Positions 1-64,000 of a DNA stretch of 64,000 bases are shown here, piece by piece. This DNA is from Escherichia phage phiEc_1. Position 1 is the first letter of the stretch, and every line of letters starts with the position of its first letter. The position numbers were made by a program, and so were the translations under genes. The notes below the pieces were generated by a model. That model worked only from the letters and a program-made list of their open reading frames with translations, had not been told where the DNA came from and ran no database searches. The stretch lies in sequence record LC768462.1; one strand, given 5' to 3'.

Positions 1-180
1 GCACCAGCAGCATCTCCAGCCCCTGTCCCACCATTAGCAATAGGTACATTATCCAGAGTAGAAACACTTCCCAACCCTAGATTAGAACGAGCACCAGCAG
101 CATCTCCAGCCCCTGTCCCACCATTAGCAATAGGTACATTATCCAGAGTAGAAACACTTCCCAACCCTAGATTAGAACGA
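1..180. repeat. perfect tandem duplication (2 x 90 bp) inside tail fiber gene; diverged copies at ~181-215 and ~450-500
   Basis: bases 1-90 identical to 91-180; encodes repeated 30-aa fibre-repeat unit. Confidence 0.85.
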
Positions 181-1967
181 GCACTAGCAGCATTTTTAGC
201 TCCAGTGCCTCCTCTTTCAACACCTAGAGCCAAATCGCCAACTCTTCCAGGCGAGGTACTGTAACATCCCCACCCATTATTATCCACAAAGAGGTAGGTT
301 TCTTTGTTAGGAGATAGTAATCTACTCTCCCCAGAGGCTTGATCAACTCTATCTATAGATAAATTGGAACGAGCAGCATCAACAGTAGTTGCCCCTGTAC
401 CACCATTAGCTATAGGAATTGTGTTGAGTGTAGCTATGGAGCTTAGACCTAGATTAGAACGAGCACTAGCAGCGTCTTTAGCTCCAGTGCCTCCTTGTGT
501 GACAGACAGTGCTGTAGTGAGTCCCGTGAGGGATGTTATATCAGAGTTTGTACCAGAAGCGGCAGCACCTAAAATTGATCTGGAGATGTTCACATTACCA
601 GTAATCTCATCAGGAGCTTGGTTATTTACAGTAACAACATAAGGTTTCTGAGCCTGTACAGACCCATTGTACTGAGAGTCTTTATCAGAATCTGGTGCTC
701 TTATTGCCTCCCCTCCAGTCCAATCAGGAAGTCGAATGTTGATAAAATTAGTAGAATCTGCATCGGTAATACCATCTGCCAATTTACCCCAAGAGAAGTA
801 TTGTTTAGCCCCTGCTTGCCATTCAGTTTCAGAAACAACAGGAAGTTGTCCACTGACAAGGGATGGGCCTAAATCTGAAGCAGACTCTTTAGACACTAGA
901 CGACCATCGGCTGGAAGAACGCCCGGATAGGAGATATTCTTTGTTGGGTCATAAGGGAACATTACCATCTCACCAAGATATAGAGAAGGGTTTCCTGTTG
1001 GAATGGTAATGTCAATATTACCACTGGAGTCTGGAGAACGGGAATTAACAGTAAGAATTCTACCTTCAGTTTTAACAGGAGTTAATGTTTTGTTAGCAGC
1101 AACAGTATAAAATTCATACTTAGTAGCTTCCCAAACTAAGACCTTCTCACCAACTTGGCGATACTGAGCGTCAGCATCAGCTTCTGCTTTAGATTGATAT
1201 GTCTTGGTGGTTTTATCAAACTTGTCATTAATCTCTTGACGACTGTACTGAGCAACGTTCAGAACATTTCCTAAACCTACCGTCTCTTTGTTAAGCGTTA
1301 GAGCAACCTCTCCATCAAGAGCTGGACCGCCGTTAATAGAGACAGAACGGACAGATGGGATTAAATTAGCAATATTCTCTAGAGTGGTTTTGTGGACGGT
1401 ATTGTCATCTTTGTCAACATAGAAACCCAAGTCACCTAGCTCTGGAACACCGGTAGGTGCTGTATCCAAATCCTTAACAGAACCATCTTTTCCGGGATCG
1501 CCTTCTGGAATACCTAAAGATATTACACCAGTGTTAGGATTAAAAGAACCAGTAGCCGGAGTTCCTGGAGGAAGCGTAGTCACATTAACGGACATTCCCA
1601 ACAGAACATCAAGCTGATTCTGGACCTCAATGAGCTTCTGATTAATGAGAGCAACAGCATTGTTAGCATCAGAGACTGCTGCATTAGTCTGAGCAATCAA
1701 GCTCATCAGACGAGCATCTTGATCTTTAAAATCCTGCTTAAGATCTTCGATATCCTGCTTCATCAGAACACCTTGTTGATACAGACGTTCTACTTCAGCG
1801 ATCAAATCATCAATTGTACCAAACTTAGATTCTGCTAACAGTGCCCAATATTTGGAATCAGCTGCATATTCTGCTGCTTGCTTGTAAGCTCCGATAGAGC
1901 CTTCAGTAGCACCAAACTGCCCAACGTTATTCACTGCATCAGGTGCTTGGTTATTATAAACGATCAT
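1..1967 (-). CDS. tail fiber protein (partial; runs off window start)
   Basis: ATG at 1967 on minus strand preceded by AAGGAG; N-terminal side-tail-fiber-like region, collagen-like GDPGKDG, repeated GGTGA..AAxARSNLGL fibre-repeat motifs; no stop before window edge. Confidence 0.75.
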   Translation of the reverse strand, partial: MIVYNNQAPDAVNNVGQFGATEGSIGAYKQAAEYAADSKYWALLAESKFGTIDDLIAEVERLYQQGVLMKQDIEDLKQDFKDQDARLMSLIAQTNAAVSDANNAVALINQKLIEVQNQLDVLLGMSVNVTTLPPGTPATGSFNPNTGVISLGIPEGDPGKDGSVKDLDTAPTGVPELGDLGFYVDKDDNTVHKTTLENIANLIPSVRSVSINGGPALDGEVALTLNKETVGLGNVLNVAQYSRQEINDKFDKTTKTYQSKAEADADAQYRQVGEKVLVWEATKYEFYTVAANKTLTPVKTEGRILTVNSRSPDSSGNIDITIPTGNPSLYLGEMVMFPYDPTKNISYPGVLPADGRLVSKESASDLGPSLVSGQLPVVSETEWQAGAKQYFSWGKLADGITDADSTNFINIRLPDWTGGEAIRAPDSDKDSQYNGSVQAQKPYVVTVNNQAPDEITGNVNISRSILGAAASGTNSDITSLTGLTTALSVTQGGTGAKDAASARSNLGLSSIATLNTIPIANGGTGATTVDAARSNLSIDRVDQASGESRLLSPNKETYLFVDNNGWGCYSTSPGRVGDLALGVERGGTGAKNAASARSNLGLGSVSTLDNVPIANGGTGAGDAAGARSNLGLGSVSTLDNVPIANGGTGAGDAAG

Positions 1968-1976
1968 ATTATCTCC

Positions 1977-2729
1977 TTATACACGAGAAGTGCGAATACC
2001 ATAAATATCAGGCAAGCTGCTCTGAAGTCGAGTCATGTTATTCGGAATTGCGATAGGTGAACCTGAGTACTCTTGTTTCTTATTCTGTTCTACCATTTCA
2101 TCAAGGATAGCTTTCCCTAATGCTGACCATTTCTGAACACCATTATCATCTTGAACAAAGAGACAAGCATGACGTAGGGTGAAGTACAGAAGAAGTTCTG
2201 GTGCTATAGTAAGAATAGTACTAGTATCTGTATCTTCATGGAATTCCGGTGGGTCTGCATAATAGCTAAGAATCACTGAGTTTTCTGCTGGAATCAAAGG
2301 GCTTCCATCATCAGGGTAGTACGGAGTATCTGCTTCGATGCTAGGGTAGAAAATGAAACGACTACCGAAACGAGCAAAGTTGACAGGTTGGTTATTCCAG
2401 TGAGATGGGTTAATTGTTCCATGCTGTCTACGATAGCTAATCTCTTCAGGAGAGGTTACTTGGAAGATTGTGCCATCTTTGGCTCTCATCATCCATTGAG
2501 CTTCTAAGTAATCAGGAGGAATGTAAGCTACTCCATCTTTAATATCTAAATACACTTCTTTTTCCAGAGGAGGAATACGTAAGTTACGATAAATCTCTTT
2601 CTCTGCAAAGTTAATAAAGTTTGGAATTTGATTAACAAATTCGTCATCGTCCCTATCTGCCCAGAGGGCCACGGCCTTCTTTAGCCACCCATAGGTATTG
2701 ATGGGGTATTGAACATCTGGCATTGCCAT
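1977..2729 (-). CDS. virion-associated protein, function unknown
   Basis: 250-aa ORF with AAGGAGG SD, between capsid and tail fiber genes; no recognisable motif. Confidence 0.55.
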   Translation of the reverse strand: MAMPDVQYPINTYGWLKKAVALWADRDDDEFVNQIPNFINFAEKEIYRNLRIPPLEKEVYLDIKDGVAYIPPDYLEAQWMMRAKDGTIFQVTSPEEISYRRQHGTINPSHWNNQPVNFARFGSRFIFYPSIEADTPYYPDDGSPLIPAENSVILSYYADPPEFHEDTDTSTILTIAPELLLYFTLRHACLFVQDDNGVQKWSALGKAILDEMVEQNKKQEYSGSPIAIPNNMTRLQSSLPDIYGIRTSRV

Positions 2730-2762
2730 AGGTTGTCCTCCTTGTTATATGTAGACAAAGAA

Positions 2763-2771
2763 TATACATTA
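2763..2771 (-). promoter_or_regulatory. TAATGTATA motif (candidate phage-specific promoter element)
   Basis: exact 9-mer on minus strand 33 nt upstream of ATG at 2729, downstream of a terminator. Confidence 0.4.
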
Positions 2772-2799
2772 CACACTGGCTTGTATAGGTCTTAAAACG

Positions 2800-2823
2800 A
2801 AAAAACCCCGCCCGAAGGCAGGG
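2800..2823 (-). terminator. intrinsic terminator after capsid/Ig-like ORF
   Basis: minus-strand hairpin CCCUGCC-UUCG-GGCGGGG followed by U6. Confidence 0.6.
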
Positions 2824-2830
2824 TCTAGTT

Positions 2831-3343
2831 TTAAGCAGGTGTTACACCAGTAAAAGTGCATGTTGCATTGATGGATGGGTCAGCTGTCAAACTTGCTTGA
2901 ACAGTAACTTCGCCACTTGCAGCAGCATCTAAGGTTAACGCACCAGCGGCGCTTACTGTACCAGCTTCTGTAGGGGTTACAACAAACGTGTAATCCGCAG
3001 CAGTAGAATTAGTTACAGTAAACATGGTAGTGAAGTTAGTGGAAGAACCACCAGTTTTACCCGTAATTGGACCCTTAGCTACAATAGTAGGAGCAGGAGC
3101 AACAATTTCAGAAATGGTTGCTGTACCAGAAACACCTTCTAAAGTTGCAGTAATGGATACATCAGTGGATTGAGACGCACTCGGAGCAGTATACAAACCA
3201 GACTGAGTGATAGAACCACCTCCTGTCACTGACCAAGTAAAGCCAGTTGTTTCGGTAGAACCATCACTTTTCTCCGCGCTTGCAGTGAACTGCCGAGTAG
3301 CCCCTGTCTCTAGACTTGCTAAAGACGCAGGGCTAACAGTCAC
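2831..3343 (-). CDS. Ig-like (Big_2-type) domain, probably a C-terminal extension of the capsid protein via -1 frameshift
   Basis: S/T-rich Ig-like sequence (FTWSVTGGGSITQSGLYTAPS...TATI); frame open upstream into capsid 3' end; no SD before GTG 3343. Confidence 0.6.
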   Translation of the reverse strand: MTVSPASLASLETGATRQFTASAEKSDGSTETTGFTWSVTGGGSITQSGLYTAPSASQSTDVSITATLEGVSGTATISEIVAPAPTIVAKGPITGKTGGSSTNFTTMFTVTNSTAADYTFVVTPTEAGTVSAAGALTLDAAASGEVTVQASLTADPSINATCTFTGVTPA

Positions 3344-3354
3344 ACTGTCTACTG

Positions 3355-4413
3355 TTACGCCGCCACCTTTCCCGCGGCAGTGAACAGAACGCCGGAAGCG
3401 TACGGGTTGCGGTGACGCAGACCAACTTCCATTTCAATCATCCACTTCTCGTAAGAACCGTCTTTAGCCAGTTCAGTGCGTTTCGGAGCACGCAGAACCA
3501 TCTGAGTCCAGTCAGCGCTACGGAAGAAGTAAACTGCATCGGTAGGCATCCAACGGTTAACGATGATTTTGTAGCTCTGGCCCAGCGGGTCAGTGATGCT
3601 GTTAACTTCGTAGATGAACTGCTTGGTGTTCTCAAAGATACGCTTACGTGAACCCTGAGTATTTTCTTGCAGACCAGCGAAGATCTTAGCATGAGCCGGG
3701 TTAATCATGATGATATCTGCTTCAGAACCAGCGGTATACAGTTGCAGAGTCATATCAAAGATATCAGCTTCGTCAAAACCAATGTTAGTGGTCGGGTTAG
3801 AAGCATTCTGTGCAACTTTAACAGTTACTGCACCAGTATCCGGGTCAGCAGGACCATTCTTGGTCTTGTCAACAACGCCACCAGCAAGACCACCGTGAGC
3901 ACACAGGAACTGGAATGCACCAGTCTTACGAGCTGCATGAGTGTCGTTCAGACCAACAGTTGCAGGATCAGTTGCAGAGTTAGTCAGGTACTGATCAGCC
4001 AGAACGTCGGTACGAGCCTGACCGGACAGAAGGATTTTCTCGAGGTCACGCTTGATCTCTTTACCTTTCTTCTCCAGCTGATACATCAGTTCACGACCAC
4101 GACCGTAGTTAGCGGTGGTGTTAGCAGTATCAGAAACACGAACAACCTTACGCAGAATCTGAGTAACGTTAGATTTGATAATAGTCGGTTTCATTTCGCC
4201 GTCTTCAGCACGAGAGCCTTCGACGTGTGCGTTATTACCGTCAACGCTTGCCAGTGCATCGGTCTGCCAGCTAAAGATAGTCTGGTTGATAGACTCTTTA
4301 CCGGTCATAGATACGAACGGGGTATCCTGAGGGGACAGAACAGAAATCCAGTTAGCAAAAGAAAGTTTTTTACCATTCTGGTCATACGATACAAATAAAG
4401 TTGGATTAGCCAT
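3355..4413 (-). CDS. major capsid protein
   Basis: 352-aa ORF directly downstream of scaffold gene; strong SD; position and size typical. Confidence 0.8.
   Translation of the reverse strand: MANPTLFVSYDQNGKKLSFANWISVLSPQDTPFVSMTGKESINQTIFSWQTDALASVDGNNAHVEGSRAEDGEMKPTIIKSNVTQILRKVVRVSDTANTTANYGRGRELMYQLEKKGKEIKRDLEKILLSGQARTDVLADQYLTNSATDPATVGLNDTHAARKTGAFQFLCAHGGLAGGVVDKTKNGPADPDTGAVTVKVAQNASNPTTNIGFDEADIFDMTLQLYTAGSEADIIMINPAHAKIFAGLQENTQGSRKRIFENTKQFIYEVNSITDPLGQSYKIIVNRWMPTDAVYFFRSADWTQMVLRAPKRTELAKDGSYEKWMIEMEVGLRHRNPYASGVLFTAAGKVAA
3367..3373 (-). other. candidate -1 slippery heptamer G_GGA_AAG
   Basis: X_XXY_YYZ heptamer in capsid frame 6 codons before its stop; -1 frame continues into Ig-like ORF. 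Confidence 0.45.
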
Positions 4414-4454
4414 GTTATGTTAGCTCCTATACTATTAATAATTTAATTTGTCGA

Positions 4455-5531
4455 TTAATCTACGAGGAATTTGAATGCGTCTTCGTGACTAACGCGACCC
4501 TCTGCGAATGCCTTGGCAACCTTAGCGTTGTCGGGCTTATTGGAAGTGCGAGACTTTGCAGCATCAGACTTCACAACCTTGCGTGGAGCACCGGGACGTT
4601 TAATCTTAGCCATCACCTGTTGCTTACCTTTATCAAATTGGTATGCTTTGTGGAGAGCTAGGAAAATAGACGGACGGTTTTCCTTCAATACTTCTTCTTC
4701 AGTAGCACCTAAGTCAATTGCGTATTGCATTAAGTTTTGATATAAGTTTTCATCCCAATTTGGAATCTCACGTTTCAGAATATTAACACATTCAATACTC
4801 TTGGCTTGGAAAGCTTCCTGCTCTTTAGCTGCTGCTTCCTGCTTAATACGGACCTGAGCCTGTTCAAGCTGTTGACGGCGAGCTGTGTACTTCTCTAGGA
4901 AACGTTTGTTTTCAACATATGCTTGAGGATCTTCTACTGCAAGCTTGTCCCAATCAAAACCGTTATAATCTTCAATTACTCGGTCTGCTTCTAAAGACGC
5001 TAGTTCTAATACATCCTTCAAACCTACTACACGTTCCTCGAATGCTTCCATATGACGCTGAAGAGTTGATTCTCGTTCTGTCATATCAGCACCAGTAAGA
5101 TAGCCATTAGAAAGTTCTTCAATAGTCATCTCACGTCCATCAGGAAGGGTGATAACGGTTTCGTAGTCTACATCAAAGACTTCACCTTCACCGTCAGCAG
5201 AATCATCTTCATACTCTGCATCGCTTGAATCTTCTTCCTCTTGTTCTTCTGCTTCAGAGGATTCGTCTTCATCTTCTTCGACTTCGCCTTCCTCTTCACG
5301 ATCTTCCCAACCATCTTCATCTTCGAACTTAAGCTCATCGCTTTCACCGAGAAGGTCGGTATCAAAGTCGAAATCGTCACCGTCTTTTTCCGGGAACTCA
5401 TCGTCAATGTCCACTTCTGGTTCTTGTTCAGATTCTAATCGACCGAGTTCTTCTTTGAAAGAACCTTTCAGGTCATCCAGTTGGAGGAAAGATTTAAAAT
5501 CGTTCGGGTCAATATAATTATCTTGTGGCAT
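4455..5531 (-). CDS. scaffolding protein
   Basis: very acidic, coiled-coil rich, between portal and capsid genes. Confidence 0.65.
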   Translation of the reverse strand: MPQDNYIDPNDFKSFLQLDDLKGSFKEELGRLESEQEPEVDIDDEFPEKDGDDFDFDTDLLGESDELKFEDEDGWEDREEEGEVEEDEDESSEAEEQEEEDSSDAEYEDDSADGEGEVFDVDYETVITLPDGREMTIEELSNGYLTGADMTERESTLQRHMEAFEERVVGLKDVLELASLEADRVIEDYNGFDWDKLAVEDPQAYVENKRFLEKYTARRQQLEQAQVRIKQEAAAKEQEAFQAKSIECVNILKREIPNWDENLYQNLMQYAIDLGATEEEVLKENRPSIFLALHKAYQFDKGKQQVMAKIKRPGAPRKVVKSDAAKSRTSNKPDNAKVAKAFAEGRVSHEDAFKFLVD

Positions 5532-5767
5532 TATGAAACATCTCCTGCACTATTGATAGCAGCTTTTATGACCTCTTTTAAGCTACCAACCATTTTATAC
5601 TTTTGATAACAATCTTCGCGTTTCTTATTCTCATGAGGTTCTGTTTGAACTATCTCTGTCATGAGTCTTTCTTTCAATGCCTCTAATGCTGCGTCAAGAC
5701 TGCCGTTAAGGTTGAGAGCCGCCAAAGCGGCGGCGTGCTCTTTATTAAATTGATGTCTAATGTTCAT
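5531..5767 (-). CDS. hypothetical protein
   Basis: 78-aa ORF between portal and scaffold genes. Confidence 0.45.
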   Translation of the reverse strand: MNIRHQFNKEHAAALAALNLNGSLDAALEALKERLMTEIVQTEPHENKKREDCYQKYKMVGSLKEVIKAAINSAGDVS

Positions 5768-5776
5768 TCGACGTCC

Positions 5777-8020
5777 TTAGTTTTTACTTCCAAGACGTTT
5801 GCCTGGAATCCGTGAATCTTTGAGAGAAGCTTGTTGCTCTTTCTTAGTTACATTAGCTTCTTTCTTTTGGAGTTCCAAAGTTTTATCCTGAACACGAGCT
5901 TGCTGAACAATCTTCTCTTGGTCTACCTGATGAGACATAACCATCTGCAATTCTTTCAGTACAGATTCATACTGACGGACCTGCTGTTGCATAAGAGCTA
6001 ACTTGTGCTTAGCTTGTTCCAGAGTAGCATTGTTATCTTCTTTACGGTTTTCCAGAGTCATTGCATCTGCTGCATTTTCTTGCTTGAACTGCAACTCTTC
6101 CTGACGCAGACTTAATTCATCCGCAGCTTTCTGCTGTTCGAATGTAGTACGTTCACGTTGGTCGAATGCATCAGCAATCATCTTCTGAGAAGAAGCCTGT
6201 ACGTTCTCAACCTGTGCTTTAGTCATCTCGAGCTGGAGGATTTCCATCGGAGAAGGTTCTGGAGGCTGATACTGTTCCAGAGGCAGAAGGTATTTATGTG
6301 TGTCCTTAATGCCCATCAACTCAAAGATCTGTGCAGTCATGTAACGATCTTGCTCCAAACCAAAGAGAGGCGCTAACTGTGCATCTGCTGCAATCAGCTG
6401 TTTCAAGCTAATCAGTTTCTGTGCACGTTCTGCTTTCTCATTAGGAGAGATAGCTACAACAACTTGAAGATTGTGACGAGCTGGCAGTTGTTTTGGATTT
6501 ACCTGAATCATACCACGAGGGGTTTGTACCTCGATAGGAACTTCACCATTTTCTCTGATAAGGTTGTAAATACCACGCATCAATTCAACCATACCGTTGT
6601 GAGCAATGTTACGACATACCATACGGAGGCGGTTCTGTGCAGCATTCATCATCAAGCCTACAGTTGCATAAGCGTTATCATTCTTAAACACATCAGGGTT
6701 GATACCCATGCCTAGTTTGGTTACACCTGTACGTGTCTCTTTAAGCTCCTCAGACATGCCTAGGAGGCCGTCAATACCTTGAGGTAGGTTATGGTATGGG
6801 AACAGGTCAATAGCGTCCTGACGTTCCATTTCAACCACTCCACCGGGACGGTTATCAAGCAGAGAGCGACGGTCGTATGCACCAACAAGAGCTTTGTATC
6901 GACCATAGTTAGCATTGTTGACGTTATCAATATAACCACGAACTAACGCGGTACGTAAATCTTGAATATCTTTCGTAATGTCATAGACCGATTGACCATA
7001 GAAGGAGCCTGGAATCGGATACGGACAGAAGGTTACAAACGGAATGTGAGTTACTTCTTCAGTGTGAAGGATATGCTCACCAGCTTGAATAACCTGATAG
7101 AGTTTAGACTCTTTATTCTTATCTAGAACACCAGTACGAATGTAGTGCTCGTAAACCCAAACCATAGAAGCAATATCTTCGGTATCTGTACCAATATCAG
7201 CATCAATATCCTGACGCCAGTCAGTACGAGACCAAGCAACTGTAGATTGAGTAGTATCCATCGTGTCTGTCCAGTCGTTGAATGCTTCAATCTCGTCTTT
7301 AGGGAAGCCCATAGCAACCAGATCTTCTTTAGAACGACGAACACGATGACAGAAGTATTGTGCATCTGCAAAAGAGGTAGCATGTTCGTCAACAAAGATT
7401 TGCTCTGAAGGGACATATTCAACTTTCACACGTTTAACAGTTTGTTCGTAAGTAACTTTAACATCCACTGTACCATCTTCATTTTCTTCAGTGAAGATTT
7501 CCAGATTCTTGAGTCCACCAGCTTCTAATCCCTGAACATATGCAGCCAATGCTTCCGGTGGTACACCTTCAGCTTCTTCAGTTTGAGTAGAAGTTTGTTC
7601 ATCCCAATAATACTTGATAAAAGAGTTACGAGTAACTAGACATTCTTGTGCAGCAGAAGAGATAATATTGTATCCCGGATTATCACGCAGAAGAATTTGG
7701 TTAACTAGTTTAGTTGCTACATCAGCAGCATCAGAATCCTGTTGGTTGTCAGCTACGAAAGTAACTGCTTCATCACCAGAACAGAATACGTTAATAATAT
7801 CTTGCAATGTACCGTTAACAGATTCCCAAACAGTACGATCTACCCAACTAGAGCTGCCAGCAGTTACTGGTGCAGGTAAGTTACCATAGAAATATTCCCA
7901 AGCTTCACGAGCATAGCCCTTAACAGCCATGTCCACGTAACCTTGAGCGTAATTAAAACGACGTTGAAGGTCAACACGTAACTCGTCCAACACCTCTTCA
8001 CTATATTTTTGCTTAGCCAT
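5777..8020 (-). CDS. portal protein
   Basis: 747-aa ORF immediately downstream of terminase large subunit; C-terminal coiled coil. Confidence 0.7.
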   Translation of the reverse strand: MAKQKYSEEVLDELRVDLQRRFNYAQGYVDMAVKGYAREAWEYFYGNLPAPVTAGSSSWVDRTVWESVNGTLQDIINVFCSGDEAVTFVADNQQDSDAADVATKLVNQILLRDNPGYNIISSAAQECLVTRNSFIKYYWDEQTSTQTEEAEGVPPEALAAYVQGLEAGGLKNLEIFTEENEDGTVDVKVTYEQTVKRVKVEYVPSEQIFVDEHATSFADAQYFCHRVRRSKEDLVAMGFPKDEIEAFNDWTDTMDTTQSTVAWSRTDWRQDIDADIGTDTEDIASMVWVYEHYIRTGVLDKNKESKLYQVIQAGEHILHTEEVTHIPFVTFCPYPIPGSFYGQSVYDITKDIQDLRTALVRGYIDNVNNANYGRYKALVGAYDRRSLLDNRPGGVVEMERQDAIDLFPYHNLPQGIDGLLGMSEELKETRTGVTKLGMGINPDVFKNDNAYATVGLMMNAAQNRLRMVCRNIAHNGMVELMRGIYNLIRENGEVPIEVQTPRGMIQVNPKQLPARHNLQVVVAISPNEKAERAQKLISLKQLIAADAQLAPLFGLEQDRYMTAQIFELMGIKDTHKYLLPLEQYQPPEPSPMEILQLEMTKAQVENVQASSQKMIADAFDQRERTTFEQQKAADELSLRQEELQFKQENAADAMTLENRKEDNNATLEQAKHKLALMQQQVRQYESVLKELQMVMSHQVDQEKIVQQARVQDKTLELQKKEANVTKKEQQASLKDSRIPGKRLGSKN

Positions 8021-8044
8021 CGATTCTCTCCCTCGGTTGATAGC

Positions 8045-8076
8045 TTAAATAAAAGAAGGGAGGACAAACCTCCCCC
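8045..8076 (-). terminator. hairpin plus U-run after terminase gene
   Basis: GGGAGG/CCTCCC stem followed by U-rich run on minus strand. Confidence 0.45.
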
Positions 8077-8081
8077 TTACT

Positions 8082-9623
8082 TTAGTAACTCTGATTCCAT
8101 CTGCTTACGTTTGCCTCATACAGAGAAGCACTTCCGTAGCTAACGTCATGCTTAGAGCGACCACGATGTGTAACAGAGCACGCTGAATAGCGCATTGCAT
8201 CCATTAAGTCATCATGTTCTTTAATAATCTTACCAACCTTACGGTGATATCTAGCTTTCTCTTCGAATAGCTTAGCGTTAGCGGCTGTGTTAAAGATTTT
8301 AAAGCGTCCACTCATCATTCTTTCTCGGATATCTGTGATTCCCGGTTCTACAAAGAAGTTCTTTTTACCATCCATTCCAATTTTGTTGTAGAAGGTCTCA
8401 CTCTGTACGTTAACTCCTGCATTCTTATAGAATTGAGCAACAGATGAACCACTACCTTTCTCAATATTGTCCGCATCATGCGGTAGGATGACAGGAATCC
8501 ACTGACCACGACCATTAATAGCTGGAGCATGATACACTGGAGTAAAGCCACCTTCTTTATACGAGTCGTAAACATAGATAGTATCAGTGTTTGCATCGTA
8601 AGCTGTCCAAACAGCAGCAGTTGGGTGATCAATACCAATATCAATTGCACAGACACGTTTCCACGTATCAGGAATTTCGAATGGTTCACATTTAATTGTG
8701 TCATCCGATACATCATATATCAAACCACTTCCTAACAATGGCATACCTTTCGAACGCATCTCTAACTGCCACGCTGGAATACCTTCAGTCATATCTTTTA
8801 TATCTTGGTCAGTGATGTGTCCACCTAGGTCTGCATGAGCATCCCACCAAGAAGCATTCTGGAAATATAGAGAACCTGTGTTCTCATCCCCTTCACCTTT
8901 CATAAATTTATCTACCAGTTCAGTTAAACCGTTCTCTGGTGTAGCTGTAATTGTAACTAGACCTTTAGTTGTGAGTGTACGTGTGACGCACTGTGCGAAT
9001 ATAGCCATAGACTCGTATGGATCTTCTTCGTCTAACCAAATGTAGTCAACTGTTGCACCCATCAATGTGTGTTCACCCTGTTGGGTTGAACGGAATTCTA
9101 ATGTACTTAAACCGTCAAACTCTCCTCTTTCGTTTTGATGTTTGATTTGTACGATTTGAAGTTTGTTACCATCTCGTTCTATCGTGTCAATGACGATAGC
9201 ATCACGAGGAATGACACCTGTCCCTAATAAATTTGTATCCTTTCCGATAGGTGTACCAAACAACTCCTTTTGCAATACTTTCCTTGTGGAATCCCCTGTA
9301 ATACCAACTGCCCATGCTAAGATAGGTCTTTTAAATTTATACCCTGTCCACCAAGTTGGGTAGCGACCTGTGACATGACAAGCAAACTCGTATGCCTCGC
9401 TATAAGATTTACCAACACGGTTCGCTGCACACAAGAATCTAAAGCGATGCTTCAATCCTGCTGCATAAAATTTCTTTTGGAAGTCATACGCCTTGAAAGA
9501 CAAAATCCTATTATACTTCCTCCATTGGTCACGCTCTTTCAACATATTCAATAGTGCTTTCTTTTCATCTACACTAAGATTGTTACCAGTTAGAGCTTCA
9601 TAAATTTGTTTATCTAATGACAT
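8082..9623 (-). CDS. terminase large subunit
   Basis: 513 aa; Walker A-like CAANRVGKS; size and position upstream of portal. Confidence 0.85.
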   Translation of the reverse strand: MSLDKQIYEALTGNNLSVDEKKALLNMLKERDQWRKYNRILSFKAYDFQKKFYAAGLKHRFRFLCAANRVGKSYSEAYEFACHVTGRYPTWWTGYKFKRPILAWAVGITGDSTRKVLQKELFGTPIGKDTNLLGTGVIPRDAIVIDTIERDGNKLQIVQIKHQNERGEFDGLSTLEFRSTQQGEHTLMGATVDYIWLDEEDPYESMAIFAQCVTRTLTTKGLVTITATPENGLTELVDKFMKGEGDENTGSLYFQNASWWDAHADLGGHITDQDIKDMTEGIPAWQLEMRSKGMPLLGSGLIYDVSDDTIKCEPFEIPDTWKRVCAIDIGIDHPTAAVWTAYDANTDTIYVYDSYKEGGFTPVYHAPAINGRGQWIPVILPHDADNIEKGSGSSVAQFYKNAGVNVQSETFYNKIGMDGKKNFFVEPGITDIRERMMSGRFKIFNTAANAKLFEEKARYHRKVGKIIKEHDDLMDAMRYSACSVTHRGRSKHDVSYGSASLYEANVSRWNQSY

Positions 9624-9784
9624 ACTTCCTCCAGTTTAAAAATAGAAAAGGGAAAGTCCCTTCGTCAAAGAACCTCCCCTCTCCACTACAAGGGTACACT
9701 GCAAAAGAACATCGTGGCAATAAAAATATAACAATCCTCAGATTGCTAATCAGATGATCTTCGACAGCTCCCTGTTTCCTTTAA

Positions 9785-10258
9785 TTAACTCTCGTCCGCT
9801 TCCTCCCCCTTTTCAGCGTCCTCAGAGTCGTCTTCTTCTGGAGGCATAACGTCGATACCAAGTGCTCCAGTCAAGAAGTCCTTGATTTGTGCATTCAATG
9901 ATTCTTCGTTGATTACATTCTCTTCCTCAATCTTAACTTCAACAGAGGCCGCCTTAGGATATACCAGATCTGCAACTTTTGATGCAGCCTTGAATCTAAG
10001 ATCAGGTGGAATATTAGGATCTTCGTAAATTTGAATTAACACTTCATCAGGAGACAAATGACTTGCAGCAACACGGTCCAACATTAATTGTGTCAGTTTA
10101 CCTCTACTACCTCTGGGTCGTCCGAATTTATTTCCCTTTTGAAACTTCCCATTGCTTGGGTTCATACCGCGGCTTTCGAGTTCTTCCGTTACTCCGGGTA
10201 ATCTTCCTGTAATCTCAGCTACCTGTGCAGGCGTGAGTTCTCCGTTTTCTCCAAACAT
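9785..10258 (-). CDS. putative terminase small subunit / DNA-binding protein
   Basis: 157 aa, basic GRPRGSRGK segment and acidic tail; immediately upstream of large terminase. Confidence 0.45.
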   Translation of the reverse strand: MFGENGELTPAQVAEITGRLPGVTEELESRGMNPSNGKFQKGNKFGRPRGSRGKLTQLMLDRVAASHLSPDEVLIQIYEDPNIPPDLRFKAASKVADLVYPKAASVEVKIEEENVINEESLNAQIKDFLTGALGIDVMPPEEDDSEDAEKGEEADES

Positions 10259-10280
10259 TTTATACTCCTTCTACATTATC

Positions 10281-10309
10281 AACAACACAAAAAGCCTCCC
10301 AAGGGAGGC
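10281..10309 (-). terminator. hairpin plus U-run
   Basis: palindrome GCCTCCC..GGGAGGC followed by UUUUUGUG on minus strand. Confidence 0.5.
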
Positions 10310-10314
10310 AAACA

Positions 10315-10947
10315 TTACTTACAATCACCAACGGACAGGTTAAACATCTTACCTAGAGCAATCGTCTCACCTTCCCACGGAAGTTCTGCACCCTTCTCTT
10401 CCTCTAAAAGAATAGAGCCGTCGACCAAAAATTTTTCGTAGTCTCGCAGTGCGTCGTCTACTAGCTCACTCTTGTGAATCCACGTAATTGTTTCTGTACC
10501 ATCCTCTTCGATTCTAACATCACGATGCCATTCATCTTTGGAGGTAATATAATCATGGAGCATTTCGTATTCAGCTTCTTCAATCATCTCAATCATTGCA
10601 CGAGCATAGTCAGGGAGGTGATCATGTTTAGTAGATTCGTATTCAACTACTTCCAGAGTAGATGGTTGTGTTTTAGTTTTAGAATCAGGGCGAGTGGTAT
10701 GAATCAAATCTAACATGTTTTTGTTCTCCGTAATATTTGGTTTAAGAATACTTCCACTATATAAATCTTGTACAGCCAGTCCTGAAATATTTCCCATAGT
10801 TTCTAAATGCTGTAAGCTACAACCAGAGCAACATAGCTGTGAATTATAGTCAACCATGTCCATTGCTTTGATGTGGAAAGGAGAACCAGAAGGGAAACTA
10901 CCTCCATAAACACCTTCCATATTAACTGCGATTATTTGATTATTCAT
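10315..10947 (-). CDS. hypothetical protein
   Basis: 210-aa ORF. Confidence 0.55.
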   Translation of the reverse strand: MNNQIIAVNMEGVYGGSFPSGSPFHIKAMDMVDYNSQLCCSGCSLQHLETMGNISGLAVQDLYSGSILKPNITENKNMLDLIHTTRPDSKTKTQPSTLEVVEYESTKHDHLPDYARAMIEMIEEAEYEMLHDYITSKDEWHRDVRIEEDGTETITWIHKSELVDDALRDYEKFLVDGSILLEEEKGAELPWEGETIALGKMFNLSVGDCK

Positions 10948-11194
10948 CTGTCTCTCCCTTGCTGTAATCTTTGTATGTTTCTACTTTGTAAGTGCGGAAT
11001 GCTCTGAAGAAGAGCCAACCAAAACTACTTACATCAATTGTAATATCGAAATCTGTTTCATCATCTAAATCAACAAGACGACCTAAGCATGTAGCTTCCA
11101 TCACTTCTTCAGAGTCACTGTTGATTACAAAAGCGTATGTCTCCGTTCTGAACCGAGGCACCATCTCTGATAAAAAGTCTAATACTAAATTCAT
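10940..11194 (-). CDS. hypothetical protein
   Basis: 84-aa ORF overlapping previous by 8 nt. Confidence 0.35.
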   Translation of the reverse strand: MNLVLDFLSEMVPRFRTETYAFVINSDSEEVMEATCLGRLVDLDDETDFDITIDVSSFGWLFFRAFRTYKVETYKDYSKGETDE

Positions 11195-11214
11195 AATCCT
11201 TCTCCTCTGAATAA

Positions 11215-11435
11215 AAGTATAAAGGGCACATCATAAGACCTACCCGTAAAGGCCACCTCACATTAACACCCGTGAGAATACCTGTATTCATTTTCGTAGT
11301 CTTCTTCAGAGAAGCTACCGTATTCATCTTCTGTCATACATCCCTCTGATAAAGTTAAGACATAAAGGGGACGTCATCTTTGATGACTACTTCACATTAA
11401 GGCACCCCCATAAAGGCCATGTCACGTTAAGGCCT
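11215..11435. repeat. iteron-like repeats, at least 4 copies of TAAAGG(G/C)(C/G)AC.TCA
   Basis: copies at ~11220, 11246, 11362, 11410 in divergent intergenic region next to terminase genes. Confidence 0.5.
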
Positions 11436-12309
11436 ATCCATCCATGTGCTGTGTTTAAGCTTTCCACATTTACTACATCTCCAAGTGGACTTATAAAGGG
11501 TGTGAACTCTTTCATCCCCGTAAGCTTTGCGTATCCGATAGTACTCATGATCACATTTGAATTGCTTAATGATTAACTTAATTTTCCACATAAGTTCTCT
11601 TTCAACCTTATATATAAGAGTTTAAAATTCTGATTTGACCGAGTGGACCTAGCCGCTTCCCGCGTGTTTCCTAAAAAGGGGGAGTCCTCATTTAAAAAAG
11701 GGTTATTGGCAATGCCTTTAAGCCCATTCCCACGTTCCAACCTTTCCCCGTGCCTACTCCCCGTAATTATTCCCCCGTGTATACCATCCTATTCATTAGC
11801 TACCCGTTTATTTAGTTCCCCTTTAAAGAGTGAGAGAAAGGCCAGCACTGTACAGGCACTACCATAAGAGAGCTAATAATACCCATAAGTAATAGCTCAC
11901 ATCCCCCATAGTTACGTTGATAATAGTTTCAATAGTAATGATTATGAGTGCAATAATGATGTATGTATTAATTAAGTGGAAAGATTATGTTTGATGTTTA
12001 TTATATTCTTTTATTACTTTCTTTTTTCAGCGTTCTTTTATTCTTTTCTTTTAACGTTCGATGTGTATGAGTTTACATTAATAGTTAACTAATTATTTAA
12101 GTGGTATATTATTACCGCACTATCTTGCATGTTTCCCCGTGGTCTGTTCTGCGGTTGTTGTATCCCCGTTTGTCCTGGTCTGTTGGTCTGTTACCCGTAG
12201 TGTTATAAAGTAACAATATCTAGTAAGCTGATTCTCTGAGTATGGAAAGTTTAGTAAATTAAATTCCTTTAGTTTTCAGTGAGTTATAGGAAAGTTAGAA
12301 AATAAATGG

Positions 12310-12337
12310 TTGACAGCCTTTTCCTTTATTATATAGT
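12310..12337 (+). promoter_or_regulatory. sigma70-type early promoter
   Basis: TTGACA-16 nt-TATAGT with A-rich upstream, 45 nt before first early ORF. Confidence 0.65.
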
Positions 12338-12381
12338 TGCGATTGTAGTTTGTAGTTTTCATCAACCATAAGGAATATCAA

Positions 12382-13254
12382 ATGTCTAAAGTAGCAATTA
12401 ACCACTTGAACAAAGCAAACGAAAGCCTTTCCTCTTTAGGCTTAACCGTTGGTAGTCCTGATGCGTGGATGGAAAACGAAAGTGCACGTAAAGGATTCAA
12501 AAACTCAATCATGTTGGCTTGCTTGATCATCAATTCTACTGCGAACGCTTTACAGTGTGAAGATGAAAGCACGTTCAAAGAGAACGGTTTTACCGATATG
12601 CAGGACGCTATTAATTGCTACATTCAGGCTAATTTAGATAGCTGGAATCAGAAAGATTGGCCTGAGTCGTGCCGTGATGTGAAAGCTGAATTATCCCGCT
12701 TGTCTGTCATGGTTGAAGCATGGAACAAGAAAAACAAGAAACAGCCAATCAAGCCTACTGTTGCAAGTAAGATTATGAAGTCTGTTAATCTGGCAAGTTA
12801 TGCACTGGTTGCAGCTATTGGTGTTAGTGCACTGGTCACATCTCTTTCTGATAAGGCTATCGCTAGTCCTACTCCTGCAACTGATGCCGCTGATGTTTTC
12901 GCTAGTTCCATCAATAAGGGTTGGATGATTTGCAACGGTGCGGATAGTGATGGAAGTACTATTGTATTAAAAATGAAGTTTAGCAACGTAACTAATGATG
13001 GCGTTCTCTTTCAGTCTAAGACACTAGACAATCAGCCTAACAATGATCTAGTTCTCAAGCGCACCGATAGTGACTCGGATATGGTTACATTTGGCACTGT
13101 ACAACGTTACGAAGACGTTAAAGCTGTAACCAATCTAGTGAGTTATGGTCCGGTTAATGAGTCGATGATCGCCACTACCGTTTATAATAACGCTGATAAC
13201 GCTGTTTATACCGTTCACGTTAATTTAGCCAACTGCATTAAGGCTAGTAAGTAA
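12382..13254 (+). CDS. early protein, hypothetical
   Basis: 290-aa ORF after strong promoter; one hydrophobic segment. Confidence 0.7.
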   Translation: MSKVAINHLNKANESLSSLGLTVGSPDAWMENESARKGFKNSIMLACLIINSTANALQCEDESTFKENGFTDMQDAINCYIQANLDSWNQKDWPESCRDVKAELSRLSVMVEAWNKKNKKQPIKPTVASKIMKSVNLASYALVAAIGVSALVTSLSDKAIASPTPATDAADVFASSINKGWMICNGADSDGSTIVLKMKFSNVTNDGVLFQSKTLDNQPNNDLVLKRTDSDSDMVTFGTVQRYEDVKAVTNLVSYGPVNESMIATTVYNNADNAVYTVHVNLANCIKASK

Positions 13255-13278
13255 ATAACCTATTTTGGGAGTGTAAAA

Positions 13279-13545
13279 ATGGCTATCAAAGAAATTAAGT
13301 TATCTAATGGCTTTTCTTGTTTTGTTGGTGGAAGCTCTATCCTGTTTAATACACTTGATGGTCAGATAATCTTGCCTGTTATCACTTTTTGCAGGATGGA
13401 ATATCAGCCTCTTAAAGATTGGCTAGCCTTTGCTGATTTCGAAATTACCCGCGATGATTTCAGATCAATCTATATTGACGGTGATTTGTCGCTGGCTAAC
13501 CTGCTTAATCATGGTCTGATTGGGGATGATACCAATGGGAAATGA
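13279..13545 (+). CDS. hypothetical protein
   Basis: 88-aa ORF. Confidence 0.5.
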   Translation: MAIKEIKLSNGFSCFVGGSSILFNTLDGQIILPVITFCRMEYQPLKDWLAFADFEITRDDFRSIYIDGDLSLANLLNHGLIGDDTNGK

Positions 13546-13792
13546 AACTATCGCGCTAATTGATACGCATAATTACGGTGGCGTTACGTTATCCTTTGAT
13601 GAATCAGCCGACGTTGGCTATTTGTCTTTTCTTTCCAAAGGTGAGATACAAAATATACGCTTTCCTATTGTCTGTTTAGTGCAAGATTATATAACCGTTG
13701 GGAAGTATTTAGCCCAACGCGGGATTCTCCTGTCGCTGGAAGAAGTGGAACAGATTAGCGTAGCATTTTTTGGTGAGGATAGCAACCAATGA
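13520..13792 (+). CDS. hypothetical protein
   Basis: 90-aa ORF. Confidence 0.45.
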   Translation: MGMIPMGNETIALIDTHNYGGVTLSFDESADVGYLSFLSKGEIQNIRFPIVCLVQDYITVGKYLAQRGILLSLEEVEQISVAFFGEDSNQ

Positions 13793-13891
13793 TTCATGAT
13801 TATTTTTGGCGTTGCTTGTTCGTTGTTACAGTGGCGTTATTCGTCGCTGATATGCTTTATTCTTACATTCTCTAACTAAAGGTTTATTATC

Positions 13892-14257
13892 ATGGGTGTT
13901 ATCAAGTTTGTAGTGAAAGTATTTGTAGGCTTCTTTCTGGTTGTTCTCCTGTTAGGTGTCCTGCTGTCATCTATGGGTAGCGTTAAGGCTGCAACATTTT
14001 CCCCTGATACGGTTGACGGTTTACAGTGCACCTATTTGATAGAAAACTATGAAACTGGTAAAAAGTCACCTAAAGTTATTATTTTACATGTGAATGATTT
14101 CGAACATGTACAATCATACGATAAAACTATTCAACTGGTAAATGAAACTACCGGTAAACAAATTACGGTGGATCACTTGATGCGCTCATCGTTGACGCTC
14201 TTTGATGAGTCCATGAATGAAATGGCATCCGGTAACGGTCAATGTGTAAATCCATAG
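13892..14257 (+). CDS. membrane-anchored/secreted protein
   Basis: N-terminal hydrophobic segment FVGFFLVVLLLGVLL. Confidence 0.55.
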   Translation: MGVIKFVVKVFVGFFLVVLLLGVLLSSMGSVKAATFSPDTVDGLQCTYLIENYETGKKSPKVIILHVNDFEHVQSYDKTIQLVNETTGKQITVDHLMRSSLTLFDESMNEMASGNGQCVNP

Positions 14258-14516
14258 GCTTAATCTTTCTCCTGTATTGTGCCGTAGTCATGCCTATGGT
14301 CATAATTTATCTGATTCTCTAATCCTTCCTGTAAGCCTCCTAGTGAGGCTTTTCTCTTTTATGAGGTGATTGTATGCCTTACTCCCTTTTAGCTCGTTGT
14401 GATGCGTTTTAGGCCGCTAAATATCGCTTTACAAGCCGTTTTCTATGATGTATCGCGTGCGCCTGCTCTTTTACCTTCCTATAGTGAAAAAGTTTAAAAT
14501 AATTTGCTTTACCCTA

Positions 14517-14544
14517 TTGCAACCTCATCTGATTAGCGTATACT
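14517..14544 (+). promoter_or_regulatory. candidate sigma70 promoter
   Basis: TTGCAA-16 nt-TATACT. Confidence 0.45.
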
Positions 14545-14576
14545 TCATTTCATCGGGTACGATGTAAAACATACAA

Positions 14577-14605
14577 GGCAAGAAATTGCCCCGCTCTTTA
14601 AAAAT
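14577..14605 (+). promoter_or_regulatory. boxB-like hairpin + boxA-like element (antitermination site 1)
   Basis: GGCAA-GAAA-TTGCC hairpin then CGCTCTTTAAAAAT. Confidence 0.55.
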
Positions 14606-14641
14606 CAGGCTAGAAAGTGAAAATATTCTCAAAAAAGAGTA

Positions 14642-14670
14642 TTGACACCGGAAAAAGCCTGATATATAGT
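14642..14670 (+). promoter_or_regulatory. strong sigma70 promoter
   Basis: TTGACA-17 nt-TATAGT, A-rich UP-like element upstream. Confidence 0.7.
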
Positions 14671-14677
14671 GAGCATA

Positions 14678-14714
14678 GTCAGCGATGACTTAAAAAATCC
14701 CGCTCTTTAAAAAT
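14678..14714 (+). promoter_or_regulatory. boxB-like hairpin + boxA-like element (antitermination site 2)
   Basis: GTCA-GCGA-TGAC hairpin then CGCTCTTTAAAAAT. Confidence 0.6.
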
Positions 14715-14972
14715 ATGATTTGTCTTACGGGTGGCGGCGACGTCATTACTATAAGGCGCTCAGTTAATTGGTAGAATTGATTCCTGATTCATACGTGACG
14801 CAGGCGGACAATAAGCAATATCAATAAGCCTTATTTGTTCGATACTTTCAAAAGATTAATGCTTGAAAGCGCACTAGATTCCCTGAAAGACAAATCAGAC
14901 TTATCATCTTGCCCTTTCGCATAGATTCACGCGAGATAAGGGAAAGGAATTAAAAGAAGATGATAAAAAGAG

Positions 14973-15001
14973 TTGCAAACGTGGTTAAAGTAGTCCATAC
15001 T
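14973..15001 (+). promoter_or_regulatory. candidate sigma70 promoter
   Basis: TTGCAA-17 nt-CATACT. Confidence 0.4.
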
Positions 15002-15160
15002 AACCACAAGTTAGCAAAACATCGCTAACTAGTTCCCAAATCAACGTATCGCGGGAAAGGTGGCACATAGTGCAGCGATTAGTTCAGGTGTAGGCGGCCT
15101 GTTAATGAATCAGTAAGCCTTCAATGTGACAGTGATTAGCAGACACTTTAAAAGGCTAAA

Positions 15161-15174
15161 CGCTCTTTAACAAT
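15161..15174 (+). promoter_or_regulatory. boxA-like element (site 3)
   Basis: CGCTCTTTAACAAT, closest match to the rrn boxA core as I recall it. Confidence 0.5.
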
Positions 15175-15274
15175 ATGAGTCATAAGTTAAGCCTCACCGC
15201 TTAATCTTCAATCAAATAAAGCTGATTGATATATCCTCCCAATAGCGGGAACGACGAAAAAGATTAAAAAGCGG

Positions 15275-15303
15275 TTGACAGCGAAAACAACATGATTCAT
15301 AAT
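15275..15303 (+). promoter_or_regulatory. strong sigma70 promoter
   Basis: TTGACA-17 nt-CATAAT, A-rich upstream. Confidence 0.7.
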
Positions 15304-15364
15304 GAGCACTCACTAAGCAAATCATCGCTTCAGTGAAAAGCGTAACAACGGCTAACAGTTGCAT

Positions 15365-15407
15365 AGTGTGAGAAAGCACACTGATAGATTTACCGCTCTT
15401 TAATAAT
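15365..15407 (+). promoter_or_regulatory. boxB-like hairpin + boxA-like element (antitermination site 4)
   Basis: AGTGTG-AGAAAG-CACACT hairpin then CGCTCTTTAATAAT. Confidence 0.6.
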
Positions 15408-16226
15408 TTAAACATTCTCCTATATCGGTTGAATATGCTTGATGATAATAACCATCGGAAAGCATACCAGATAAAACGGCGTAAAACTCCCTAAATTATC
15501 AGGGTAAACAGTTTTACATTCCCTTACTGGAAACGTCACCATTGATAAACGGATTCATTGAGTACACGCAAAGACTTGAGCTAATCGCCCACGGTTAAGG
15601 GTAGCGGCGGTCATTGCTAACACGGTGCTACAGTGAAAGAAGTTAATCAGGGTAGGCAATCCCGACGAATTAACGCTCAATTGAGAGCGGCGGGGAGTGG
15701 TTAAAAAGTGGCAAATTGCTATTTAACAATAAGGTTTAGTGTGAACGTTTACAATGTGAACGGCTTGAGATTCATCTTATGATGAAAGTACATAGTCGGT
15801 TTATGTAGTAAACTTGCCGAAAGATATAAAACGTCGGAACATTAGACGGTCAATGACTCTTTCGCAATAGTATCCCGTAGTGGGCGATGACTAGCGATTG
15901 AGAGTTGATATAAAAGGATAGGCGAGAGCGAAAGCAAAGTAAACGATATTGCCGACGGTTACAATAACGTAACTAATTAGAGTCGGACGCACTGCCTTAT
16001 TGTGATGATTGATCATCGCTATCAGGTCGGCTTCGTTTATAGCGACTAATTAAAGATACCAGATGAAACATCACGGATAAGGGGGCGGCAAGGTTAACTC
16101 CTGATAAGACCGCCCCGCTTACCTATAACTACTTAACAACGAGTGGTTATAGTTAAGTTAATAGTGACTTAAACAAGCTCATAGAGAGCGGGGCAATAGC
16201 GCCCTTACAATTGAAAGGTGAATATT

Positions 16227-17126
16227 ATGGCTAAAATCTTTACTCTGGTTAACGAATCCGGTTTTAATGCTCTGGCTAACAACATTCGCAGTAATAACGC
16301 GGCGATCAAACAAGATGTTTCTAACTTCCTGTTAGGTCATTTGCAGCACTTTCGTAGCAACGGTAAGAAGTTAGATGTATTGCAGGCGGCGGTTGACTTC
16401 CTGTTAACCGAACGTTTCCGCGATATGGATGTTATTGCCACCGCGATTACTTTCTTAACTCCTATCAAGTTTAACACCGATGCGGCAAATGGTCGTAAAA
16501 AGTGGATTAATCTGGAAGGTGAGGCGAAAGCTAAAGAAGATGCGAAAGAAGCGCAAATTAAGGCCAAAATGGAACAAAACCGCGCTCGCTGGTCAAACGC
16601 TTTCGAAAACTTTGCATTAGGTCGTGCAATTGAAGTGGATAATCCTAACTTCTACAAAGGTTGCAATGACAACGTGGCGGCACACCTGCAAATTCCGGCG
16701 AAAAACAAGGAAGATTTTAATCAGGATATTTACGCTTTGGTTGAACGCTTGAATGCAATCCGTATTGAAGCCAAATTACTGGCTGATGAGCGCAACGGCG
16801 CAACCAGCGATAACACTATCGCCCTGAGTGAAGAAGTTGGGAAGGTTAAAAAGTCCTTTGATTCACTCATCAAGAAAATCACGGCCTCGACGGTAGCGAT
16901 CTCGGATGATTATCTGATGAACGCATCAAGCAAGGAATTAGAATCACTCGATTCATACGCTGATGAAATGGAAAAGACTGTTGCAGCTATGCAGGAGAAG
17001 TTAGAAAGTCTGCGCGGTCGTATCTCTTCAACGGTTGCTACCCGTAGCGAACAAGCGGCGAAAGCAGAAGAGGAAGAAGTATTGCGTAAAGCGGCTGAAA
17101 TTATGGCGGCACGTCAAGCGGCATAA
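16227..17126 (+). CDS. early protein, hypothetical
   Basis: ATG with GAAAGGTG SD (track start 16218 is GTG); 300 aa, coiled-coil C-terminus. Confidence 0.7.
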   Translation: MAKIFTLVNESGFNALANNIRSNNAAIKQDVSNFLLGHLQHFRSNGKKLDVLQAAVDFLLTERFRDMDVIATAITFLTPIKFNTDAANGRKKWINLEGEAKAKEDAKEAQIKAKMEQNRARWSNAFENFALGRAIEVDNPNFYKGCNDNVAAHLQIPAKNKEDFNQDIYALVERLNAIRIEAKLLADERNGATSDNTIALSEEVGKVKKSFDSLIKKITASTVAISDDYLMNASSKELESLDSYADEMEKTVAAMQEKLESLRGRISSTVATRSEQAAKAEEEEVLRKAAEIMAARQAA

Positions 17127-17150
17127 GTAAGACAATTTAAATAAACATAA

Positions 17151-17183
17151 GGCGCTATCTTAACGGGTAGCGCCTTTTCTTTT
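17151..17183 (+). terminator. intrinsic terminator
   Basis: GGCGCTA..TAGCGCC hairpin + TTTTCTTTT. Confidence 0.65.
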
Positions 17184-17228
17184 ATCAGTGCATTGATTCA
17201 GTGCATTAATCAAAGAATCTAATTAAAG

Positions 17229-17456
17229 GTGACGATCATGTTAATTACACATACCACGATCTATAGGAATCTTGTCAACGGTCAACATTACCGACTATCT
17301 AAAAAGTATGGCGTTGAATGTAAATGTGTTATTACCGGTGAATGGTATCCGTCGCCAATGAAGATTGAAACGTTGGAACGTGAAGCGATCAGCTATATTA
17401 TCACGCAAGAAACAACGTTAGGTCGTATCTTAAGAAAGTTGGGATTGAGAAAATGA
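17229..17456 (+). CDS. hypothetical protein
   Basis: 75-aa ORF with SD. Confidence 0.5.
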   Translation: MTIMLITHTTIYRNLVNGQHYRLSKKYGVECKCVITGEWYPSPMKIETLEREAISYIITQETTLGRILRKLGLRK

Positions 17457-17677
17457 TATTCAGTAGCAATTTTGGCAAGTGTCCTATTTGTGAGAAACAT
17501 CGCAGCACGGGAAACCATCGCAAATGTAGTAAGATATTACAGCGCCAACGTGATAACAAACATTGGGATACTGTACACACTAACCAGCGTAAAGAAGAAG
17601 TTAGGAAAATGGCTGTTAAAGCGTCATTTGCTCAATCCACCCGTATTGAACACATTCAAAGGTATCAAGCATTATGA
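17453..17677 (+). CDS. small basic Cys/His-containing protein
   Basis: CPICEKH...H..C pattern; overlapping start/stop with neighbours. Confidence 0.45.
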   Translation: MIFSSNFGKCPICEKHRSTGNHRKCSKILQRQRDNKHWDTVHTNQRKEEVRKMAVKASFAQSTRIEHIQRYQAL

Positions 17678-17883
17678 TCACTAACATTTCAGAATTTAAG
17701 AAAGCACCTTCCCGCTTGTTAGGCCGTCGTGTTGTATATCTTTACAGCAATAAAGGTAAATGTACAACTGGACGAATTACAACGGTGAGTAGTGCTAACA
17801 AGAAACTGTTAAAGTTATGCGTAGCTATGGATGACGGTACAATCCTGCTACGCAGTTGGAAATCGTTTAGTTTACTAGATTAA
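17674..17883 (+). CDS. hypothetical protein
   Basis: 69-aa ORF. Confidence 0.45.
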   Translation: MITNISEFKKAPSRLLGRRVVYLYSNKGKCTTGRITTVSSANKKLLKLCVAMDDGTILLRSWKSFSLLD

Positions 17884-17952
17884 GTTATTTGTTCAAGCCT
17901 ATCGCCTTGATGGGCTTGCCCGATATAACTTATCACTGAAAGGAATAAGATT

Positions 17953-18396
17953 GTGGCTAAATCTAAAATCAGCATGAAGGGCGGGCGTTGTTTTGCTATC
18001 TCTGAACTAGAGAAAGAGAAACCGAAGGCAACTAATCACGTTAGTAAGCGTAGTTTAAAACGTCGTGCTGCAAAGGCTGAGGCTGAATCCCATGTTCCTT
18101 CCAGTGTGGCAAAGCGTGTAGGCCATCGTGTCCATCGGGCTGATGCGTTGTTGTTGGCTGATCATAAACGTTCTTTGTTAAAGAGCGGGGGAGCTAAAAC
18201 AGAAGAGGAGAAGAAGTTAGAAATCTTCTGTAATGGTCGCACCCGTGGTAAACAGAAGTTTAAAGGTAGCACGAAAGACCCGCAGGCTTTCCCTAAGACA
18301 AGCCAGTGTGCACCTGATGTTTTCTACGCAGATAGTAAACACAAGTGGGGCGTTGAAAAATACATTGACCCCATCAAAGAGGCAAGGGTTAAGTAG
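17953..18396 (+). CDS. basic protein, hypothetical
   Basis: 147-aa lysine/arginine-rich ORF. Confidence 0.55.
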   Translation: MAKSKISMKGGRCFAISELEKEKPKATNHVSKRSLKRRAAKAEAESHVPSSVAKRVGHRVHRADALLLADHKRSLLKSGGAKTEEEKKLEIFCNGRTRGKQKFKGSTKDPQAFPKTSQCAPDVFYADSKHKWGVEKYIDPIKEARVK

Positions 18397-18476
18397 TAGG
18401 AATATAGCCCCCTCTTTTAGTACTATGACGCTCTTTCTGTAGCGTCGTGCCCTCTCCCCATTTGAAGCTTCCGCAT

Positions 18477-18499
18477 AGCCGCCTTTGAGCGGCTTTTTG
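18477..18499 (+). terminator. intrinsic terminator
   Basis: AGCCGC-cuuuga-GCGGCU + U5. Confidence 0.6.
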
Positions 18500-18561
18500 C
18501 GTTGCTGTAAGTGCATTTGCGAGTGTATTTATAGCAACGGTCATGTGTTGCTTTCAGGTTT

Positions 18562-18587
18562 GCCCCGGCTACGGCTGGGGCTTTTTT
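18562..18587 (+). terminator. intrinsic terminator/attenuator
   Basis: 8-bp GC-rich stem with UACG loop + U6, 27 nt before next ATG. Confidence 0.6.
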
Positions 18588-18613
18588 ATGTCTACTGTAT
18601 AGGAATCTATGAA

Positions 18614-19348
18614 ATGAAAGCAATTGTATTATCCTCAATCCTAGCTCTGTCCGTAATGGCATCGCCTGTTTTTGCTAAAAGTGGAAACAATGGCAATGGC
18701 AATGGAGGTTGTGGTGTAGGTCAATCTACCAATGGTTGCGGTATCGGAGATTGGTTTAAAGGTGAAAAAGGTGATCAGGGAGAGAAAGGCGACACTGGCG
18801 CTAATGGCATTGATGGTAAAGATGGCATTGATGGTAAAGATGGCATTGATGGTAAAGATGGCATTGATGGTAAAGATGGCATTGATGGAGAACAAGGCGC
18901 TCAAGGTGAAAAAGGTGATTCTGGTGCAGATGGTAAGAAAGGCGAAACTGGCCTAACTGGTGCAGCAGGTTTGAATGGCGTTGACGGATTAAATGGCAAA
19001 AACGGTAAAGATGCAGATATGTCTGCCGTTAATGCTAACGCCAAATCCATCAAAGCTCTGGAACAATCCACCAATAAACGTTTTGCTTCTTTGCAAAAAC
19101 AAGTAGACCGTAACCGTGATCATGCCTCTGCTGGTATTTCTGGCGTGGCTGCAATGGCTAACATCCCGCAAGTAAGTCAAGGATCTGCTTTCTCTGTTGG
19201 TGCTGGGGTAGGTGCTTACGATGGTGAATCTGCTCTTGCTATTGGTGTTAGTGCTCGTTTCAATGAAAACTTAGTAACTAAAGCATCAGTGGCAATGACT
19301 TCAGAGAGTGACGCTGTTCTGGGCGCTGGTGTAAGTTACGAGTGGTAA
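18614..19348 (+). CDS. secreted collagen-repeat protein with YadA-like C-terminal anchor (trimeric-autotransporter-like)
   Basis: signal peptide MKAIVLSSILALSVMASPVFA; Gly-X-Y repeats; C-terminal anchor-like region ending VSYEW. Confidence 0.65.
   Translation: MKAIVLSSILALSVMASPVFAKSGNNGNGNGGCGVGQSTNGCGIGDWFKGEKGDQGEKGDTGANGIDGKDGIDGKDGIDGKDGIDGKDGIDGEQGAQGEKGDSGADGKKGETGLTGAAGLNGVDGLNGKNGKDADMSAVNANAKSIKALEQSTNKRFASLQKQVDRNRDHASAGISGVAAMANIPQVSQGSAFSVGAGVGAYDGESALAIGVSARFNENLVTKASVAMTSESDAVLGAGVSYEW
18806..18877. repeat. 18-bp perfect tandem repeat x4 (GGCATTGATGGTAAAGAT), encodes GIDGKD
   Basis: read directly; fifth diverged unit follows. Confidence 0.9.
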
Positions 19349-19458
19349 GATAGTGCCTCTCCCGAAAGGGAGGGGTGTTTCTATAAGCATCTTTTCGAGG
19401 GTGTTTATTGAAACAACAAAACAGGAGGTAGCAAGTTCTGATAACAACGGCACAGCTA

Positions 19459-19848
19459 ATGTTGACATTGACTATTTATTATGAGGCAGGGAATCAGCCA
19501 ACCGCATGTAAGGCTTTAGTTGCGGATACCGTGATAAATAGAATGGCCCAACGAAAACTGACCGCTGAACAGGTGATAAGACAGAAGAACCAGTTTGAGT
19601 GGATTCCGGTACTATTAAAACAGGAGAAACCTTATAAACGTTATGTAAAGCTGATTCGTGATAAAAATCCGATGACTAAGCAAGCCATTGGAGAAAGCGA
19701 GCGACTTGCTAAACGTGCCCTTAAGAAGAATTATGTTCCGCTGTACAGTGGGACTTACTTTCAGAGTAAGAGCGAAGGGGTGCCAAAATGGTATGCCAAT
19801 CCTATGTATTGTGGTGATTTAGTGTTCGATAATAGCTCTAGGGAATAA
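19459..19848 (+). CDS. SleB/CwlJ-like cell wall hydrolase domain protein
   Basis: YYEAGNQP..VADTVINRM..QFEW motifs; weak SD so start uncertain. Confidence 0.5.
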   Translation: MLTLTIYYEAGNQPTACKALVADTVINRMAQRKLTAEQVIRQKNQFEWIPVLLKQEKPYKRYVKLIRDKNPMTKQAIGESERLAKRALKKNYVPLYSGTYFQSKSEGVPKWYANPMYCGDLVFDNSSRE

Positions 19849-20048
19849 TCACTAGTGCCAGATTTGACAAACTAAATTCCTTTATAAACCAACCACTTAG
19901 TAAATTTATCGAAAAAGATGGTAGTATTCTGGGACTATGGGTAATGCTCTGTATATAGACCCTTTGAAAATTTCTTAGAAAATAAGTTTACTAAATATAA
20001 CTTACTTAAATAATATTACTTTTAATCTCTGATAAAGGGTAAAATGAT

Positions 20049-20345
20049 ATGACTTTAGAAGTATATAAATTCCTTTTTGTAAGCTGTTTAACTATCAGCG
20101 TTATAGGATTTATTGTTCTCAGAAACAAAGCAGCAAGCTGGGAAAGAATGTATAAATCCCTAGTTCGAGTGGATGAGATGTATAATGAGAAAGTTAAAGT
20201 AACACTCAACGATCTTATTATGCAAGTTGAAGACAGAAATAAGCGTCTTCAGAACCTCAACCATGAAGTATTACGACTTGCTCGTGCTAATGAAGACTTA
20301 CGAGTGGCTATTGCTAAGCAGCAGGAGATTAACAGTGAAAGTTAA
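20049..20345 (+). CDS. membrane-anchored coiled-coil protein
   Basis: N-terminal hydrophobic segment then heptad-like region. Confidence 0.5.
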   Translation: MTLEVYKFLFVSCLTISVIGFIVLRNKAASWERMYKSLVRVDEMYNEKVKVTLNDLIMQVEDRNKRLQNLNHEVLRLARANEDLRVAIAKQQEINSES

Positions 20346-20571
20346 TATTAAATCCGATCGTACAATGCTTCGCTTAAATAACATGAAGCCGGGCGTTCTA
20401 TTTGAGCGTAAAGACTCTCTTTATATTAGAACCGACACACTATACGCAGATAACTATGTGAACTGTGTTGATGTGGTAACTGGAAAGCTCATGCCTTTTA
20501 AACGGGATGAAGTCTGCCAAGTACGTAGTGATCTTCACATAACCAACATAGAGGCTAAAGATGAAGATTGA
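20335..20571 (+). CDS. small paralog family member 1
   Basis: GTG start with AGGAG SD; shares MK..L..G.VF...V.L..G pattern with 7 other ORFs. Confidence 0.5.
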   Translation: MKVNIKSDRTMLRLNNMKPGVLFERKDSLYIRTDTLYADNYVNCVDVVTGKLMPFKRDEVCQVRSDLHITNIEAKDED

Positions 20572-20812
20572 TCTTGAGATGAAAGCTAAAGAATTGTGTG
20601 TGGGTGATTTGAAACTTGGTGATGTATTCCAAGTTAAGGCAACATGTATTGATTATTACATGATCGTTCAGTTATATACACCACATGTGTCAGAGACTGA
20701 TCTTCGGAATGGTTGTGTAGTGCTCAGTTTAAGCACCAATCAAGTAATGAAGCTAGATTCAAACTTACCTGTTTCAGTTATCCATGATGCAGTAATTACC
20801 AATCGGAAGTGA
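20561..20812 (+). CDS. small paralog family member 2
   Basis: paralog pattern (LKLGDVFQV...). Confidence 0.55.
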   Translation: MKIDLEMKAKELCVGDLKLGDVFQVKATCIDYYMIVQLYTPHVSETDLRNGCVVLSLSTNQVMKLDSNLPVSVIHDAVITNRK

Positions 20813-20814
20813 AT

Positions 20815-21027
20815 ATGAACATTGAAAAGAAGGTTGTTGACGAGGCTGTTCAGTTACGATCTCTTGAAACACATGATGTATTTGTGTGGGGAGGCAGTCT
20901 GTTTCAGAAATCTGCTTATGCTGTAGAGGGCGGGGTTCGTTGTTTTAATATCTTCAACAATGAGATGCAAATCCTTCCTAACTTCGCTCATGTTAATAAA
21001 CTTATCCACCTTTCTATATATCAATAA
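20815..21027 (+). CDS. small paralog family member 3
   Basis: paralog pattern (LETHDVFVW...). Confidence 0.5.
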   Translation: MNIEKKVVDEAVQLRSLETHDVFVWGGSLFQKSAYAVEGGVRCFNIFNNEMQILPNFAHVNKLIHLSIYQ

Positions 21028-21037
21028 GGGCAATTAG

Positions 21038-21256
21038 ATGGAAATTAAAGTAGTTGATTATCCTAAATATGCAAATGCAGAGGACGTTAAAGGTGGTGAT
21101 GTTTTCTCTTATGATAAACGTTTCTGGCTGATGCTAGAAGATAAAACCCCTGATGGTTTGTGTAAGGCTGCTAACTTGAGCAGTGGTTCTGTTGAAGTCT
21201 TCGGTCTATCAACCACTGTTATGCCACGACCTGATCTGTGTTTATCCCAAAAGTAA
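21038..21256 (+). CDS. small paralog family member 4
   Basis: paralog pattern (VKGGDVFSY...). Confidence 0.55.
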   Translation: MEIKVVDYPKYANAEDVKGGDVFSYDKRFWLMLEDKTPDGLCKAANLSSGSVEVFGLSTTVMPRPDLCLSQK

Positions 21257-21614
21257 CACCGACTTATAGCCCTTGTGTTTATCAGAGGGCTATGTGAGGG
21301 TGTTCCTCATTAACTTATTAATTCAGGCATATGCCACACCGCTAGGGAGAGCTTGCTCGAACATCCGGTGTTAGACTAAAACCTGTTAATTTTCGAAAGA
21401 CTTTCCGATATGTAGGGGTACGTATTGGTTTGGGATTCAGGAGACTTCCTAGGGGTAGGGAGTCTTCACCAGTTGGAATAAGAGATAGCTCTAGAACCTG
21501 AACTCTTAGGCAGAGAAGGTCGGCAATGAGTACGCGGTCAGGGTTAGTCTACTGACTAGGGCTATCCCTTATATCAACTGGCAATAATGCCTCCACTAAC
21601 AAAGAGAGATAGGT

Positions 21615-21755
21615 ATGAAAGTATCAACCAAACGTATGAACCGCCCTGAACGTATGGATGCAGTAGCTAATGGTGCTCTGAAACTGGAAGGCTTTTGGAT
21701 TCATGCAATGTCAGCCATCCGTAACAAGCAAGGTAATTGGACGTATAACAGTTAA
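21615..21755 (+). CDS. small hypothetical protein (46 aa)
   Basis: short ORF followed directly by a terminator. Confidence 0.35.
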   Translation: MKVSTKRMNRPERMDAVANGALKLEGFWIHAMSAIRNKQGNWTYNS

Positions 21756-21763
21756 TAAATAAA

Positions 21764-21794
21764 AGGCTGCCTTCGGGTGGCCTTTGTTGTTTTA
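21764..21794 (+). terminator. intrinsic terminator
   Basis: GGCUGCC-UUCG-GGUGGCC + U-rich tail. Confidence 0.6.
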
Positions 21795-21836
21795 ATTAAG
21801 GGACAACTCTTACTTAAACTAACAAGAGGTGCTTAT

Positions 21837-22190
21837 ATGAGACGCATGGTTAAAGATTGGGTCACTAAATCAGGTCTTCGTGCTGTGATTATGCACATGA
21901 ACGACTCCCATTTTTGTGGATATGTAGAGCTACCAGACAGCTTAAAACATAAAAACTTCACCGGATATAACGGAAAGGAAGAGGTTTGTTATGTAAGTGT
22001 TCATGGTGGTGTCACATGGCAAGACACCCTTGAAGAGATGGGTGGTTTAGATACAATCGGATTTGATTGTGCCCATGCAGGTGATAAGACACGGTTCAAC
22101 CCTAACGGGATACCAAGAACAGAAGAGTTCTGCGTTAATGAATGCGAACAATTGGCTGAACAACTAAGAGATCTAGAATCAAATGTCTAA
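21837..22190 (+). CDS. hypothetical protein
   Basis: ATG with AAGAGGTG SD; 117 aa. Confidence 0.55.
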   Translation: MRRMVKDWVTKSGLRAVIMHMNDSHFCGYVELPDSLKHKNFTGYNGKEEVCYVSVHGGVTWQDTLEEMGGLDTIGFDCAHAGDKTRFNPNGIPRTEEFCVNECEQLAEQLRDLESNV

Positions 22191-22359
22191 GCAAATAATC
22201 AAACATACGCAAGCTGGTTACTCTTATGTCAACTCTCCTTGCTGCGGTGCTCGTATTAGTCTGGTTAAGGAAGAGGTTCGTATTGTTCAGCGTGGCGCTA
22301 CTGTTGTTCGTTCATGCTGTGTCTGTGGTAATGACATTTTTATCAAAGGTAAAGTATGA
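22183..22359 (+). CDS. small Cys-rich protein
   Basis: 58 aa with CC..//..CCVC; start/stop overlaps with both neighbours. Confidence 0.4.
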   Translation: MSKQIIKHTQAGYSYVNSPCCGARISLVKEEVRIVQRGATVVRSCCVCGNDIFIKGKV

Positions 22360-22607
22360 AAAACTTCCAAGCTGCACCAATCACTAAAGTGATCGAAGTT
22401 GATGGTATAATGATGACTGTTCCTCTGAACACTCGTTACATTGCAATTGACAAGATGGGTTATGTATGGGCTTGGAAGATCAAGCCTAGTTATAACGCAT
22501 TGTTTGATGAGTTTGTTTGTACTGGAACTTACAGTCCCACATTCTTAGGTTTATTTGGAGAATTTGATGGTAAGCATAAAATCATCACACTCCCTGCTTG
22601 TGCTTGA
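22356..22607 (+). CDS. hypothetical protein (paralog of next gene)
   Basis: 83 aa; similar to 22615-22848. Confidence 0.5.
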   Translation: MKNFQAAPITKVIEVDGIMMTVPLNTRYIAIDKMGYVWAWKIKPSYNALFDEFVCTGTYSPTFLGLFGEFDGKHKIITLPACA

Positions 22608-22614
22608 GGTTAAT

Positions 22615-22848
22615 ATGAAAGGAAAAGAGGTTAAATATTTTGGCGAAGTTGTTAAAGTGGACAGCTCTATAAGATATTTAGCAACTGATAGCAACGGCGA
22701 GGTATATGGGTTTACCCATAAGCCAGAAATTCGTGGGTATGCTTGGGCACTTCCTTATGGGACTCCGTTCGAGACGGGAGGAGCTGTTTATCTTAACGAT
22801 AATGGACCTCTGTTTGCATGGAAAACATCTCTCGTTGAGGTGGTGTAA
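22615..22848 (+). CDS. hypothetical protein (paralog of previous gene)
   Basis: 78 aa. Confidence 0.5.
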   Translation: MKGKEVKYFGEVVKVDSSIRYLATDSNGEVYGFTHKPEIRGYAWALPYGTPFETGGAVYLNDNGPLFAWKTSLVEVV

Positions 22849-23022
22849 TTATGTTCAAGTGGTTTAAACGTCTATTCCATCTGCATGATTGGGAGACAAT
22901 AAAAGAAATTCGTTTACACATATATAATGAGATCGGTCAAATAGAAGACACAGGTACTCGTTATATACTTCGATGTAAAACATGTGGTCATATCACCAAA
23001 CGAGATATGATCTAAATCTTAT

Positions 23023-23095
23023 GCGCTCTTAGCTCAATGGATAGAGCAGTAGCCTTCTAAGCTATTGGTTACAGGTTCGAGTCCTGTAGGGCGCA
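23023..23095 (+). tRNA. tRNA-Arg (anticodon UCU); CCA encoded at 23096-23098
   Basis: hand-folded cloverleaf: 7-bp acceptor stem, D-arm, anticodon loop CU-UCU-AA, T-arm ACAGG-TTCGAGT-CCTGT. Confidence 0.9.
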
Positions 23096-23117
23096 CCAAA
23101 TCTAATAGGAGGTAATT

Positions 23118-23417
23118 ATGAGTTGGGGTGGTGTAATATCCTTAATCTGTATCTTCCTTGTCTGCATAGCCCTTACAGGCTGCGTACAGAGCCGTCCTGA
23201 TGGATGGTGTGCAGTAGCAGTGGAAGGTGTTTGTGTTTCTCGCTGGCATAAGGGTGAGAAGATTCCTTCTGGTGAAATTGATATGCGATGGAACGGAGCA
23301 ACCTGTTCTAATGCTAACCCTTCTATCAACGAAGAGAAGTCTACACCGGATAATGTTGTTATTGATACAGCATTGTGGTGTGGTGGCTCTACGATTACAA
23401 CCGGTAAGGAGTGGTGA
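23118..23417 (+). CDS. lipoprotein
   Basis: signal peptide with lipobox LTGC. Confidence 0.6.
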   Translation: MSWGGVISLICIFLVCIALTGCVQSRPDGWCAVAVEGVCVSRWHKGEKIPSGEIDMRWNGATCSNANPSINEEKSTPDNVVIDTALWCGGSTITTGKEW

Positions 23418-23418
23418 T

Positions 23419-23616
23419 ATGAATTACACATCTACAAAGGTGTTAATTGATTCGATTAATAACTCCTCAGAAACTGTACAGGAGCGTTTAATACAAGATG
23501 TTAGCAATGACATTAAGTTCTTTGTTAAGAGCCGCCTGTTAGGTTCTAAGGCTTATTACAGAGCTAAAGCAGAGCTTACAAAGAGGATGTTTCTTTTACA
23601 TGGTTTGGTATATTAA
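23419..23616 (+). CDS. hypothetical protein
   Basis: ATG with AAGGAG SD 7 nt upstream. Confidence 0.45.
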   Translation: MNYTSTKVLIDSINNSSETVQERLIQDVSNDIKFFVKSRLLGSKAYYRAKAELTKRMFLLHGLVY

Positions 23617-23625
23617 GGAACTTAT

Positions 23626-23847
23626 ATGAAACTAGACTCTAAGCAGTCACTTAAAACTGTTGAATTGTCCACGCTGCCAAACGGAAGTATTTTTGGTCAT
23701 GATAAACACTTCTGGATTAAAACAGACATCATAGACGATGGATATATCACCTGTGTCAATCTTTGGAACGGCTCAGTGGATGGCTATCGCCCTAGTGCAA
23801 AAGTAGTCCCTCAGCCTGATGCAAAGGCTACAGGTTTAGTTTACTAA
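23626..23847 (+). CDS. small paralog family member 5
   Basis: paralog pattern (LPNGSIFGH...). Confidence 0.5.
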   Translation: MKLDSKQSLKTVELSTLPNGSIFGHDKHFWIKTDIIDDGYITCVNLWNGSVDGYRPSAKVVPQPDAKATGLVY

Positions 23848-23856
23848 GGAGCCTGT

Positions 23857-24030
23857 ATGAGTTGTTTTGGTGGCGGTGAAGTAGATGACGATGATGACAT
23901 GGAATCCAACGGTACATGTCCTGATTGTGGATGTGAGACGTTTGATGGGGTGTCTGTTTATCCTGCCTGTAGTTACTCACCAGTGATCTGTAAAACATGT
24001 GGTGATCAGCCGTGTGACCAATCTTGTTAA
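23857..24030 (+). CDS. small acidic Cys-rich protein
   Basis: 57 aa, 9 Cys. Confidence 0.35.
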   Translation: MSCFGGGEVDDDDDMESNGTCPDCGCETFDGVSVYPACSYSPVICKTCGDQPCDQSC

Positions 24031-24182
24031 GAGAATCTTATGACTGAAGAATTTTTAGAGTGGTTTGGGAACACCTTCAAAGATTATCTATTCTCTCCAG
24101 AAGACTTTGAAGAACTGAAAACCTACACTTGGTTGGCTTGGAGAGATAGCCGACGAAAGTTGAACAAGTAAGAGACGATTAA

Positions 24183-24440
24183 ATGGGTTTACTTGATATT
24201 TTTATCTCAGTTTACTTTATTGGAGTATTCCTTTCTGTCTTAGTGATGAAACTGCTATACAAGAAAGGTCTACTAAAAGGGGTCATTACAACAGGGTCTA
24301 CCAGCTCTGAACCTGATGAGATGATGGTTGTTCTCTTAATTGTGTTGTGGCCTATCTCAATACTGTCAGGAGTTTTTTATCCAATAGGTTGGCTTCTGTT
24401 TAAAGCATATGATGCAGTTATGCATTTTATCTTTAAGTAA
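24183..24440 (+). CDS. small membrane protein
   Basis: 2-3 hydrophobic helices. Confidence 0.5.
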   Translation: MGLLDIFISVYFIGVFLSVLVMKLLYKKGLLKGVITTGSTSSEPDEMMVVLLIVLWPISILSGVFYPIGWLLFKAYDAVMHFIFK

Positions 24441-24730
24441 TATCGTGAAGGATTCTTACGAGAGTCCTTTGAGATAGGACTTCAGATCTCCTATCAAACT
24501 AACATTCATGTAACTAGCCCATAAGGGCGTTACCCTTTAATAACCCAGCCCACTAAGGGGGCGGGAGTTTAGTGCTGGATTAGCATAACGCTTATTCCTA
24601 CAAAGGCAACCGATTGTTAGATCTTACATGCAATATTAACTAATAGGATAAGGGAGGATTCGTCCCCTCCCCCTATTTTATTGAATCTTTATCTAAGCAA
24701 GTCTTATATAAACGTTTAATTGGAGGATGT

Positions 24731-25042
24731 ATGAAAGCACGAAGAACTATATGGACTCCGATGCAGATTGAAAATCTTCGGAGACTGATCAAAGAGTACT
24801 CGGTTCAAGAAGTTGCTCAGATTATGAATGTAACGGAGAATGCTGTTAACACAGCTTGCACTAAATTCGGAATATCAAGAGCTTCAATCCGAGTCAAGTG
24901 GTCTAAAGAAGAAGATCAGTTCCTTATCCGTAATGCCGGGTTTATGTCTATTCAGAGAATGGCTGACATGCTTGGTAGAAGTTATGCTGCTGTACAGAAC
25001 AGGGCATGTATGCACCTTAATATTAGCCTCAAACTTAAATAG
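24731..25042 (+). CDS. putative DNA-binding protein with tandem HTH-like repeats
   Basis: two ~45-aa repeats resembling sigma region-4 / Myb-like HTH. Confidence 0.45.
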   Translation: MKARRTIWTPMQIENLRRLIKEYSVQEVAQIMNVTENAVNTACTKFGISRASIRVKWSKEEDQFLIRNAGFMSIQRMADMLGRSYAAVQNRACMHLNISLKLK

Positions 25043-25050
25043 GAATCAAT

Positions 25051-25299
25051 ATGAAGATTACTCACAAGAAAGAAGAAGTGTCCACGGTTGATATCAACTC
25101 TCTTCCTAGTGGAGCAGTATTTAAATTCCCTGAGAGTTCTACTCTCTATGTCAAAGGGTCTGTGTCTGAAAGTCCTAATGTAACCGTTAACTCCGATCGA
25201 GCAATCACTCTTCGTCTATCTGATGGTAACGTAACAGCCCCTTCTATCTGGTGCCGAGTTGTCCCTGTATCGGCAGAACTTTTGGTGGATAATACATAA
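25051..25299 (+). CDS. small paralog family member 6
   Basis: paralog pattern (LPSGAVFKF...). Confidence 0.5.
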   Translation: MKITHKKEEVSTVDINSLPSGAVFKFPESSTLYVKGSVSESPNVTVNSDRAITLRLSDGNVTAPSIWCRVVPVSAELLVDNT

Positions 25300-25544
25300 T
25301 GAAAATCATCCCAAAGAAAAAGGATAATACGGTTCGATTGGAAACAATCATTCCCGGAAACCCCTTCGTAGTTCAGCACGGAAGTGCCTCTCCTCAGTAT
25401 TATATGAGGGTTGAAAATGCTTCTGGTAACATCCGTATAGCCAGTGGCTGGGTTCCTGTAGTAAATCTATCCACAGGTGCACTGTCTGTTAAAGGTCTTG
25501 ATGATCAGGTAGAAATGATTCGTATGTCTGTGGTTCAGGAGTGA
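25299..25544 (+). CDS. small paralog family member 7
   Basis: paralog pattern (IPGNPFVVQ...). Confidence 0.5.
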   Translation: MKIIPKKKDNTVRLETIIPGNPFVVQHGSASPQYYMRVENASGNIRIASGWVPVVNLSTGALSVKGLDDQVEMIRMSVVQE

Positions 25545-25792
25545 GAATGAGCACGATACATATTAAGGTTCACAACAAAGAAAAAAAGAAACTCTTTGTT
25601 AAAGATCTGTCAACCGCTGACATCTTTACTTTAAAAGATGATGACAGTCAGGTCATTTATTTGATGATGCCTCTATCTGGTGGATATCGCAGAGCAGTTA
25701 ATTTAGGTACAGGCGAACCTCGTCCTGTTTCTGACACTCTTGAAGTTGGCGAGAAGTTTGCCAAAGCAGAGATCATCTTAACTCCGATGTAA
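25541..25792 (+). CDS. small paralog family member 8
   Basis: paralog pattern (LSTADIFTL...). Confidence 0.5.
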   Translation: MRMSTIHIKVHNKEKKKLFVKDLSTADIFTLKDDDSQVIYLMMPLSGGYRRAVNLGTGEPRPVSDTLEVGEKFAKAEIILTPM

Positions 25793-26025
25793 GGGTAAGT
25801 AAGTGAAAACAAAAGCATATTCTTATGATGATATGATCAACCAGAAAGGCTTCGGTCAACGCCAGCCTGACGGTTCAATTATCTGGTTTGTAAACGGACA
25901 GAAAAAGGTAGCTAAATAAGCCCTCTTCTCTCCTCCTTTTAGTACTATGACGCCTCTCTGTGGGCGGCCCAATTTGCGTAGGGAATTCCCTCTACGCAGC
26001 CATGACTTTTTAAGGAATTTCCCCT

Positions 26026-26259
26026 ATGTCTAAAGTAAGTGCAATTGATGCAATCCGTCAACCGTTCCAGTTCCAATCCAAATCAACCCAAACCTTCAGC
26101 GAACCTAAGCAAATTCGCTTGGGTGGCACAGAGAAAACTGTGTTCGATCTGGCTAAAAACAAGAGCGTTACCGTAGTTGATGGTGGCACTCTGGTTAACG
26201 TTTCTCATCGCATCCGCACTGGCAAAACTGCCAAAGATCGTGCTAAGAAAGGCGAGTAA
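26026..26259 (+). CDS. hypothetical protein
   Basis: 77-aa ORF. Confidence 0.5.
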   Translation: MSKVSAIDAIRQPFQFQSKSTQTFSEPKQIRLGGTEKTVFDLAKNKSVTVVDGGTLVNVSHRIRTGKTAKDRAKKGE

Positions 26260-26474
26260 TGATAACACTTGTGTCGATCGTTTACAGAATACACTACCGT
26301 CTAGACAAAGGTAAGACCTATAAGTGCAAGAGTAAGACAGGCAATAGATGCTCTGTAGAAAACAACTCTGGTCAATGGGTGGATGTACCTTGTTGTTGGT
26401 TCAGGAAAGACTTGACTAACAAAGAAATTGACGAAATCCTTAGTGATGATTTTGTAAAATCAAGTGATTTTTAG
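26259..26474 (+). CDS. hypothetical protein
   Basis: 71-aa ORF. Confidence 0.45.
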   Translation: MITLVSIVYRIHYRLDKGKTYKCKSKTGNRCSVENNSGQWVDVPCCWFRKDLTNKEIDEILSDDFVKSSDF

Positions 26475-26665
26475 TTGTAGTAACGCCTATAGCCTTCTTC
26501 GGAGGGCTATGTGAGTTATTCTGACTCAACTAACCTAATCTTAATATATTTCCCGTATGGGGCCGATGCTAGGGAGAGGAACATTCCTCGAACATCCGTC
26601 GGATAGATATTTTAAGAGCAGGTTATCCACAGATATTGGGTAATATCTTTTTGTATTTAAAGCTT

Positions 26666-26690
26666 GACTCTTTTCGGAGAGTCCTTTTTT
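26666..26690 (+). terminator. intrinsic terminator
   Basis: GACUCU..AGAGUC hairpin + U6. Confidence 0.5.
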
Positions 26691-26709
26691 AAATTCAACG
26701 AGAGGAAAT

Positions 26710-26862
26710 ATGTCTAAATTAGATTTAAAACTGCTAGCAGCAGCGGTAGTGATTTGTGCACTAGCACTGGTAACGCAGAGAACATCTGGATTTATTCAGT
26801 GTTTCTTTTCTGGGCAATCCACTTATCAGTGGGTTATTGACGAGTGTAAACAACAGGAGTAA
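26710..26862 (+). CDS. small membrane protein (50 aa)
   Basis: hydrophobic core LLAAAVVICALALV. Confidence 0.35.
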   Translation: MSKLDLKLLAAAVVICALALVTQRTSGFIQCFFSGQSTYQWVIDECKQQE

Positions 26863-26864
26863 GT

Positions 26865-27227
26865 ATGAATACACGTCCCATCAAGGGCAACGTTAATATT
26901 GAAACTCTGAACAAGGTTGCATCAAACCTCGGTGGTATGTCCAACGAAGAGCTTGAGCAAGAACTTGCTTGGATTGCAAATGGTATCAAGGTTGCTAAAG
27001 GTAAGATTGCTCGTGAGCAAAGTAACATGAAAGCTCATAAGTATCTAATCCATCGTGCAAACGTGTTACCGGAGCGGGTTGTACATCTTGCCCGTAAAAA
27101 CTACGCAGAAGCAAAGAAAGCTCTGGAAGAAGCTGAGTTCCAGAAGCATCAATTTATGAACAACTATCGAAACTTCCGAGATATTCTTTATATTCGTAAG
27201 TCGATTGAGTTGATTAAAAACCAATAG
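26865..27227 (+). CDS. hypothetical protein
   Basis: 120 aa, coiled-coil. Confidence 0.55.
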   Translation: MNTRPIKGNVNIETLNKVASNLGGMSNEELEQELAWIANGIKVAKGKIAREQSNMKAHKYLIHRANVLPERVVHLARKNYAEAKKALEEAEFQKHQFMNNYRNFRDILYIRKSIELIKNQ

Positions 27228-27238
27228 AGGTTGGTATA

Positions 27239-28438
27239 ATGTTTCCAGTAACATTAGAAGATACTGAAGGTAATGTTTTAACAGTCAACCCTCCTTGTTA
27301 TGGGTTCCTTCAGCTTCGCAACTATAACGGTGGCGTTGATGAAGACGATGAAGAGTATGATGACTACTTCGACCCTAACATGTATGAGGCAACTCATGGA
27401 TGGAATATGCACGTTCGAGTGTGGCATGAAGAAGCTAACGTTCGTAGTGCTGATGGGGAAGAGTTCCTGTTAAGCCGAGAGATGGATATGTGTAAAATCA
27501 AGCATATCTGGAACTCTGGAACTCATATGAAGATGTTAGGTTTTAGACGTTGGCGTGATGAAAAGCATGTAGCTGAAGCTTTAAGTTGGTGTTCGTATGA
27601 AGATGAAGACACGCCCCCTAAGAACAACATCGAACGTTGGAACGACAAAAACCCTGAGCATCGAACCACACCTCGTGCTGTACTGGAAGCTATGGAAGCA
27701 TTTGTGGACAAAGATCGTCCCTCCTGTTTACGCTGGCACGATAAAGGTTTTATGGGGGTAGCAACTGAGAATATCCCTGCTGATCGTTGTCTGTTCTATT
27801 TGATGTTAGACCGAATCTTCTATTGTGAAGATGAAGAGAGTCAAGTTGAAACCTTCCTCCATAAATGGTTGGTTGAAGGCTGGACAATCCTTCAGGCTTA
27901 TGTTTACTCACGAATGGTTAGCACTTACACTAACCTCTTAGGGGAAACGAAAGCAACTCTGGTTGGTAATGATTGGGATGCTTGTATCTTCCCAGCGTCG
28001 CTGTTTACAGTTGGCATGGCTAATAAATACGCTGAAGCATTTCAAGTGCCTTGGCGTCAACAGTCATATAGAGATGGATGCGGTCATTTCCGTGATGAAG
28101 ACTTTAAGTGGATTCATTACGAGAATGATGAAACAGCAGAATTACGAGTTAACAACTCAATGTTCTTGCCAGTGATGCACCCCGATCTAGTAAAAGACGG
28201 GTCAGAGACACTTAAAGGTGATAATCTTTTGGTTAACTTTACCCGTCGCGTGTCTAAAAATGAGAAAACAGCTAACAGGTTAATCTACGGCATTCGTGCC
28301 GAGGCTAAAGACCTGTTCAACATCTACAACATCATTCAGCGATTTAGTAGTGGAACTCTGGACCAAAGTTCGGAGTATTCAGTGATTCCGTCCTCTGAGT
28401 GGGATGGTATTATGAGCGGATTATTTTTAGGAAAATAA
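27239..28438 (+). CDS. hypothetical protein, first gene of ligase/amidotransferase cluster
   Basis: 399 aa, acidic, no recognisable motif. Confidence 0.6.
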   Translation: MFPVTLEDTEGNVLTVNPPCYGFLQLRNYNGGVDEDDEEYDDYFDPNMYEATHGWNMHVRVWHEEANVRSADGEEFLLSREMDMCKIKHIWNSGTHMKMLGFRRWRDEKHVAEALSWCSYEDEDTPPKNNIERWNDKNPEHRTTPRAVLEAMEAFVDKDRPSCLRWHDKGFMGVATENIPADRCLFYLMLDRIFYCEDEESQVETFLHKWLVEGWTILQAYVYSRMVSTYTNLLGETKATLVGNDWDACIFPASLFTVGMANKYAEAFQVPWRQQSYRDGCGHFRDEDFKWIHYENDETAELRVNNSMFLPVMHPDLVKDGSETLKGDNLLVNFTRRVSKNEKTANRLIYGIRAEAKDLFNIYNIIQRFSSGTLDQSSEYSVIPSSEWDGIMSGLFLGK

Positions 28439-28448
28439 AAGGTTAGTT

Positions 28449-38827: not shown

Positions 38828-39378
38828 AGAAAAAGAAGAAAGTGTTTGCATTCGATATCGAGAGTAATGCACTATACGATGACATAACTAAAGTATGGTG
38901 TATTTATATCTTTGATGTTGAAACTGGTGAAAGGTGGGGCTATCGGCCTCACCAAATTGAAGACGGGATTCGTAAACTTACAGAAGCAGATGTACTAGTG
39001 GGTCATAATATTATTGACTTCGACTTACCTGCTCTGAAAAAGATGTATCCTTCTTTGATTAAATATAATTTTAACGTCTTTGACACTTTATGTCTTAGTC
39101 GATATCTTAAACCTGATCGTATTGGTGACAGTCCTGAGTATCCGAAAGGCGACCCTAGACGTGGCCCAAGAGGTCACGGCTTGAAGCAATGGGGTGAGTT
39201 CTTAGGGGAACTTAAAGGTGACTACGGTGAGCAAGAGGAAGCATGGGATGCTTTCACTGAAGATATGTTTACTTATTGTGAACAGGACGTTAACTTAACT
39301 GTTAAGGTTTATCTTTTCTTGTGTGAACTCACGGGATTTGACCCTTACGACCCACCTTCATTATATTGGAAAATGTAA
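38821..39378 (+). CDS. DNA polymerase 3'-5' exonuclease domain, separate polypeptide
   Basis: [27 protein letters not shown] match T7 DNA pol exo motifs; GTG start overlaps primase stop. Confidence 0.8.
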
Positions 39379-39379
39379 A

Positions 39380-40693
39380 ATGATTGTTATCCCGATTAAC
39401 CGAATTGAAGATAAGGTTGCTCAACAACCCGATATTACTGTTGGTCGTCACTTCATTGAACAATTAATTGACAACAACTTGATTCCAGACGGTATTTGTC
39501 CTATCATTACTGGTGGGGCTATTCGTGATGCTGTGCTTAATAATATAGCCCCACATGACATTGATATCTTTATTGTCAGAGGACAAACACCAAGAACTCA
39601 AAATACTTTCGTCCCAACTGAGCGATGGCAAATGCTTGGACGGGAGATTGAAAGTAACGTGAAGGAATGGCTTGAGTCACAAGATATTGAGTATTCATCT
39701 CTTCTTGCTGAGGCTACAAACGAGTCCTATGCTGGGAGTTCTCAATTAACATTCACTGATATTATTGAATTTCAGTGGAATGGAACCCGCATTCAATTCA
39801 TGTTTAACTATCCTACTTCTATTGAAGAGGTGTTGGATAATTTCCCTATGATGTGCCGTGGTGCGATGACTATTGATAACTTGTTCATGACCAACCATGG
39901 GTATTTGGCTATGACCGCCCCTTGTCCAGTGGTTGTTTCTAGTCGTGAAATCCGATATGTCCACAAGAAGTGGCCCAATTCTCAGGTATTGAGGTTTTCA
40001 TCTCCATCGGTTGCTCATCAATACATGGCCCAAACTCGATATCTTCCCACACCTCAACCAGTTAGCCAACTAGTCAACGAACGAGGTCAGGTTGCTCTTA
40101 TTGAGGATACAACAAGTGCTCAATATTGTGTTAACCGAGACATGAGTCTATTCTTTGGAATCCCTTATGAAGAGATTCTGTTAATGTCAAGCGTTCACGG
40201 GTCTGGTCAGATTCGTGCGTATTGGTCTGAAGGGTTAACAAACCTAACGACTAACACGGGTGGTGATCTGCTTGGTCGAGAAGAGGAGCCTAACCGACAC
40301 AATGCAATTGAAGGGGTGTTTGTAGCCCCTGCAATGCGTCGAGCACAAGAGTCACGAAGAGTAAGCCCTACTCGTAGAACATCTTTTGAAGAAGCTCTTG
40401 GTATCACAAGTGATTCTATGGAGAGATGGATGGCTAGTCCTTCTCGTGGTCGACCAAACGGCTTAACTATTAGCGCACGTCAGTTCTCTGGTCAGGGTTT
40501 TGCTGTTGGTGATATCAACGCCCCTTCTCGTGTTATCTGGACTGATGAAGGTATGGAACAAGATTTAGGAGATAGTCTCGCTGATCGCTTTATTGCTAAC
40601 AACCCTGAAGTATTAGAACCTCAAACCCGTACAGTTCGGTTTGCCGATGAAGCGGGTCGTGGAATCTCTTTTGACATGGAAACAAATAACTAA
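39380..40693 (+). CDS. nucleotidyltransferase (CCA-adding/poly(A) polymerase-like head domain)
   Basis: ITGGAIRDAVLN....HDIDIF matches GGxxRD...DxD; C-terminal 300 aa unrecognised. Confidence 0.45.
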   Translation: MIVIPINRIEDKVAQQPDITVGRHFIEQLIDNNLIPDGICPIITGGAIRDAVLNNIAPHDIDIFIVRGQTPRTQNTFVPTERWQMLGREIESNVKEWLESQDIEYSSLLAEATNESYAGSSQLTFTDIIEFQWNGTRIQFMFNYPTSIEEVLDNFPMMCRGAMTIDNLFMTNHGYLAMTAPCPVVVSSREIRYVHKKWPNSQVLRFSSPSVAHQYMAQTRYLPTPQPVSQLVNERGQVALIEDTTSAQYCVNRDMSLFFGIPYEEILLMSSVHGSGQIRAYWSEGLTNLTTNTGGDLLGREEEPNRHNAIEGVFVAPAMRRAQESRRVSPTRRTSFEEALGITSDSMERWMASPSRGRPNGLTISARQFSGQGFAVGDINAPSRVIWTDEGMEQDLGDSLADRFIANNPEVLEPQTRTVRFADEAGRGISFDMETNN

Positions 40694-40702
40694 GGAATAA
40701 GA

Positions 40703-41236
40703 ATGAGTTTACTAGGAAGTATTGAACTGCATGATGTAATTGACAATGGCTATCTGGATGCGGAGCATAAGTATGTTAACGCTGCTAGTGTGGATATCCG
40801 TATTGGTGATACTATCCTTGTTGAAGAACAGGCTGATGGCATCGTTGATATTGATGCGAAAGAGAATCTTCAGTGGAAGGAAGTAAAGATTCCTGAAGAG
40901 GGTTTGGTTATCACTCCGGGTCAGTTCTTCTTGGCTCACTCTATGGAGGAGTTTAATCTTCCAGATAACATCTCAAGTCTGTTTGTTCTGCGTTCGTCTA
41001 TGGCTCGTTGTGGTTTGAACCACCTTCACGCCGGTTGGGCAGATGCAGGATTTAATAGTAGTAAGCTGACATTTGAATTCCATAACGTAACCAAGCACCA
41101 CAGCTTACGAGTTCGTGCTGGTATGCGTGTTGGTCAGATGGTTATGTTTGAGCACTCTCATGCAGGGGAACATTCCTACGCAGTGAAGGGTCGTTATAAT
41201 AACTCTGAAGGTGTGGTTGCATCTAAAGGTGTGTAA
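40703..41236 (+). CDS. dCTP deaminase/dUTPase-family protein
   Basis: dUTPase-superfamily motifs (VDIRIGD..., RSSMARCGL). Confidence 0.6.
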   Translation: MSLLGSIELHDVIDNGYLDAEHKYVNAASVDIRIGDTILVEEQADGIVDIDAKENLQWKEVKIPEEGLVITPGQFFLAHSMEEFNLPDNISSLFVLRSSMARCGLNHLHAGWADAGFNSSKLTFEFHNVTKHHSLRVRAGMRVGQMVMFEHSHAGEHSYAVKGRYNNSEGVVASKGV

Positions 41237-41434
41237 ATGAAAAAGTGGATTGTTCGTGTACATGATAACACGACTGGAGAGTTAGTAGCTGTAGATTTTG
41301 TTAAGACTCGAGAACACGCACGTAGGGTCAAAAATCAATACAAGTCTACTTTTAGACTTAACAAGGTTACAATTGGAAAAGCTATTGTGAATAGCGAAGG
41401 TGCTTTTTTTGCCAACAGTAAGGTTTATTATTAA
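41237..41434 (+). CDS. small protein, tandem paralog 1 of 3
   Basis: 65 aa ending KVYY. Confidence 0.5.
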   Translation: MKKWIVRVHDNTTGELVAVDFVKTREHARRVKNQYKSTFRLNKVTIGKAIVNSEGAFFANSKVYY

Positions 41435-41643
41435 TGAGACCGATCACCATGAGACAATTTTGGTTAGCAAAGATTAAGTGGGCATCAGGTGGCATGACTA
41501 TGACTGCACTACCCACTCGCCAACAAGCTCGAGATTTTAAAAAGACTATGCTTACTGGTGACGTGGTTAATAGTATCAGTATCCATAAGGCCAAGGAGTA
41601 TTCTTCTGGTCGTGTTTATATCAGCGGAAAGGTACATTACTAA
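41434..41643 (+). CDS. small protein, tandem paralog 2 of 3
   Basis: 69 aa ending KVHY. Confidence 0.5.
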   Translation: MRPITMRQFWLAKIKWASGGMTMTALPTRQQARDFKKTMLTGDVVNSISIHKAKEYSSGRVYISGKVHY

Positions 41644-41852
41644 TGAAAAAGATGTGGGCTATTCATGTTGTTTGGGATCTTGAGCAACACATGAGAAAAG
41701 ATAACATCAAATTGTTTGATACTCGCAAAGAGGCTCGTATTGCTAAGAAACAGTTGAAGACTCTGGGCACAATAGTAAAAAGCGCTGACATACATCGCTG
41801 GTATGAAGACCCTAACACTGGTTCTTTTATGTCTAAAGTAATTTACTACTGA
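41643..41852 (+). CDS. small protein, tandem paralog 3 of 3
   Basis: 69 aa ending KVIYY. Confidence 0.5.
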   Translation: MKKMWAIHVVWDLEQHMRKDNIKLFDTRKEARIAKKQLKTLGTIVKSADIHRWYEDPNTGSFMSKVIYY

Positions 41853-41924
41853 TTGGTAGTAGATATGGTAACTCTCAAATGTATATAGAGTACAATAAGA
41901 ATTTGTATTTTACAGGAGAGAGTT

Positions 41925-42254
41925 ATGTTAGATTTGAGTAAAGTGGCCCCGCCCACTGAAGAGATTACAAAATCCAAGGTGATGCAACAGTTTTATCATC
42001 GTGATATGCTTGGTCGCTTTATCAAGAATCGTGATGTTGTTGCTTGGTCTATTGGTAATCAGGGATATCTGTTGAAGGTTCTTCAGGTTACAGGTTCAAC
42101 TGCTAAGCGAGTTAAGGTGTATGACCCTGAAATGGGGCGTTCTAAGTCAGTAGACCCACAGAACTGCATCGTAATTACCCAGCAGGTAATGGATAATATT
42201 GCACGTAACGTTGCTAACTCAGTTGAACTTGATGGAGAAAACCCAAATGCATAA
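41925..42254 (+). CDS. hypothetical protein
   Basis: 109-aa ORF with SD. Confidence 0.55.
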   Translation: MLDLSKVAPPTEEITKSKVMQQFYHRDMLGRFIKNRDVVAWSIGNQGYLLKVLQVTGSTAKRVKVYDPEMGRSKSVDPQNCIVITQQVMDNIARNVANSVELDGENPNA

Positions 42255-42810
42255 GAATGTCTTTGATTTACCTGAGATTGGTCGTGACAGCTATAGCATG
42301 TTAGACCGGTCTGATCTTTCAATCTCTCGCCTTGAAACAATGCAAGGCATGATTAGTGCAAACAGCCTAGAACACATCCTGAGCTGCTTACAAGCTAACA
42401 TGGAACTCTTGCATATCAAAGCTAAAAACTACCACTGGAACGTCTCTGGTGCAGGATTTCAGGGTGTTCATGGTATGTTTGATGAGCTGGAAGATTACGC
42501 ACGACAGGTAGGAGATCATATTGCTGAACGTATGCGTTACCACTGCGTTAAAGTGGACGCTACAGCAGCTAACTATCTTTCTCATGCTTGGTTCTCAGAG
42601 GGTAATGCTGACCTAGATATGGACGGTATGCTCTCTGATATGTGCATGACCTTGATGTGTATTATTGAGAAGATGGATGAGTTTGATGGTGATTTAGCCA
42701 CCTACCCTGTTGATCAGAGTATGCTTCAAGAAATTAATGAAGGTCTTGGCAAGTATTGCTACTTCGTCAAGAGCAACATGTCCCATTCAAGTGGTGACGT
42801 GTCTTACTAA
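42247..42810 (+). CDS. Dps/ferritin-like protein
   Basis: AKNYHWNVSGAGFQGVHGMFDELEDYARQVGDHIAERM matches Dps core. Confidence 0.7.
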   Translation: MHKNVFDLPEIGRDSYSMLDRSDLSISRLETMQGMISANSLEHILSCLQANMELLHIKAKNYHWNVSGAGFQGVHGMFDELEDYARQVGDHIAERMRYHCVKVDATAANYLSHAWFSEGNADLDMDGMLSDMCMTLMCIIEKMDEFDGDLATYPVDQSMLQEINEGLGKYCYFVKSNMSHSSGDVSY

Positions 42811-43059
42811 AACCTCCGCCCTGTCTCCTAACCCGAGGTGGGGCGAACTTATTTATAAGGATATAGATATATGTTATCAGCAATCGTATGGGGTATTTGG
42901 GCTATCTTTATTGGTGGTGGTATTTATTGGGCTTCTGGTAAGCTTATTGAAGAAACCCCTGATAAGAAAGGTGAGATTCAAACAGCATCAACTATCATGG
43001 TTATCGTAGCTGTTGTTATCCCATTCCTGCTTCACCTCCTGACTGCATAAGGATTTGAT

Positions 43060-43245
43060 ATGATTTCACTGATTGTGTGGGCCGTGTGGTCGTTAATAGT
43101 TGGTACTGTTATATATAAAGCTCGAAATTTAGCAATTAAAGAAAACCCAGCAGAAGAGGATGTTAAAGCTATCAAGCTAGGTAGTGTTGTTCTGGTACAT
43201 TTTGCTATAACACTACCTCTTGTTATTATTCTTTGTATGCTATAA
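43060..43245 (+). CDS. small membrane protein (paralog of unlisted ORF ~42871-43050)
   Basis: two hydrophobic helices; shared IVW..W....G..IY motif. Confidence 0.45.
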   Translation: MISLIVWAVWSLIVGTVIYKARNLAIKENPAEEDVKAIKLGSVVLVHFAITLPLVIILCML

Positions 43246-43435
43246 GGAATCCAAAGAGTGAAACTAAACCTACCTGAAGAATTACAAGCACATGCCATTA
43301 TCGTTAGTGGCTGTGTGATGGGTCTTGGTCAGACAAAGAAGATTGCTCATGACCTAGCAAAAGGTCAGTATAAATCTTTTATTGTTGTTCCTGCTACCCA
43401 GCGTCATATCAACCTGTTTATTAACAAGGAATAGA

Positions 43436-43711
43436 ATGAGTAAAGTAATTAAGTTTTATAGTGATCAGTGTGCTCCATGTAAAGCAATGGCTCCTACCTT
43501 TGAGAAGGTTGTTAAGGAGTTTGATGTAGAAGTGGAAGAGATTAACATCCTTGAAGGTGATGGTCGTGAGCAAGCTGTTAAGTATGGTGTACGAAGTATC
43601 CCTGCTTTCGTTGTGCCTGACCGTAACAGTGGTGCACACTATAGCCTCTCTGGTATGCAGACTGAAGCAAACCTGAAAGCATTTTTGGACACAGCCCTGA
43701 GCAATAAGTAA
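43436..43711 (+). CDS. thioredoxin/glutaredoxin-like protein
   Basis: CAPC active site, RSIPAFVV. Confidence 0.65.
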   Translation: MSKVIKFYSDQCAPCKAMAPTFEKVVKEFDVEVEEINILEGDGREQAVKYGVRSIPAFVVPDRNSGAHYSLSGMQTEANLKAFLDTALSNK

Positions 43712-43726
43712 TAAGGATATTCACGG

Positions 43727-44383
43727 ATGAATGAACAACTACAAGCAACATTAATCGAAGCTATGGGAAGTGATCGTAGCGTAGTAAACGCAGCTCGAGT
43801 TTCCTTTGGCGTAACCCGTGAAGGTGATTTAAATGAACGTGATGAACGTCTCATCAACTTCCTCGCAAGAGAGAAGCATGTTACCCCATTCCGACACCCG
43901 CAAGTCAGTTTCCGATGCAAAGCACCTATTGCAATTGCGAGACAGTTGGGCAAGCATCAGGTTGGATTCTCGTGGAACGAAATGTCCCGGCGGTATAAAG
44001 ATGGAGCAGTTGAAGTCTTCATCCCTAAAGAGATTTTTGCGAGACCTTCGGACCTCCATGCAGGTTCAGGGATTCAACTCATCGACGGAGAGCGAGCTGA
44101 AGCATTAATGCTGATTAACGATGCATATGAAGCTTCTCTAGCAGCATATGACAAGTTGATTGAATTTATTGCACCAGAGCAAGCTCGATTTGTTCTTCCT
44201 CAGGGGATGATCACTGAGTGGGTGTGGACCGGTTCTTTGTATGGCTGGTTTGAGTTGTGTCGTCAGCGACTCTCCTCTCACGCTCAATATGAAGTTCGAG
44301 TGTTTGCTAAATCTGTAGACGAAGAGATAGCTAAGATCTACCCAATCTCGTGGGCAGCTCTGAAGAAAACATTGGAGATTTAA
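43727..44383 (+). CDS. thyX: flavin-dependent thymidylate synthase ThyX homolog (variant RHR motif)
   Basis: aligns with ThyX; canonical RHR reads KHQ (43952-43960), SxRY conserved. Confidence 0.75.
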   Translation: MNEQLQATLIEAMGSDRSVVNAARVSFGVTREGDLNERDERLINFLAREKHVTPFRHPQVSFRCKAPIAIARQLGKHQVGFSWNEMSRRYKDGAVEVFIPKEIFARPSDLHAGSGIQLIDGERAEALMLINDAYEASLAAYDKLIEFIAPEQARFVLPQGMITEWVWTGSLYGWFELCRQRLSSHAQYEVRVFAKSVDEEIAKIYPISWAALKKTLEI

Positions 44384-44529
44384 TATTGGAAGAAGATGAC
44401 GACGTGTTCTGTACCAAGTGCGGAATGACAGTGGATGATGCATATGACCCAAGTGTAGAAATTTGTCCATGTTGCGGGGTATGTGAGTATTGCTGTTCTC
44501 ATAATCCAGAGGATTAGCAGGAATTTCTG

Positions 44530-44763
44530 ATGAAAATCAAACATATTACAGATATTCAGGAGGCATTTAGGATGCTTCCTCGAAGAGAGAAGGATAAGAT
44601 TAAAAAGCTTATTCAAGTTTATGGTCATACATCTAAAGATGATGTAGACTATATGCCTTCTACTTTCGTAGAGTGTGGGATTGCTCGCGGTTTCACATTC
44701 GACCATAAAGTGTTTCAGCAATTCGTTGACCACTGGAGAAAAGATGGAAAAGAAAATCTGTAG
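44530..44763 (+). CDS. hypothetical protein
   Basis: 77-aa ORF. Confidence 0.5.
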   Translation: MKIKHITDIQEAFRMLPRREKDKIKKLIQVYGHTSKDDVDYMPSTFVECGIARGFTFDHKVFQQFVDHWRKDGKENL

Positions 44764-44929
44764 CTTCTGTAAGAAAGAGAAACCTATCGCCAACTTCAAA
44801 CCTAACCCTGTAACCGGTCTGACCCATGTCATGTGCCACTCTTGCAGGATATATCTTGAAACAAAGCACACTATCAATAGGTTGCACTATTATCACCCAA
44901 CAACATTCAAATTTAAGGTTGTGAAATGA
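44744..44929 (+). CDS. small zinc-ribbon-like protein
   Basis: CSFC...CHSC. Confidence 0.45.
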   Translation: MEKKICSFCKKEKPIANFKPNPVTGLTHVMCHSCRIYLETKHTINRLHYYHPTTFKFKVVK

Positions 44930-45249
44930 TTGACAGTAATACATTTAGGACTTCAAATGGAAGTGAAATAAGTCCCGCTGAAGTAATCAATCGGCATAGA
45001 AGGCAATTGATCATCCATTCCTATTTGTATTACTGGTTGGATGACCCTATCTGGTCTGATGATAAATGGCAACAAGTTGCTAATGATCTAGTGGAGCTGC
45101 AAGCTCTGTATCCAGAACCTACTGGAGTCTTTGACAACGAGTTTAAAGATTGGGATGGTTCTACAGGTATGCATCTCCCACATAACGAAGCTGTTGCTTG
45201 TATGGCGACAGCTGTTTACAGACTTCATAAAGAGGTTAACGTCGCATGA
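44926..45249 (+). CDS. hypothetical protein
   Basis: 107-aa ORF. Confidence 0.5.
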   Translation: MIDSNTFRTSNGSEISPAEVINRHRRQLIIHSYLYYWLDDPIWSDDKWQQVANDLVELQALYPEPTGVFDNEFKDWDGSTGMHLPHNEAVACMATAVYRLHKEVNVA

Positions 45250-45446
45250 GCGTAGTTTATGTTCTAGAAAGATACGCTGAAGATCACAACAGTATTGTTG
45301 CCATATTTAAATATGCCCCGGATGTTGAGGACATTTTGAATGTGACTCACTTAACTGATGTTGATAAAATCAAAGACCTCATCAGGAATGACAATGCCCA
45401 CATAGGTGACTCTCTGTGGTCTCTTACTGAATGGACATTGTGGTGA
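45246..45446 (+). CDS. hypothetical protein
   Basis: 66-aa ORF. Confidence 0.45.
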   Translation: MSVVYVLERYAEDHNSIVAIFKYAPDVEDILNVTHLTDVDKIKDLIRNDNAHIGDSLWSLTEWTLW

Positions 45447-45628
45447 AGTGCTCTAAATGTGAAGGAACAAACCTTCACTTAAGTAACAAGGTTATCAGAG
45501 AGCTTGCCAAAGGCTCTCCAACCAAAGGGAAGAACAAACGATTTACTAACGTCAGGGTTTATACAGCAATCTGTAAAGACTGCTTAACTACTGAATGTCA
45601 TTACGAAGAAATTGGAGAGCGTAAATGA
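45431..45628 (+). CDS. small zinc-ribbon-like protein
   Basis: CSKC...CKDC. Confidence 0.45.
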   Translation: MDIVVKCSKCEGTNLHLSNKVIRELAKGSPTKGKNKRFTNVRVYTAICKDCLTTECHYEEIGERK

Positions 45629-46362
45629 GTCGTCGTCAATCACGGAAAGAATCACGGAAAGACCTTCGTCGAGAAGCACTTGTTACTCGTAAGGGTAAGC
45701 GAGAGTATGAAGAGGTGGTTTTAGCAAAGCCTGTAGTCCCTCAGAACCAGTTTCAGTCTGAGCTACTTAATGCTATCAAGACTAAACAAGTTGTGTTCAC
45801 AGACGCTCCTGCGGGCTGTGGTAAGACCTTTGTAATCACTTCCACGGTTATTGATGCACTGAAGAGTGGTAAGATTCAGAAGATCATCTTGAGTCGACCT
45901 TCAGTTGGCATGGGTAACTCTCTTGGGTTACTTCCGGGAGGGATGCGTGAGAAGTTTGAACCGTACCTTATGCCTATTATTGATGTTATTACTCAGCGAT
46001 ATGGTAAGGGGTTCTATGAATGCCAAATCGGAAATGGTAATATTGAATTTGTACCTCTGGAATATCTCCGTGGTCGTTCCTTCAATGATGCCATTGTTAT
46101 CGTGGATGAGTTCCAGAACACCACTAAAGAGGAAGCCTTCTCCATCATGACTCGATTGGGAGAAACCTCTCAGCTGTTCTGCATGGGTGATACAAACCAG
46201 CATGATATGCGTGGTCGTGAGAGTGGCCTCACTTGGGCTACTAACTTTATTGATGAACACGATCTGTATGAGTTTGCTGAGATTGTAGACGGTGAATCGG
46301 ATGATATTGTTCGTTCTGGTTTCTGTAAGGCGATTGTTAAAGCAATGGAAAAGAAAGCTTAA
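45625..46362 (+). CDS. phoH: PhoH-like ATPase
   Basis: Walker A APAGCGKTF, EYLRGRSF, VDEFQN. Confidence 0.8.
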   Translation: MSRRQSRKESRKDLRREALVTRKGKREYEEVVLAKPVVPQNQFQSELLNAIKTKQVVFTDAPAGCGKTFVITSTVIDALKSGKIQKIILSRPSVGMGNSLGLLPGGMREKFEPYLMPIIDVITQRYGKGFYECQIGNGNIEFVPLEYLRGRSFNDAIVIVDEFQNTTKEEAFSIMTRLGETSQLFCMGDTNQHDMRGRESGLTWATNFIDEHDLYEFAEIVDGESDDIVRSGFCKAIVKAMEKKA

Positions 46363-46373
46363 ACAGTAACTTA

Positions 46374-46382
46374 TAATGTATA
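46374..46382 (+). promoter_or_regulatory. TAATGTATA motif (candidate phage-specific promoter element)
   Basis: 37 nt upstream of ATG 46419. Confidence 0.45.
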
Positions 46383-46418
46383 CTCCTTAGTGTACACTGA
46401 TATATTAAGGAGTTCTAA

Positions 46419-46736
46419 ATGGCAGACCATGTAGGAAAGAGAGATTATGCACAAGAAAGACGTACCGCAATTGCCCGTGGTGAGACAGGCGTTGGGAGCA
46501 AGAGCGGAGATGCTCAGCGCCACCGTGCACGTCGCATCGTTGAAAAGCGCGATGGAAAAGCTGCTGTCAGAGGTAAAGATGTTGGACACAAACGAGCTGT
46601 CAAGTCTGGAGGCTCTAATGCGTCAAGCAACTTACGTGTTGAACCAGTCAGCTCAAACCGTTCAAACGGCGGCAAAAGTGGTGATCGCGCTGGAAAAGCA
46701 GCTGGAGCACGCAAAGGAGCTTTAAGCTCATCGTAA
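46419..46736 (+). CDS. basic low-complexity protein
   Basis: TAAGGAG SD; K/R/G/A-rich 105 aa; G-rich first codon position supports this frame. Confidence 0.5.
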   Translation: MADHVGKRDYAQERRTAIARGETGVGSKSGDAQRHRARRIVEKRDGKAAVRGKDVGHKRAVKSGGSNASSNLRVEPVSSNRSNGGKSGDRAGKAAGARKGALSSS

Positions 46737-46740
46737 TATG

Positions 46741-46770
46741 AGGCTGCCCACTTGGGTGGCCTTTTCTTTT
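46741..46770 (+). terminator. intrinsic terminator
   Basis: AGGCUGCCC..GGGUGGCCU hairpin + U-run. Confidence 0.6.
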
Positions 46771-46804
46771 ATATAAACCAAACTAAACTTCCTAGGTAAT
46801 AAAT

Positions 46805-47059
46805 ATGTCTATTGTAAAAATCGTAAATATCATTGATGTAACTCGTACCGGTAAAACTATCAGTTGGAAATTCACCAATAAGCATAGAGGTTCAGAGAAC
46901 ATCATTCGTTCTATGATTCAACAAAACCCAAATACAGCTCGCACTAACGTACTCCTTCGCGGAGCTGATGGAAAATTTATCTCTTATAAGAATAAGAACG
47001 TAGAAAAATCTTTCCGTGTTGCAGTAGAAAATCTCATCCCATTCACTAAAGGAGTTTAA
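46805..47059 (+). CDS. small protein, tandem paralog 1 of 2
   Basis: shares TART.V.LR...GKFISY...PF.KG with next ORF. Confidence 0.5.
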   Translation: MSIVKIVNIIDVTRTGKTISWKFTNKHRGSENIIRSMIQQNPNTARTNVLLRGADGKFISYKNKNVEKSFRVAVENLIPFTKGV

Positions 47060-47060
47060 T

Positions 47061-47345
47061 ATGAATAAGTTAGCTATGGTACAGATTCGAGATACATACC
47101 CCAACCGCCCGGAGCAGAAACCTCGTACTTGGTCCTATCTGCTAGTAGGGAGTAAGACTATTAATTCATGCTCTGTAGGAATTGATACTATCCCAACCAG
47201 TATCACTTTGCTTCCTCACAAAACAGCCAGAACCCATGTGATGTTACGTGACAGCAAAGGTAAGTTTATCTCTTATCGTGATTCACGAATTAATAACGAG
47301 ATTAAATCTGCTATGGAATTTTTGATGCCATTCCCAAAAGGTTAA
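47061..47345 (+). CDS. small protein, tandem paralog 2 of 2
   Basis: paralog motif. Confidence 0.5.
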   Translation: MNKLAMVQIRDTYPNRPEQKPRTWSYLLVGSKTINSCSVGIDTIPTSITLLPHKTARTHVMLRDSKGKFISYRDSRINNEIKSAMEFLMPFPKG

Positions 47346-47508
47346 ATAATGAAAGAATATGTTTACGTAGGACAGCGCTGGTTCGGTGACGAATGGGAAG
47401 GTGGGTACAATGTTGTGAAAGCTTTTAAGTCTGAAGAAGATGCCAAGGCATGGGTCTTAAAAGATGACGTTGGCGAGAGAACTTACATTGAAGTAGAGGT
47501 GGAGTAGA

Positions 47509-47922
47509 ATGCCATTACCAGCTAGACACCAAAACCGTTTCCTAGTTCTCAAGTGGGATGATATTGAAATGAATCTCACTGAACATGAACTGGACTTGTT
47601 TCATGAATTATTATCAGAAATTCGCTCTGGTATTCCTGAACGTCAGTATGTGGTTATAAGCGATAAGCACCCTCAAGAGTTTGAAGAAGCTTGGGGTATG
47701 AAACTGGCTTACATCCAAAGAGCTATTCGAGAAAGAGAAGAAGTTGCTAATCAAAGAGTTGTGGCTCATCTAGTCAGAGAACAGCCTCGTGAAGTTAGGT
47801 CTTCTTATTCTCCATCTACTTGGGCACAAACAAATGCAGCAATGAGAACATACGCTGTTGATTCCACATCCTTGGATGTAGTAGAAGATAACCAAGCATT
47901 TACAGATTTACTTTACCAATAA
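47509..47922 (+). CDS. hypothetical protein
   Basis: 137-aa ORF. Confidence 0.55.
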   Translation: MPLPARHQNRFLVLKWDDIEMNLTEHELDLFHELLSEIRSGIPERQYVVISDKHPQEFEEAWGMKLAYIQRAIREREEVANQRVVAHLVREQPREVRSSYSPSTWAQTNAAMRTYAVDSTSLDVVEDNQAFTDLLYQ

Positions 47923-47938
47923 TTTAAAGGAGTATAAA

Positions 47939-49783
47939 GTGAGCAACCCGGACGCTCTTCCATTTTTGACAGAGATGACTGTCGCTGATATAATCTCTAA
48001 GCAAGCAAAGCACGGAGTGAGTTTCAACCGAAGAAATGCTCGGTGGTATGTTCACCTCCTTAAAGAGATTATTGTTAATATTGACAGAGAGTTGATTCCT
48101 CTCTTACCTAAGATGAGATTAGATGGCTCTACTTACATGAAGCCGTTTAAGAAGTCTGGAGCTTTACAGAAGTGGCCTCAAGCCTATTGTGATAGGGTTG
48201 GGCTGAAGAGAGAAGACATTGGTGGAGCTTTCACCTGTGTCGAATACGTAGACTTTGACCCATCGAAAGATGCACGAGTTAAAGAAGCTCTTATGGATGA
48301 GGGCTTTCTTCCTCCAGAGTTTAACGTATCTAAGAAGCCTTGGAATACTTTCGAAATTAAGAAAGATATGAGAAAGTATGGAACATACCAAGCATGGTAT
48401 ACTGCTTGGATGCGAGGAAATGCTAAGCAGAAGCAGACAGCCGAGATGGTTGACGCTGATATTAAGAAGTTCTTAGAAAAGCATTTTAGGTTTAAAACTA
48501 AGAACTATATGAAGGCTTACGTATTTGGTTTGGGATTAAACCCGAATCGTCGTAATCCTGTAACGTTTGATGAGATTAAGAAAGCGCTAGCCACATCAAA
48601 CAAGTGGCCTACAGCTCCTACAAACCTCGAGGAGACTCTTGAAGAAGGGTTAGGGGGTGAGCTAGGGAGTGTCGGAAGTTTGCTTAAGAGACGCGTTGTA
48701 GCGGCTCACAGGCTAGGTCTTATCAGTGGACTTATAGCAAAGGAACGCGAAGATGGTAAACTTTCGGCAGAAGCTAACAGCTGCGCTACGCCGACTTTTC
48801 GATTCAAACATCGTATCGTTGTTAATATTCCCTCCCGTGGTTTGTTTGGTCATGAGTGTCGCAGTTTGTTTGAGTCTGACTATAACTCAGACAGTGATCA
48901 TTCTCGTCCTTTCGTTATTACTAACGTTGTTCCTGATGGTTGTTATATACGAAAAGGTACTAACGTAATTTACGAGAAAGGTAAGCCGGGGAAGAAAGAC
49001 AAACCTGTAGGTGCTTACAAATATTACATACCCGCTGGTAAAGAAGTATTCTTAGGGTATGATGGTTCTGGACTTGAACTTCGTATGCTCGCTCACTACC
49101 TCATTAAAGAGTGTAGGGATATGCTTGCTGAGGCTATCGAAGAGAACAACCCAGCTAAGAAAGCTCTGGCAGAACGTGGTTTAGCTTCTGCTATTATGTA
49201 TCGTGATATTCTCCTTGAAGGTGATATCCACTCCCACAACCAGAAACTTGCTGGTCTTCCTACTCGTGACAACGCTAAAACGTTTATCTATGCATTCAAC
49301 TACGGTGCTGGCGATGCTAAGCTTGGTTCAATTGTAGGTGGTGGGGCTGACGAAGGTTCAGTGATGCGAGCACGTTTCTTAGCAGAGAACCCATGTATTG
49401 CAATCCTCATTGATCGTATGACAGAGAAAGCTGCTCAAGGATACTTGATTGGAGTTGATGGTCGTAAGATTACAATGAGACGGGATGCCACTGGTAAGGT
49501 TATGGTTCATAAAGCCCTTAACACACTCCTGCAATGTGCTGGTGCTGTTGTTATGAAATATGCTATGATGTTCCTTAACAAGTGGATTGAGAAAGATAAG
49601 GTTCGTTGTGCTAAGGTAATTGATATGCACGATGAAGGTCAATTCTCAGTAAACCGTAATGATGTACAGAAACTCAAAGAGCACACCGAGCTTTGTGTTA
49701 AGAAGGCTGGTGAGTATTTGAACATGGAATGCCCTCTGGCTTCTGATTGTCAGATTGGACTTAACTGGATGCACACACACTAA
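47939..49783 (+). CDS. family-A DNA polymerase, polymerase-domain polypeptide
   Basis: motif A DGSGLELRMLAH, motif B RDNAKTFIYAFNYGAG, motif C HDEGQF; N-terminus aligns with T7 DNA pol just after exo domain. Confidence 0.85.
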   Translation: MSNPDALPFLTEMTVADIISKQAKHGVSFNRRNARWYVHLLKEIIVNIDRELIPLLPKMRLDGSTYMKPFKKSGALQKWPQAYCDRVGLKREDIGGAFTCVEYVDFDPSKDARVKEALMDEGFLPPEFNVSKKPWNTFEIKKDMRKYGTYQAWYTAWMRGNAKQKQTAEMVDADIKKFLEKHFRFKTKNYMKAYVFGLGLNPNRRNPVTFDEIKKALATSNKWPTAPTNLEETLEEGLGGELGSVGSLLKRRVVAAHRLGLISGLIAKEREDGKLSAEANSCATPTFRFKHRIVVNIPSRGLFGHECRSLFESDYNSDSDHSRPFVITNVVPDGCYIRKGTNVIYEKGKPGKKDKPVGAYKYYIPAGKEVFLGYDGSGLELRMLAHYLIKECRDMLAEAIEENNPAKKALAERGLASAIMYRDILLEGDIHSHNQKLAGLPTRDNAKTFIYAFNYGAGDAKLGSIVGGGADEGSVMRARFLAENPCIAILIDRMTEKAAQGYLIGVDGRKITMRRDATGKVMVHKALNTLLQCAGAVVMKYAMMFLNKWIEKDKVRCAKVIDMHDEGQFSVNRNDVQKLKEHTELCVKKAGEYLNMECPLASDCQIGLNWMHTH

Positions 49784-49788
49784 GGTGA

Positions 49789-50157
49789 GTGATGAAAGAA
49801 ACTAATATAATCTATAGAACACTTAGGTGTTTATTCAAGGAGAGAGGGATGGAAGATTTCCTCCTCCAGTATTATCATATAACTCAAACAGAAGAGTGTC
49901 CTCCTTGGTTTAACGAAGATCACGGACTATGCTTCAACTTCCGCTGTTATAAGAAGTATTATTATTTCACAAAACATCTAGACGTGGATGACATGAAGAA
50001 TATGTTTAACCAAGATAAATTCTCGGACCATACATACCCTTTTGGCTGTGACCAATATTTCAGAGATAGAGATAACAGATCACACCACAAGAACCAAAAA
50101 CGAATTACTTGGATTAAAGATACACTGAAAACTCTATATAATATTGAGGTTGAGTGA
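49789..50157 (+). CDS. hypothetical protein
   Basis: 122-aa ORF. Confidence 0.5.
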   Translation: MMKETNIIYRTLRCLFKERGMEDFLLQYYHITQTEECPPWFNEDHGLCFNFRCYKKYYYFTKHLDVDDMKNMFNQDKFSDHTYPFGCDQYFRDRDNRSHHKNQKRITWIKDTLKTLYNIEVE

Positions 50158-50348
50158 TGAGTGTTCGTGGTTATTATGAATCTTGGGCCGTCTTCAGCGG
50201 TGGCTCCACTCTCGTAGCATTAAATGGTCAACTGTGTATCTTTGAGACAGAGAACTTAGCAATAACCAAAGCAGCAGAGCTAGTTCGAAAGTTTCCAAAC
50301 AAGATATTCACAGTTAAACGGATAGAAGTACCTGCATTGGTAGAGTGA
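50154..50348 (+). CDS. hypothetical protein
   Basis: 64-aa ORF. Confidence 0.45.
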   Translation: MMSVRGYYESWAVFSGGSTLVALNGQLCIFETENLAITKAAELVRKFPNKIFTVKRIEVPALVE

Positions 50349-50531
50349 ATAAATAAGACGAATGAACTATTCTTATTGATTGGTTCATAACAAGGAGATT
50401 GAAGTGGAAGAGATGCCATCGGATTGGTGTTATCGTCAGAGCGCCATCTGTAATGAACAAGGTCGTCCTGATGAGGCTGAGTTCTATCTAGAGCTAGCCG
50501 AACTGTGGAAAGAGCGAGAGGAGAAAGAGTG

Positions 50532-50699
50532 ATGGAAGGTATTTACCGTAAGCCACCTCCGAAATATAACATCCTTTATACTGATGCAACAGGTGAGTTT
50601 AGAAGTGTGTTAGTTTACACGGATGAAGAACGAAACCAAATGGTTGCTGCTATTGAAGCCAATGGTGGTACAATCATGCGAATTTATAACATAACATAA
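50532..50699 (+). CDS. hypothetical protein
   Basis: short ORF; internal ATG chosen. Confidence 0.4.
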   Translation: MEGIYRKPPPKYNILYTDATGEFRSVLVYTDEERNQMVAAIEANGGTIMRIYNIT

Positions 50700-50890
50700 G
50701 GAATATCAATGACTGCTTCTGAATTAAAAGAAACCCTATCCACTGAAGAAGGTAAAGCTTTCTTCTTATCTCAAGTACACTCTATGGGTAAAGATGCCCT
50801 TCGCCAAGCAGTCGTTGAGCTTACTGGTGTAGTGATTGACTTGAGTATTGAAAACGAAACACTTGAAGCTAAAGTGAACAGTTAAATAAG

Positions 50891-50916
50891 AAGCTGCCTT
50901 CGGGCGGCTTTTCTTG
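50891..50916 (+). terminator. intrinsic terminator
   Basis: AGCUGCC-UUCG-GGCGGCU + U-rich tail. Confidence 0.6.
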
Positions 50917-50931
50917 TCTAAAGGATTTGAC

Positions 50932-51324
50932 ATGAATATTGGTTTAGATTATGATGACACTTACACAGCAGACAGACGACTGTGGAGAGATGTGATAGGC
51001 TTGATGAAAGGGTATGGGCATGATGTAAGATTCGTGACTTTCCGTTTCTCAGAGCCTAACGGTTATGATAACGTGGATATCTTCTATGATGCAGAGACCC
51101 TGCAAATCCCTGTCATCTTTTGTAATGGCGTACAGAAGGATGAGGTGTGTCGACAGTTAGGTTTCTTCGTCGATATCTGGATTGATGACTTCCCTGTTGG
51201 AATCCCCAAAAAGGATCACCTAGACGGTATGCTGAAGGGCGTAAGACTTAATGACCTTAGGGCAGCACCTCCTGTAGAAATAGCCGCTCCTGTGTACTCT
51301 GAAGAGCCTTTGGTGATTCGATGA
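50932..51324 (+). CDS. HAD-superfamily phosphatase, possibly NT5C-type deoxyribonucleotidase
   Basis: motif I LDYDDT near N-terminus, motif IV WIDDFP. Confidence 0.5.
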   Translation: MNIGLDYDDTYTADRRLWRDVIGLMKGYGHDVRFVTFRFSEPNGYDNVDIFYDAETLQIPVIFCNGVQKDEVCRQLGFFVDIWIDDFPVGIPKKDHLDGMLKGVRLNDLRAAPPVEIAAPVYSEEPLVIR

Positions 51325-51493
51325 AAAAGATAATCCTTTGGGCTTTAGGTATAGCTCTTTTCCTGTATCTGATTGATCTCGGAGGAGATGCCAGTAGAGA
51401 AGACTGTGAAGTGAGATTGTCTCAGGAATTTAAGTCAGAGACAAAGTGGGTTAACGGTCGATGCTATGTAAAAGATTGGGGAAGAACTTCTCG

Positions 51494-51661
51494 ATGAAAA
51501 AGTATAGTGTATGGTTTAACGAAGTAGAAGAAGGTTTTGATGAAGTTGGAGGATGGGTAAATATCCTAAACACTGACGACATAGAAGAGGCCGAGAAGTG
51601 CGCCCTAAACTACAACTCTGGGTATTATGAAAGAAATTGGGAATATGAGGAAGAGGTATGA
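51494..51661 (+). CDS. small acidic protein
   Basis: 55-aa ORF. Confidence 0.4.
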   Translation: MKKYSVWFNEVEEGFDEVGGWVNILNTDDIEEAEKCALNYNSGYYERNWEYEEEV

Positions 51662-51817
51662 TTTGGATTCACACTTATAAGATTGGAAAGAAAGAGATCA
51701 CCGTTGTACATCACTCTGAAGAAAGTGCAAATGCCTCTCAGGAAGTATTGAAAGGTGAAGTTAAAACATATGTTGAAGTAAAAGCTAAATCTTGGTCATA
51801 ATGATAGGGAGTGTAAA

Positions 51818-52033
51818 ATGGAATATATCGATAAATACTCAAGCGAAGACTCAACCAACGCTGAAGTTTTGTTCGTACTAAAAACAGACTGCCTCGAACA
51901 TGGTCAGCTCATTAACTTTATGGAGTTGGCAAAACTTAAAGAAGAGATTGATCAACTATACAGCGATGAGCAATCCAGATTACTTTCCCTGTCCCTGCTA
52001 GGTGACTTAACTTGTGATGGGTGTACTATCTAA
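51818..52033 (+). CDS. hypothetical protein
   Basis: 71-aa ORF with SD. Confidence 0.5.
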   Translation: MEYIDKYSSEDSTNAEVLFVLKTDCLEHGQLINFMELAKLKEEIDQLYSDEQSRLLSLSLLGDLTCDGCTI

Positions 52034-52042
52034 GAGGTCTTT

Positions 52043-52546
52043 ATGGCTGAAGTTTATTTTGCAGGAGATGGTCACTTAGGTCATCGCAACATCTGTAGTT
52101 TTCGTAAGCAATTTAAAACCATCGAAGAGCATGACAAAGCAATTCTAGCTGCATTTGATCATGTAACTAAGCGAGACAAAATCTTCTTTACCGGTGATTG
52201 GGTGTTTGAAAAGTATGCCCTTGATATCATCGCTGAAGTAAAAGGAGAGAAGCATCTAGTCTTAGGGAACCATGACAGGTTAGAACTTCTCCCTGATATG
52301 ATGAAAGTCTTCCGTAGAATCTCTGGTGATTATAAATATAAAGAGTTTTGGGTAACTCATATCCCTATTCACACTGATGAGATGAGAGGAAAGTTTAACA
52401 TTTATGCTCATACACACAACCATGTAATTGATGATTGGAGATATTTCTGTACATCAATGGAGCAAATTAACTATAAAGCTGTTTCTCTGCAAGAGATTAG
52501 GAAGGTCTTTGATGAAAGAAGAAAAGAACAAGATCTCGTTATTTAA
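52043..52546 (+). CDS. calcineurin-like metallophosphoesterase
   Basis: GDGHLGH, GDWVFE, GNHD motifs. Confidence 0.6.
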   Translation: MAEVYFAGDGHLGHRNICSFRKQFKTIEEHDKAILAAFDHVTKRDKIFFTGDWVFEKYALDIIAEVKGEKHLVLGNHDRLELLPDMMKVFRRISGDYKYKEFWVTHIPIHTDEMRGKFNIYAHTHNHVIDDWRYFCTSMEQINYKAVSLQEIRKVFDERRKEQDLVI

Positions 52547-52952
52547 AGAACCTGTAGTACATAAAGACTCTATCAGAGATCAATATAATGAGATGTTAAA
52601 GAAACAAGCTGATTCTAATCTTCGTTATCAGAGGATAGTAGAACAATCTAACTTTAAAGGTTTACTTGAATGGTAACTTATATTGTTTACTTCTTAGCTT
52701 TCTTAGGAATAATCTTTTTATCTATTCTTATTGAATTTGGTTTAAGTAAGTTAGTTAATTATTTAGGTAATAAGTAATTATTATTCTTTTAAATAGAGAA
52801 TCAAAGTCCCTAGGAGTCCCTACAACCTAAATCAAGGATTCCTTAATTCTCTATTTTTATCTCGCAGGTGGCTCCTGCCCTTCGGTACTTGCAAGGGATT
52901 CTGTGAATTGCCCAATATACAAGCCTGCAATAACTTTATCAGCTATACAATA

Positions 52953-52961
52953 TATACATTA
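52953..52961 (-). promoter_or_regulatory. TAATGTATA motif in inverted orientation
   Basis: forms inverted pair with copy at 53015. Confidence 0.35.
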
Positions 52962-53014
52962 CTAGTGTGTTATATCTACTACCAAAGATACTTATATTAT
53001 ATAGTACTCTTATC

Positions 53015-53023
53015 GGTATAAGC
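53015..53023 (+). promoter_or_regulatory. TAATGTATA motif (candidate phage-specific promoter element)
   Basis: 70 nt upstream of SSB ATG. Confidence 0.45.
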
Positions 53024-53092
53024 GTAATGTATACTATACATAACCGCTCAAAGAGAGCAACAATCTTTCAAATTAAATAAGGAAATTACAAT

Positions 53093-53839
53093 ATGTCTAT
53101 GATTCCAACTATCGCAACTGCTTCCCGTAAATCCAACTACGATGTAATCCCTGATGGTGAATACGAAGCACGTATCGTTCGTGTAGTAGGTTTGGGTGTT
53201 CACAATCGTGACCCTTGGATTGACCCGAAGACCAAAGCAGTAACTCCTAAGAATCCGGCTTTCCGTATGGATTTAGCTTTCGAGCTGATTGGTGTTGATG
53301 CTACTGGTAAAGATTCCGATGGTAAGGCATTAGAACCACGTCCGGCTTGCCAGTTCAAGAGCTATGATGTAAACCCACGAGCTAAAAACTCTGGTATTCT
53401 TGATCTTTGCAAAATGATTGACCCAAGTATTCAAGCACTGAAAGGTGATCTGTCTTGGTTCAAGGATGTTCTGTTAGGTCAGCCTGTTAACATTCTGGTT
53501 AACTCTTATACTAACAAAGCTGGTGAAGTTAAAAACTCCATCAAGACCATTTCTCCAATCCCAACCAAATATCGTGCAGCAGTTGGTGAAGCTCGTAGTC
53601 CTCTGGTATTCTTCGAACCGTATGCTGAAACCGATGAGAACGTAGCATCCTATCAACTGATGTTCCCGTTCCAGCGCAACCTGCTTACTCAAGCTAATGA
53701 CGCTAAGAACATGCCTCTGGCTGGTCGTGAAATTACTCGTGCTTCTGAAACAGAGCAGAAAGAAGCTACTCCTTCAATCCCTACGATTGATAAAGAGCCT
53801 GCTTCTACTTACGAAGACGACAACGATAGCCCATTCTAA
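53093..53839 (+). CDS. single-stranded DNA-binding protein
   Basis: 248 aa with acidic C-terminal tail ending DDNDSPF; inferred from tail and position. Confidence 0.65.
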   Translation: MSMIPTIATASRKSNYDVIPDGEYEARIVRVVGLGVHNRDPWIDPKTKAVTPKNPAFRMDLAFELIGVDATGKDSDGKALEPRPACQFKSYDVNPRAKNSGILDLCKMIDPSIQALKGDLSWFKDVLLGQPVNILVNSYTNKAGEVKNSIKTISPIPTKYRAAVGEARSPLVFFEPYAETDENVASYQLMFPFQRNLLTQANDAKNMPLAGREITRASETEQKEATPSIPTIDKEPASTYEDDNDSPF

Positions 53840-53860
53840 TAACTCTCCTTGTTATAGCTT

Positions 53861-53885
53861 AGCCACCTCCGGGTGGCTTTTTTCG
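53861..53885 (+). terminator. intrinsic terminator
   Basis: AGCCACC-UCCG-GGUGGCU + U5. Confidence 0.65.
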
Positions 53886-53896
53886 TTGGAGACAAC

Positions 53897-54247
53897 ATGC
53901 AAAACACATTAAGTGATAACTTAGGGTTTATCGTTTTCTCAGCTCTTGTATTCTTTGGTGGTATGAAGTTTAACGAATATCAAACAGACAGCAGTAATCT
54001 GGACAAAGAGAAGCACCAGCAAGAGTTAGAGATTGAAAGAAGTAGAGCAGCTGATGAAGTTGCTCAGAGAGTTCTTACCGGTTTATCTAACTGGAAGAAG
54101 AACACGGAAACCGTTTATAAAGAGATGCATTATGAGAAAACTAAACCAGTTTTTTATAATGTCTGCGCTAGTGATGAGTATGTCAGCTTGTTCAACGAGC
54201 GACAACAGCAGGCAATCAATGCCCTTACCAACAAACCTAAAAGCTGA
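53897..54247 (+). CDS. putative i-spanin
   Basis: N-terminal TM helix then coiled-coil; o-spanin-like lipoprotein ORF overlaps in +1 frame. Confidence 0.5.
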   Translation: MQNTLSDNLGFIVFSALVFFGGMKFNEYQTDSSNLDKEKHQQELEIERSRAADEVAQRVLTGLSNWKKNTETVYKEMHYEKTKPVFYNVCASDEYVSLFNERQQQAINALTNKPKS

Positions 54248-54391
54248 ATGTAGGGTTGACCTACCTCTTTTAGAAAGTGCTCAAGGAAAAGCACTAGCCA
54301 CTACGTTGGAGTGGTATCAGGACCAGTACACAGAATGTGCTGCTAATCACAATGGATTGTTAGAAGCTCTGAAAGAGCGTGGAATAGAATA

Positions 54392-54392
<1 letters not shown>
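54132..54392 (+). CDS. putative o-spanin (outer-membrane lipoprotein)
   Basis: starts inside previous gene in another frame; signal peptide with lipobox-like MSAC. Confidence 0.5.
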
Positions 54393-55878
<1,486 letters not shown>

Positions 55879-55888
<10 letters not shown>

Positions 55889-56778
55889 ATGAAGAGGTAA
55901 AAGCTTTAAAGAAAGCTCTTGCAATTAAAATCAAACATTTAAATTTCGTCAGAGATGAGTTGGAGGAGCTATCCAACTTATCAGGATATGAGTTACAGAA
56001 TGAGCTTGTAGAGTTTCAAATCAATATTGATGGCGGTAAATACGTAGAAACAACTAGAGCGATTTTACCTAAAGTTACTGGTAACAAAACTTCTCCAGTA
56101 GACTACTCACATGACCACACGGAGCAATTAGAAATGGCATCTCAAGGCAATCCAGCACTGACCAACATGGTGGGAGATTCCCATAATAAGCCTTTAGTAG
56201 TAATTCTTAATGGGCCTCCGGGTTGTGGTAAAGATACGATAGCCAATGCTTGGGTCAATGCCCATTCATACCATCACAATTATTCAACCAAATCCTTCAA
56301 GGAGCCAATGTACAAGGTAGCTGCTGCTGCAATAGGCATACCTCTAGAAAACTTTCTAGCACGCTATGAAGACCGTGAATGGAAAGAAAAACCTAGACCA
56401 GAATGGGGAGGGAAATCTGTAAGAGATTTGATGATTTCTACAAGTGAAGACTTCTTAAAACCTATGTTTGGCAACAGCCATATGGGGGATCTTGCTGTAA
56501 AAAGCATCAAACAAGAAGGGTTAGGTCAGGATGATATTGTCATGTTTACTGACGGAGGTTTTGATGCAGAGGTACGAGAACTAGAAAAGAATTTCCATGT
56601 CCAAGTTGTCCAAGTTCTTAGAGATGGTTGCTCTTTTGATGGAGACTCTCGCTCTTATATTGAAGGCGAACAGAGAAAAACATATCTACTGTTTAATGAC
56701 TCAACTATTGAATCAGCAGTATCAGATCTAGATTGGATTATTGCTCAAGCTCAGGATGATATTTATGGAAGAAGTTAA
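55879..56778 (+). CDS. deoxynucleoside monophosphate kinase-like (T4 gp1-type) with ~100-aa N-terminal extension
   Basis: P-loop ILNGPPGCGKDT and downstream blocks align with T4 dNMP kinase. Confidence 0.6.
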
Positions 56779-57583
56779 GCTCCCTGAAGTTGCTATAGTG
56801 GATGCTGACGTTCTTCGATATGAAGTGGGTGCTCTTACTCAGGAGCATCCCTTCCTTGACACAGGACGTGTTCCAGTTGATTACAATTTCATGATTGAAC
56901 GACTTCAGTACAAGATCGATACAATCATAGCTCGCTCGGGTTGTAGTAAGGTTGTATTCTACTTCAGCGAAGGTGGTAACTTTCGTTTCGATGTTGCTAA
57001 GCAACAAGACTACAAGGCAAATAGACCTCCCGGAGAAAGACCTTTTCACTGGCAAAACGTTGGTGATTATATTAAAGCCAAGTACGAATATATTGAGGTC
57101 TTTGGGAGAGAAGCTGATGATGCACTAGCTGAAAGACAACGTAGGGATAAGAATACTATCATCTGTACTAGAGACAAGGATTTGTTGATAACTCCCGGAT
57201 GGCATTATCGCTGGGCTTGTGGAGAAAGACAGAAAGAAGTCCCTCCTCACTATGTATCCGATTTAGTCTCATGGCAAAACTTCTTCTATCAAATGTTGAT
57301 TGGAGATGGTACGGATAATATCCCCGGATGTGGGGAACGTAAAGAAGTTATGTGGGGCGGTAAGCTTCAGCTTCGACGCCAAGGAATAGGGAAGAAGGCA
57401 GCAGCTAAATTACTAGCTGGTGTTACAGATAAGTGGACCATGTATCATATAGTACGAATGGAATATTATAAGAAGTTCGATACTGAAGATGAAGAGAAGA
57501 TGCTCGAGAATGCTCGGCTTCTCTTTGTTGGTCAGACTCCGGAAGACCTGTTCGACTGGACATGGTTAGATAAATCTTGGTAA
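56765..57583 (+). CDS. 5'-3' exonuclease / flap endonuclease
   Basis: AIVDADVLRY, EADDALA, TRDKDLL, GDGTDNIPG motifs. Confidence 0.7.
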   Translation: MEEVKLPEVAIVDADVLRYEVGALTQEHPFLDTGRVPVDYNFMIERLQYKIDTIIARSGCSKVVFYFSEGGNFRFDVAKQQDYKANRPPGERPFHWQNVGDYIKAKYEYIEVFGREADDALAERQRRDKNTIICTRDKDLLITPGWHYRWACGERQKEVPPHYVSDLVSWQNFFYQMLIGDGTDNIPGCGERKEVMWGGKLQLRRQGIGKKAAAKLLAGVTDKWTMYHIVRMEYYKKFDTEDEEKMLENARLLFVGQTPEDLFDWTWLDKSW

Positions 57584-57762
57584 TAAGGATATTATAATGG
57601 GTAAATTTGATTATCGTTCATATGATGAAAACTCCTCAAATCGTGAATCTCGTAAAGACCAAAAGATCAAGCATCAGCTGTTTGATCAGCGTACTGGTCG
57701 TATTCCTCGTGAGGGCAAAGTAAGTCATCGTGTAAACAAACGAGTTTGGGAAGAAGCTGATT

Positions 57763-58164
57763 ATGGCGAAGTCTGAGAAGACTCGCTGTAGTGGAATGTG
57801 GACTGAAGCTCGTTACAACTCTTTCATCAAGTCAGGGATTCGTTCTCTGACTAGAAAGTGGAAGCCCATGTTCGATGCACTAGCAGACGCCAAGACAGAG
57901 CAGAAGATTAATCCAAAGACAGGAAGACTGGCAATGCACTTTAAGTGTGCCATGTGTGGTTCTGACCACCCTGTAAAGGATATGGCTATTGACCACATAG
58001 AGCCTATAGTTCCCTTAGATCACGAAGCAACTTGGGATGAAATCATCTCTCGTGCCCTGTGTGAGAAAGAGGGTTTTCAGGTTCTGTGTAAAGACCCTTG
58101 TCATAAGATTAAAACTAAGATGGAAAATGATGCAAGAAAACAATTCAAAAAAGGAAATGAGTGA
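57763..58164 (+). CDS. HNH endonuclease
   Basis: CAMCG...AIDHIEPI...H motif arrangement. Confidence 0.6.
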   Translation: MAKSEKTRCSGMWTEARYNSFIKSGIRSLTRKWKPMFDALADAKTEQKINPKTGRLAMHFKCAMCGSDHPVKDMAIDHIEPIVPLDHEATWDEIISRALCEKEGFQVLCKDPCHKIKTKMENDARKQFKKGNE

Positions 58165-58384
58165 TGATCAAAAATCTACGCAACAAGTGCTTCGCTTTCG
58201 CTATCGCAATTGGAGAGGCGAGATTGCTGACCGGTCCGTTATTCCACTCCGAACCTCCGTTGCTAGCTCCCGTTTTCATAACGGTGGCAAACCTTGTTGG
58301 ATTATGACAGCAATTGATGTAGAGAAAGATGAGATTCGAGAGTTCAAACTCTCTGACATTATCCAGTATTACGATTTGATTTAG
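58157..58384 (+). CDS. hypothetical protein
   Basis: start ambiguous (ATGs at 58127 or 58157). Confidence 0.4.
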   Translation: MSDDQKSTQQVLRFRYRNWRGEIADRSVIPLRTSVASSRFHNGGKPCWIMTAIDVEKDEIREFKLSDIIQYYDLI

Positions 58385-58707
58385 GAAATAACATGATCAC
58401 ACAGTCAGATAAAAACAAACTCTTCGACTTAATCCATGACCTACTAGAAGCTCAGAGTTTTATTGACAACGCACACACTTGGGAGATGGAATCAGCTGGA
58501 AAAGCTTTTGATGAAAGTGAAGAGAAGCTTATTAATTTTATAAACACAATCTAGGGGGGTTATATGAATGAAGAAGTTGTTATTCTTGGCAGTAAATCAG
58601 ATTGGTTCTACGGAGGCATCTCAGGATGCTTTGAAGATGAACATCCAGACTTCTGAAGAGAATTGGGATGTATGACGAATTTGATGGTTTTTAAAACTTA
58701 GAAACAA

Positions 58708-58745
58708 ATAAAGCCCCTTCCTTTCGGTTGGGGCTTTTCTTTTAT
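58708..58745. terminator. bidirectional terminator between convergent gene blocks
   Basis: AGCCCC..GGGGCU hairpin flanked by A-run and U-run. Confidence 0.55.
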
Positions 58746-61700
58746 CACTCCTTAGGTCGAACTCTTACACGGAGTCTCGATTGACGCTTACTGCGTTCAA
58801 GCTTCTCTGACAATGAGCCACGTTTAATCTTAGGCTTCCCTTCGTCATTAAACTTCTCCAAGAACTGCAAGTACTCAGTACGATTCGTTGTCTTGTAAGA
58901 AGGAATCTTAATATCAGGGTTCTCTTCAATTACACGTCTCATCTTCGCTACATCATCCCTACCAAGCAACTTACTCTTAGCCTGTTCAGCTGTAGAACCA
59001 AAGATCTTCTCCAGTGCTCTGGATTTGTTACCACCTGCGGAAGAAGCACCAAGTTTAGCAATGGCAGAGTAATCATCAGCACTAAACCAAGCTACTGGAT
59101 TATCACCATACTTCTTCTTGTTTTCAGCAGCAGTCTGCAATGCACGTACAAAGCGACGGTTGTTACCAGCCTTATCTGCACCATGAACCCTGTCTAAAAC
59201 TTCAGCCACACTAGCCAACTCATCCAAGCTCTTCCCACTCAAGAAAGCTTTCTCTACTTTATCAGCAAAGACCTCTTCCTGTTGTTTAATGCTTTCCAAG
59301 ATATCAGAATTTGCTTGAGATCTTTCATCGTCAGGCAGAGCAGAACGAATCTTCTCCATCTCCAATTCTTCCTCTTGCAGTTTCTTAATATCAGAGTCAA
59401 CCTTCTGAGCTTCCTCAATAGCCTTCCTAGTATCCGCATCCAAGTTATCAAGCTTACCTTCAGTATCTCCAGTAACCTTAACAATCTCTTTCTCGATAGG
59501 GGTCATTGATTCGTACTTCTTAGCAAACTTCTCAACATCAGCTTCGATACGAGAACGAGCATTCTGATGTTCAGTAGGAGTCATAGGCTTCTCAAGAAGT
59601 GCATAACGGTTATCCATATAGGAACCAGCAAATGCTTCAGCATCCTCTCTAGATATGCCCTTATCTTCCATAGTACGCATCAGGCGGCGATGAATGTCAT
59701 CACGTTGACGTTGTACTGCCATAAGGTCATTCTCACGCTCTTGGGCCGCTTTAAGCTCTTCACTGCGCTTAACTCTCTTGTCCACATCAAACTTACGGTT
59801 CATTTCTTCCGCTTGCTCATACATCTTGTTCCACTTGGCCTGACGAGCGTCTTCCTCTGCATCAGTTAAACGACGCTGACGATCAAGGTAATCTGACTCG
59901 GCGTTGTGGATACGTTCAATGTAACTACGGAACTTCTCTGGAGGAACTGGAGAGTTCTTGTCATGGTGAGCAGCCAACTGTTTCAATGTACGAGATTCCT
60001 GAGCCTCACGAACAGGTTTAGGTAAACCTTCCATCATCTTCTCAATCTCACTCTTCTGAGCTGCAATAGCCTCTAGAGTTTTACGTTCATTCTCAACAGC
60101 AGCCTTAGCATCTGAACGAGCCTGAGCCTTTTTCCTGAGGGTAGCAAGACGTTCTTCACGAGCCTGTAAATGCTTAGCAGCAGCTTCGTACTGAGAGTTC
60201 TTGTTAGCTTTGTTGAAGGCATTCACTTCTCTGTTATAGGTGTTAATAAACCCATCCCAAATATCCTTCATCTGACCAACTTCCAAAGCCTCTTTCCTAC
60301 CAGCCTTCTCTGAAGATTTAAACTTCCCATCTACAAAGTCATTCATCAGCTTACGCATAGCATCTTTCTGAGCAGGACGTAAAGGTTCTGAATCAATCAA
60401 AGCATCAATCTCAGACTGAAGCTCTTTCTTCTGGTCAACCAGTTTAGGAGCATCTTTCTTATCGAAAGCTTTGTTCTCTTCTAGAGCTTGTTGATACAGT
60501 CTATCAAACTCATCCTCACGCTGCTTCTGATACAACCTTTCAGCACGACGTTTCAGACTATCCAAGTTAGTTACGTTCCCACCTAAACCTTTCTCTTCAG
60601 CACGTAATGCCTTAGTAGCAATGTCTTCTGGCAGACCACGTTCCTTAACCCATTCAGCAAAATTAGTTCGTACAGTGTTGTTCTTAGCAGTAGCAATACC
60701 TTGCTGAGAAGCCAGCTGGTTACGAGCCATTTCTTCATGACGTTCAGTGTTGATAGCATTGTCTTCCTGACGAATACGACGCATCAATTCCTTAGGATCA
60801 CCTTTATAAGCCAAGAAGTTTTCAGCAGTAGCTTTAGCCTTAGCAGCCTTAGAGTACAGAGAACGAGCAAAACGTTCTGCACGATCTTTAGTAGACTGAC
60901 GAGCAGCACTAGACATAGCAGCTAAACGTTCTACACCACTTGCCGGTTTAACGTCCTGTACAGCTTCCTTAGGAGCTTTAGGAGCACGGGCAGGTAATGG
61001 CTCAGCTTTGACTGTTGGTTCCTCTACAGTGGGTTCTGGAGCCTGTGCGGCCTCTTCTTGAGCACGTTGCTGTTCCATTGCACGACGCTCCTCTAAAGGG
61101 TTACGAGCAGGGAGAGGTTCAGCCTGTGGAGCTTGTTCGACTGGAGCTTCTTGAGCAGCAGCTGCCTCTTCTTCAGCGCGACGCTGTTCAGCCTGACGGA
61201 TAGCACGTCTTTGCGCAACTAAATCACGAGCTGTAAGAGGAGTTTCTTGAGGAGTAGAAGAAGGAAGATTTTCTTCCATCACAGTACTAGAAGAAGGCTC
61301 CCGAACCGGTTCGGTTTCCGCGTCATTTTGCGTCTTAAATTTAACGTCATCAACAACTGGTTCTTCTTCCATCTTAGCACGAGCTTCATCAGCAGTCGAC
61401 TTAGCACGAGCAACTTCCAAATCACCGCGAGCTAGAGAGCGGATAGCTTCACTGTTAGATTCTTGTTGCTTAACACGTTGAGAGCGAGCACGCTGAGAAG
61501 AGAAGCGATTCAGAGCATACTTAGCAGCACCGAGAGTGTTCATTACCAGACTAGGTGAAGAAGCCTCACGGAATCCATCATCAGTCAGGGAAGTCCAACC
61601 ACGATCTTGGTTGCTCATGAATTTAGCTGTATTGTTCAGAGTGTAAGCATCTTGGATAGGATTAAAACCTTCAGGCATACCTTTCAGTTTCTTCAACCCA

Positions 61701-63166
61701 CCGATAGCTTTCTTCATCTCTGGAGAAACATTATCAGCCATCTTCTGTAGTTCAGCAGCTTTCTCTACAAAGTTATTAAAGTCTTCACCATCACGAGCTT
61801 TGAATCGATTTGCTTCATTGTAGAAAGTCTTGTAAGCATCAATGAAATCACGGTCGGCTTGTGTACGGTTCTTAATATCAATCGGACTACCAGTAAAATC
61901 ACCAGAAGCTCGGAGAGAAGTTAATTCACGGTCTAGGTTATCTAGAACATCTGTAAGAGCTTTCGTATTGTCTTTGGTGTAATCAGCCATTGCATCCTTC
62001 ATAGCAACAGCCTGCTTCTGGTTGTGCTCGTTGTCAGCGAATGCTTTACCACGAGTCTTAGCAGGAGAAGCTAAAGGGTTGAGGCCCGGAATGTTGGAAT
62101 GTTCTTTCTGAACGGAAGCAGCTTTCTCAGCACGAGCTTGGTCAGTATTAAGAATACGCTGAGCAGCAGGGGAGTCTACAGCAACAGCATCTGTAATACG
62201 GAATCCATTCTCATCCAGAAGGTTCAGAGCAGAAGCAGCGTTAGCAGTTTCAGCTTTAGAGTAGGCTTCTTTCAGTTCATCAATATTCTTAGCACTGCGA
62301 ATTAGTTCGTCATCAGCAGCAATATCAGTCTTCGCATACTCTGGAGTATTCTTAAAGACAGTAGAGTCTGGACGGCTAATCAAACCATGAACCCCACCAA
62401 CTGCACCACCAAATGCAGCACCCATAGCACCTTCTTCGATAGCACCCTCTAATACATTAGCAAAGGTTGTACCATCTCCATGCTTGTTCTGAGCTTCAGC
62501 AGCACCTACAAGAGCGCCACCTTTAGCACCAGCCACTGCGTTACTAGCAACGTTCTGACCGATACGTCCAAGTGTGGACTCAGCTGTACCAACAGCACCC
62601 GGAAGGATTCTCTGAGCCGCATAGTTAGCACCACCAACTAAGGCTGCATCTAGAATAGATTTATCTTCCCCCTCTTCAGGGGTTTGGTCTGCATATGCAC
62701 GACCTGTCTCACGACCTGCGATGATAGCAGCAGCAGCCAATGGGTTAGCAACTGTCAAACCGATATCACCAGCAACGCCAGCATACTGACCGACAGTTTT
62801 ACCAATCCCATCCTCAATCTTATCCATACGTTCTTTAAGAAGGTTCTGAGAGTTCTCTTGGATACGCTTACCATAACTAGTTTGTGCTCCAGCTAGATTC
62901 TCACCAATCTCAACTAAACCACCAATACCTTTAGCAGCACTAGCTGCAATATTTGCACCACCAGATTGAAGAGCATTTGACACACCTTGAGCAAACTCAC
63001 CTATAGCACCACGTTCTTCTTGTTGTGGTTGTGCTACTGGCTGTTCCTCAGGAATAGAGCCACCTGCTGCCTTATATTGTTCTCTCATTTGAGCTTGTTG
63101 CTCCGGAGAGGCATTCAGATACGCAGGAGCTTTGGAAGCTTCTTCCCACGGTTTAATGTTAGCCAT
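58745..63166 (-). CDS. large virion internal/ejection or tape-measure-like protein
   Basis: about 1470 aa from ATG 63166 with AAGGAG SD; Gly/Ala-rich hydrophobic N-terminal region, long coiled-coil, internal AEPLPAR repeats. Confidence 0.6.
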   Translation of the reverse strand: MANIKPWEEASKAPAYLNASPEQQAQMREQYKAAGGSIPEEQPVAQPQQEERGAIGEFAQGVSNALQSGGANIAASAAKGIGGLVEIGENLAGAQTSYGKRIQENSQNLLKERMDKIEDGIGKTVGQYAGVAGDIGLTVANPLAAAAIIAGRETGRAYADQTPEEGEDKSILDAALVGGANYAAQRILPGAVGTAESTLGRIGQNVASNAVAGAKGGALVGAAEAQNKHGDGTTFANVLEGAIEEGAMGAAFGGAVGGVHGLISRPDSTVFKNTPEYAKTDIAADDELIRSAKNIDELKEAYSKAETANAASALNLLDENGFRITDAVAVDSPAAQRILNTDQARAEKAASVQKEHSNIPGLNPLASPAKTRGKAFADNEHNQKQAVAMKDAMADYTKDNTKALTDVLDNLDRELTSLRASGDFTGSPIDIKNRTQADRDFIDAYKTFYNEANRFKARDGEDFNNFVEKAAELQKMADNVSPEMKKAIGGLKKLKGMPEGFNPIQDAYTLNNTAKFMSNQDRGWTSLTDDGFREASSPSLVMNTLGAAKYALNRFSSQRARSQRVKQQESNSEAIRSLARGDLEVARAKSTADEARAKMEEEPVVDDVKFKTQNDAETEPVREPSSSTVMEENLPSSTPQETPLTARDLVAQRRAIRQAEQRRAEEEAAAAQEAPVEQAPQAEPLPARNPLEERRAMEQQRAQEEAAQAPEPTVEEPTVKAEPLPARAPKAPKEAVQDVKPASGVERLAAMSSAARQSTKDRAERFARSLYSKAAKAKATAENFLAYKGDPKELMRRIRQEDNAINTERHEEMARNQLASQQGIATAKNNTVRTNFAEWVKERGLPEDIATKALRAEEKGLGGNVTNLDSLKRRAERLYQKQREDEFDRLYQQALEENKAFDKKDAPKLVDQKKELQSEIDALIDSEPLRPAQKDAMRKLMNDFVDGKFKSSEKAGRKEALEVGQMKDIWDGFINTYNREVNAFNKANKNSQYEAAAKHLQAREERLATLRKKAQARSDAKAAVENERKTLEAIAAQKSEIEKMMEGLPKPVREAQESRTLKQLAAHHDKNSPVPPEKFRSYIERIHNAESDYLDRQRRLTDAEEDARQAKWNKMYEQAEEMNRKFDVDKRVKRSEELKAAQERENDLMAVQRQRDDIHRRLMRTMEDKGISREDAEAFAGSYMDNRYALLEKPMTPTEHQNARSRIEADVEKFAKKYESMTPIEKEIVKVTGDTEGKLDNLDADTRKAIEEAQKVDSDIKKLQEEELEMEKIRSALPDDERSQANSDILESIKQQEEVFADKVEKAFLSGKSLDELASVAEVLDRVHGADKAGNNRRFVRALQTAAENKKKYGDNPVAWFSADDYSAIAKLGASSAGGNKSRALEKIFGSTAEQAKSKLLGRDDVAKMRRVIEENPDIKIPSYKTTNRTEYLQFLEKFNDEGKPKIKRGSLSEKLERSKRQSRLRVRVRPKE

Positions 63167-63204
63167 AACGTCTCCTTTTATAAATAAAAATGTCCTACCC
63201 CCTA

Positions 63205-63213
63205 TATACATTA
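63205..63213 (-). promoter_or_regulatory. TAATGTATA motif (candidate phage-specific promoter element)
   Basis: 39 nt upstream of ATG 63166 on minus strand. Confidence 0.45.
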
Positions 63214-63233
63214 TAGAAGGCAGGACTTAGGTC

Positions 63234-64000
63234 TTATTGAGTAAACCAGCTAGTGTCTTCGACAGCTGATAAAGCACCATTAAGCTTAGGATTGGTTGCT
63301 GCACCACCAACTGCTTCTTCTGCTTGTTCAGAGAAAACACCTAGAGGGTCATAGAAACCACCAGAAGGGATTGCACGGTTAACCAATGCAGTAGCTCTCT
63401 TCTTATCCATACCAGAACCGATGTAAGCTTCAATCGTAGCTCTCTTAGCATCAGCAACACCTTTCATTGCAGAGGTGTGACCAACGTTAGCTTGCTTACG
63501 AGCATAAGCAAGAGCAGAATCAGTAGGACGCCATCCAGATTTCAGTGCAAACTTGTTGCCAACACGAATGAAGATTGATGGGTCTTCTGCAAAGTGCCCC
63601 AAGTCTTCTTCGGTAAGAGAACGAGTAGCACCGATTTCAGCCCTTGCGGAGTTCATGATAGCCTGCATGTAAGCAGAACGAGCTGTCTGATAGTCTTTAT
63701 CCTTAACAGCCTTATCAGCCAAATCCAAGTCTTTGTTAGACTGGTTAAACAGGCCACCTTTCTCTGCCCACTGCTTAGCAACCGTACCTTCAGCTGTATT
63801 CTGAGCAAGACGAACTTCTTTCGGGTTAAAGTTAAAACTCTGAGCAGCTTGTTCAGCACGTTCAGCCTTAACCTTATCACGATAACCAATCAACTCTTTC
63901 TGACGTTCAAAGTTCATGTTAGCCCTTTCTTCATCAGCACGACGAGTTTCATCAGCACGCTCACGCATAGTTTGCTCTTGAATCTGTTGACGTCTATCCC
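63234..64000 (-). CDS. virion-associated protein (partial; start beyond window end)
   Basis: ORF open to window edge; upstream of large virion protein gene. Confidence 0.5.
   Translation of the reverse strand, partial: DRRQQIQEQTMRERADETRRADEERANMNFERQKELIGYRDKVKAERAEQAAQSFNFNPKEVRLAQNTAEGTVAKQWAEKGGLFNQSNKDLDLADKAVKDKDYQTARSAYMQAIMNSARAEIGATRSLTEEDLGHFAEDPSIFIRVGNKFALKSGWRPTDSALAYARKQANVGHTSAMKGVADAKRATIEAYIGSGMDKKRATALVNRAIPSGGFYDPLGVFSEQAEEAVGGAATNPKLNGALSAVEDTSWFTQ

Follow-up and report, generated by a model that had tools for sequence, protein, structure and literature searches.

In phage SU10, gp12 is the proximal long-tail-fibre protein. Its trimer docks on the adaptor via the first 90 residues, and past residue 90 the protein was too flexible for resolution by cryo-EM (PMC9509320). 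The 700-Å fibre has one elbow and is completed by a distal protein, gp13 (PMC9509320). In the description of the second BASEL collection, the distal protein was modelled as T-shaped, with two receptor-binding domains, and as joined to a "long proximal fiber" (PMC11990801). Both long-fibre genes are among the most variable genes of this phage group (YF01 paper, PMC9965538). Lengthening of a fibre gene by in-frame duplication has been described in Enterococcus phage EfV12-phi1, in which 1.8-kb in-frame tail-fibre duplications appeared under experimental coevolution, with increased infectivity alongside (PMC6365445).

The locus described here lies at the left edge of a 64,000-nt stretch of DNA of Escherichia phage phiEc_1 (LC768462.1), which we refer to as the window. 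It carries a tandem duplication that resembles those of EfV12-phi1 in being head to tail, in frame, in a long-tail-fibre gene and outside recognised binding domains. Unlike the 1.8-kb units of EfV12-phi1, which were observed under coevolution together with a gain in infectivity, the unit here is 90 nt long and is known from sequence alone. Duplications in the adhesin gp37 of phage T4 reportedly expand host range; these are likewise said to be short, in frame and generated between short repeated motifs of a fibre gene. However, they reportedly affect the receptor-binding tip, whereas the present duplication falls in the shaft of a proximal fibre whose receptor-binding domains are on another protein, and is thus not located in a receptor-binding region as in T4 gp37. 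In adenovirus fibres, length depends on how many short shaft repeats are present, a number that varies between lineages. This parallel is an analogy only, since fold and sequence are unrelated. Phage fibre genes are already known to undergo in-frame tandem duplication, and the locus is a new instance of this type of event, with no new mechanism.

The fibre gene and its repeated modules

The window belongs to a phiEco32/SU10-like podophage (Kuravirus, Gordonclarkvirinae). The closest record is that of Escherichia phage MN03, with 98.1% identity over window positions 1-3000 and 97.5% over 40000-64000. Judged by sequence, the gene at the left edge is a homologue of SU10 gp12 and phiEco32 gp14. 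The encoded protein shares 95% identity with SU10 gp12 over 538 aa, and residues 1-120 are identical, including the docking segment 1-90 that was built in PDB entry 7z47 (the match to 7z47_D is that of the protein of the close relative MN03). The profile phrog_10305 (tail fiber protein) matched residues 1-641 with E=0. Like SU10 gp12, phiEco32 gp14 and AnnaHegner (Bas87) Gp9, the gene follows the adaptor gene and encodes GGTGA..AR.NLGL modules.

A Pfam search of the 655 visible residues gave no significant family. In the full-length homologues P0001 and P0009, PF25670 (Phage_tail_C_2) is found at the C-terminus; the 3' end of the window's gene lies beyond base 1. The downstream neighbour in MN03, SkaterBoy and phiEco32 is a second fibre gene, which in this phage falls past the window edge. 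More than ten PHROG tail-fibre families matched residues 430-640, and on this sequence evidence the module motif is widespread among fibres. Sequence comparison of the repeat region with the PDB yielded remote matches to fibre proteins and nothing closer (9zd7 gp92, the 6cl5 R-pyocin fibre and 8vbx gp47).

A first-pass annotation made from the letters of the window had placed a tail-fibre repeat region at its left end, which agrees with the identity of the gene as that of the proximal long-tail-fibre protein. From this identity and the published roles of the fibre proteins, the repeat therefore lies in the proximal half-fibre, within its shaft and outside the receptor-binding domains. The same annotation had suggested that a change in repeat number might alter host range. 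This link is weak, as it is the distal protein, encoded by the next gene outside the window, that bears the receptor-binding domains.

Direct comparison of window bases 1-90 and 91-180 gave 90 identical positions out of 90, as had been claimed. Tandem Repeats Finder reported a period-90 array at 1-193 (2.1 copies, 99% matches), which is the top-scoring tandem repeat of the 64-kb window. Periodicity is exact over 1-184, which at offset 90 is an uninterrupted match of 94 nt from base 1 onward. In single-copy relatives, the exact run at this offset is at most 9-12 nt (in MN03 and SkaterBoy, the longest is 9 nt), so the periodicity at 1-184 is far beyond chance. Since the perfect array abuts the left window edge, the copy number can only be stated as at least two.

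The coding strand of the repeat is the minus strand. The unit comprises 30 codons, and the open reading frame remains open throughout. Translated from this strand, the array reads ...GGTGAKNAASARSNLGLGSVSTLDNVPIAN GGTGAGDAAGARSNLGLGSVSTLDNVPIAN GGTGAGDAAG up to the end of the window, in agreement with the 30-residue unit given in the first-pass annotation. At the DNA level, the junction between the units reads AGATTAGAACGA followed directly by GCACCAGCAGCATCTCC, and the flank to the right of the array is GCACTAGCAGCATTTTTAGC. The modules of the shaft have the pattern GGTGA-x5-AR-x-NLGL-x11, 30 residues in all. Diverged copies nearby had also been claimed, and are present both as a full unit (67% identity) and as a pair of 48-nt module heads (96% identity; Table 1). 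The two heads are 282 nt apart in the window; in SkaterBoy they are identical across all 48 nt. With five module starts (aa 492, 522, 586, 616 and 646) and a 64-aa insert, the span 1-500 is a non-uniform array.

Table 1. Coordinates of the fibre gene, its repeat units and the adjacent adaptor gene in the window.
Feature	Position	Strand	Remark
Proximal long-tail-fibre gene, 5' part, 655 codons, ATG at 1967	1..1967	-	3' end past left window edge
Extra 90-nt unit, encodes ARSNLGLGSVSTLDNVPIANGGTGAGDAAG	1..90	-	Identical to 91-180; without counterpart in nearest relatives
90-nt unit matching the single copy of MN03, SkaterBoy and FS2B	91..180	-	Alignment with relatives
Start of the next, older module (GCACTAGCAGCAT)	181..193	-	12/13 against the unit's first 13 nt; end of array
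48-nt module head (..GGTGAKNAASARSNLG..), reference copy	166..213	-	Repeat search
Module 2 and 64-aa insert (aa 522-585) between module runs	213..404	-	Predicted small beta domain
Diverged 90-nt unit, 67% identical, in upstream module pair (aa 492-551)	373..462	-	Repeat search
Second 48-nt module head, 96% identical to 166-213	448..495	-	Repeat search
Adaptor protein gene, directly upstream of the fibre gene	1977..2729	-	Exact protein on SU10 and other Kuravirus contigs; PF24175 SU10_adaptor

Comparison with close relatives and across the gene family

Where the window has 330 nt (1-330), MN03, SkaterBoy_Bas90, EC.W2-6, EC.W14-3, EC.W8-1 and ev_rybdy8 have 240 nt, at 99.4-99.7% identity. In the alignment, window positions 91-520 are almost base-for-base equal to MN03 and SkaterBoy, bases 1-90 are extra, and the left flank of the relatives (...AATATTGAACCTT) departs exactly at the unit boundary. 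The proteins of these relatives accordingly read ...GGTGAKNAAS ARSNLGLGSVSTLDNVPIAN GGTGAGDAAG ARFNIGAL.... The 90%-identity cluster of MN03-type proteins, drawn from a collection of 15 billion proteins, comprises 11 different sequences, found on more than 30 contigs, and every one is 852 aa long.

The extra unit was not found elsewhere. A 29-mer spanning the junction had no exact match in IMG/VR, JGI metagenomes or GTDB genomes, and a 60-mer had none in IMG/VR. Megablast searches with window positions 1-330 and 1-3000 against 50,697 phage records revealed no record with both copies, the best identity being 98.1%. The relatives retrieved by exact look-up of the adaptor and portal proteins all had different fibre alleles. 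Among the compared relatives and in the junction searches, the extra unit thus stands alone, on an allele that is near-identical in all other respects. Its absence from close relatives with 99.5-100% identical flanks suggests that the duplication, if real, is recent. The very recent origin that the first-pass annotation read from the perfect identity is retained on this condition, that the duplication is real.

In order to place this allele in the context of the gene family, module runs, defined as modules spaced exactly 30 residues apart, were counted on the representatives of 120 homologue clusters. The longest run comprised 0, 1, 2, 3 and 4 modules in 22, 63, 11, 21 and 3 clusters, respectively. 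SU10 has one run of 2 (786 aa), MN03-type proteins have a 2+2 layout (852 aa), phiEco32 has 1+3, and P0009, P0010 and P0024 have 1+4. Unlike SU10 and the MN03-type proteins, the allele in the window has 2 plus at least 3 modules, two of them base-identical. Whole blocks differ as well: P0005 (880 aa) contains a block of exactly 94 residues, with a module head at each border, that P0011 (786 aa, SU10-type) lacks, and these heads are the 48-nt heads that lie 282 nt apart in the window. Together, the runs of 1-4 modules and the 94-aa block indel among natural homologues indicate that change at the level of modules is normal for this gene. Perfect identity, in contrast, is exceptional, since established neighbouring modules are identical at only 52-58 of 90 nt, even where 24 of 30 residues agree.

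A rival account is gene conversion, in which two neighbouring modules of an older three-module run of the phiEco32 kind would have become identical at a later time. Three consecutive modules do occur in phiEco32-type fibres. In MT446413, a record with the gene in its interior, neighbouring modules have an identical tract of 71 nt, which shows recent exchange between modules in another lineage. The flanks of the duplication, however, are 99.5-100% identical to those of 852-aa relatives that lack the extra module entirely. The allele equals the 852-aa type plus exactly 90 nt, so that duplication accounts for it in one step, where conversion would need two. We therefore prefer duplication and consider conversion very improbable.

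The record edge and the number of units

Window base 1 is the first base of the perfect periodicity, and it is also where a simple duplication of the MN03-type allele would place the start of a two-copy array. A random cut would fall there with a probability of about 6e-5 (about 5 in 77,000). Because this is so rare, a circular assembly was probably opened at the repeat, with base 1 as the first base of the record. Further observations bear on the same point. The 193-bp terminal repeat of phiEco32 maps to the interior of the window as one copy (11651-11842), indicating that the source record is permuted relative to the physical ends. The part of MN03 beyond the window amounts to 13.4 kb and starts with the rest of the fibre gene, and the sum is a normal genome of about 77.4 kb.

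These findings raise the question of whether the two units as written reflect the molecule. If a circular assembly was opened at the repeat, the real number of units might be one, at least three, or a mixture. Other records show comparable behaviour at this locus, and together with the start of the array at base 1 this makes an assembly artefact, which the first-pass annotation had itself named, a real concern. FS2B (MW929183) consists of two contigs, with breaks in the fibre gene and in the gene for a collagen-like adhesin, and one contig begins, from its first base, with a 282-nt block in two perfect tandem copies, at the same locus; this is the block that lies between the two module heads. 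The UNVERIFIED record of TH34 (MT446407) both starts and ends in the fibre gene, its two ends overlapping by about 530 nt, and contains the only other 90/90 tandem pair among 28 related loci in the offset-90 test. As in the window, the perfect tandem arrays of FS2B and TH34 lie at or next to the first base and in the same gene. A 76.8-kb Logan contig starts within the fibre gene, and the MN03 and FS2B records end in the window's other tandem-repeat gene. The occurrence of the duplication in none of the independent genomes compared would also fit an effect of assembly.

The ways in which an assembly could create the second unit from nothing are less easily reconciled with the data. For a de Bruijn graph to form a loop, a stretch of k nt or more must recur exactly at the spacing of the loop. 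At offset 282, relatives have an exact run of 26-48 nt, by which an assembler loop can explain the 282-nt duplication of FS2B. At offset 90, relatives have 9 nt, and a k-mer loop from a single-copy genome was rejected on this ground. The window differs from FS2B in this respect, as at most 9 nt are available for its 90-nt period. Since 9 nt permit no such loop, the junction between the units must exist in the reads. An untrimmed circular overlap was rejected as well. It should leave one copy at either end of the record instead of a tandem pair at a single end, and an overlap that equals the 90-nt module period and stays in frame would need a coincidence; both copies are at the same end, and the length is the in-frame module period.

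In our view, two or more units are thus probably present in at least some of the molecules, and the number as written is a minimum. An edge effect that misstates the number of units is less probable than a real duplication of this size, but it has to be reckoned with. The fibre gene and the gene of the collagen-like adhesin are where Kuravirus assemblies break, and fibre lengths taken from short-read assemblies at these genes need caution.

The breaks could also have a biological source. With ongoing copy-number variation, which the first-pass annotation had offered as an alternative to a very recent duplication, the lysate would be a mixture of phages with one, two or more modules, in the manner of a contingency locus, and the assembler would have broken on the mixture; fibre length might then possibly be tuned to the depth of O-antigen or capsule. 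The perfect identity of the two copies and the repeated assembly breaks in the fibre gene are consistent with this account, as is the partial homogenisation of adjacent modules in MT446413. A precedent exists in EfV12-phi1, for which the reads of one isolate contained 0-4 extra copies (PMC6365445). On the other hand, neighbouring modules that share so few positions (52-58 of 90 nt) would be a poor substrate for frequent slippage, and 11 of 11 distinct MN03-type sequences have the same length of 852 aa, even with the reservation that short-k assemblies would break at variants and hide them. Variation of this kind in the lysate therefore appears unlikely. The more general idea, that the module array is variable within phage populations, with perfect duplications arising and collapsing often, virions differing in the reach of their fibres through O-antigen or capsule, and assemblies (this one, TH34 and FS2B) breaking or showing perfect tandem copies here for this reason, we regard as similarly doubtful.

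Proposed origin and structural consequence

The best reading of the locus, and in our view a fairly probable one, is a recent in-frame duplication by slippage or illegitimate recombination that added one module to the shaft. The unit starts with GCACC, and the sequence past the second copy starts with GCACT; the left flank of the relatives ends in ...CCTT, and the unit ends in ...ACGA. The microhomology at the junction is thus 4 nt (GCAC), which would favour slippage or illegitimate recombination rather than homologous exchange. According to the proposed mechanism, neighbouring modules, 90 nt apart and with GCAC alone in common at the junction, would have been misaligned in a single recent event, either replication slippage or illegitimate recombination. 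Due to the 90-nt spacing of the modules, exactly one module would be copied, and in frame. Misalignment of neighbouring modules would be expected to duplicate one native module period, and the duplicated 90 nt are of that length.

With the reading frame kept, each chain of the trimeric shaft would gain one 30-residue module. The proximal half-fibre would then be slightly longer, by roughly 1-2 nm per module, a value scaled from the 300-400 Å that correspond to roughly 786 residues in SU10 (PMC9509320). The change in fibre length that the first-pass annotation had expected is plausible to this extent, as an added in-frame module should lengthen the shaft. The receptor-binding domains would remain untouched by the added module, and the effect on infection would presumably be small or nil.

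If real, the duplication is a natural example of the growth of a fibre shaft, one module per step, caught before the copies diverged. The phage group is used for therapy and has a recent structural model (SU10). An isogenic pair with one and two modules could be used to probe the role of proximal-fibre length in adsorption through O-antigen.

An AlphaFold2 monomer model was calculated for aa 440-655 (mean pLDDT 64.9). A Foldseek search of the PDB found nothing at E below 0.7. The model suggests a short helix on the AAxARxN segment of every module. It also suggests that the 64-residue insert forms a small beta domain, with strands at fragment residues 102-140 (pLDDT 80-87).

Probable block gain or loss in the proximal-fibre gene

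Two 48-nt module heads lying 282 nt apart bound a block of 94 amino acids in the proximal-fibre gene. The block is present in some natural fibres, namely the homologue P0005 and those of the MN03 type, and is exactly missing from the fibre of SU10 and from the SU10-type homologue P0011. This distribution indicates repeat-mediated loss or gain of the block among natural fibres.

Assemblies that break in the same gene

Several related records (loci compared with the window carry L numbers) are interrupted in the proximal-fibre gene. Both FS2B contigs, MW929183 (L004:1-587) and MW929182 (L005:1-340), end within its repeat region. The former opens with a perfect 282-nt tandem duplication, the periodic run extending over 305 nt from base 1, and the latter carries about 30 nt of unrelated sequence at its end. 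In the TH34 record MT446407, flagged UNVERIFIED (L007:1-420, L008:2900-3445), both ends of the record fall within the fibre gene and have about 530 nt in common; the gene contains a perfect 90-nt module pair. Three elements of the 99.8% identical MT446413 are missing from this gene: its first and second modules and the insert. The arrangement in MT446407 is either that of a real recombinant or a mis-assembly. The Logan SRR29999898 contig, of near genome length (76.8 kb; L022:16063-18066), also starts inside the gene; its portal protein is identical and its fibre allele different, with insert domains between module heads.

The collagen-like adhesin gene and genome layout

Relatives name the collagen-like ORF 'agglutinating adhesin' or 'YadA-like protein', and the stretch matched within it varies from relative to relative. 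Because the records of MN03, PGN6866 and both FS2B contigs end inside this gene, it forms a second repeat locus of Kuravirus assembly breaks.

Of the direct repeat (193 bp) that forms the termini of phiEco32, the window has a single internal copy, and the source sequence is therefore circularly permuted with respect to the physical genome ends. Only one tRNA was detected within the 64-kb window.

Coordinates of features in the window
Feature	Position	Strand	Remarks
Module heads bounding the 94-aa block	166-213, 448-495		48 nt
Copy of phiEco32 terminal repeat	11651-11842		
Collagen-like adhesin ORF	18485-19348	+	signal peptide, GXY region (PF01391), YadA-like membrane anchor (PF03895)
Tandem array inside this ORF	18804-18888	+	perfect 18-nt repeat x 4.7, encodes (GIDGKD)n
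tRNA-Arg	23023-23098	+	anticodon TCT

Follow-up and report, generated by a model that had tools for sequence, protein, structure and literature searches.

Phages T7 and T3 produce capsid proteins 10A and 10B by a shift to the -1 frame a few codons short of the capsid stop, such that a minor, longer isoform co-assembles with the short form; in T7 the slippery sequence is G_GUU_UUC and the extension is about 53 aa. Phage lambda is said, from work by Levin et al. in 1993 and Xu et al. in 2004, to frameshift between G and G-T at G_GGA_AAG with a low-percent yield of the fusion product, and a survey by Fraser et al. in 2006 reportedly found that domains of the Big_2 and I-set types are added C-terminally to capsid and tail proteins via frameshifts and are displayed on the surface. 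The published rates are about 10% for T7 10A/10B (PMC7881722, PMC9965538) and about 3.5% for lambda G-T (PMC9965538).

Frameshifting at the heptamer considered here has already been published for the phiEco32-like phages, and is not new. Mirzaei et al. (2014) described in phage SU10 a 'potential ribosomal slippage (GGGAAAG)' fusing the major head gene to the Ig-like CDS10 (PMC4281155), and a passage of the same paper likens it to phage phiEco32, citing Savalia et al. 2008. Phage Privateer has the same signal and two capsid bands, and its long form was found in virions by mass spectrometry (PMC7881722); that paper also names phiEco32 and SU10 as phages in which the frameshifted product had been observed. 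The Privateer RefSeq record gives the long form of the capsid as a joined CDS. The heptamer and the extended isoform are described as shared by the whole Kuravirus-like group in the paper on phage YF01 (PMC9965538).

Here, we analyze the capsid locus in a 64,000-nucleotide stretch of Escherichia phage phiEc_1 (LC768462.1), referred to below as the window. An earlier note made from the letters of this DNA proposed that a -1 frameshift fuses the major capsid protein to an Ig-like extension. We conclude that a programmed -1 ribosomal frameshift of this kind very probably operates in phiEc_1, a reading supported by conservation of the heptamer, by a non-conserved GTG at the annotated start of the Ig-like gene, and by the literature on relatives.

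The capsid locus of phiEc_1

On the minus strand, the segment from 2700 to 4500 shares 99.8% identity with Escherichia phages KM01 and MN03 and 98.4% with phiEco32, and it matches 125 phage records, the majority from Kuravirus-like coliphages. These identities place the window in a phiEco32-like Kuravirus, another isolate of a known phage group. The minus-strand gene order is terminase, portal, scaffold, capsid, Ig-like ORF, terminator and adaptor, and the features that concern us are as follows.

3355..4413, minus strand: gene for the major capsid protein, whose short form, read in the 0 frame, has 352 aa and 38.7 kDa, from the ORF list
4428..4424, minus strand: capsid ribosome-binding site, AGGAG
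3367..3373, minus strand: slippery heptamer G_GGA_AAG, read directly, in the capsid 0 frame and in X_XXY_YYZ register
2831..3367, minus strand: -1 frame extension of 178 codons plus stop, with a GGG linker and then two putative tandem Big_2-like Ig domains
3341..3343, minus strand: GTG at which annotators begin a separate Ig-like gene, probably just an internal codon
2803..2826, minus strand: intrinsic terminator with a 10-bp stem, a TTCG loop and a T-run, from a terminator scan

The capsid protein matches the Pfam family SU10_MCP (PF17236) with E=2.8e-76 and 257 bits, against a gathering cut-off of 24.1, and PHROG 1328 (major head protein), and its residues 1-350 are 99% identical to the solved SU10 capsid chain (PDB 7z45_A). 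These matches assign it to the SU10_MCP family and to the HK97 fold. SU10_MCP is the sole Pfam family that the capsid matched, with no match to the T7 capsid family; the heptamer also differs from that of T7 gene 10, and the T7 extension is much shorter. The likeness to T7 10A/10B drawn by the earlier note therefore holds as a functional analogy and does not extend to membership of the same family.

The strong UUCG terminator that had been described after the Ig-like ORF is present at 2826..2803 (minus strand), with its 10-bp stem and T-run, and closes the capsid/extension transcript; the SU10 record annotates a terminator at the equivalent place. The terminator scan found none between the capsid stop and the extension.

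The 'Ig-like ORF' of the databases (2831..3343) is the 3' part of the extension at 2831..3367 (minus strand), in which the predicted Ig domains occupy about residues 4-90 and 95-178. The whole extension scores 24.7 bits against Pfam Big_2 (PF02368), marginally above the cut-off of 22.8, and each half alone is below threshold at 18.8 and 17.9 bits; the extension also matches PHROG 13745, 'Ig domain containing protein', with E=1.3e-80. AlphaFold, run on the single sequence, gave an all-beta model of low reliability (pLDDT 52). The profile matches, one of them marginal, suggest two tandem Big_2-like domains behind a GGG linker, and the Big_2 and PHROG 13745 matches together support the Ig-like nature first proposed for the ORF. 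Ig matches are clear in the extensions of relatives, with I-set and Big_2 domains in Privateer and Big_2 in Salmonella phage 7-11, and in phage EP335 the second Ig domain is repeated within an extension of 372 aa.

The slippery heptamer and the -1 frame

The capsid frame ends, on the minus strand, with ...GTT CTG TTC ACT GCC GCG GGA AAG GTG GCG GCG TAA. Counting back from the capsid stop, the GGA of the heptamer (3373..3367) is the fifth codon and the GCG contributing its first G is the sixth, as had been claimed. This is the sole in-frame XXXYYYZ sequence of the capsid gene, and GGA is used for just one of the 26 capsid Gly codons, exactly at the slip site.

The motif by itself is no evidence of frameshifting, because the window contains 11 copies of GGGAAAG where 7.2 are expected, which is not a significant excess. 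An in-frame XXXYYYZ sequence occurs within the last 15 codons of 4 of the 68 window ORFs of at least 100 aa, and the capsid gene alone among these four has a long -1 ORF after it, of 178 aa, as against 18-19 aa in the other three. The significance lies in this pairing of a heptamer, in frame at the end of the gene, with a long -1 ORF, and not in the heptamer alone.

Translation through a -1 shift gives ...FTAAGK-GGGVTVDSVTVSPASL..., with GGGVTVDSV... following the junction and 178 codons open to the stop at 2833..2831, and thus reproduces the junction foreseen from the letters. The computed fusion is 527 aa and 55.7 kDa, compared with 38.7 kDa for the short form. Its predicted tryptic peptide is GGGVTVDSVTVSPASLASLETGATR, the first eight residues of which are encoded upstream of GTG 3343; the predicted chymotryptic junction peptide is TAAGKGGGVTVDSV..., and a further junction peptide, TAAGKGGGVTVDSVTVSPASL, is predicted for chymotrypsin or Glu-C. 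The -1 frame is open from 3433 (the preceding stop is at 3436..3434), 30 codons upstream of GTG 3343, and overlaps about the last 25 capsid codons, near the 26 originally given. Readthrough of the capsid stop codon is impossible as a route to the fusion, since the extension lies in the -1 frame.

Conservation of the frameshift signal among relatives

The comparative set comprised 25 related loci. Its Gordonclarkvirinae members fall in Kuravirus, Nieuwekanaalvirus and Suseptimavirus (they include phiEco32, KM01, ShigP1, IME267, EP335, KBNP1711 and several IMG/VR contigs) and have capsid identities of 93-99% and -1 extensions of 178-372 aa; in every one of these loci an in-frame GGGAAAG precedes the capsid stop by 5-6 codons. 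The capsid gene of phiEco32, SU10 and YF01 is that of the window (93-99% protein identity), with an identically placed GGGAAAG and the same Ig-like extension. Two differences are that GCT is replaced by GCC in the window, one codon ahead of the site, and that the window, unlike the SU10 record, has an intact -1 frame. The window has the short, 178-aa form of the extension, compared with 372 aa in EP335 and roughly 540 aa in YF01 and Paul.

Outside this group, the Privateervirus phages Privateer and vB_CsaP_009 have an identical heptamer at a capsid identity of 57%, and an extension of 169 aa. Privateer (Grimontviridae) thus resembles phiEc_1 in its homologous capsid, its heptamer and its Ig-domain -1 extension, and differs in that the heptamer abuts the stop (G_GGA_AAG_TAA), the domains are I-set and Big_2 where phiEc_1 has two putative Big_2-like ones, and the RNA on either side is unrelated in sequence. 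In all, the heptamer is invariant in 13 related loci, Privateervirus included, while flanking synonymous sites vary. The site shows three of the properties expected of an X_XXY_YYZ frameshift site: a heptamer in register, an open and conserved -1 frame that lacks initiation signals of its own, and heptamer conservation exceeding what the amino acids need.

The register also bears on whether the frame might be changed by RNA polymerase, through transcriptional slippage, and not by the ribosome. The short G and A runs at the site would be the substrate for this, and nothing more specific points to it. Where transcriptional slippage is known, it depends on homopolymer runs of about 7 or more, and those here (GGG, AAA) are only 3 nt; moreover, the exact X_XXY_YYZ register with the 0 frame is kept in two divergent clades, and such a register matters only for tRNA re-pairing, which counts against a polymerase event. 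We regard transcriptional slippage as extremely improbable, and ribosomal frameshifting as the source of the fusion.

Other phages with this capsid family gain an Ig-bearing capsid isoform by differing routes. Salmonella phage 7-11 and Cronobacter phage GAP52 have homologous SU10_MCP capsids in short and long, Ig-bearing forms, but their long form comes from an additional, complete paralogous gene that reads into its Big_2 domains in frame, with no heptamer and no frameshift. Escherichia phage PJNS034 has C_CCA_AAA as a candidate, unannotated -1 site, at which a frameshift is probable. The heptamer is absent from the Vibrio phage Vp_R1 and Aeromonas phage LAh_6 loci.

Possible translation from GTG 3343

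Most GenBank records annotate two distinct CDSs here, and in phiEc_1 a GTG does lie 11 nt downstream of the capsid stop, so that some independent re-initiation is possible in this phage. On such an account the Ig-like ORF would be a separate gene, translated by re-initiation at GTG 3343 after the capsid TAA (3357..3355), its product would be a free 170-aa decoration protein bound non-covalently to the capsid, and the heptamer would be incidental. The authors of the SU10 cryo-EM structure likewise held gp10 to be a possible separate minor capsid protein (PMC9509320).

The sequence before the GTG offers no help to this account: the 20 nt upstream of it (GCGGCGTAACAGTAGACAGT) contain no Shine-Dalgarno-like motif, in agreement with the observation originally made for the Ig-like ORF. 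The GTG is also not conserved. Four relatives (L012, L013, L022 and L023) have GTA or ATA in its place; in these the earliest possible start falls within the Ig domain, 33-46 codons into the extension, and in the Privateer-type phages no start is available for the first 60 codons. Despite loss of the GTG, the peptide that follows the heptamer in the -1 frame, G(G/S)GVTVD(S/T)(V/I)TVSP, is conserved and free of stops, and GTG 3343 was accordingly rejected as an independent start; it is probably an internal Val codon. The separate-gene account also leaves aside a heptamer that is invariant down to relatives with 57% identity and whose rare GGA is used only there, and phage SU10, in which the link alone is broken, shows neither Ig density nor an extended band. 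Taken together, the invariant heptamer, the single GGA codon, the lost GTG and the conserved, stop-free upstream peptide rule out independent initiation as a general mechanism, as judged from the compared loci, and indicate that the region is translated from the heptamer. For phiEc_1 itself we think a separate gene very unlikely, and favor the frameshift fusion.

SU10 as an apparent natural disconnection

In the SU10 record, one extra nucleotide is inserted 24 nt past the heptamer. As a result the -1 frame ends after 11 codons, and the Ig domain is shifted into the 0 frame, where two stop codons precede it; this check of the record agrees with the premature -1 stop reported for SU10 (PMC9965538). 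In keeping with this, cryo-EM of SU10 resolved 715 uniform capsid subunits and showed no Ig density (PMC9509320); no extended capsid band was seen either (PMC9965538). The disconnection fits an Ig domain that reaches the capsid solely as a fusion. The mass-spectrometry support for a long form in SU10 is weak, because the '9+10' entry, with 50.29% coverage of about 528 aa (~266 aa), covers no more than the peptides of the capsid part alone give, at 78.1% of 352 (~275 aa; data of PMC4281155).

SU10 also provides a ground for supposing that the signal is real by descent but vestigial or dispensable, with a long isoform in phiEc_1 that is negligible or not incorporated, and without a role. SU10 is viable with its extension disconnected and its capsid uniform, and the relatives Vp_R1 and LAh_6 do without a heptamer. 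Against this, all the other group members of the set have kept an intact -1 ORF with a conserved protein sequence, the extension has undergone modular expansion (372 aa in EP335, and 892 aa in total in YF01; PMC9965538), and 7-11 and GAP52 reach an Ig-bearing capsid through a second paralog. The conserved -1 ORF, the modular expansion and the paralog route all argue for selection on Ig display. We give a vestigial signal marginally less credence even than a separate gene, and prefer a frameshift whose product is probably under selection.

RNA structure around the slip site

Two candidate RNA structures surround or follow the heptamer.

3352..3387, minus strand: 36-nt hairpin of 13 bp with the heptamer as its apical loop, a candidate cis-element
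3331..3361, minus strand: alternative 10-bp hairpin that starts 5 nt 3' of the heptamer, a candidate downstream stimulator

The hairpin at 3352..3387 has a predicted dG of -16.8 kcal/mol and a z of -3.4 relative to shuffles, and ranks in the top 0.22% among 7610 windows of the same length across the structural genes. It is retained in an RNAalifold consensus of 10 relatives, with one-sided changes only. A stem-loop around the slip site of SU10, corresponding to the inner stem of this hairpin, was noted before (PMC4281155). Privateer has an analogous heptamer-enclosing hairpin with unrelated arms, which falls in the top 1.2% of windows.

The alternative hairpin at 3331..3361 has a dG of -11.1 kcal/mol and a z of just -1.2; in the 10 relatives 98.9% of cells are paired, and 8 of its 10 pairs are invariant. 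The two hairpins have GGCGUAACAG(U) in common and are therefore mutually exclusive, and both are compatible with 10 of 10 relatives. No compensatory stem changes were found in either hairpin among these relatives, whose mean identity is 91% and in which most pairs are invariant; this follows from the fact that most pairs never vary and that the region codes in two frames. Two compensatory pairs occur in a helix further downstream, about 27 nt from the slip site. Folded as a whole, the 111-nt region has a z of -2.0 in the window, compared with -0.2 to -1.4 for relatives. The sequence upstream of the heptamer shows no SD-like motif. A stimulatory element is not needed at every known -1 frameshift site.

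A conserved RNA switch could be imagined from this arrangement. With the 5' arm of the first hairpin inside the ribosome, the 3' arm would be free to refold into the hairpin at 3361..3331, such that unwinding of one structure by the ribosome creates the downstream stimulator and thereby determines how much long relative to short capsid is made. We consider such a switch unlikely, although if it were true it would be a cis-element architecture uncharacterised for phage capsid frameshifts.

Discussion

The comparisons support a simple model for the phiEc_1 capsid. Most ribosomes would read GCG GGA AAG GTG GCG GCG TAA and terminate to give the 352-aa capsid with its HK97 fold. In a minority, the P-site tRNA-Gly on GGA and the A-site tRNA-Lys on AAG would slip one base back onto GGG AAA, and these ribosomes would continue into a Gly-Gly-Gly linker and then about 175 residues forming the two Big_2-like Ig domains. 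The resulting long isoform of 527 aa (55.7 kDa) would co-assemble with the short form, and we infer that it is incorporated into phiEc_1 virions. Because the fold is of the HK97 type and the fusion point is C-terminal, the Ig domains are expected on the exterior of the prolate head, where they would be displayed in sub-stoichiometric amounts. By analogy with the identical heptamer of lambda G-T, the slip rate may be a few percent, corresponding to roughly 30-70 of 715 subunits.

The site has the same G_GGA_AAG and the same -1 shift as lambda G and G-T, where tRNA-Gly in the P site and tRNA-Lys in the A site pair anew in the -1 frame in a few percent of passages. The lambda proteins differ in being tail assembly chaperones rather than a virion capsid protein, and in having an extension that is not Ig. 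With respect to the pattern described in the Fraser et al. survey, the phiEc_1 capsid extension is one instance, with no difference in kind. Weak adhesion to carbohydrates is a general proposal for phage Ig-like domains, and by this analogy the domains of phiEc_1 are presumed to adhere weakly to cell-surface or mucosal carbohydrates.

The finding has consequences for annotation and for structural interpretation. In most GenBank and RefSeq records, including those of KM01 and MN03, the extension stands as an 'Ig domain containing protein' of its own that begins at a non-conserved GTG; it should instead be annotated as part of a joined CDS with ribosomal slippage. SU10 is the reference structure for the genus but is apparently a natural mutant that lacks the extension, and its solved capsid is thus unrepresentative of the typical Ig-decorated head. 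Kuraviruses are in use in phage therapy and in food-safety cocktails, and Ig-like domains on their surface may affect adherence to mucus or cell surfaces.

Dual coding at the slip site

The signature of dual coding is visible at the slip site of the capsid gene as a cluster of GCG alanine codons, in a region that also contains two hairpins:

3351-3368, minus strand: GCG alanine cluster
3352-3387, minus strand: hairpin with the slippery heptamer (G_GGA_AAG) as its loop
3331-3361, minus strand: hairpin beginning 5 nt downstream of the heptamer

GCG accounts for three of the 36 alanine codons in the capsid gene (codons 347, 351 and 352), and all three are clustered at the slip site and frame overlap. 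The first G of the heptamer is contributed by codon 347, while the choice of codons 351-352 is imposed by the -1 frame, where the glycine linker is written in its preferred codons, GGT GGC GGC. The two hairpins share GGCGUAACAG and are thus mutually exclusive; each is conserved, with covariation support for neither, and the one enclosing the heptamer has an unusual stability that puts it in the top 0.22% of local windows.

Annotation of the extension

2831-3343, minus strand: Ig-like extension as annotated, with equivalents in KM01, MN03, phiEco32, ShigP1, IME267 and others

In almost every database record the extension is treated as a gene of its own that begins at the GTG, a start that is not conserved within the group, under the product names 'Ig domain containing protein', 'hypothetical protein' and even a second 'major head protein'. 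A joined CDS is given for Privateer only.

Variation among relatives

L010:3885-4286: capsid/-1 frame region of Escherichia phage PJNS034 (PP391266.1)
L003:1428-1575: heptamer/insertion region of SU10 (KM044272.1)
L007:1982-4758: capsid paralog locus of Salmonella phage 7-11
L009:2992-5129: capsid paralog locus of Cronobacter GAP52
L021:3-4433: capsid paralog locus of IMGVR_UViG_3300033688_000038

The PJNS034 capsid (42% identity) has an in-frame C_CCA_AAA with the stop three codons further on, a 10 bp hairpin approximately 23 nt downstream, and 132 aa open in the -1 frame encoding Big_2-like and I-set/Ig_2-type sequence. A capsid -1 frameshift probably occurs here at a different heptamer and is missing from the annotation, which has just a separate, shorter 'hypothetical protein' (3972-4289).

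In SU10, 1 nt is inserted 24 nt 3′ of the heptamer (GACACTGTCTACTG vs GACAGTGTGACTG), closing the -1 frame after 11 codons; the Ig domain now lies in the 0 frame, with two stops ahead of it. Because this insertion disconnects the Ig domain, and the SU10 proteomics table has no coverage beyond that accounted for by the capsid part alone, the solved SU10 capsid is atypical of the genus.

The 7-11, GAP52 and L021 loci lack a slippery heptamer; in its place they encode the long capsid in a second gene, a full-length paralog to which Big_2 domains are joined in frame. L021 has four capsid paralogs in tandem. Such a paralog is another genetic way to the same pair of short and long capsid proteins.

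Follow-up and report, generated by a model that had tools for sequence, protein, structure and literature searches.

The 64-kb stretch of Escherichia phage phiEc_1 analyzed in this study (hereafter, the window) is a phiEco32-like (Kuravirus) coliphage genome that was closed as a circle in the assembly. Comparison with relatives supports region 11215-12300 as the place where both physical genome ends would meet in this assembly, i.e., a collapsed concatemer junction. We consider it highly probable that this is a Kuravirus junction belonging to linear virion DNA with a 193-bp direct terminal repeat (DTR), that it would be processed in T7 style, and that its short repeats form a candidate binding lattice. 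Genome ends of this junction type are already known from close relatives, and the region is therefore largely ordinary. The features are listed in Table 1.

Table 1. Features at the genome-end junction of phage phiEc_1 and the neighbouring terminase genes (positions in the window)
Feature	Position	Strand	Basis or remark
DTR homologue, 193 bp	11651..11843	no strand	blastn against phiEco32 ends, borders matching exactly
Repeat within DTR, CCCTTTTTTA-N10-CCCCCTTTTTA	11672..11701	-	Read from sequence; begins 21 nt from DTR border
Four (T/C)CCCGT motifs in DTR	11745..11807	+	At 11747, 11760, 11774, and 11803; spacing 13, 14, 29
Inverted 14-bp unit, one mismatch	11812..11825	-	Inside DTR near predicted left genome end
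DTR flank, left-arm side	11592..11650	-	Conservation 0.89 versus 0.81 in neighbouring gene
54-aa CxH...CxxC zinc-ribbon-like early gene	11427..11591	-	Homologue of phiEco32 gp1 and SU10 CDS1
Four 14-bp iteron-like units	11220-11233, 11247-11260, 11363-11376, 11411-11424	+	Gene (minus) strand reads TGAnnTSSCCTTTA
Optional cassette, 24-aa acidic mini-ORF (MTEDEYGSFSEEDYENEYRYSHGC)	11263..11337	-	Translation; bounded by iteron copies
AT-rich conserved non-coding block	11904..11980	no strand	Internal CAATA(GT)AATGAT direct repeat; conservation 0.91
T-rich variable-length tract, TTCTTTT repeats	11981..12095	+	Lowest GC in region; conservation 0.54
Conserved right-end block	12096..12198	+	Three YCCCGT (12136, 12165, 12194; spacing 29, 29) interleaved with three GGTCTGTT
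Early sigma-70 promoter TTGACA-16-TATAGT	12310..12337	+	11/12 consensus positions; serves gp128 homologue 12382..13254 (+)
Candidate small terminase subunit (TerS-like; phiEco32 gp6 homologue)	9785..10258	-	Directly upstream of TerL
Large terminase subunit, TerL	8082..9623	-	Pfam Terminase_6N and Terminase_6C; phrog_2
Left arm (predicted)	11843 to lower coordinates		Weak left-end promoter, 54-aa gp1-like gene, 14-bp-unit array
Left arm, further in			gp4- and gp5-like genes, then TerS-like gene, TerL, portal gene
Right arm (predicted)	11651 to higher coordinates		Repeat, ~470 bp conserved non-coding DNA, early sigma-70 promoter 12310, early genes

Direct terminal repeat and genome ends

The identical phiEco32 positions 1-193 and 77362-77554 aligned end to end with window positions 11843-11651 at approximately 90% identity in a blastn comparison. 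The DTR is present in one copy in the 64-kb window, because the assembly merged its two copies, and this single alignment at 11651-11843 is what points to a collapsed concatemer junction in region 11215-12300. In virion DNA, the left end would correspond to 11843 and the genome would extend from it toward lower coordinates; from the right end, at 11651, it would extend toward higher coordinates. At least 80% of the DTR was covered in 65 phage records. Many records begin at the DTR border, including at least 10 GenBank Kuravirus records that start exactly at the equivalent of window position 11843/11842, and two of the boundary-starting records, YF01 and Paul, carry an annotated DTR (in Paul by PhageTerm). 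The proposal in the initial annotation that the region could hold the physical genome ends is thus supported both by the alignment to the phiEco32 DTR and by these record starts.

The terminal repeat was mapped independently in four relatives, namely phiEco32, SU10, Paul, and YF01 (PMC9965538, PMC4281155, PMC6787329). A sharp drop-off of 454 reads in SU10 indicated blunt ends with the repeat at both of them (PMC4281155), the terminal repeat of Paul was mapped with PhageTerm (PMC6787329), and full-length nanopore reads of YF01 carry the repeat at both ends (PMC9965538). From homology and the literature, the ends of the relatives are defined and non-permuted, unlike the circularly permuted, terminally redundant ends that headful (pac) packaging makes from a single initiation cut.

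The DTR is 90-97% identical to that of relatives, with a mean conservation of 0.88 among 14 relatives. Its best-conserved part (0.96) is the repeat at 11672..11701, which corresponds to the conserved '130-170' region of PMC9965538 and matches in position a T-run length heterogeneity in SU10 virion DNA (PMC4281155). The flank at 11592..11650 adjoins the predicted right-end cut site. Compared with the Kuraviruses phiEco32, SU10, Paul, and YF01, phiEc_1 shares the 193-bp repeat with its exact borders and this degree of identity, the T-run repeat 21 nt from the border, and the flanking gp1-like, gp4-like, and gp128-like genes with the early promoter. In contrast, the phiEc_1 assembly has the repeat as one internal copy, differs at two bases by the right-end border (11647-11648), and has a 14-nt longer T-tract and the acidic mini-ORF cassette.

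These ends bear directly on the earlier suggestion of a cosB-like terminase binding array, i.e., a lambda-type cos site in which an array of TerS sites lies beside a nicking site giving cohesive ends. Repeated short sites do occur within ~1.5 kb of the TerS-like gene, and the closest solved TerS relatives (PaP3 and NV1) belong to phages that have been classed as cos phages, PaP3 TerS binding a 20-bp site specifically (PMC7672466). The phiEc_1 junction also resembles lambda cos (cosN, cosB, and cosQ) as a concatemer-unit junction with cis-acting packaging signals and repeated possible TerS sites. However, cohesive ends would leave no duplicated sequence, and this contradicts a cos site, since the alignment runs end to end with a DTR found at both phiEco32 ends and since both the blunt SU10 reads (PMC4281155) and the YF01 nanopore reads (PMC9965538) place the repeat at both ends. 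The lambda genome has 12-nt cohesive ends and lacks a terminal duplication, whereas the homologous ends of the phiEc_1 relatives are blunt with a 193-bp duplication. Moreover, a gene separates the TAAAGG units proposed as the array from the repeat border, which is 230-430 bp away (11651, compared with 11424 and 11220). A cos site is therefore very improbable.

Gene content and promoters

As at the phiEco32 ends, one arm of the junction carries gp1..gp4 followed by the TerS-like gene, TerL, and the portal gene, and the opposite arm carries the early promoter and the gp128 homologue that it serves. The initial annotation had described approximately 1 kb without convincing ORFs, which proved incorrect for 11427..11591 (-). 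This is a real gene: its protein matches phrog_7696 (E 6e-17) and is kept in 15 genomes, and substitutions against a second clade are biased to codon position 3 (27:12:9 at positions 3:1:2). The truly non-coding stretch covers about 11592-12381 (790 bp), within which no stop-free stretch was conserved in frame or strand among relatives. A 23-aa mini-ORF at 12130-12201 (MFPRGLFCGCC...) was rejected, as its start codon or frame is lost in relatives. The Paul CDS that begins within the repeat continues in frame into the gp1-like ORF and probably has a mis-called start. Some relatives have ORFs annotated within the repeat, and these are probably spurious.

The promoter at 12310..12337, the only strong sigma-70 site found in the region, is the SU10 early promoter 'upstream of CDS125' (PMC4281155). 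A weak sigma-70-like promoter for CDS1 (GTCAAA-17-TATATA) was also proposed in Table S2 of the SU10 study and is located here within 11592..11650 (-); this left-end promoter was not detected in a strict promoter scan. Transcription in Kuraviruses relies on the host RNA polymerase and the sigma factor gp36 (PMC12276001, PMC4281155). The late-promoter motif of gp36 (AATGTA/TAATGTATA) was not found at the junction, the nearest copy being at 10270, and a search of the region for phage-type promoters found none.

With regard to RNA, a search of 10900-12600 against Rfam gave nothing at E<=1, the region contains no tRNA, and a terminator-like hairpin at 12137-12154 occurs at the frequency expected from chance. 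Folding of the 14-bp array region as RNA was not significant (z = -1.0), and as single-stranded DNA the repeat had less structure than its shuffled versions (z = +1.95). These null results give no support to hairpin-based signals. Taken together, neither coding sequence nor RNA structure nor promoters account for the repeat motifs described below.

Oriented repeat motifs

The CCCGT core occurs 10 times on the + strand and 0 times on the - strand between 11243 and 12194, where 0.34 copies were expected (Bonferroni 4e-9), and the largest cluster among 200 simulations had 5 copies. The short repeats reported in the initial annotation were all recovered at the positions given there, and each class is more frequent than chance would allow. 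Six of the seven window copies of CCCCGT lie within 11516-12169, all on the + strand and clustered beyond chance, and the other short sequence repeats correspond to GGTCTGTT, with all three window copies in this region (12141, 12177, and 12185). The TAAAGG-type units, reported as at least four at 11215-11435, comprise four exact copies plus the inverted one-mismatch copy at 11812-11825. The spacing of the (T/C)CCCGT motifs in the DTR is the same in 14 of 15 Kuravirus genomes, and motif columns in the DTR are more conserved than other non-coding columns (0.93 versus 0.77, p=0.0015). On the right-end side, conservation reaches 0.95 over 12096-12160. Two ACCCGT motifs (CCCGT cores at 11243 and 11269) are interleaved with the 14-bp units.

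The repeats are enriched (Bonferroni 1e-9 to 1e-10) and strand-exclusive, and 16 genomes preserve their copy number, orientation, and spacing; one of these is EP335, from another genus, which has 18 copies on one strand and 0 on the other. The non-coding blocks are better conserved than the adjacent gene, and the motif columns better than their surroundings. In the distant relative GAP52, neither a homologous junction nor any of these motifs was found. These observations leave hardly any probability for the view that the repeats are chance or compositional features without function. Counts of CCCCGT and GGTCTGTT over the whole window are indeed no higher than in shuffles, but almost every copy is confined to one strand of a 1-kb stretch, none of 200 simulations produced clusters this large, and number, order, and spacing are kept in the 16 genomes even where the flanks are at ~70% identity. 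In a limited search of the Kuravirus literature, we found no mention of the YCCCGT lattice or the 14-bp units.

The 14-bp units (TAAAGGSSAnnTCA) start at 11220, 11247, 11363, and 11411 (+), which are the only exact copies in 64 kb, and four units within 192 bp compare with a simulated maximum of 2. The array follows the gp1-like stop codon and precedes the start of the gp4-like gene. Relatives have 3-6 units per genome, arranged in tandem with a 14-nt period in DE5, Bas91, and MN05, and the TAAAGG columns are far more conserved than the surroundings (0.96 versus 0.58, p=3e-10). An M-x-(W/S/C)-P-L peptide reading of the unit was ruled out, because the wobble positions of CCT and TTA never vary; the constraint thus acts on the nucleic acid and not on a peptide. 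The cassette at 11263..11337 is missing in 8 of 14 relatives, and its mini-ORF is uncertain as a coding sequence.

Because the 14-bp units are set off from the repeat by a gene and border an optional cassette, a role in early-gene expression or recombination is possible instead. Under this proposal, they would be left-end early-operon signals (regulator sites, possibly for the zinc-ribbon protein) or boundaries of cassette exchange by recombination. The units lie exactly between small early ORFs, after the gp1-like stop codon and before the gp4-like ribosome-binding site; the 11263-11337 cassette and insertions of 49-133 nt in relatives are gained or lost at them; and they are conserved (0.96) within a mosaic region (0.62). 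On the other hand, they are confined to the genome terminus and absent from other early intergenic sites in 64 kb, some genomes have pure tandem arrays without intervening ORFs, and the units match neither the sigma-70 nor the gp36 (AATGTA) promoter consensus (PMC12276001). The non-significant RNA folding of the array also speaks against this role, which we consider a tentative minority possibility. The reading of the units as part of a lattice at the junction remains the preferred one.

AT-rich right end

GC content drops to 24.5% over 11900-12099, and the AT-rich tract with repeats noted earlier around 11990-12060 was confirmed as a T-rich repeat of period 13 with 4.3 copies at 11997-12053. 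The length of the T-tract varies among genomes, and the window has 14 extra nt at 12042-12055. The YCCCGT and GGTCTGTT repeats flank this tract, and the 14-bp units are approximately 550 bp or more distant.

T7-type primases recognise TGGTC-like sequences, and in the T7 origin, promoters are combined with an AT-rich segment. The non-coding right end (11904-12198) might accordingly be a replication origin, in which synthesis would start approximately 300-550 bp from the right genome end at an easily melted AT-rich tract between conserved blocks, with GGTCTGTT supplying TGGTC; a packaging role could coexist with it. The GC minimum, the flanking blocks that are conserved at 0.91-0.95 while non-coding, the three TGGTC within 50 bp inside the GGTCTGTT repeats, and the primase/helicase encoded by this phage family (PMC9965538) are consistent with an origin. 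So is the position of the cumulative GC-skew minimum in the window, 11907, which also fits the concatemer junction; the skew switch is not specific for an origin, because gene orientation changes and the physical ends lie at the same place. Against an origin, DnaA boxes occur at chance level (7 observed versus 7.4 expected in the window, one of them in the region), no family match among the neighbouring genes is Rep-like and no initiator gene is adjacent, the T-tract is poorly conserved and variable in length, and we found no origin of these phages described in the accessible literature. We give an origin at this position a rather low probability.

Terminase genes and comparison with other phages

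The initial annotation placed the repeats beside a small terminase gene. A TerS-like gene does exist at 9785..10258 (-), but it lies approximately 1 kb away, with two genes between. A family profile searched against PDB gave small terminases as its best two matches, both weak (7JOQ, E 0.0016; PaP3 6W7T, E 0.032), and the same assignment was made by the YF01 authors via profile-HMM comparison (PMC9965538). The protein had no Pfam match, a single-sequence phmmer search against PDB found nothing, and its AlphaFold model was poor (pLDDT 68, pTM 0.40), with no meaningful Foldseek match in PDB. TerL is 99-100% identical to Kuravirus TerL. In an identity comparison, the nearest TerL outside Kuravirus and related prolate-podophage groups is of the LUZ24 type (~39% identity), and members of this TerL clade make short DTRs, such as the annotated 184-bp repeat of the LUZ24 group.

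The LUZ24/PaP3-type Pseudomonas podophages (Bruynoghevirus) thus resemble phiEc_1 in TerS type and TerL. They have a 184-bp DTR, sigma-70 promoters reading inward from both ends, and short repeats (GATACC and CCCTAG) in and around the DTR that are less regular than the phiEc_1 arrays. Their sequences are unrelated, in contrast, and PaP3 was described as a cos phage (PMC7672466).

Like phiEc_1, T7 has a short DTR (160 bp in T7), one-way motif arrays inside the repeat and on both flanks, and early promoters reading inward from an end. The T7 array has 13 CCTAAAG copies in one orientation with spacings of 13, 25, 26, and 29, compared with 10 CCCGT on + and 0 on - in phiEc_1 with spacings of 13, 14, and 29. 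The two junctions differ in that there is no sequence similarity, the motif is another one, and a small gene separates the repeat from the left-arm array in phiEc_1. In addition, the phiEc_1 TerL, of the Terminase_6 type, is closer to those of LUZ24 and P22 than to that of T7, and Kuraviruses are without a phage RNA polymerase (PMC4281155), so that packaging dependent on such a polymerase does not apply to phiEc_1.

Proposed processing of the junction

In T7, packaging involves the cutting of concatemers at the repeat borders with duplication of the repeat. The mechanism proposed here was drawn from the T7 group, and the ends of phiEc_1 were placed by homology to relatives at 90-97% identity. 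Replication would generate head-to-tail concatemers with one repeat per junction. The terminase, consisting of the TerS-like protein (9785..10258) and TerL (8082..9623), would then recognise the junction and cut at both repeat borders, and re-synthesis of the repeat would place a copy at each end of the packaged genome. By analogy, such T7-style cutting at both DTR borders with repeat duplication is the most likely process. The SU10 authors pointed out that phiEco32-like phages lack a phage RNA polymerase of the kind that has been implicated in packaging by T7, and the mechanism of concatemer cutting and repeat duplication in this group was stated as unknown (PMC4281155). Without such a polymerase, the T7 scheme may not transfer.

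The YCCCGT, 14-bp TGAnnTSSCCTTTA, and GGTCTGTT motifs most likely form a putative lattice for an oligomeric protein that marks and orients the junction. We infer that the repeat arrays are probably protein-binding lattices, for which TerS would be the prime candidate, and binding of terminase by the repeats is possible. A more specific proposal, which is speculative and has perhaps one chance in a few, is that the YCCCGT lattice and the 14-bp units constitute a code read by a ring-shaped TerS or by the zinc-ribbon protein whose gene lies among the units, which would orient the cuts and duplicate the repeat without a phage RNA polymerase, the likeness of the 13-bp spacing to the T7 CCTAAAG arrays reflecting a shared principle.

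The practical value of these results lies in annotation: the assembly is circularly permuted and is better opened at 11843, its right end being completed by a second copy of the 193-bp repeat. Beyond this, the conserved, oriented, and terminus-specific arrays provide concrete candidate cis-sites whose layout and spacing parallel the T7 junction. If the recognition-code proposal is true, the 13-bp spacing in the long-unexplained CCTAAAG arrays of T7 would reflect a principle common to short-DTR phages.

Predicted genome termini

The region 10900-12900 matched 96 phage records by megablast, nearly all of them E. coli/Shigella phages of 75-79 kb, and the top matches were EK5 (94.8%), ShigP1 (94.0%), and TH06 (91.7%). 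The annotated records belong to the genus Kuravirus (Gordonclarkvirinae), the phiEco32-like prolate podophages. The window is oriented opposite to the phiEco32 record and carries a single tRNA-Arg (anticodon tct) at 23023-23098 (+), the sole tRNA usually found in this phage group.

In the phiEco32 record, both ends carry an identical sequence of exactly 193 bp. Alignment places its left-end copy at window 11842-10801 and its right-end copy at 11651-12600; therefore, the direct terminal repeat (DTR) corresponds to 11651-11843, exactly 193 nt. This segment is single-copy in the window, as expected if an assembler merges two terminal copies, and matched 95 records by blastn. The records of phiEco32, SU10, WFI101126, YF01, Paul, ES17, IME267, KM01, and CHD5UKE1 begin with the counterpart of window 11843/11842 at their positions 1-3, and that of YW01 starts a few bases further in. 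A DTR is annotated in the YF01 and Paul records, where it was present on full-length nanopore reads and detected by PhageTerm, respectively (PMC9965538, PMC6787329). In SU10, reads drop off sharply past the last repeat base, indicating blunt ends, and an internal CCCTTTTTTA-N10-CCCTTTTTTA repeat with T-runs of variable length lies 21 nt from the repeat end (PMC4281155). The same element occupies 11672-11701 in the window, at a distance of exactly 21 nt from 11651, and the cumulative GC-skew of the whole window reaches its minimum at 11907. On the basis of the phiEco32 end alignment, the single copy, the record starts and DTRs of relatives, the SU10-type T-run element, and the GC-skew minimum, 11215-12300 is, by homology, a collapsed concatemer junction predicted to hold the physical genome ends. 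Among the alternatives in the initial annotation, physical ends were thus borne out by homology, whereas a cosB-like array was not, since duplicated blunt ends are incompatible with a cos/cosB site of the lambda type. Genome ends of this kind have already been described for near-identical phages.

At 11646-11648, outside the predicted right-end cut, the window reads GGACC/TAGCC (slash, border), phiEco32 GTGCC/TAGCC, and most relatives GGGGC/TAGCC, which forms the palindrome GGCTAGCC. Because these sequences differ, the positions 2-4 nt outside the cut seem tolerant to change.

Conservation and coding content of the junction

Features of the packaging arm and the junction, with mean identity to the window across the junction alignment
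Feature	Coordinates	Strand	Mean identity	Remark
Portal gene	5777..8020	-		
Large terminase (TerL)	8082..9623	-		Pfam Terminase_6N/6C
gp6 homologue (TerS-like)	9785..10258	-		157 aa
Protein labelled 'ABC transporter'		-		
gp4 homologue		-		84 aa
gp1-like gene	11427..11591	-	0.81	coding
Flank	11592-11650		0.89	
Terminal repeat	11651-11843		0.88	
T-run part of repeat			0.96	
CCCCGT part of repeat			0.93	
Variable patch	11721-11741		0.50	
AT-rich block	11904-11980		0.91	
T-tract	11981-12095		0.54	
Conserved block	12096-12160		0.95	
gp128 homologue, then early genes	from 12382	+		

The junction was aligned across 15 genomes and scored by identity to the window. The conserved non-coding blocks exceed the adjoining real gp1-like gene in conservation, which points to a cis-acting DNA function. 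A possible iteron-type replication origin at the junction would be in keeping with the conserved blocks, the TGGTC-containing repeats, and the AT-rich tract but draws no support from DnaA boxes, which occur at chance level, or from the adjacent genes, none of which encodes an initiator. The poorly conserved T-tract is variable in length and forms a period-13 array, with GC down to 24.5%. Compared with all 14 aligned relatives, the window is longer by 14 bases (TTCTTTTCTTTTAA-like) at 12042-12055, which suggests that the length variation is slippage-prone.

The gp1-like gene contradicts the earlier view that the interval lacks convincing ORFs. Its 54-aa product, with a CxH...CxxC pattern, is conserved in 15/15 aligned genomes, matches phrog_7696, and corresponds to phiEco32 gp1 and SU10 CDS1; between-clade differences at codon positions 3:1:2 were 27:12:9. 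No ORF with a conserved frame or strand was found in 11592-12381. Some relatives have CDSs annotated in or across the repeat and the right-end non-coding DNA, namely Paul CPT_Paul_001 (1279-1590), a stop-free stretch in the repeat fused in frame to the zinc-ribbon (gp1-like) gene, and EK5 3635-3958, 4010-4108, and 4128-4265. These are not conserved as ORFs and are probably annotation artefacts.

The gp36 promoter motif was absent from the junction region. Its nearest copy, TAATGTAGA at 10270-10278 (-), directly precedes the TerS-like gene and corresponds to the SU10 late promoter at position 1480. Given this late promoter, the gp1- to gp5-like genes, between the motif and the repeat, would be early and the terminase genes late. 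The region has a single strong sigma-70 site, TTGACA-16-TATAGT at 12310-12337, which is the SU10 early promoter upstream of CDS125.

Oriented repeat arrays

All four repeat classes of the initial annotation were recovered where it had placed them and above chance, and its observation was largely right except for the missed gp1-like gene. In an unbiased k-mer scan, CCCGT/TCCCCGT ranked first in 11200-12300, where CCCGT occurs 10 times versus 0.34 expected (Bonferroni 4e-9) and 0 times on the opposite strand. Six plus-strand copies of CCCCGT lie at 11516-12169, out of 7 in the entire window. The largest clusters in 200 Markov simulations were 5 for CCCGT, 2 for TAAAGGSS, and 1 for GGTCTGTT, compared with 10, 4, and 3 observed. 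CCCGT columns are 0.93 conserved versus 0.77 for other non-coding columns (p = 0.0015), and all 15 Kuravirus genomes and EP335, from another genus (Nieuwekanaalvirus; ~70-73% identity to the window at the junction), carry 9-18 copies on one strand and 0 on the other. The conserved plan comprises two copies in the left-arm array, one in gp1, four in the repeat (spacing 13, 14, 29), and three in the right arm (29, 29); the copy inside gp1 may be only a protein constraint.

Across the EP335 record junction (NC_070979), ACGGG occurs 15-18 times in one orientation, the count varying with the stretch analysed, and 0 times in the other; ACGGGG is the most frequent hexamer there. Cronobacter phage GAP52 (JN882286) has ~2.4 kb of unannotated DNA across its record junction without Kuravirus motifs, including TTATCCACA (a perfect DnaA box) x4 and ATTGAGG x5, which may be an origin-like region in this more distant relative.

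Across the 64 kb, exact matches to the 14-bp unit TAAAGGSSAnnTCA were limited to four (11220, 11247, 11363, and 11411), and a fifth, inverted copy with one mismatch lies at 11812-11825, inside the repeat and close to the left genome end. Relatives carry 3-6 copies (TGAnnTSSCCTTTA on the gene strand), with three in tandem at a 14-nt period in DE5, Bas91, and MN05. The TAAAGG columns are 0.96 conserved versus 0.58 for their mosaic surroundings (p = 3e-10). A peptide reading, M-x-(W/S/C)-P-L, was rejected because CCT and TTA are invariant at their third positions across copies and genomes; therefore, the unit is constrained as nucleic acid. Searches for an RNA element at the units gave no Rfam match and a folding z of -1.0, and the repeat folded worse than shuffles as single-stranded DNA. 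The units border a cassette (11263-11337) present in 6 relatives and absent from 8, as well as 49-133-nt insertions in relatives. On the minus strand, the cassette holds a putative mini-ORF for a very acidic 24-aa peptide (MTEDEYGSFSEEDYENEYRYSHGC), with GAGGGA as its ribosome-binding site.

Implications for packaging

The analysis showed where the ends lie (by homology), that TerL is present, and that the arrays are non-random, conserved, and terminus-specific. A profile of gp6, built from 28 homologues and searched against PDB, had two small terminases as its best matches, 7JOQ (E 0.0016) and PaP3 6W7T (E 0.032), with alignments covering the oligomerisation core; the AlphaFold model of the gp6 homologue was of too low quality to compare folds. 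A profile-HMM comparison for YF01 agrees with this assignment (PMC9965538). A 121-aa early-region protein at 13892-14257 (+) is also called 'terminase' by PHROGs (phrog_13168) and several records, without Pfam support; with the packaging genes located on the other arm, this label is doubtful.

In the T7 junction, rebuilt from the T7 record, a 160-bp repeat is accompanied by 13 CCTAAAG copies in one orientation (2 before, 3 inside, and 8 after the repeat; spacings 13, 13, 13, 25, 26, and 29). The window shares this design, with similar spacing, although the motif is unrelated and the terminase lineage different. LUZ24, from the closest TerL clade whose ends are annotated, has a 184-bp repeat, sigma-70 promoters reading inward, and looser GATACC/CCCTAG repeats. 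By analogy with the T7 group, concatemers would carry one repeat per junction and be cut at both borders, and the repeat would be re-synthesised. The SU10 authors described the actual mechanism as unknown and pointed out that the phage RNA polymerase with an implied role in T7 packaging is missing from these phages (PMC4281155). PaP3 TerS forms a nonamer, carries nine helix-turn-helix motifs, and specifically binds a 20-bp site (PMC7672466), and a lattice of short oriented motifs would be a plausible substrate for a PaP3-like TerS ring. Neither the YCCCGT lattice, confined to one strand, nor the 14-bp units, confined to the terminus, nor their parallel with the T7 arrays is described in the accessible literature; the lattice and the 14-bp units provide testable candidate sites for the packaging mechanism.

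Follow-up and report, generated by a model that had tools for sequence, protein, structure and literature searches.

A structured, boxA-bearing early leader in Escherichia phage phiEc_1 and its probable use of host Nus factors

Antitermination by boxA with host factors only, independent of an N protein, is well documented for rRNA operons, suhB, and CRISPR arrays, and genetically for phage T7, in which the phenotype of a boxA mutation was attributed to the loss of antitermination (PMC3709561). In the rrn operons, boxA is part of a design with boxC and a leader-trailer helix (PMC10250234). Elsewhere, boxA protects other long untranslated RNAs such as CRISPR arrays (PMC7665894), and in the suhB 5' UTR occlusion of the Shine-Dalgarno (SD) sequence is boxA-dependent (PMC5725501). 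In secondary sources, the phiEco32 early genes are described as sigma70-dependent and transcribed in the direction of the leader described here. No explanation has been given for how, in phiEco32-like phages, host polymerase starting at few early promoters gets past terminators and into an early cluster of ~30 kb, and for Salmonella phage 7-11 the study authors stated that the antitermination strategy "remains to be defined".

The window, i.e., the whole 64,000-nt stretch analyzed, is from Escherichia phage phiEc_1 (LC768462.1), a Kuravirus and phiEco32-like podophage with no RNA polymerase of its own. Positions refer to the window, and the features lie on the + strand unless stated otherwise. 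A gene-free leader of ~2 kb (14258–16226) opens the early gene region; on the linear phiEco32 record, the leader region lies 2.8–4.8 kb inside the right end. The comparison covered 24 of the 98 existing records. The homologous spacer in 23 relatives was 1.8–2.3 kb, and its cassettes around boxA were mosaic.

As the preliminary description had claimed, 14258–16226 holds no credible ORF. There were zero + strand ORFs of at least 30 aa between 14567 and 16218, and a conserved + strand small gene with an ATG and an SD was not found in the leader across 24 relatives. The short + strand ORFs of the 840-nt leader reach at most 24 aa, have neither an ATG start nor an SD, and are never intact across all 24 relatives. 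A 67-aa minus-strand ORF (15212–15415) was rejected as a gene, since indels of 1 and 2 nt break its frame in relatives. A host origin of the leader was also rejected, with no blastn match among 5,426 E. coli genomes. IMG/VR scans returned nothing beyond the same genomes, while a metagenome scan gave 8 added kuravirus contigs and 29 chance matches in coding DNA. The published work on the svsR sRNA of kuraviruses does not concern this stretch.

Upstream, an intrinsic terminator at 14333..14360 (AAGCCTCCTAGTGAGGCTT followed by a T-run) closes the preceding early operon (phiEco32 genes 128–125), and the homologous place carries a terminator annotation in SU10, SU7, and 4E8. Four stacked promoters follow. 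P1 (14517..14544) reads TTGCAA-16-TATACT (9/12), and its place is taken by a TTGACA-16-TAATAT cassette in some relatives. P2 with its A-rich UP-like tract occupies 14620..14670, the promoter itself being TTGACA-17-TATAGT (14642–14670; 11/12); the sequence AAAAAGAGTATTGAC at P2 is identical to the UP/-35 region of T7 A1. P3 (14973..15001; TTGCAA-17-CATACT, 8/12) is a weak candidate read from sequence, with TTGACA-16-TAAGCT, TAGAAT, or TAAGAT as its equivalents in relatives. P4 with its A-tract UP-like element spans 15253..15303, with TTGACA-17-CATAAT at 15275–15303 (11/12), and was kept in all relatives. Of the three near-consensus sigma70 promoters first described, P2 and P4 therefore deserve the name and P1 does not, and the A-rich upstream tracts were seen at P2 and P4. 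Three sigma70 promoters were also predicted in this spacer in the SU10 paper.

Exact copies of CGCTCTTTAANAAT start at 14592, 14701, 15161, and 15394, all four on the + strand, a count reached by no shuffle. Each contains an 11/11 match (14593, 14702, 15162, and 15395) to GYTCTTTAANA, the published gamma-proteobacterial boxA consensus (PMC5725501), which bears out the earlier claim of four boxA cores. Across the 64 kb, this consensus was observed 7 times against 0.58 expected, with 4 of the 7 inside this 2 kb. boxA1 (14592..14605) and boxA2 (14701..14714) share the sequence CGCTCTTTAAAAAT. boxA3 (15161..15174), CGCTCTTTAACAAT, matches the T7 boxA at all 14 nt and has GCTCTTTAACAAT (13 nt) in common with the E. 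coli rrn leader; its distance from the ATG is fixed at -1065 in relatives. boxA4 (15394..15407), CGCTCTTTAATAAT, stands at a fixed distance of -832, and in many relatives it reads CGCTCTTTAACAATTTA, with 16 nt common to the rrn leader. The host rrn leader sequence sharing up to 16 nt with boxA was present in 5426/5426 E. coli genomes.

The 23 relatives carry 3–5 consensus boxA copies each, all 92 of them on the + strand and none on the opposite one. The core is invariant across ~100 genomes amid variable, mosaic flanks, and sigma70-like promoters precede all the + strand copies. boxA1, boxA2, and boxA4 were unpaired in local folds, and the boxA copies were largely unpaired in the consensus fold. 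After boxA1, AUCAGGCU pairs with AGCCUGAU at 14656–14663, a pair with a compensatory change in 4E8 (TAGGCT/AGCCTA). A fifth, degenerate boxA-like element, TGCTATTTAACAAT (15717–15730), fails the consensus through a C4 to A change, and its 5' part is sequestered in a hairpin (15706..15724; helix 17). A C4T/T6C double mutation abolished suhB boxA function (PMC5725501), and the degenerate element differs at C4, one of these two positions. The 1-kb leader of the distant relative 7-11 contained no boxA.

Hairpins precede boxA1, boxA2, and boxA4. Hairpin 1 (14577..14590; GGCAA-GAAA-TTGCC) has a GNRA loop and ends 1–2 nt before boxA1; its stem is kept in the Bas90 variant ggcaaggaaacttgcc. Hairpin 2 (14677..14690; AGTCA-GCGA-TGACT), also with a GNRA loop, sits where the P2 transcript is predicted to begin and varies in relatives (TTCA/TGAA, GGTCA/TGACC, loop GTGA). 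Hairpin 4 (~15364..15383) has a 7-bp stem and the loop AGAAAG, lies 10–12 nt before boxA4, and shows the stem variants GTGTG/CACAC, ACGTG/CACGT, GCGTG/CACGC, and AAGTG/CACTT. By inspection, the stems differ among relatives in a compensatory manner. boxA3 is preceded only by a weaker, imperfect hairpin. The hairpins thus fold as the preliminary description stated, but they stand 1–12 nt upstream and thus not always immediately before the copies. The label boxB given to them is loose: the hairpins and their compensatory stems are real, but the order is rrn-like and not lambda nut-like. In rrn, boxB is dispensable. The boxC sequence UCUGUGUGGG was absent 18–19 nt 3' of boxA, with no match at up to 2 mismatches within 14258–16226, and none of the four upstream early ORFs showed an Arg-rich N-like motif.

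Between boxA4 and the first ATG, the leader measures ~840 nt with a near-constant length (838–848 nt) and is a large structured phage RNA, uncatalogued and supported by covariation. Its fold has 228 conserved pairs, 99.1% of which were kept paired, and 73 pairs show compensatory changes compared to 7–11 in slid controls (0/500 shuffles). The invariant G-U pairs and the minimum free energy (MFE; -263 vs -220 kcal/mol, favoring the + strand) indicate that the RNA is read from the + strand. The leader is G-rich and C-poor, with a GC skew of up to +0.30. No Rfam 15 covariance model matched the region at gathering score, and only chance-level matches appeared at E<=10.

A structured module of ~180 nt (module 2; 14716..14897) has 51 pairs, 12 of them compensatory. 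Its 11-bp closing helix (14716–14726/14887–14897) begins 1–3 nt 3' of boxA2 and has compensatory changes in PJNS034 and TH42. This module is missing in some relatives and is common to the unrelated phage PJNS034. Domain I of the leader (~300 nt; 15407..15705; helices 2–16) is closed by a helix directly 3' of boxA4 (15407–15420/15692–15705) with 3 compensatory pairs, and compensatory changes occur in helices 2, 4, 5, 8, 9, 10, 11, 13, and 16. Domain II (~280 nt; 15726..16003; helices 18–30) is closed by ACAATAAGG (15726–15734) with CCTTATTGT (15995–16003), a helix in which C-G becomes U-A in TH42; many compensatory pairs were found in its helices 19–27, 29, and 30.

A series of 3' hairpins (16004..16226; helices 31–39) completes the leader. 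It includes GATGA-TTGA-TCATC, a hairpin at 16082–16116 with a GGGGCGG/CCGCCCC stem around the invariant 21-nt loop CAAGGTTAACTCCTGATAAGA (16089–16109), and a conserved, covarying 16-bp hairpin (16118–16157) that is a candidate RNase III processing site, followed by three small hairpins. The motif ATACCAGAT[AG]AAAC is repeated in the leader. The SD of the first gene is AAAGGTGA (16214–16221), with the ATG at 16227. AUUUACC, directly 5' of boxA4, is predicted to pair with GGUGAAU at this SD (helix 1) in both the consensus and the single-sequence folds, and U-G becomes U-A in TH42.

Two candidate relationships were rejected. boxA1 at 14585–14600 and the segment 16182–16197 (16 nt, 94% complementary) do not form an rrn-type processing stem, because phiEco32 has another sequence in the 5' arm but keeps the same 3' arm, which forms local hairpins. 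Homology of the 840-nt leader to the PJNS034 and TacPo2 leaders was undetected by nhmmer and blastn; the upstream cassettes alone are shared, and these promoter-boxA cassettes move as units between unrelated phages. Since the leader is a multi-domain conserved structured RNA, the alternative of non-coding RNAs, named in the preliminary description beside its antitermination headline, came closer to the mark than that headline suggested.

A strong intrinsic terminator (17149..17186), annotated in SU7, directly follows the first early gene. There is no promoter before the next gene, and transcription from the leader must pass the terminator. The first early protein has no Pfam domain and did not lead to a wider family, being limited to 97 records. 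Intrinsic terminators downstream are located at 17149, 18477, 18562, and 21762. The ~30 kb of early genes has no strong sigma70 promoters, sigma70-like promoters being depleted downstream (15 vs 29.9±6.0), and the first exact + strand copy of the gp36-type motif is at 46374.

Because of the promoters, the perfect boxA copies, and the folded RNA, the phage seems to use the host rRNA transcription machinery for its early transcripts. Judged from sequence comparison, we give a probability of about 60% that the leader acts in cis in host-Nus-dependent antitermination of the rrn/T7 type, together with co-transcriptional folding of the untranslated structured RNA. The antitermination proposed earlier is in part upheld in this form by the motif, its conservation, the T7 identity, the context, and the downstream terminators. 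Host RNA polymerase would start at the four stacked sigma70 promoters, and every transcript would soon carry a boxA identical to that of the host rrn and T7. NusB-NusE(S10) would bind boxA, and NusA, NusG, and SuhB would then join and turn the polymerase into an rrn-type antitermination complex. The untranslated leader of 0.85–1.7 kb could be transcribed without premature (Rho) termination, and the modified polymerase could read past the intrinsic terminators that follow the first gene and reach the ~30 kb of early genes. Furthermore, the 5' strand of the long-range helix after boxA2 and boxA4 may be held until its partner emerges, because boxA would stay tethered at the RNA exit channel; this would aid the folding of the large leader domains, as proposed for the rRNA leader-trailer helices. 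The anti-Rho rationale would be weaker if the G-rich, C-poor, structured leader is intrinsically Rho-resistant like rRNA (PMC5725501), as it may be. It is uncertain how efficiently a boxA complex of host factors alone could get past a strong 12-bp intrinsic terminator in vivo. The missing boxC, the boxA-free leader of 7-11, and the lack of an N-like protein among the four upstream early ORFs also speak against this reading.

A more far-reaching proposal, possible but doubtful, is that the leader belongs to a class of large structured phage RNAs not described before, resembling a miniature rRNA operon, folded by Nus factors and SuhB, and having a trans-acting host-takeover function of its own, in addition to bringing polymerase to the early genes. 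Its hallmarks would be stacked promoters of rrn strength and a boxA at the foot of each domain-closing helix. The RNA might, for example, sequester Nus factors, ribosomal proteins, or a defense system.

We consider it unlikely that the RNA is itself the product, an abundant trans-acting structured non-coding RNA for host takeover or anti-defense with boxA copies that might titrate NusB, NusE, or SuhB, leaving terminator read-through into the downstream genes secondary. Size, a constant 838–848 nt, and the depth of covariation exceed the needs of an ordinary 5' UTR, the invariant single-stranded loops (16089–16109; ATACCAGAT[AG]AAAC) resemble binding sites, and four stacked strong promoters imply a very high RNA output. 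The Kd of NusB:NusE for free rrn BoxA RNA is also low, at ~8 nM (PMC2800207), and the cassettes travel as units between unrelated phages. However, the stretch from the domains to the first gene contains neither a terminator nor an obvious 3' end, which implies that the leader RNA is made as a 5' UTR, and the processing site is a candidate. A decoy would need neither a boxA exactly 5' of the closing helices nor one boxA per promoter, and the RNA has no likeness to any Rfam family, large phage RNAs included.

It is quite improbable that the leader serves mainly as a regulatory and protective 5' UTR, shielding early mRNA from RNases and Rho, with a suhB-like boxA4 tuning translation of the first gene. 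A Nus complex on boxA4 would then control access to the first-gene SD instead of processive antitermination. The predicted AUUUACC/GGUGAAU pairing at the SD, found in both folds and with U-G to U-A in TH42, agrees with this, as do the 5'-terminal hairpins at predicted transcript starts and the precedent of BoxA-dependent SD occlusion in suhB (PMC5725501). Helix 1 has 0 compensatory pairs, and it lacks covariation support because it is invariant; moreover, the 3–5 boxA copies, the upstream cassettes, and the passage of the downstream terminators are left unexplained. That the motif is a DNA-level site or one for another factor (a phage protein or a recombination hotspot), its likeness to boxA being coincidental, is very improbable: the motif flanks the cassette indels seen among relatives, which shows recombination between copies, but this is an expected by-product of conserved repeats, an identity of 11–16 nt to the host rrn/T7 boxA in 3–5 copies per genome is very unlikely by chance, and the 92:0 orientation and the placement after promoters are what a signal in RNA would show.

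Under host-Nus-dependent antitermination, the perfect, repeated, and strictly conserved boxA offers a concrete and easily testable answer to how the early cluster is reached. It predicts that kuraviruses depend on NusB, NusE, and SuhB, and such Nus/SuhB dependence could be a determinant of host range or resistance for phages in therapy collections. The leader, with its 180–300 nt domains, would also provide a natural compact system for studying the proposed RNA-chaperone or looping role of the rrn complex outside the ribosome, and it is an uncatalogued, covariation-supported new member of the small set of large structured RNAs known from phages.

Compared to known systems, GOLLD, ROOL, and similar Rfam families are likewise phage-encoded with hundreds of nt of covariation-supported structure, whereas the RNA described here is an mRNA 5' leader with boxA and matches no Rfam family. 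The boxA of CRISPR arrays and suhB works with host factors only, outside rrn, on an untranslated RNA or 5' UTR, as proposed for the leader. Those are single chromosomal copies without a large structured RNA, in contrast to the stacked promoter-boxA cassettes of a virulent phage. The lambda nutL and nutR sites also combine boxA with a GNRA-like hairpin in a phage early transcript and use host Nus factors, as proposed here. The order in lambda is boxA then boxB, whereas the hairpin comes first in this leader. The lambda boxA is a weaker CGCTCTTA variant, and lambda needs N, while the four upstream early ORFs encode no Arg-rich N-like protein.

The rrn leader (P1/P2) resembles this locus in its tandem strong promoters with A-rich upstream tracts, in a hairpin followed by boxA, and in a boxA identical over up to 16 nt. 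In both, the 5' strand of a long-range helix comes after boxA, and this helix encloses a large untranslated G-rich structured RNA. The closing helix starts 0–3 nt after boxA here versus 18–19 nt in rrn, and rrn has a boxC sequence that the phage leader lacks. The enclosed domains (180–300 nt) are unrelated to rRNA, and unlike rrn, the phage transcript runs on into protein-coding genes.

Like Kuravirus, T7 is a lytic podophage, and host sigma70 RNA polymerase transcribes its early genes, starting at tandem strong promoters within a few kb of a genome end. Its A1–A3 promoters are followed by the identical CGCTCTTTAACAAT boxA upstream of the first gene, as in this leader, and the 15-mer of the T7 A1 UP/-35 region is also common to both. 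The host core enzyme is retained by kuraviruses, which change the sigma factor (gp36/gp79), while T7 turns to an RNA polymerase of its own. The T7 leader has the RNase III site R0.3, for which the 16-bp hairpin at 16118–16157 is the candidate counterpart. Its length is 170–420 nt, compared to 0.85–1.7 kb with a conserved multi-domain structure in the phage studied here, and its one boxA compares with 3–5 copies, one per promoter cassette.

The spacer at 14258-16226, on the + strand upstream of the first early gene (ATG at 16227), had been described as free of ORFs, and the ORF search agreed: no + strand ORF of at least 30 aa was found in 14567-16218. In its last 840 nt, the leader that runs from the fourth boxA copy to the first ATG, the short ORFs had neither an ATG start nor a Shine-Dalgarno sequence, and none was intact across all 24 relatives. 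The single sizeable minus-strand ORF of the spacer was frameshifted in relatives. Three near-consensus promoters had also been proposed. The promoter scan upheld two of them, P2 at 14642 (+ strand, TTGACA-17-TATAGT) and P4 at 15275 (+ strand, TTGACA-17-CATAAT), both at 11/12; P1 at 14517 (+ strand, TTGCAA-16-TATACT) scored 9/12. A weak P3 (14973-15001, + strand, TTGCAA-17-CATACT) was seen by reading the sequence. The sigma70 promoters of the spacer were already noted before this analysis, and each spacer of 23 relatives contained 2-4 promoters at 10/12 or better.

The motif CGCTCTTTAANAAT occurred exactly four times in the spacer, as claimed, always on the + strand (boxA1 to boxA4 at 14592, 14701, 15161, and 15394). 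All four copies matched the gamma-proteobacterial boxA consensus GYTCTTTAANA (Baniulyte et al. 2017, PMC5725501) at 11 of 11 positions. The whole 64-kb window held seven consensus matches compared to 0.58 expected, four of them inside the 2-kb spacer. The matches outside, at 8216 (+), 18176 (-, antisense to an ORF), and 62830 (+), are probably due to chance. Folding placed GNRA-type hairpins 1-12 nt upstream of copies 1, 2, and 4, with boxA unpaired in the folds of these regions, and the hairpin of copy 3 was weak. The preliminary description was confirmed, with corrections to the promoter count and the copy 3 hairpin.

The leader region matched 97-98 phage records, all from Escherichia or Shigella podophages of the phiEco32 group (Kuravirus, Suseptimavirus, and Nieuwekanaalvirus; subfamily Gordonclarkvirinae), and the spacer is unannotated in most GenBank records. 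In the linear phiEco32 record, the homologous region is the 1,944 bp that separate genes 125 and 124 (72,787-74,730 of 77,554), whose leftward reading corresponds to the + strand of the window. All 23 relatives, four of them metagenomic contigs (mg31, mg35, mg36, and mg51), had a spacer of 1.8-2.3 kb with 3-5 consensus boxA, always on the transcribed strand (92 vs. 0 on the opposite strand in total). The last two boxA stood at constant positions, -1065 and -832 from the first ATG. The flanks of the upstream copies were mosaic: promoter-hairpin-boxA-module cassettes had been exchanged, gained, or lost as wholes, with boxA at the breakpoints, and the boxA core never varied. In many relatives boxA4 was CCGCTCTTTAACAATTTAAAC, with 16 nt common to the E. 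coli rrn leader GCACTGCTCTTTAACAATTTATCAG, which was present at 100% identity in 5,426 of 5,426 complete E. coli genomes (median 7 copies). Phages of the SU7 clade (SU7 1150-1350; equivalent positions in TH42 and NC-B) carry an insertion just after the first boxA, a 66-aa ORF that has a good ribosome-binding site; in their spacer, a boxA therefore precedes a protein gene.

Outside the spacer, an AT-rich, oddly composed stretch at 11900-12340 separates divergent gene sets and, by comparison with the linear phiEco32 record, is probably the site of the physical genome ends and terminal repeat. Following it, a strong TTGACA-17-TATAGT promoter at 12310-12338 serves the first early operon and has no boxA. 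The 121-aa ORF directly upstream of the leader region (13892-14257) is named terminase in many GenBank records; this label looks like a propagated annotation error because the N-terminus is hydrophobic and no Pfam match was found. A tRNA-Arg (anticodon TCT, 23023-23098) within the early/middle gene cluster was the sole Rfam match at gathering score in the window.

The 840-nt leader forms a large structured RNA. From boxA4 to the ATG, 23 of 24 distinct sequences measured 838-848 nt, the exception being LAMP (877 nt, with an insertion). The alignment of these 24 sequences, for which TH42 was re-anchored, had a mean column identity of 87%, and RNAalifold predicted 228 pairs from it; 99.1% of 5,472 cells were standard pairs on this structure. 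Changes on both sides occurred in 73 pairs compared to 32±3 in shuffles, a value reached in 0 of 500, and in 7-11 pairs when partners were slid by 1-3 columns. The covariation score was 0.228 vs. 0.03-0.06 in the slid controls. The folding energy was -263.4 kcal/mol (z = -9.1) for the + strand and -220.4 (z = -4.7) for the complement; this gap, like several invariant G-U pairs, identifies the folded molecule as the + strand RNA. No Rfam family matched the leader, and nothing similar to it was found in E. coli genomes.

Domain I (15407-15705, + strand) begins with the 5' strand of its closing helix at the nucleotide after boxA4. Next on the + strand come a hairpin at 15706-15724, in which a degenerate fifth boxA-like element (TGCTATTTAACAAT) is sequestered, and domain II (15726-16003, + strand), closed by ACAAUAAGG/CCUUAUUGU with one compensatory change, C-G to U-A, in TH42. 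The 3' hairpin series on the same strand includes a GGGGCGG/CCGCCCC stem that covaries (e.g., AAGGGAG/CUCCCUU in 4E8) and carries an almost invariant 21-nt loop, and a 16-bp hairpin (16118-16157); the + strand Shine-Dalgarno sequence comes last. A ATACCAGAT[A/G]AAAC repeat, nearly invariant in the 24 relatives, lies in domain I (15464-15477) and in the 3' hairpin region (16056-16069). Domains I and II also have two further short motifs in common, similarly spaced in each (15471/15826 and 15584/15948), a hint of internal duplication or of a recurring binding site. Structure extends to the upstream cassettes: the 180-nt module after boxA2 has 51 predicted pairs, and its 11-bp closing helix (14716-14726/14887-14897), which starts 1-3 nt after boxA2, shows compensatory changes both in TH42 and in PJNS034, an unrelated 65-kb phage.

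Lacking its own RNA polymerase, phiEco32 relies on the host sigma70 holoenzyme for early transcription; its middle and late genes are read by the host core enzyme combined with the phage sigma gp36, with gp79 assisting (PMC12276001; PMC8948821). A canonical intrinsic terminator (17149-17186, a 12-bp stem and a T-run) lies directly 3' of the first early gene (16227-17126), and no promoter was found between it and the next gene. Further + strand terminator-like hairpins were located at 18477, 18562, and 21762. In the 16.2-30 kb early cluster, such hairpins were enriched (20 vs. 9.2±2.8 expected) and sigma70-like promoters depleted (15 vs. 29.9±6.0 expected). On the + strand, the gp36 promoter motif TAATGTATA was first matched exactly at 46374. 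Accordingly, transcription of about 30 kb of early genes seems to rely on polymerases started in the leader.

In rrn operons the order is boxB-boxA-boxC, with boxC, 18-19 nt after boxA, supplying the 5' strand of the leader-trailer helix. The current model holds that NusB-bound boxA keeps this strand tethered to the RNA exit channel as the rRNA loops out, which lets the trailer pair the moment it emerges (PMC10250234). The rrn antitermination complex (NusA, B, E, G, SuhB, and S4) opposes Rho; with SuhB present, it additionally suppresses an intrinsic terminator in vitro (PMC6614801). Similarly, boxA shields long untranslated CRISPR transcripts from Rho (PMC7665894). The kuravirus leader resembles this arrangement in its tandem strong promoters with A-rich upstream tracts, a hairpin followed by a perfect boxA, and the closing-helix 5' strand of a 180- or 300-nt domain immediately 3' of boxA. 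In contrast to rrn, no boxC sequence was found in the spacer. Otherwise, the leader follows rrn logic on a small scale.

From this logic we favor, with a probability of roughly 60%, a cis-acting, host-only modification of the early transcription complex of the rrn/T7 type. The modified complex would stay processive across the untranslated leader and past the terminators downstream, and would help the leader to fold. What the sequences show directly is the anatomy of the motifs, their conservation, the RNA structure, and the layout of terminators; factor binding, read-through, and chaperoning are inferred. Some points call for caution: the leader is G-rich and structured, with GC skew up to +0.30, and like rRNA it may resist Rho by itself; boxC is absent, an N-like protein was not found upstream, and the long leader of phage 7-11 has no boxA.

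Alternatively, the leader RNA could itself be the product that matters, acting in trans or as a decoy for Nus factors. Free rrn BoxA is bound by NusB:NusE with a Kd of ~8 nM (PMC2800207), and this rather unlikely reading is compatible with the cis model, not exclusive of it. It is quite doubtful that boxA4 acts on translation, as the suhB boxA does: AUUUACC just 5' of boxA4 is predicted to pair with the Shine-Dalgarno region GGUGAAU, but this pairing is invariant, so covariation support is not possible. A DNA-level role of the boxA motif is very improbable.

No mention of boxA or RNA structure was found in the available kuravirus literature. Nor did the available literature mention stacked, strictly conserved promoter-boxA cassettes, a large covariation-supported leader RNA, or boxA at the foot of domain-closing helices. 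There is a small chance that the leader RNA represents a new functional class of its own.

Among other phages, the distantly related Salmonella phage 7-11 has a ~1-kb leader, lacking annotated genes, ahead of gene 151, its first early gene. This leader (right end, reverse strand, ~1-1050) had no boxA consensus, and the authors of the 7-11 study stated that an antitermination strategy remains to be defined. The unclassified 65-kb phages PJNS034 (PP391266, 2000-3821) and Pantoea phage TacPo2 (PP496723, ~830-2450) have ORF-free regions of ~1.6-1.8 kb that contain both consensus boxA and sigma70-like promoters. The boxA2 module of 180 nt and the stretch from boxA3 to P4 are common to these phages and kuraviruses; the 840-nt leader is not.

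Antitermination through boxA on phage early transcripts operates in lambda, with N, and is already known genetically for T7. No N-like protein was found upstream of the leader in the window. Two exact 15-mers are common to the window and the T7 early region. ACGCTCTTTAACAAT, boxA plus one flanking base (15160-15174), is identical at T7 nt 811-825, 3' of promoters A1-A3 and 5' of gene 0.3; AAAAAGAGTATTGAC at P2 (14632-14646) is the UP/-35 region of T7 A1 (T7 452-466). From T7 genetics (2010 study), ACGCTCTTTAACAAT therefore works as an antitermination signal for the host polymerase on a virulent coliphage. The common 15-mers could reflect convergence on optimal host-factor sites or an exchange of early-promoter cassettes.

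Follow-up and report, generated by a model that had tools for sequence, protein, structure and literature searches.

It has been known for some fifty years, from T5 and then from the phiKMV-like and LUZ24-like phages, that phage DNA can carry programmed single-strand nicks; we know of no agreed biological purpose for them in any phage that has them. In T5/BF23 and in the phiKMV-like phages the nicks are sequence- and strand-specific, ligatable, present in virion DNA and concentrated towards one genome end, and they are dispensable in the laboratory (PMC3517423). This is the same phenomenon as the one proposed here, although these phage lineages are unrelated to ours and so are their nick consensus sequences, R/GCGCRGG in T5 and CGACNNNNNCCTA/CTCCGG in the phiKMV-like phages. 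Closer is Pseudomonas phage tf, nicked at TACT/RTGMC, with 14 sites on one strand; this nick site, which is the core GTACTATGACG(C) found here, was mapped by sequencing, primer extension and ligase-reversible denaturing gels (PMC3517423). In P1-14Or01 and Ab22, read ends pile up at GTACTATGAC/GTACTGTGAC (PMC3634792, PMC4482731), Nanopore strands of Rembedalsseter drop at WACTRTGAC, and the sites of LUZ24 read G-TACTRTGAC-G(C). Our search of the literature found no published enzyme for the TACT/RTGMC class of nicks, and a search for nicks in Kuravirus returned no papers.

The window analysed here is a stretch of 64,000 nucleotides of Escherichia phage phiEc_1, a phiEco32-like Kuravirus. An earlier note, made from its letters, had pointed to an 18-mer occurring twice, each time just after a gene stop. 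The exact-match search recovered both copies on the + strand:

18414-18431, + strand: copy 1 of the 18-mer CTTTTAGTACTATGACGC, exact match, between the phi32_120 and phi32_119 homologues
18421-18429, + strand: core TACTATGAC of copy 1, fitting TACT/RTGMC; predicted nick at 18424/18425, cut position by homology
25936-25953, + strand: copy 2 of the 18-mer CTTTTAGTACTATGACGC, exact match, between the phi32_94 and phi32_93 homologues
25943-25951, + strand: core TACTATGAC of copy 2, fitting TACT/RTGMC; predicted nick at 25946/25947, cut position by homology

Copy 1 starts 18 nt 3' of the stop of the phi32_120 homologue (ORF 17953-18396) and copy 2 starts 16 nt 3' of the TAA (25917-25919) of the phi32_94 homologue, so that the placement was correctly described; both lie between genes of the early operon, on its sense strand. 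No other copy exists in the window, even with three mismatches allowed, and none of 100 dinucleotide shuffles contained two matches, in agreement with the view that the repeat is too long for chance.

Both copies read aG-TACTATGAC-GC, which matches 5'-TACTRTGMC-3' as well as the extended form G-TACTRTGAC-G of the P. aeruginosa phages. Compared with the nick sites of the tf/LUZ24-like phages (Bruynoghevirus, Krylovvirus), the core is identical, including the preferred G before it and G(C) after it, and variation is confined to R: site 1 of phiEco32 has the core TACTGTGAC, which also fits the consensus, so that the sole change falls at the tolerated position. Like the sites of those phages, the two copies are found in the early region, on its sense strand. 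Since the 18-mer holds the exact nicked sequence of distantly related Pseudomonas phages, it is most likely a nick site. The bare 9-mer is not above chance in the window (2 observed, both on the + strand, for 1.0–1.8 expected), so that the argument depends on the extended identity and the comparison with other phages. We consider it fairly probable that the two 18-mers represent, in Kuravirus, the single-strand nick sites of the LUZ24-like phages, the likeliest cutter being the HNH-type protein of phrog_4590; the identity with the mapped consensus, the kinship of the lineages, the one-strand enrichment in relatives, the co-evolution of the sites and their association with the HNH gene all speak for it. 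The identity of the core with the published consensus had escaped the earlier note.

The search of related genomes that had been recommended was run: the 18-mer is retained at both positions in phiEco32, WFI101126, NJ01 and dozens more kuraviruses. The likeness of the two copies extends over about 35–40 nt, as would be the case for a duplicated segment, and the downstream stretches, CTCTTTCTGTAGCG at site 1 and CTCTCTGTGGGCG at site 2, are indeed related, as had been noticed. This extent, together with the variable region that site 1 borders, would also suit an intergenic cassette that was duplicated or gene-converted and survives as a remnant with no function. We consider this very improbable, however: both copies are maintained across Kuravirus and Nieuwekanaalvirus, where they change in concert and not independently, and the core is common to distant genera and to a third site, which lies in a coding region:

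61278-61288, − strand: degenerate third site AGTACTGTGAT, inside the homologue of gene 26, a late gene

Here a GAC>GAT change (Thr>Met) destroys the consensus. The site is intact as CTAG-TACTGTGAC-GG in phiEco32, NJ01 and one metagenomic kuravirus, and as CAGC-TACTGTGAC-GG in KBNP1711; it is preserved amid an indel-rich coding stretch, and in phiEco32, NJ01 and KBNP1711 it is carried by the DNA strand opposite to that of the other two. Within each kuravirus, three to four flanking bases vary in concert at all sites, the flank being TAG at 3/3 sites of phiEco32 and CA(A/G)C at 3/3 sites of KBNP1711. As read from these sequences, the concerted change implies one putative trans-acting reader of DNA.

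Such a reader is not necessarily a nuclease. The sites might serve as operators for a phage or host protein that binds DNA without cutting it and regulates early transcription or replication, for example the early phi32_99 homologue (24731-25042), a protein with an HTH resembling sigma-70 region 4 that is encoded between them. This seems improbable to us: in related phages cutting at exactly this sequence has been demonstrated, the motif lacks the symmetry of most operators, and in 7-11 and the LUZ24-like phages the sites are scattered through coding regions and not placed at promoters. The regulator binding site listed in the earlier note thus stands in the broad sense of a DNA site bound by protein, but the evidence favours a nicking enzyme rather than a transcription regulator.

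The interpretation as nick sites finds further support in the relatives. The window shares with LUZ24 and tf the capsid, portal, TerL, primase-helicase, polymerase, both exonucleases and the amidoligase cassette; replication, packaging and amidoligase genes, as well as a small HNH-type protein, are common to Kuravirus and the tf/LUZ24-like phages; by tblastn against LUZ24 and tf the identities are 37–40% for TerL, 45–47% for primase-helicase, 39–40% for DNA polymerase, 40% for the COOH-NH2 ligase and 62–63% for phrog_4590. In Salmonella phage 7-11 the consensus is found 13 times, 12 times on the same strand, for about 1.4 expected per strand, and seven of the sites lie at most 14 kb from the early end. 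The L023-25 phages and Proteus phage Privateer have sites of the form AC-TACTGTGAC; the consensus is enriched in these phages as in 7-11, but not in Kuravirus itself. The 9-mer occurs in coding regions in varied frames, and some sites of tf, LUZ24 and 7-11 are antisense to the local gene; recognition therefore takes place at the DNA level.

The Kuravirus sites nevertheless differ from those of the tf/LUZ24-like phages. They are fewer (2–3 per 77 kb against 8–14 per 45 kb), the flank that they share is longer (CTTTTAG...GC), a hairpin adjoins them, and two of the three lie between genes. The strict one-strand rule of tf is broken by the third site, on the other DNA strand. Finally, the nicks of some tf/LUZ24-like members have been physically mapped, whereas those of Kuravirus are predicted from sequence.

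Two further features concern the candidate enzyme:

46374-46382, + strand: exact gp36-type promoter motif TAATGTATA, 37 nt 5' of the candidate nuclease gene; published phiEco32 middle promoter P58
46419-46736, + strand: small basic protein of 105 aa, phi32_58 homologue, phrog_4590; candidate nicking enzyme, putative function

Of the proteins that tf, LUZ24, 7-11 and phiEco32 have in common, that of phrog_4590 is the best conserved (59–84% identity), and some sources name it HNH or McrA. Its signature DH..GG..NL..N (D56-H57, G64-G65, N71-L72 and N80) is invariant in 26 diverse homologues, and the structure model (pLDDT 67.6) has a strand-strand-helix at 53-81. About 20 of 26 Foldseek matches are HNH nucleases, the top one being the Gme HNH nicking endonuclease 4h9d, with a best E of 1.4 that is non-significant; Pfam HNH scored for the 7-11 homologue only, with an E of 0.1, below threshold, and the sequence matched nothing in the PDB, so that by standard measures the HNH assignment is weak. 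The candidate resembles the small HNH nicking endonucleases of the Gme type (PDB 4h9d) by its size of about 100 aa, a predicted beta-beta-alpha-metal core and the D-H...N...N signature. It differs from small HNH endonucleases in having no zinc-binding cysteines, in lying below the Pfam HNH threshold and in its own basic N-terminal half, highly conserved, which matched no described domain. Unlike the phage HNH proteins that are terminase partners, it is encoded in the replication module and not beside the terminase. Gene 58 is among the genes with a gp36 promoter (PMC8948821).

The association of this gene with the motif was counted in 44 viral loci encoding phrog_4590: 72 sites lie on its strand and 8 on the other, for about 10–12 expected per strand, and when the known groups are removed 27 sites remain for 6.1 expected (P 5e-10), both counts being confounded by shared ancestry. 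In 61 control loci, which have the same ligase cassette and no HNH in the locus, there are 17 and 18 sites per strand for 14–17 expected, that is, no enrichment. Two phages have the HNH protein and few sites: Cronobacter phage A24, with 1 site in 60 kb and no enrichment, and Aeromonas phage LAh_9, with 0 in the sampled 40 kb. We infer that the phrog_4590 protein is the likeliest nicking enzyme for the motif.

From these comparisons we infer that kuraviruses are nicked, with the cut position, enzyme and timing that follow. A phage enzyme would read duplex DNA at (CTTTTA)G-TACT^ATGAC-G(C) and cut between T and A on the motif-bearing strand only, that is, on the + strand at 18424/18425 and 25946/25947, so that in packaged genomes ligatable nicks would lie some 6.8 and 14.3 kb inward of the early (right) physical end. 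The small HNH-type protein (46419-46736) would make these nicks; as it would be expressed from a gp36-dependent middle promoter, they would arise after early transcription, while replicated DNA builds up.

A wider view, which we put forward tentatively, is that a single nicking system, made of a cysteine-free minimal HNH nuclease (phrog_4590) and TACT^RTGMC, may go back to the ancestor of a large group of podoviruses, which would span the Pseudomonas LUZ24-like phages, the phiEco32-like and 7-11-like phages of enterobacteria, and many uncultivated relatives. In Kuravirus the enzyme would have come to recognise a longer sequence, and only 2–3 sites would have been kept in the genome. Two of these mark fixed boundaries in the early operon, roughly 7 and 14 kb from the first-entering end, and either the nick itself or the bound enzyme could serve there as a checkpoint in genome entry, early transcription or packaging. 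If this were true, the long-sought nickase would be identified, together with a minimal E. coli model for the purpose of phage nicks. Even the narrower interpretation as nick sites, if true, would place the same nicking system in well-studied and genetically tractable phages of E. coli and Salmonella (phiEco32, 7-11). As the Kuravirus system is reduced to two or three sites, each of them can be mutated individually, and naming a 105-aa candidate nuclease makes an old descriptive puzzle experimentally approachable. Nicks at fixed positions affect long-read sequencing, the start points of assemblies and the prediction of termini, and several such phages are therapy candidates; the candidate enzyme might also be put to biotechnological use, as a small nicking endonuclease with sequence specificity.

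Across genera it is the 9-mer that stays the same, and not the hairpin or the flanks; in Kuravirus, conservation exceeds the 10–12 nt of the other lineages by a pyrimidine-rich 5' flank and the hairpin, which could reflect a second or different function. The earlier note had placed a hairpin after each copy. A small one is present at both sites, but the larger hairpins downstream differ: terminators at site 1 and, 3' of site 2, a TGCGTAGGG/CCCTCTACGCA stem (25975-25998) with no terminator score.

18427-18446, + strand (arms 18427-18431 and 18442-18446): small hairpin of site 1, GACGC-N10-GCGTC, with the motif's 3' end forming its 5' arm
25951-25966, + strand (arms 25951-25955 and 25962-25966): small hairpin of site 2, CGCCU-N6-GGGCG, in the equivalent position
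18477-18494 and 18562-18581, + strand: two intrinsic terminators, 3' of site 1 and 5' of a variable adhesin-like gene

The motif, hairpin and pyrimidine-rich flanks might accordingly form an RNA-level element of the long early transcript, as a signal for processing, stability, pausing or anti-termination (nut/put-like). Both copies are indeed intergenic and in the sense of the early operon, and site 1 immediately precedes its two terminators. Folded as RNA, the site 1 hairpin is longer, with G-U pairs, and unusually stable (−11.5 kcal/mol, z −3.7, none of 200 shuffles being as stable), and it contains CGCTCTTT, which resembles the boxA of lambda and rrn. The stem is kept in most kuravirus copies, with variants of 4–6 bp at site 2 in relatives, including a paired C/G insertion, and a paper on 7-11 calls the anti-termination mechanism of that phage group undefined. 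The lambda nut sites, too, are two per genome, 3' of early promoters and 5' of terminators, each with a short hairpin. The resemblance is nevertheless partial: site 2 has no boxA-like string, the hairpin does not look like boxB in its loop or stem, a protein resembling N was not identified, and it is the nick consensus, not the hairpin, that is invariant. The site 2 hairpin, moreover, gains nothing over shuffled sequence (z 0.08) and is followed by no terminator, the stem of the KBNP1711 site 1 copy has only 3 bp, and no Rfam family matched the motif sites. Given also the varied coding frames and antisense copies of the 9-mer in tf, LUZ24 and 7-11, an RNA element is unlikely, and the processing signal proposed in the earlier note is at best weakly indicated, its hairpin being significantly stable at site 1 only.

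A promoter for the downstream gene or a small RNA, read by host sigma-70 or by phage gp36, had been suggested as well. Both copies are upstream of genes, and TACTAT in the motif has A2 and T6 of a −10 hexamer. There is, however, no sigma-70-like −35/−10 and no extended −10 at either site, a sigma-70 scan of 18300-18700 and 25800-26150 returned no promoter-like sites, and the sequences upstream, rich in C/T, are not alike. The element read by the phage sigma gp36, tAATGTATA, located 6–8 nt 5' of the start site (PMC4281155, PMC12276001), is absent from 18380-18460 and 25900-25975 and present elsewhere (e.g. 46374). Like the 18-mer, the gp36 promoters of phiEco32 are a short phage-specific motif recurring in intergenic regions; the 18-mer differs by its sequence, by its early and not middle/late location, and by not being among the mapped promoters, which precede genes 6, 13, 26, 40, 58 and 68 and not 119 or 93. 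A promoter function is hardly credible.

The region adjoining site 1 is variable: WFI101126, in which the site 1 terminators are also annotated, has an extra gene upstream, and the downstream adhesin gene is present or absent.

The repeated 18-mer CTTTTAGTACTATGACGC has two exact copies in the window, and no further one is found with up to three mismatches. Together with the third, late-gene copy of the motif core known in kuraviruses (the gene-26 site), the positions are:

18414-18431, + strand: site 1, exact match to the 18-mer
25936-25953, + strand: site 2, exact match to the 18-mer
61278-61288, - strand: gene-26 site, broken in the window by GAC>GAT (Thr>Met), reading ...GTGAT...

Two matches were reached in zero dinucleotide shuffles, so that the repeat is not due to chance, as the earlier note had held. 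The search of related genomes which it proposed finds both sites in phiEco32, WFI101126, NJ01 and over 70 further records; the window shares 94-98% identity with phiEco32-like phages (Kuravirus, Gordonclarkvirinae). The likeness it had seen 3' of the motif is also real, and corresponds to a small hairpin with the motif end as its 5' arm. Eight IMG/VR matches to a 16-mer were discarded as chance, their coding context being unrelated.

Site 1 starts 18 nt past the stop of ORF 17953-18396, between the homologues of phi32_120 and phi32_119, and site 2 starts 16 nt past the TAA at 25917-25919, between those of phi32_94 and phi32_93. In this early-gene arm the window + strand corresponds to the reverse-complemented phiEco32 record. 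The 193-bp terminal repeat is present as a single copy at 11651-11843, which makes the assembly permuted with respect to phiEco32 and places the early physical end about 6.8 kb away from site 1 and about 14.3 kb away from site 2. Between this repeat and ORF 16218-17126, the first long early ORF, some 4 kb (about 12000-16200) contain short ORFs only and the GC skew changes sign; the region corresponds to phiEco32 72.8-77.5 kb, where annotation is sparse, and presumably contains the early promoters.

A promoter, one of the functions suggested for the motif in the earlier note, finds no backing here: tAATGTATA, the target element of the phage sigma factor gp36 (PMC4281155, PMC12276001), is missing at sites 1 and 2 while found elsewhere in the window, and a promoter scan gave no sigma-70-type match at either site. 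Besides, the search for known RNA families (Rfam) returned tRNA-Arg at 23023-23095 and sub-threshold noise, nothing else. Two intrinsic terminators lie 3' of site 1 and none 3' of site 2. Between the former (18500-18560, + strand) we observe TTGCTG-N18-TATTTA followed by a short hairpin, GCAACGG...TGTTGC; this element, kept in all kuraviruses examined, failed the promoter scan.

The motif core is TACTATGAC, with G on its 5' side and GC on its 3' side, and fits 5'-TACT/RTGMC-3' (the slash marks the cut), the nick consensus of the Pseudomonas phages tf and LUZ24-like. At this sequence 14 strand-specific, ligase-reversible nicks were mapped in the Pseudomonas putida phage tf (PMC3517423), and reads of the P. 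aeruginosa phages P1-14Or01 and Ab22 pile up at GTACTATGAC / GTACTGTGAC (PMC3634792, PMC4482731). For phage Rembedalsseter, the native Nanopore depth of one strand falls to zero at WACTRTGAC, which is enriched across 61 related phages (PMC11780129). We count 9 consensus sites in LUZ24 and 14 in tf, on a single strand in each genome; those of LUZ24 carry the 5' G in 9/9 cases and the 3' G in 8/9. Site 1 of phiEco32, TACTGTGAC, differs from that of the window solely at the tolerated R position. The most economical explanation, which we regard as reasonably probable, is that both copies of the 18-mer are programmed nick sites, homologues of the LUZ24-like ones; the predicted cuts would fall on the + strand at 18424/18425 and 25946/25947. 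In the searchable literature we found no paper on nicks in Kuravirus.

The copy number of the bare 9-mer in the window is not above chance. A depletion of near-matches to the consensus seemed significant against shuffles (14 vs 27.9 +/- 5.3) but was rejected, 14-25% of equivalent permuted words being equally rare. In tf_04, tf_15, tf_41 and one gene of the Salmonella phage 7-11, the annotated start codon is the RTG of TACT-RTG-AC (tf positions 2102/2103, 5267/5268 and 20794/20795; position 83744 of the 7-11 record), which would put the nick precisely at the first ORF base; this may reflect a true preference or an annotation artefact.

Local tblastn comparisons show that the window phage is related to LUZ24 and tf. 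The three share the major capsid, scaffold and portal proteins, the large terminase (37-40%), a COOH-NH2 ligase (40%), an amidoligase, a glutamine amidotransferase, an ATP-grasp enzyme, the primase-helicase (45-47%), the DNA polymerase (about 40%), 3'-5' and 5'-3' exonucleases, and a small protein at 62-63%. The ligase cassette (27239-35696, + strand: COOH-NH2 ligase, amidoligase, glutamine amidotransferase, RimK-like ATP-grasp and gamma-glutamyl cyclotransferase) is common to Kuravirus, 7-11, A24, Privateer, LAh_9 and LUZ24-like phages, and occurs in hundreds of uncultivated viral contigs; tf was also compared, and the LUZ24 counterpart lies at 5443-13075.

Phage 7-11, a recognised phiEco32 relative, has 13 matches to TACTRTGMC vs about 1.4 expected per strand; 12 of the 13 are on the sense strand of early and middle genes, and 7 sites lie less than 14 kb from the early end. 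They have the common form AC-TACTGTGAC-G, which is also found, on the same strand only, in uncultivated phages of 82-90 kb and in the Proteus phage Privateer. Around the common ligase gene, 80 loci contain 83 sites on the strand of that gene vs 18 on the opposite one, for an expectation of about 21 per strand.

Outside Kuravirus, conservation stops 1-3 nt from the 9-mer, whereas the Kuravirus sites have a longer common flank. This Kuravirus-specific flank and the hairpin could have a further function in the early operon, at the RNA level or in regulation, which is the main rival reading although not exclusive of nicking. The hairpin common to both sites was not retained as a feature: site 1 gives a significant stability (z -3.7), site 2 does not (z 0.08). 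A few sites in tf, LUZ24 and 7-11 lie antisense to the gene at their position, which argues for the recognition of DNA rather than RNA.

The third site of phiEco32, on the opposite DNA strand and inside late gene 26, reads CTAG-TACTGTGAC-GG, to be compared with TTAG-TACTRTGAC-GC at phiEco32 sites 1 and 2. It is intact in NJ01 and in one metagenomic kuravirus; the broken window copy is a natural site-loss variant, useful as a control. KBNP1711 (genus Nieuwekanaalvirus) has another flank at each of its three sites (CAAC-, CAAC- and CAGC-TACTGTGAC-G), and the gene-26 copy is kept inside an indel-rich coding stretch of 74% identity. A flank that changes in concert at scattered sites, while the core stays invariant, is the pattern expected from a single trans-acting reader of the sequence.

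As to the enzyme making the predicted nicks, we found no paper in the searchable literature that names one for the TACT/RTGMC motif class. The annotated HNH endonucleases (phi32_30/31; LUZ24 gp30/gp40) look like mobile homing-type genes, and were rejected because tf has no homologue. The terminase was also set aside: the consensus is missing from the DTR junctions of tf, LUZ24 and phiEco32, the phiEco32 boundaries showing a weak CT^A resemblance and no more. Both of these boundaries read GCT^AG(C/G)C, and AGCCTTTCTCTC, after the left one, is loosely like the pyrimidine-rich stretch 3' of the motif, GCCTCTCTGTG, too weakly to be interpreted.

The best-conserved protein common to tf, LUZ24, 7-11 and phiEco32 (59-84% identity) is basic, of about 100 aa, and belongs to phrog_4590. 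Its orthologues are:

Window 46419-46736, + strand: candidate nickase gene (105 aa)
phiEco32: phi32_58
LUZ24: gp26
tf: tf_29
7-11: gp068

Aligning 26 diverse homologues reveals invariant D-H57, G64-G65, N71-L72 and N80, which read as an HNH signature without the zinc-binding cysteines, and some sources call members HNH or McrA. Formal support for this assignment is weak: Pfam HNH is matched by the 7-11 copy only (E 0.1), a profile search against PDB sequences gave zero matches, and with an AlphaFold model of pLDDT 67.6 Foldseek returns mostly HNH nucleases at a best E-value of 1.4, the top match being the Gme HNH nicking endonuclease 4h9d. We propose this protein as the candidate nickase, with some hesitation. 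An exact gp36-type element, TAATGTATA, lies at 46374-46382, 37 nt upstream of the gene, and matches P58, a published gp36-dependent middle promoter of phiEco32 (PMC8948821); the protein would thus be made after the early phase.

Genes for the phrog_4590 protein are present in 246 phage records, covering phages of Pseudomonas, Escherichia, Salmonella, Cronobacter, Proteus, Aeromonas, Vibrio and Pantoea. The gene is associated with the motif, an association confounded by shared ancestry:

Consensus sites, observed / expected
44 IMG/VR loci anchored on the HNH gene: gene's strand 72 / 9.6; other 8 / 12.2
Same set minus Kuravirus and eight LUZ24/tf-type genomes: gene's strand 27 / 6.1 (Poisson P 5e-10); other 8 / 7.8
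61 control loci, ligase cassette without the HNH gene in the locus: gene's strand 17 / 13.6; other 18 / 16.8

No enrichment was seen in Cronobacter phage A24 (1 site in 60 kb) or in Aeromonas phage LAh_9 (0 sites in the sampled 40 kb), and in Kuravirus a long distance separates the sites from the HNH gene. In IMGVR_UViG_3300006802_000901 the one-strand enrichment is kept with an inverted orientation, all 5 consensus sites being on the strand opposite an HNH gene matched in part (over residues 7-46 only), which may be rearranged or fragmentary.

Directly 3' of site 1, the gene at 18614-19348 (+ strand) encodes collagen triple-helix repeats and a YadA-like membrane anchor; its product, labelled "tail protein" in RefSeq and "agglutinating adhesin" in GenBank, is a trimeric autotransporter adhesin-like protein. 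Placed after two terminators within the early operon, and missing from phage WFI101126, this gene looks like a moron-type accessory.
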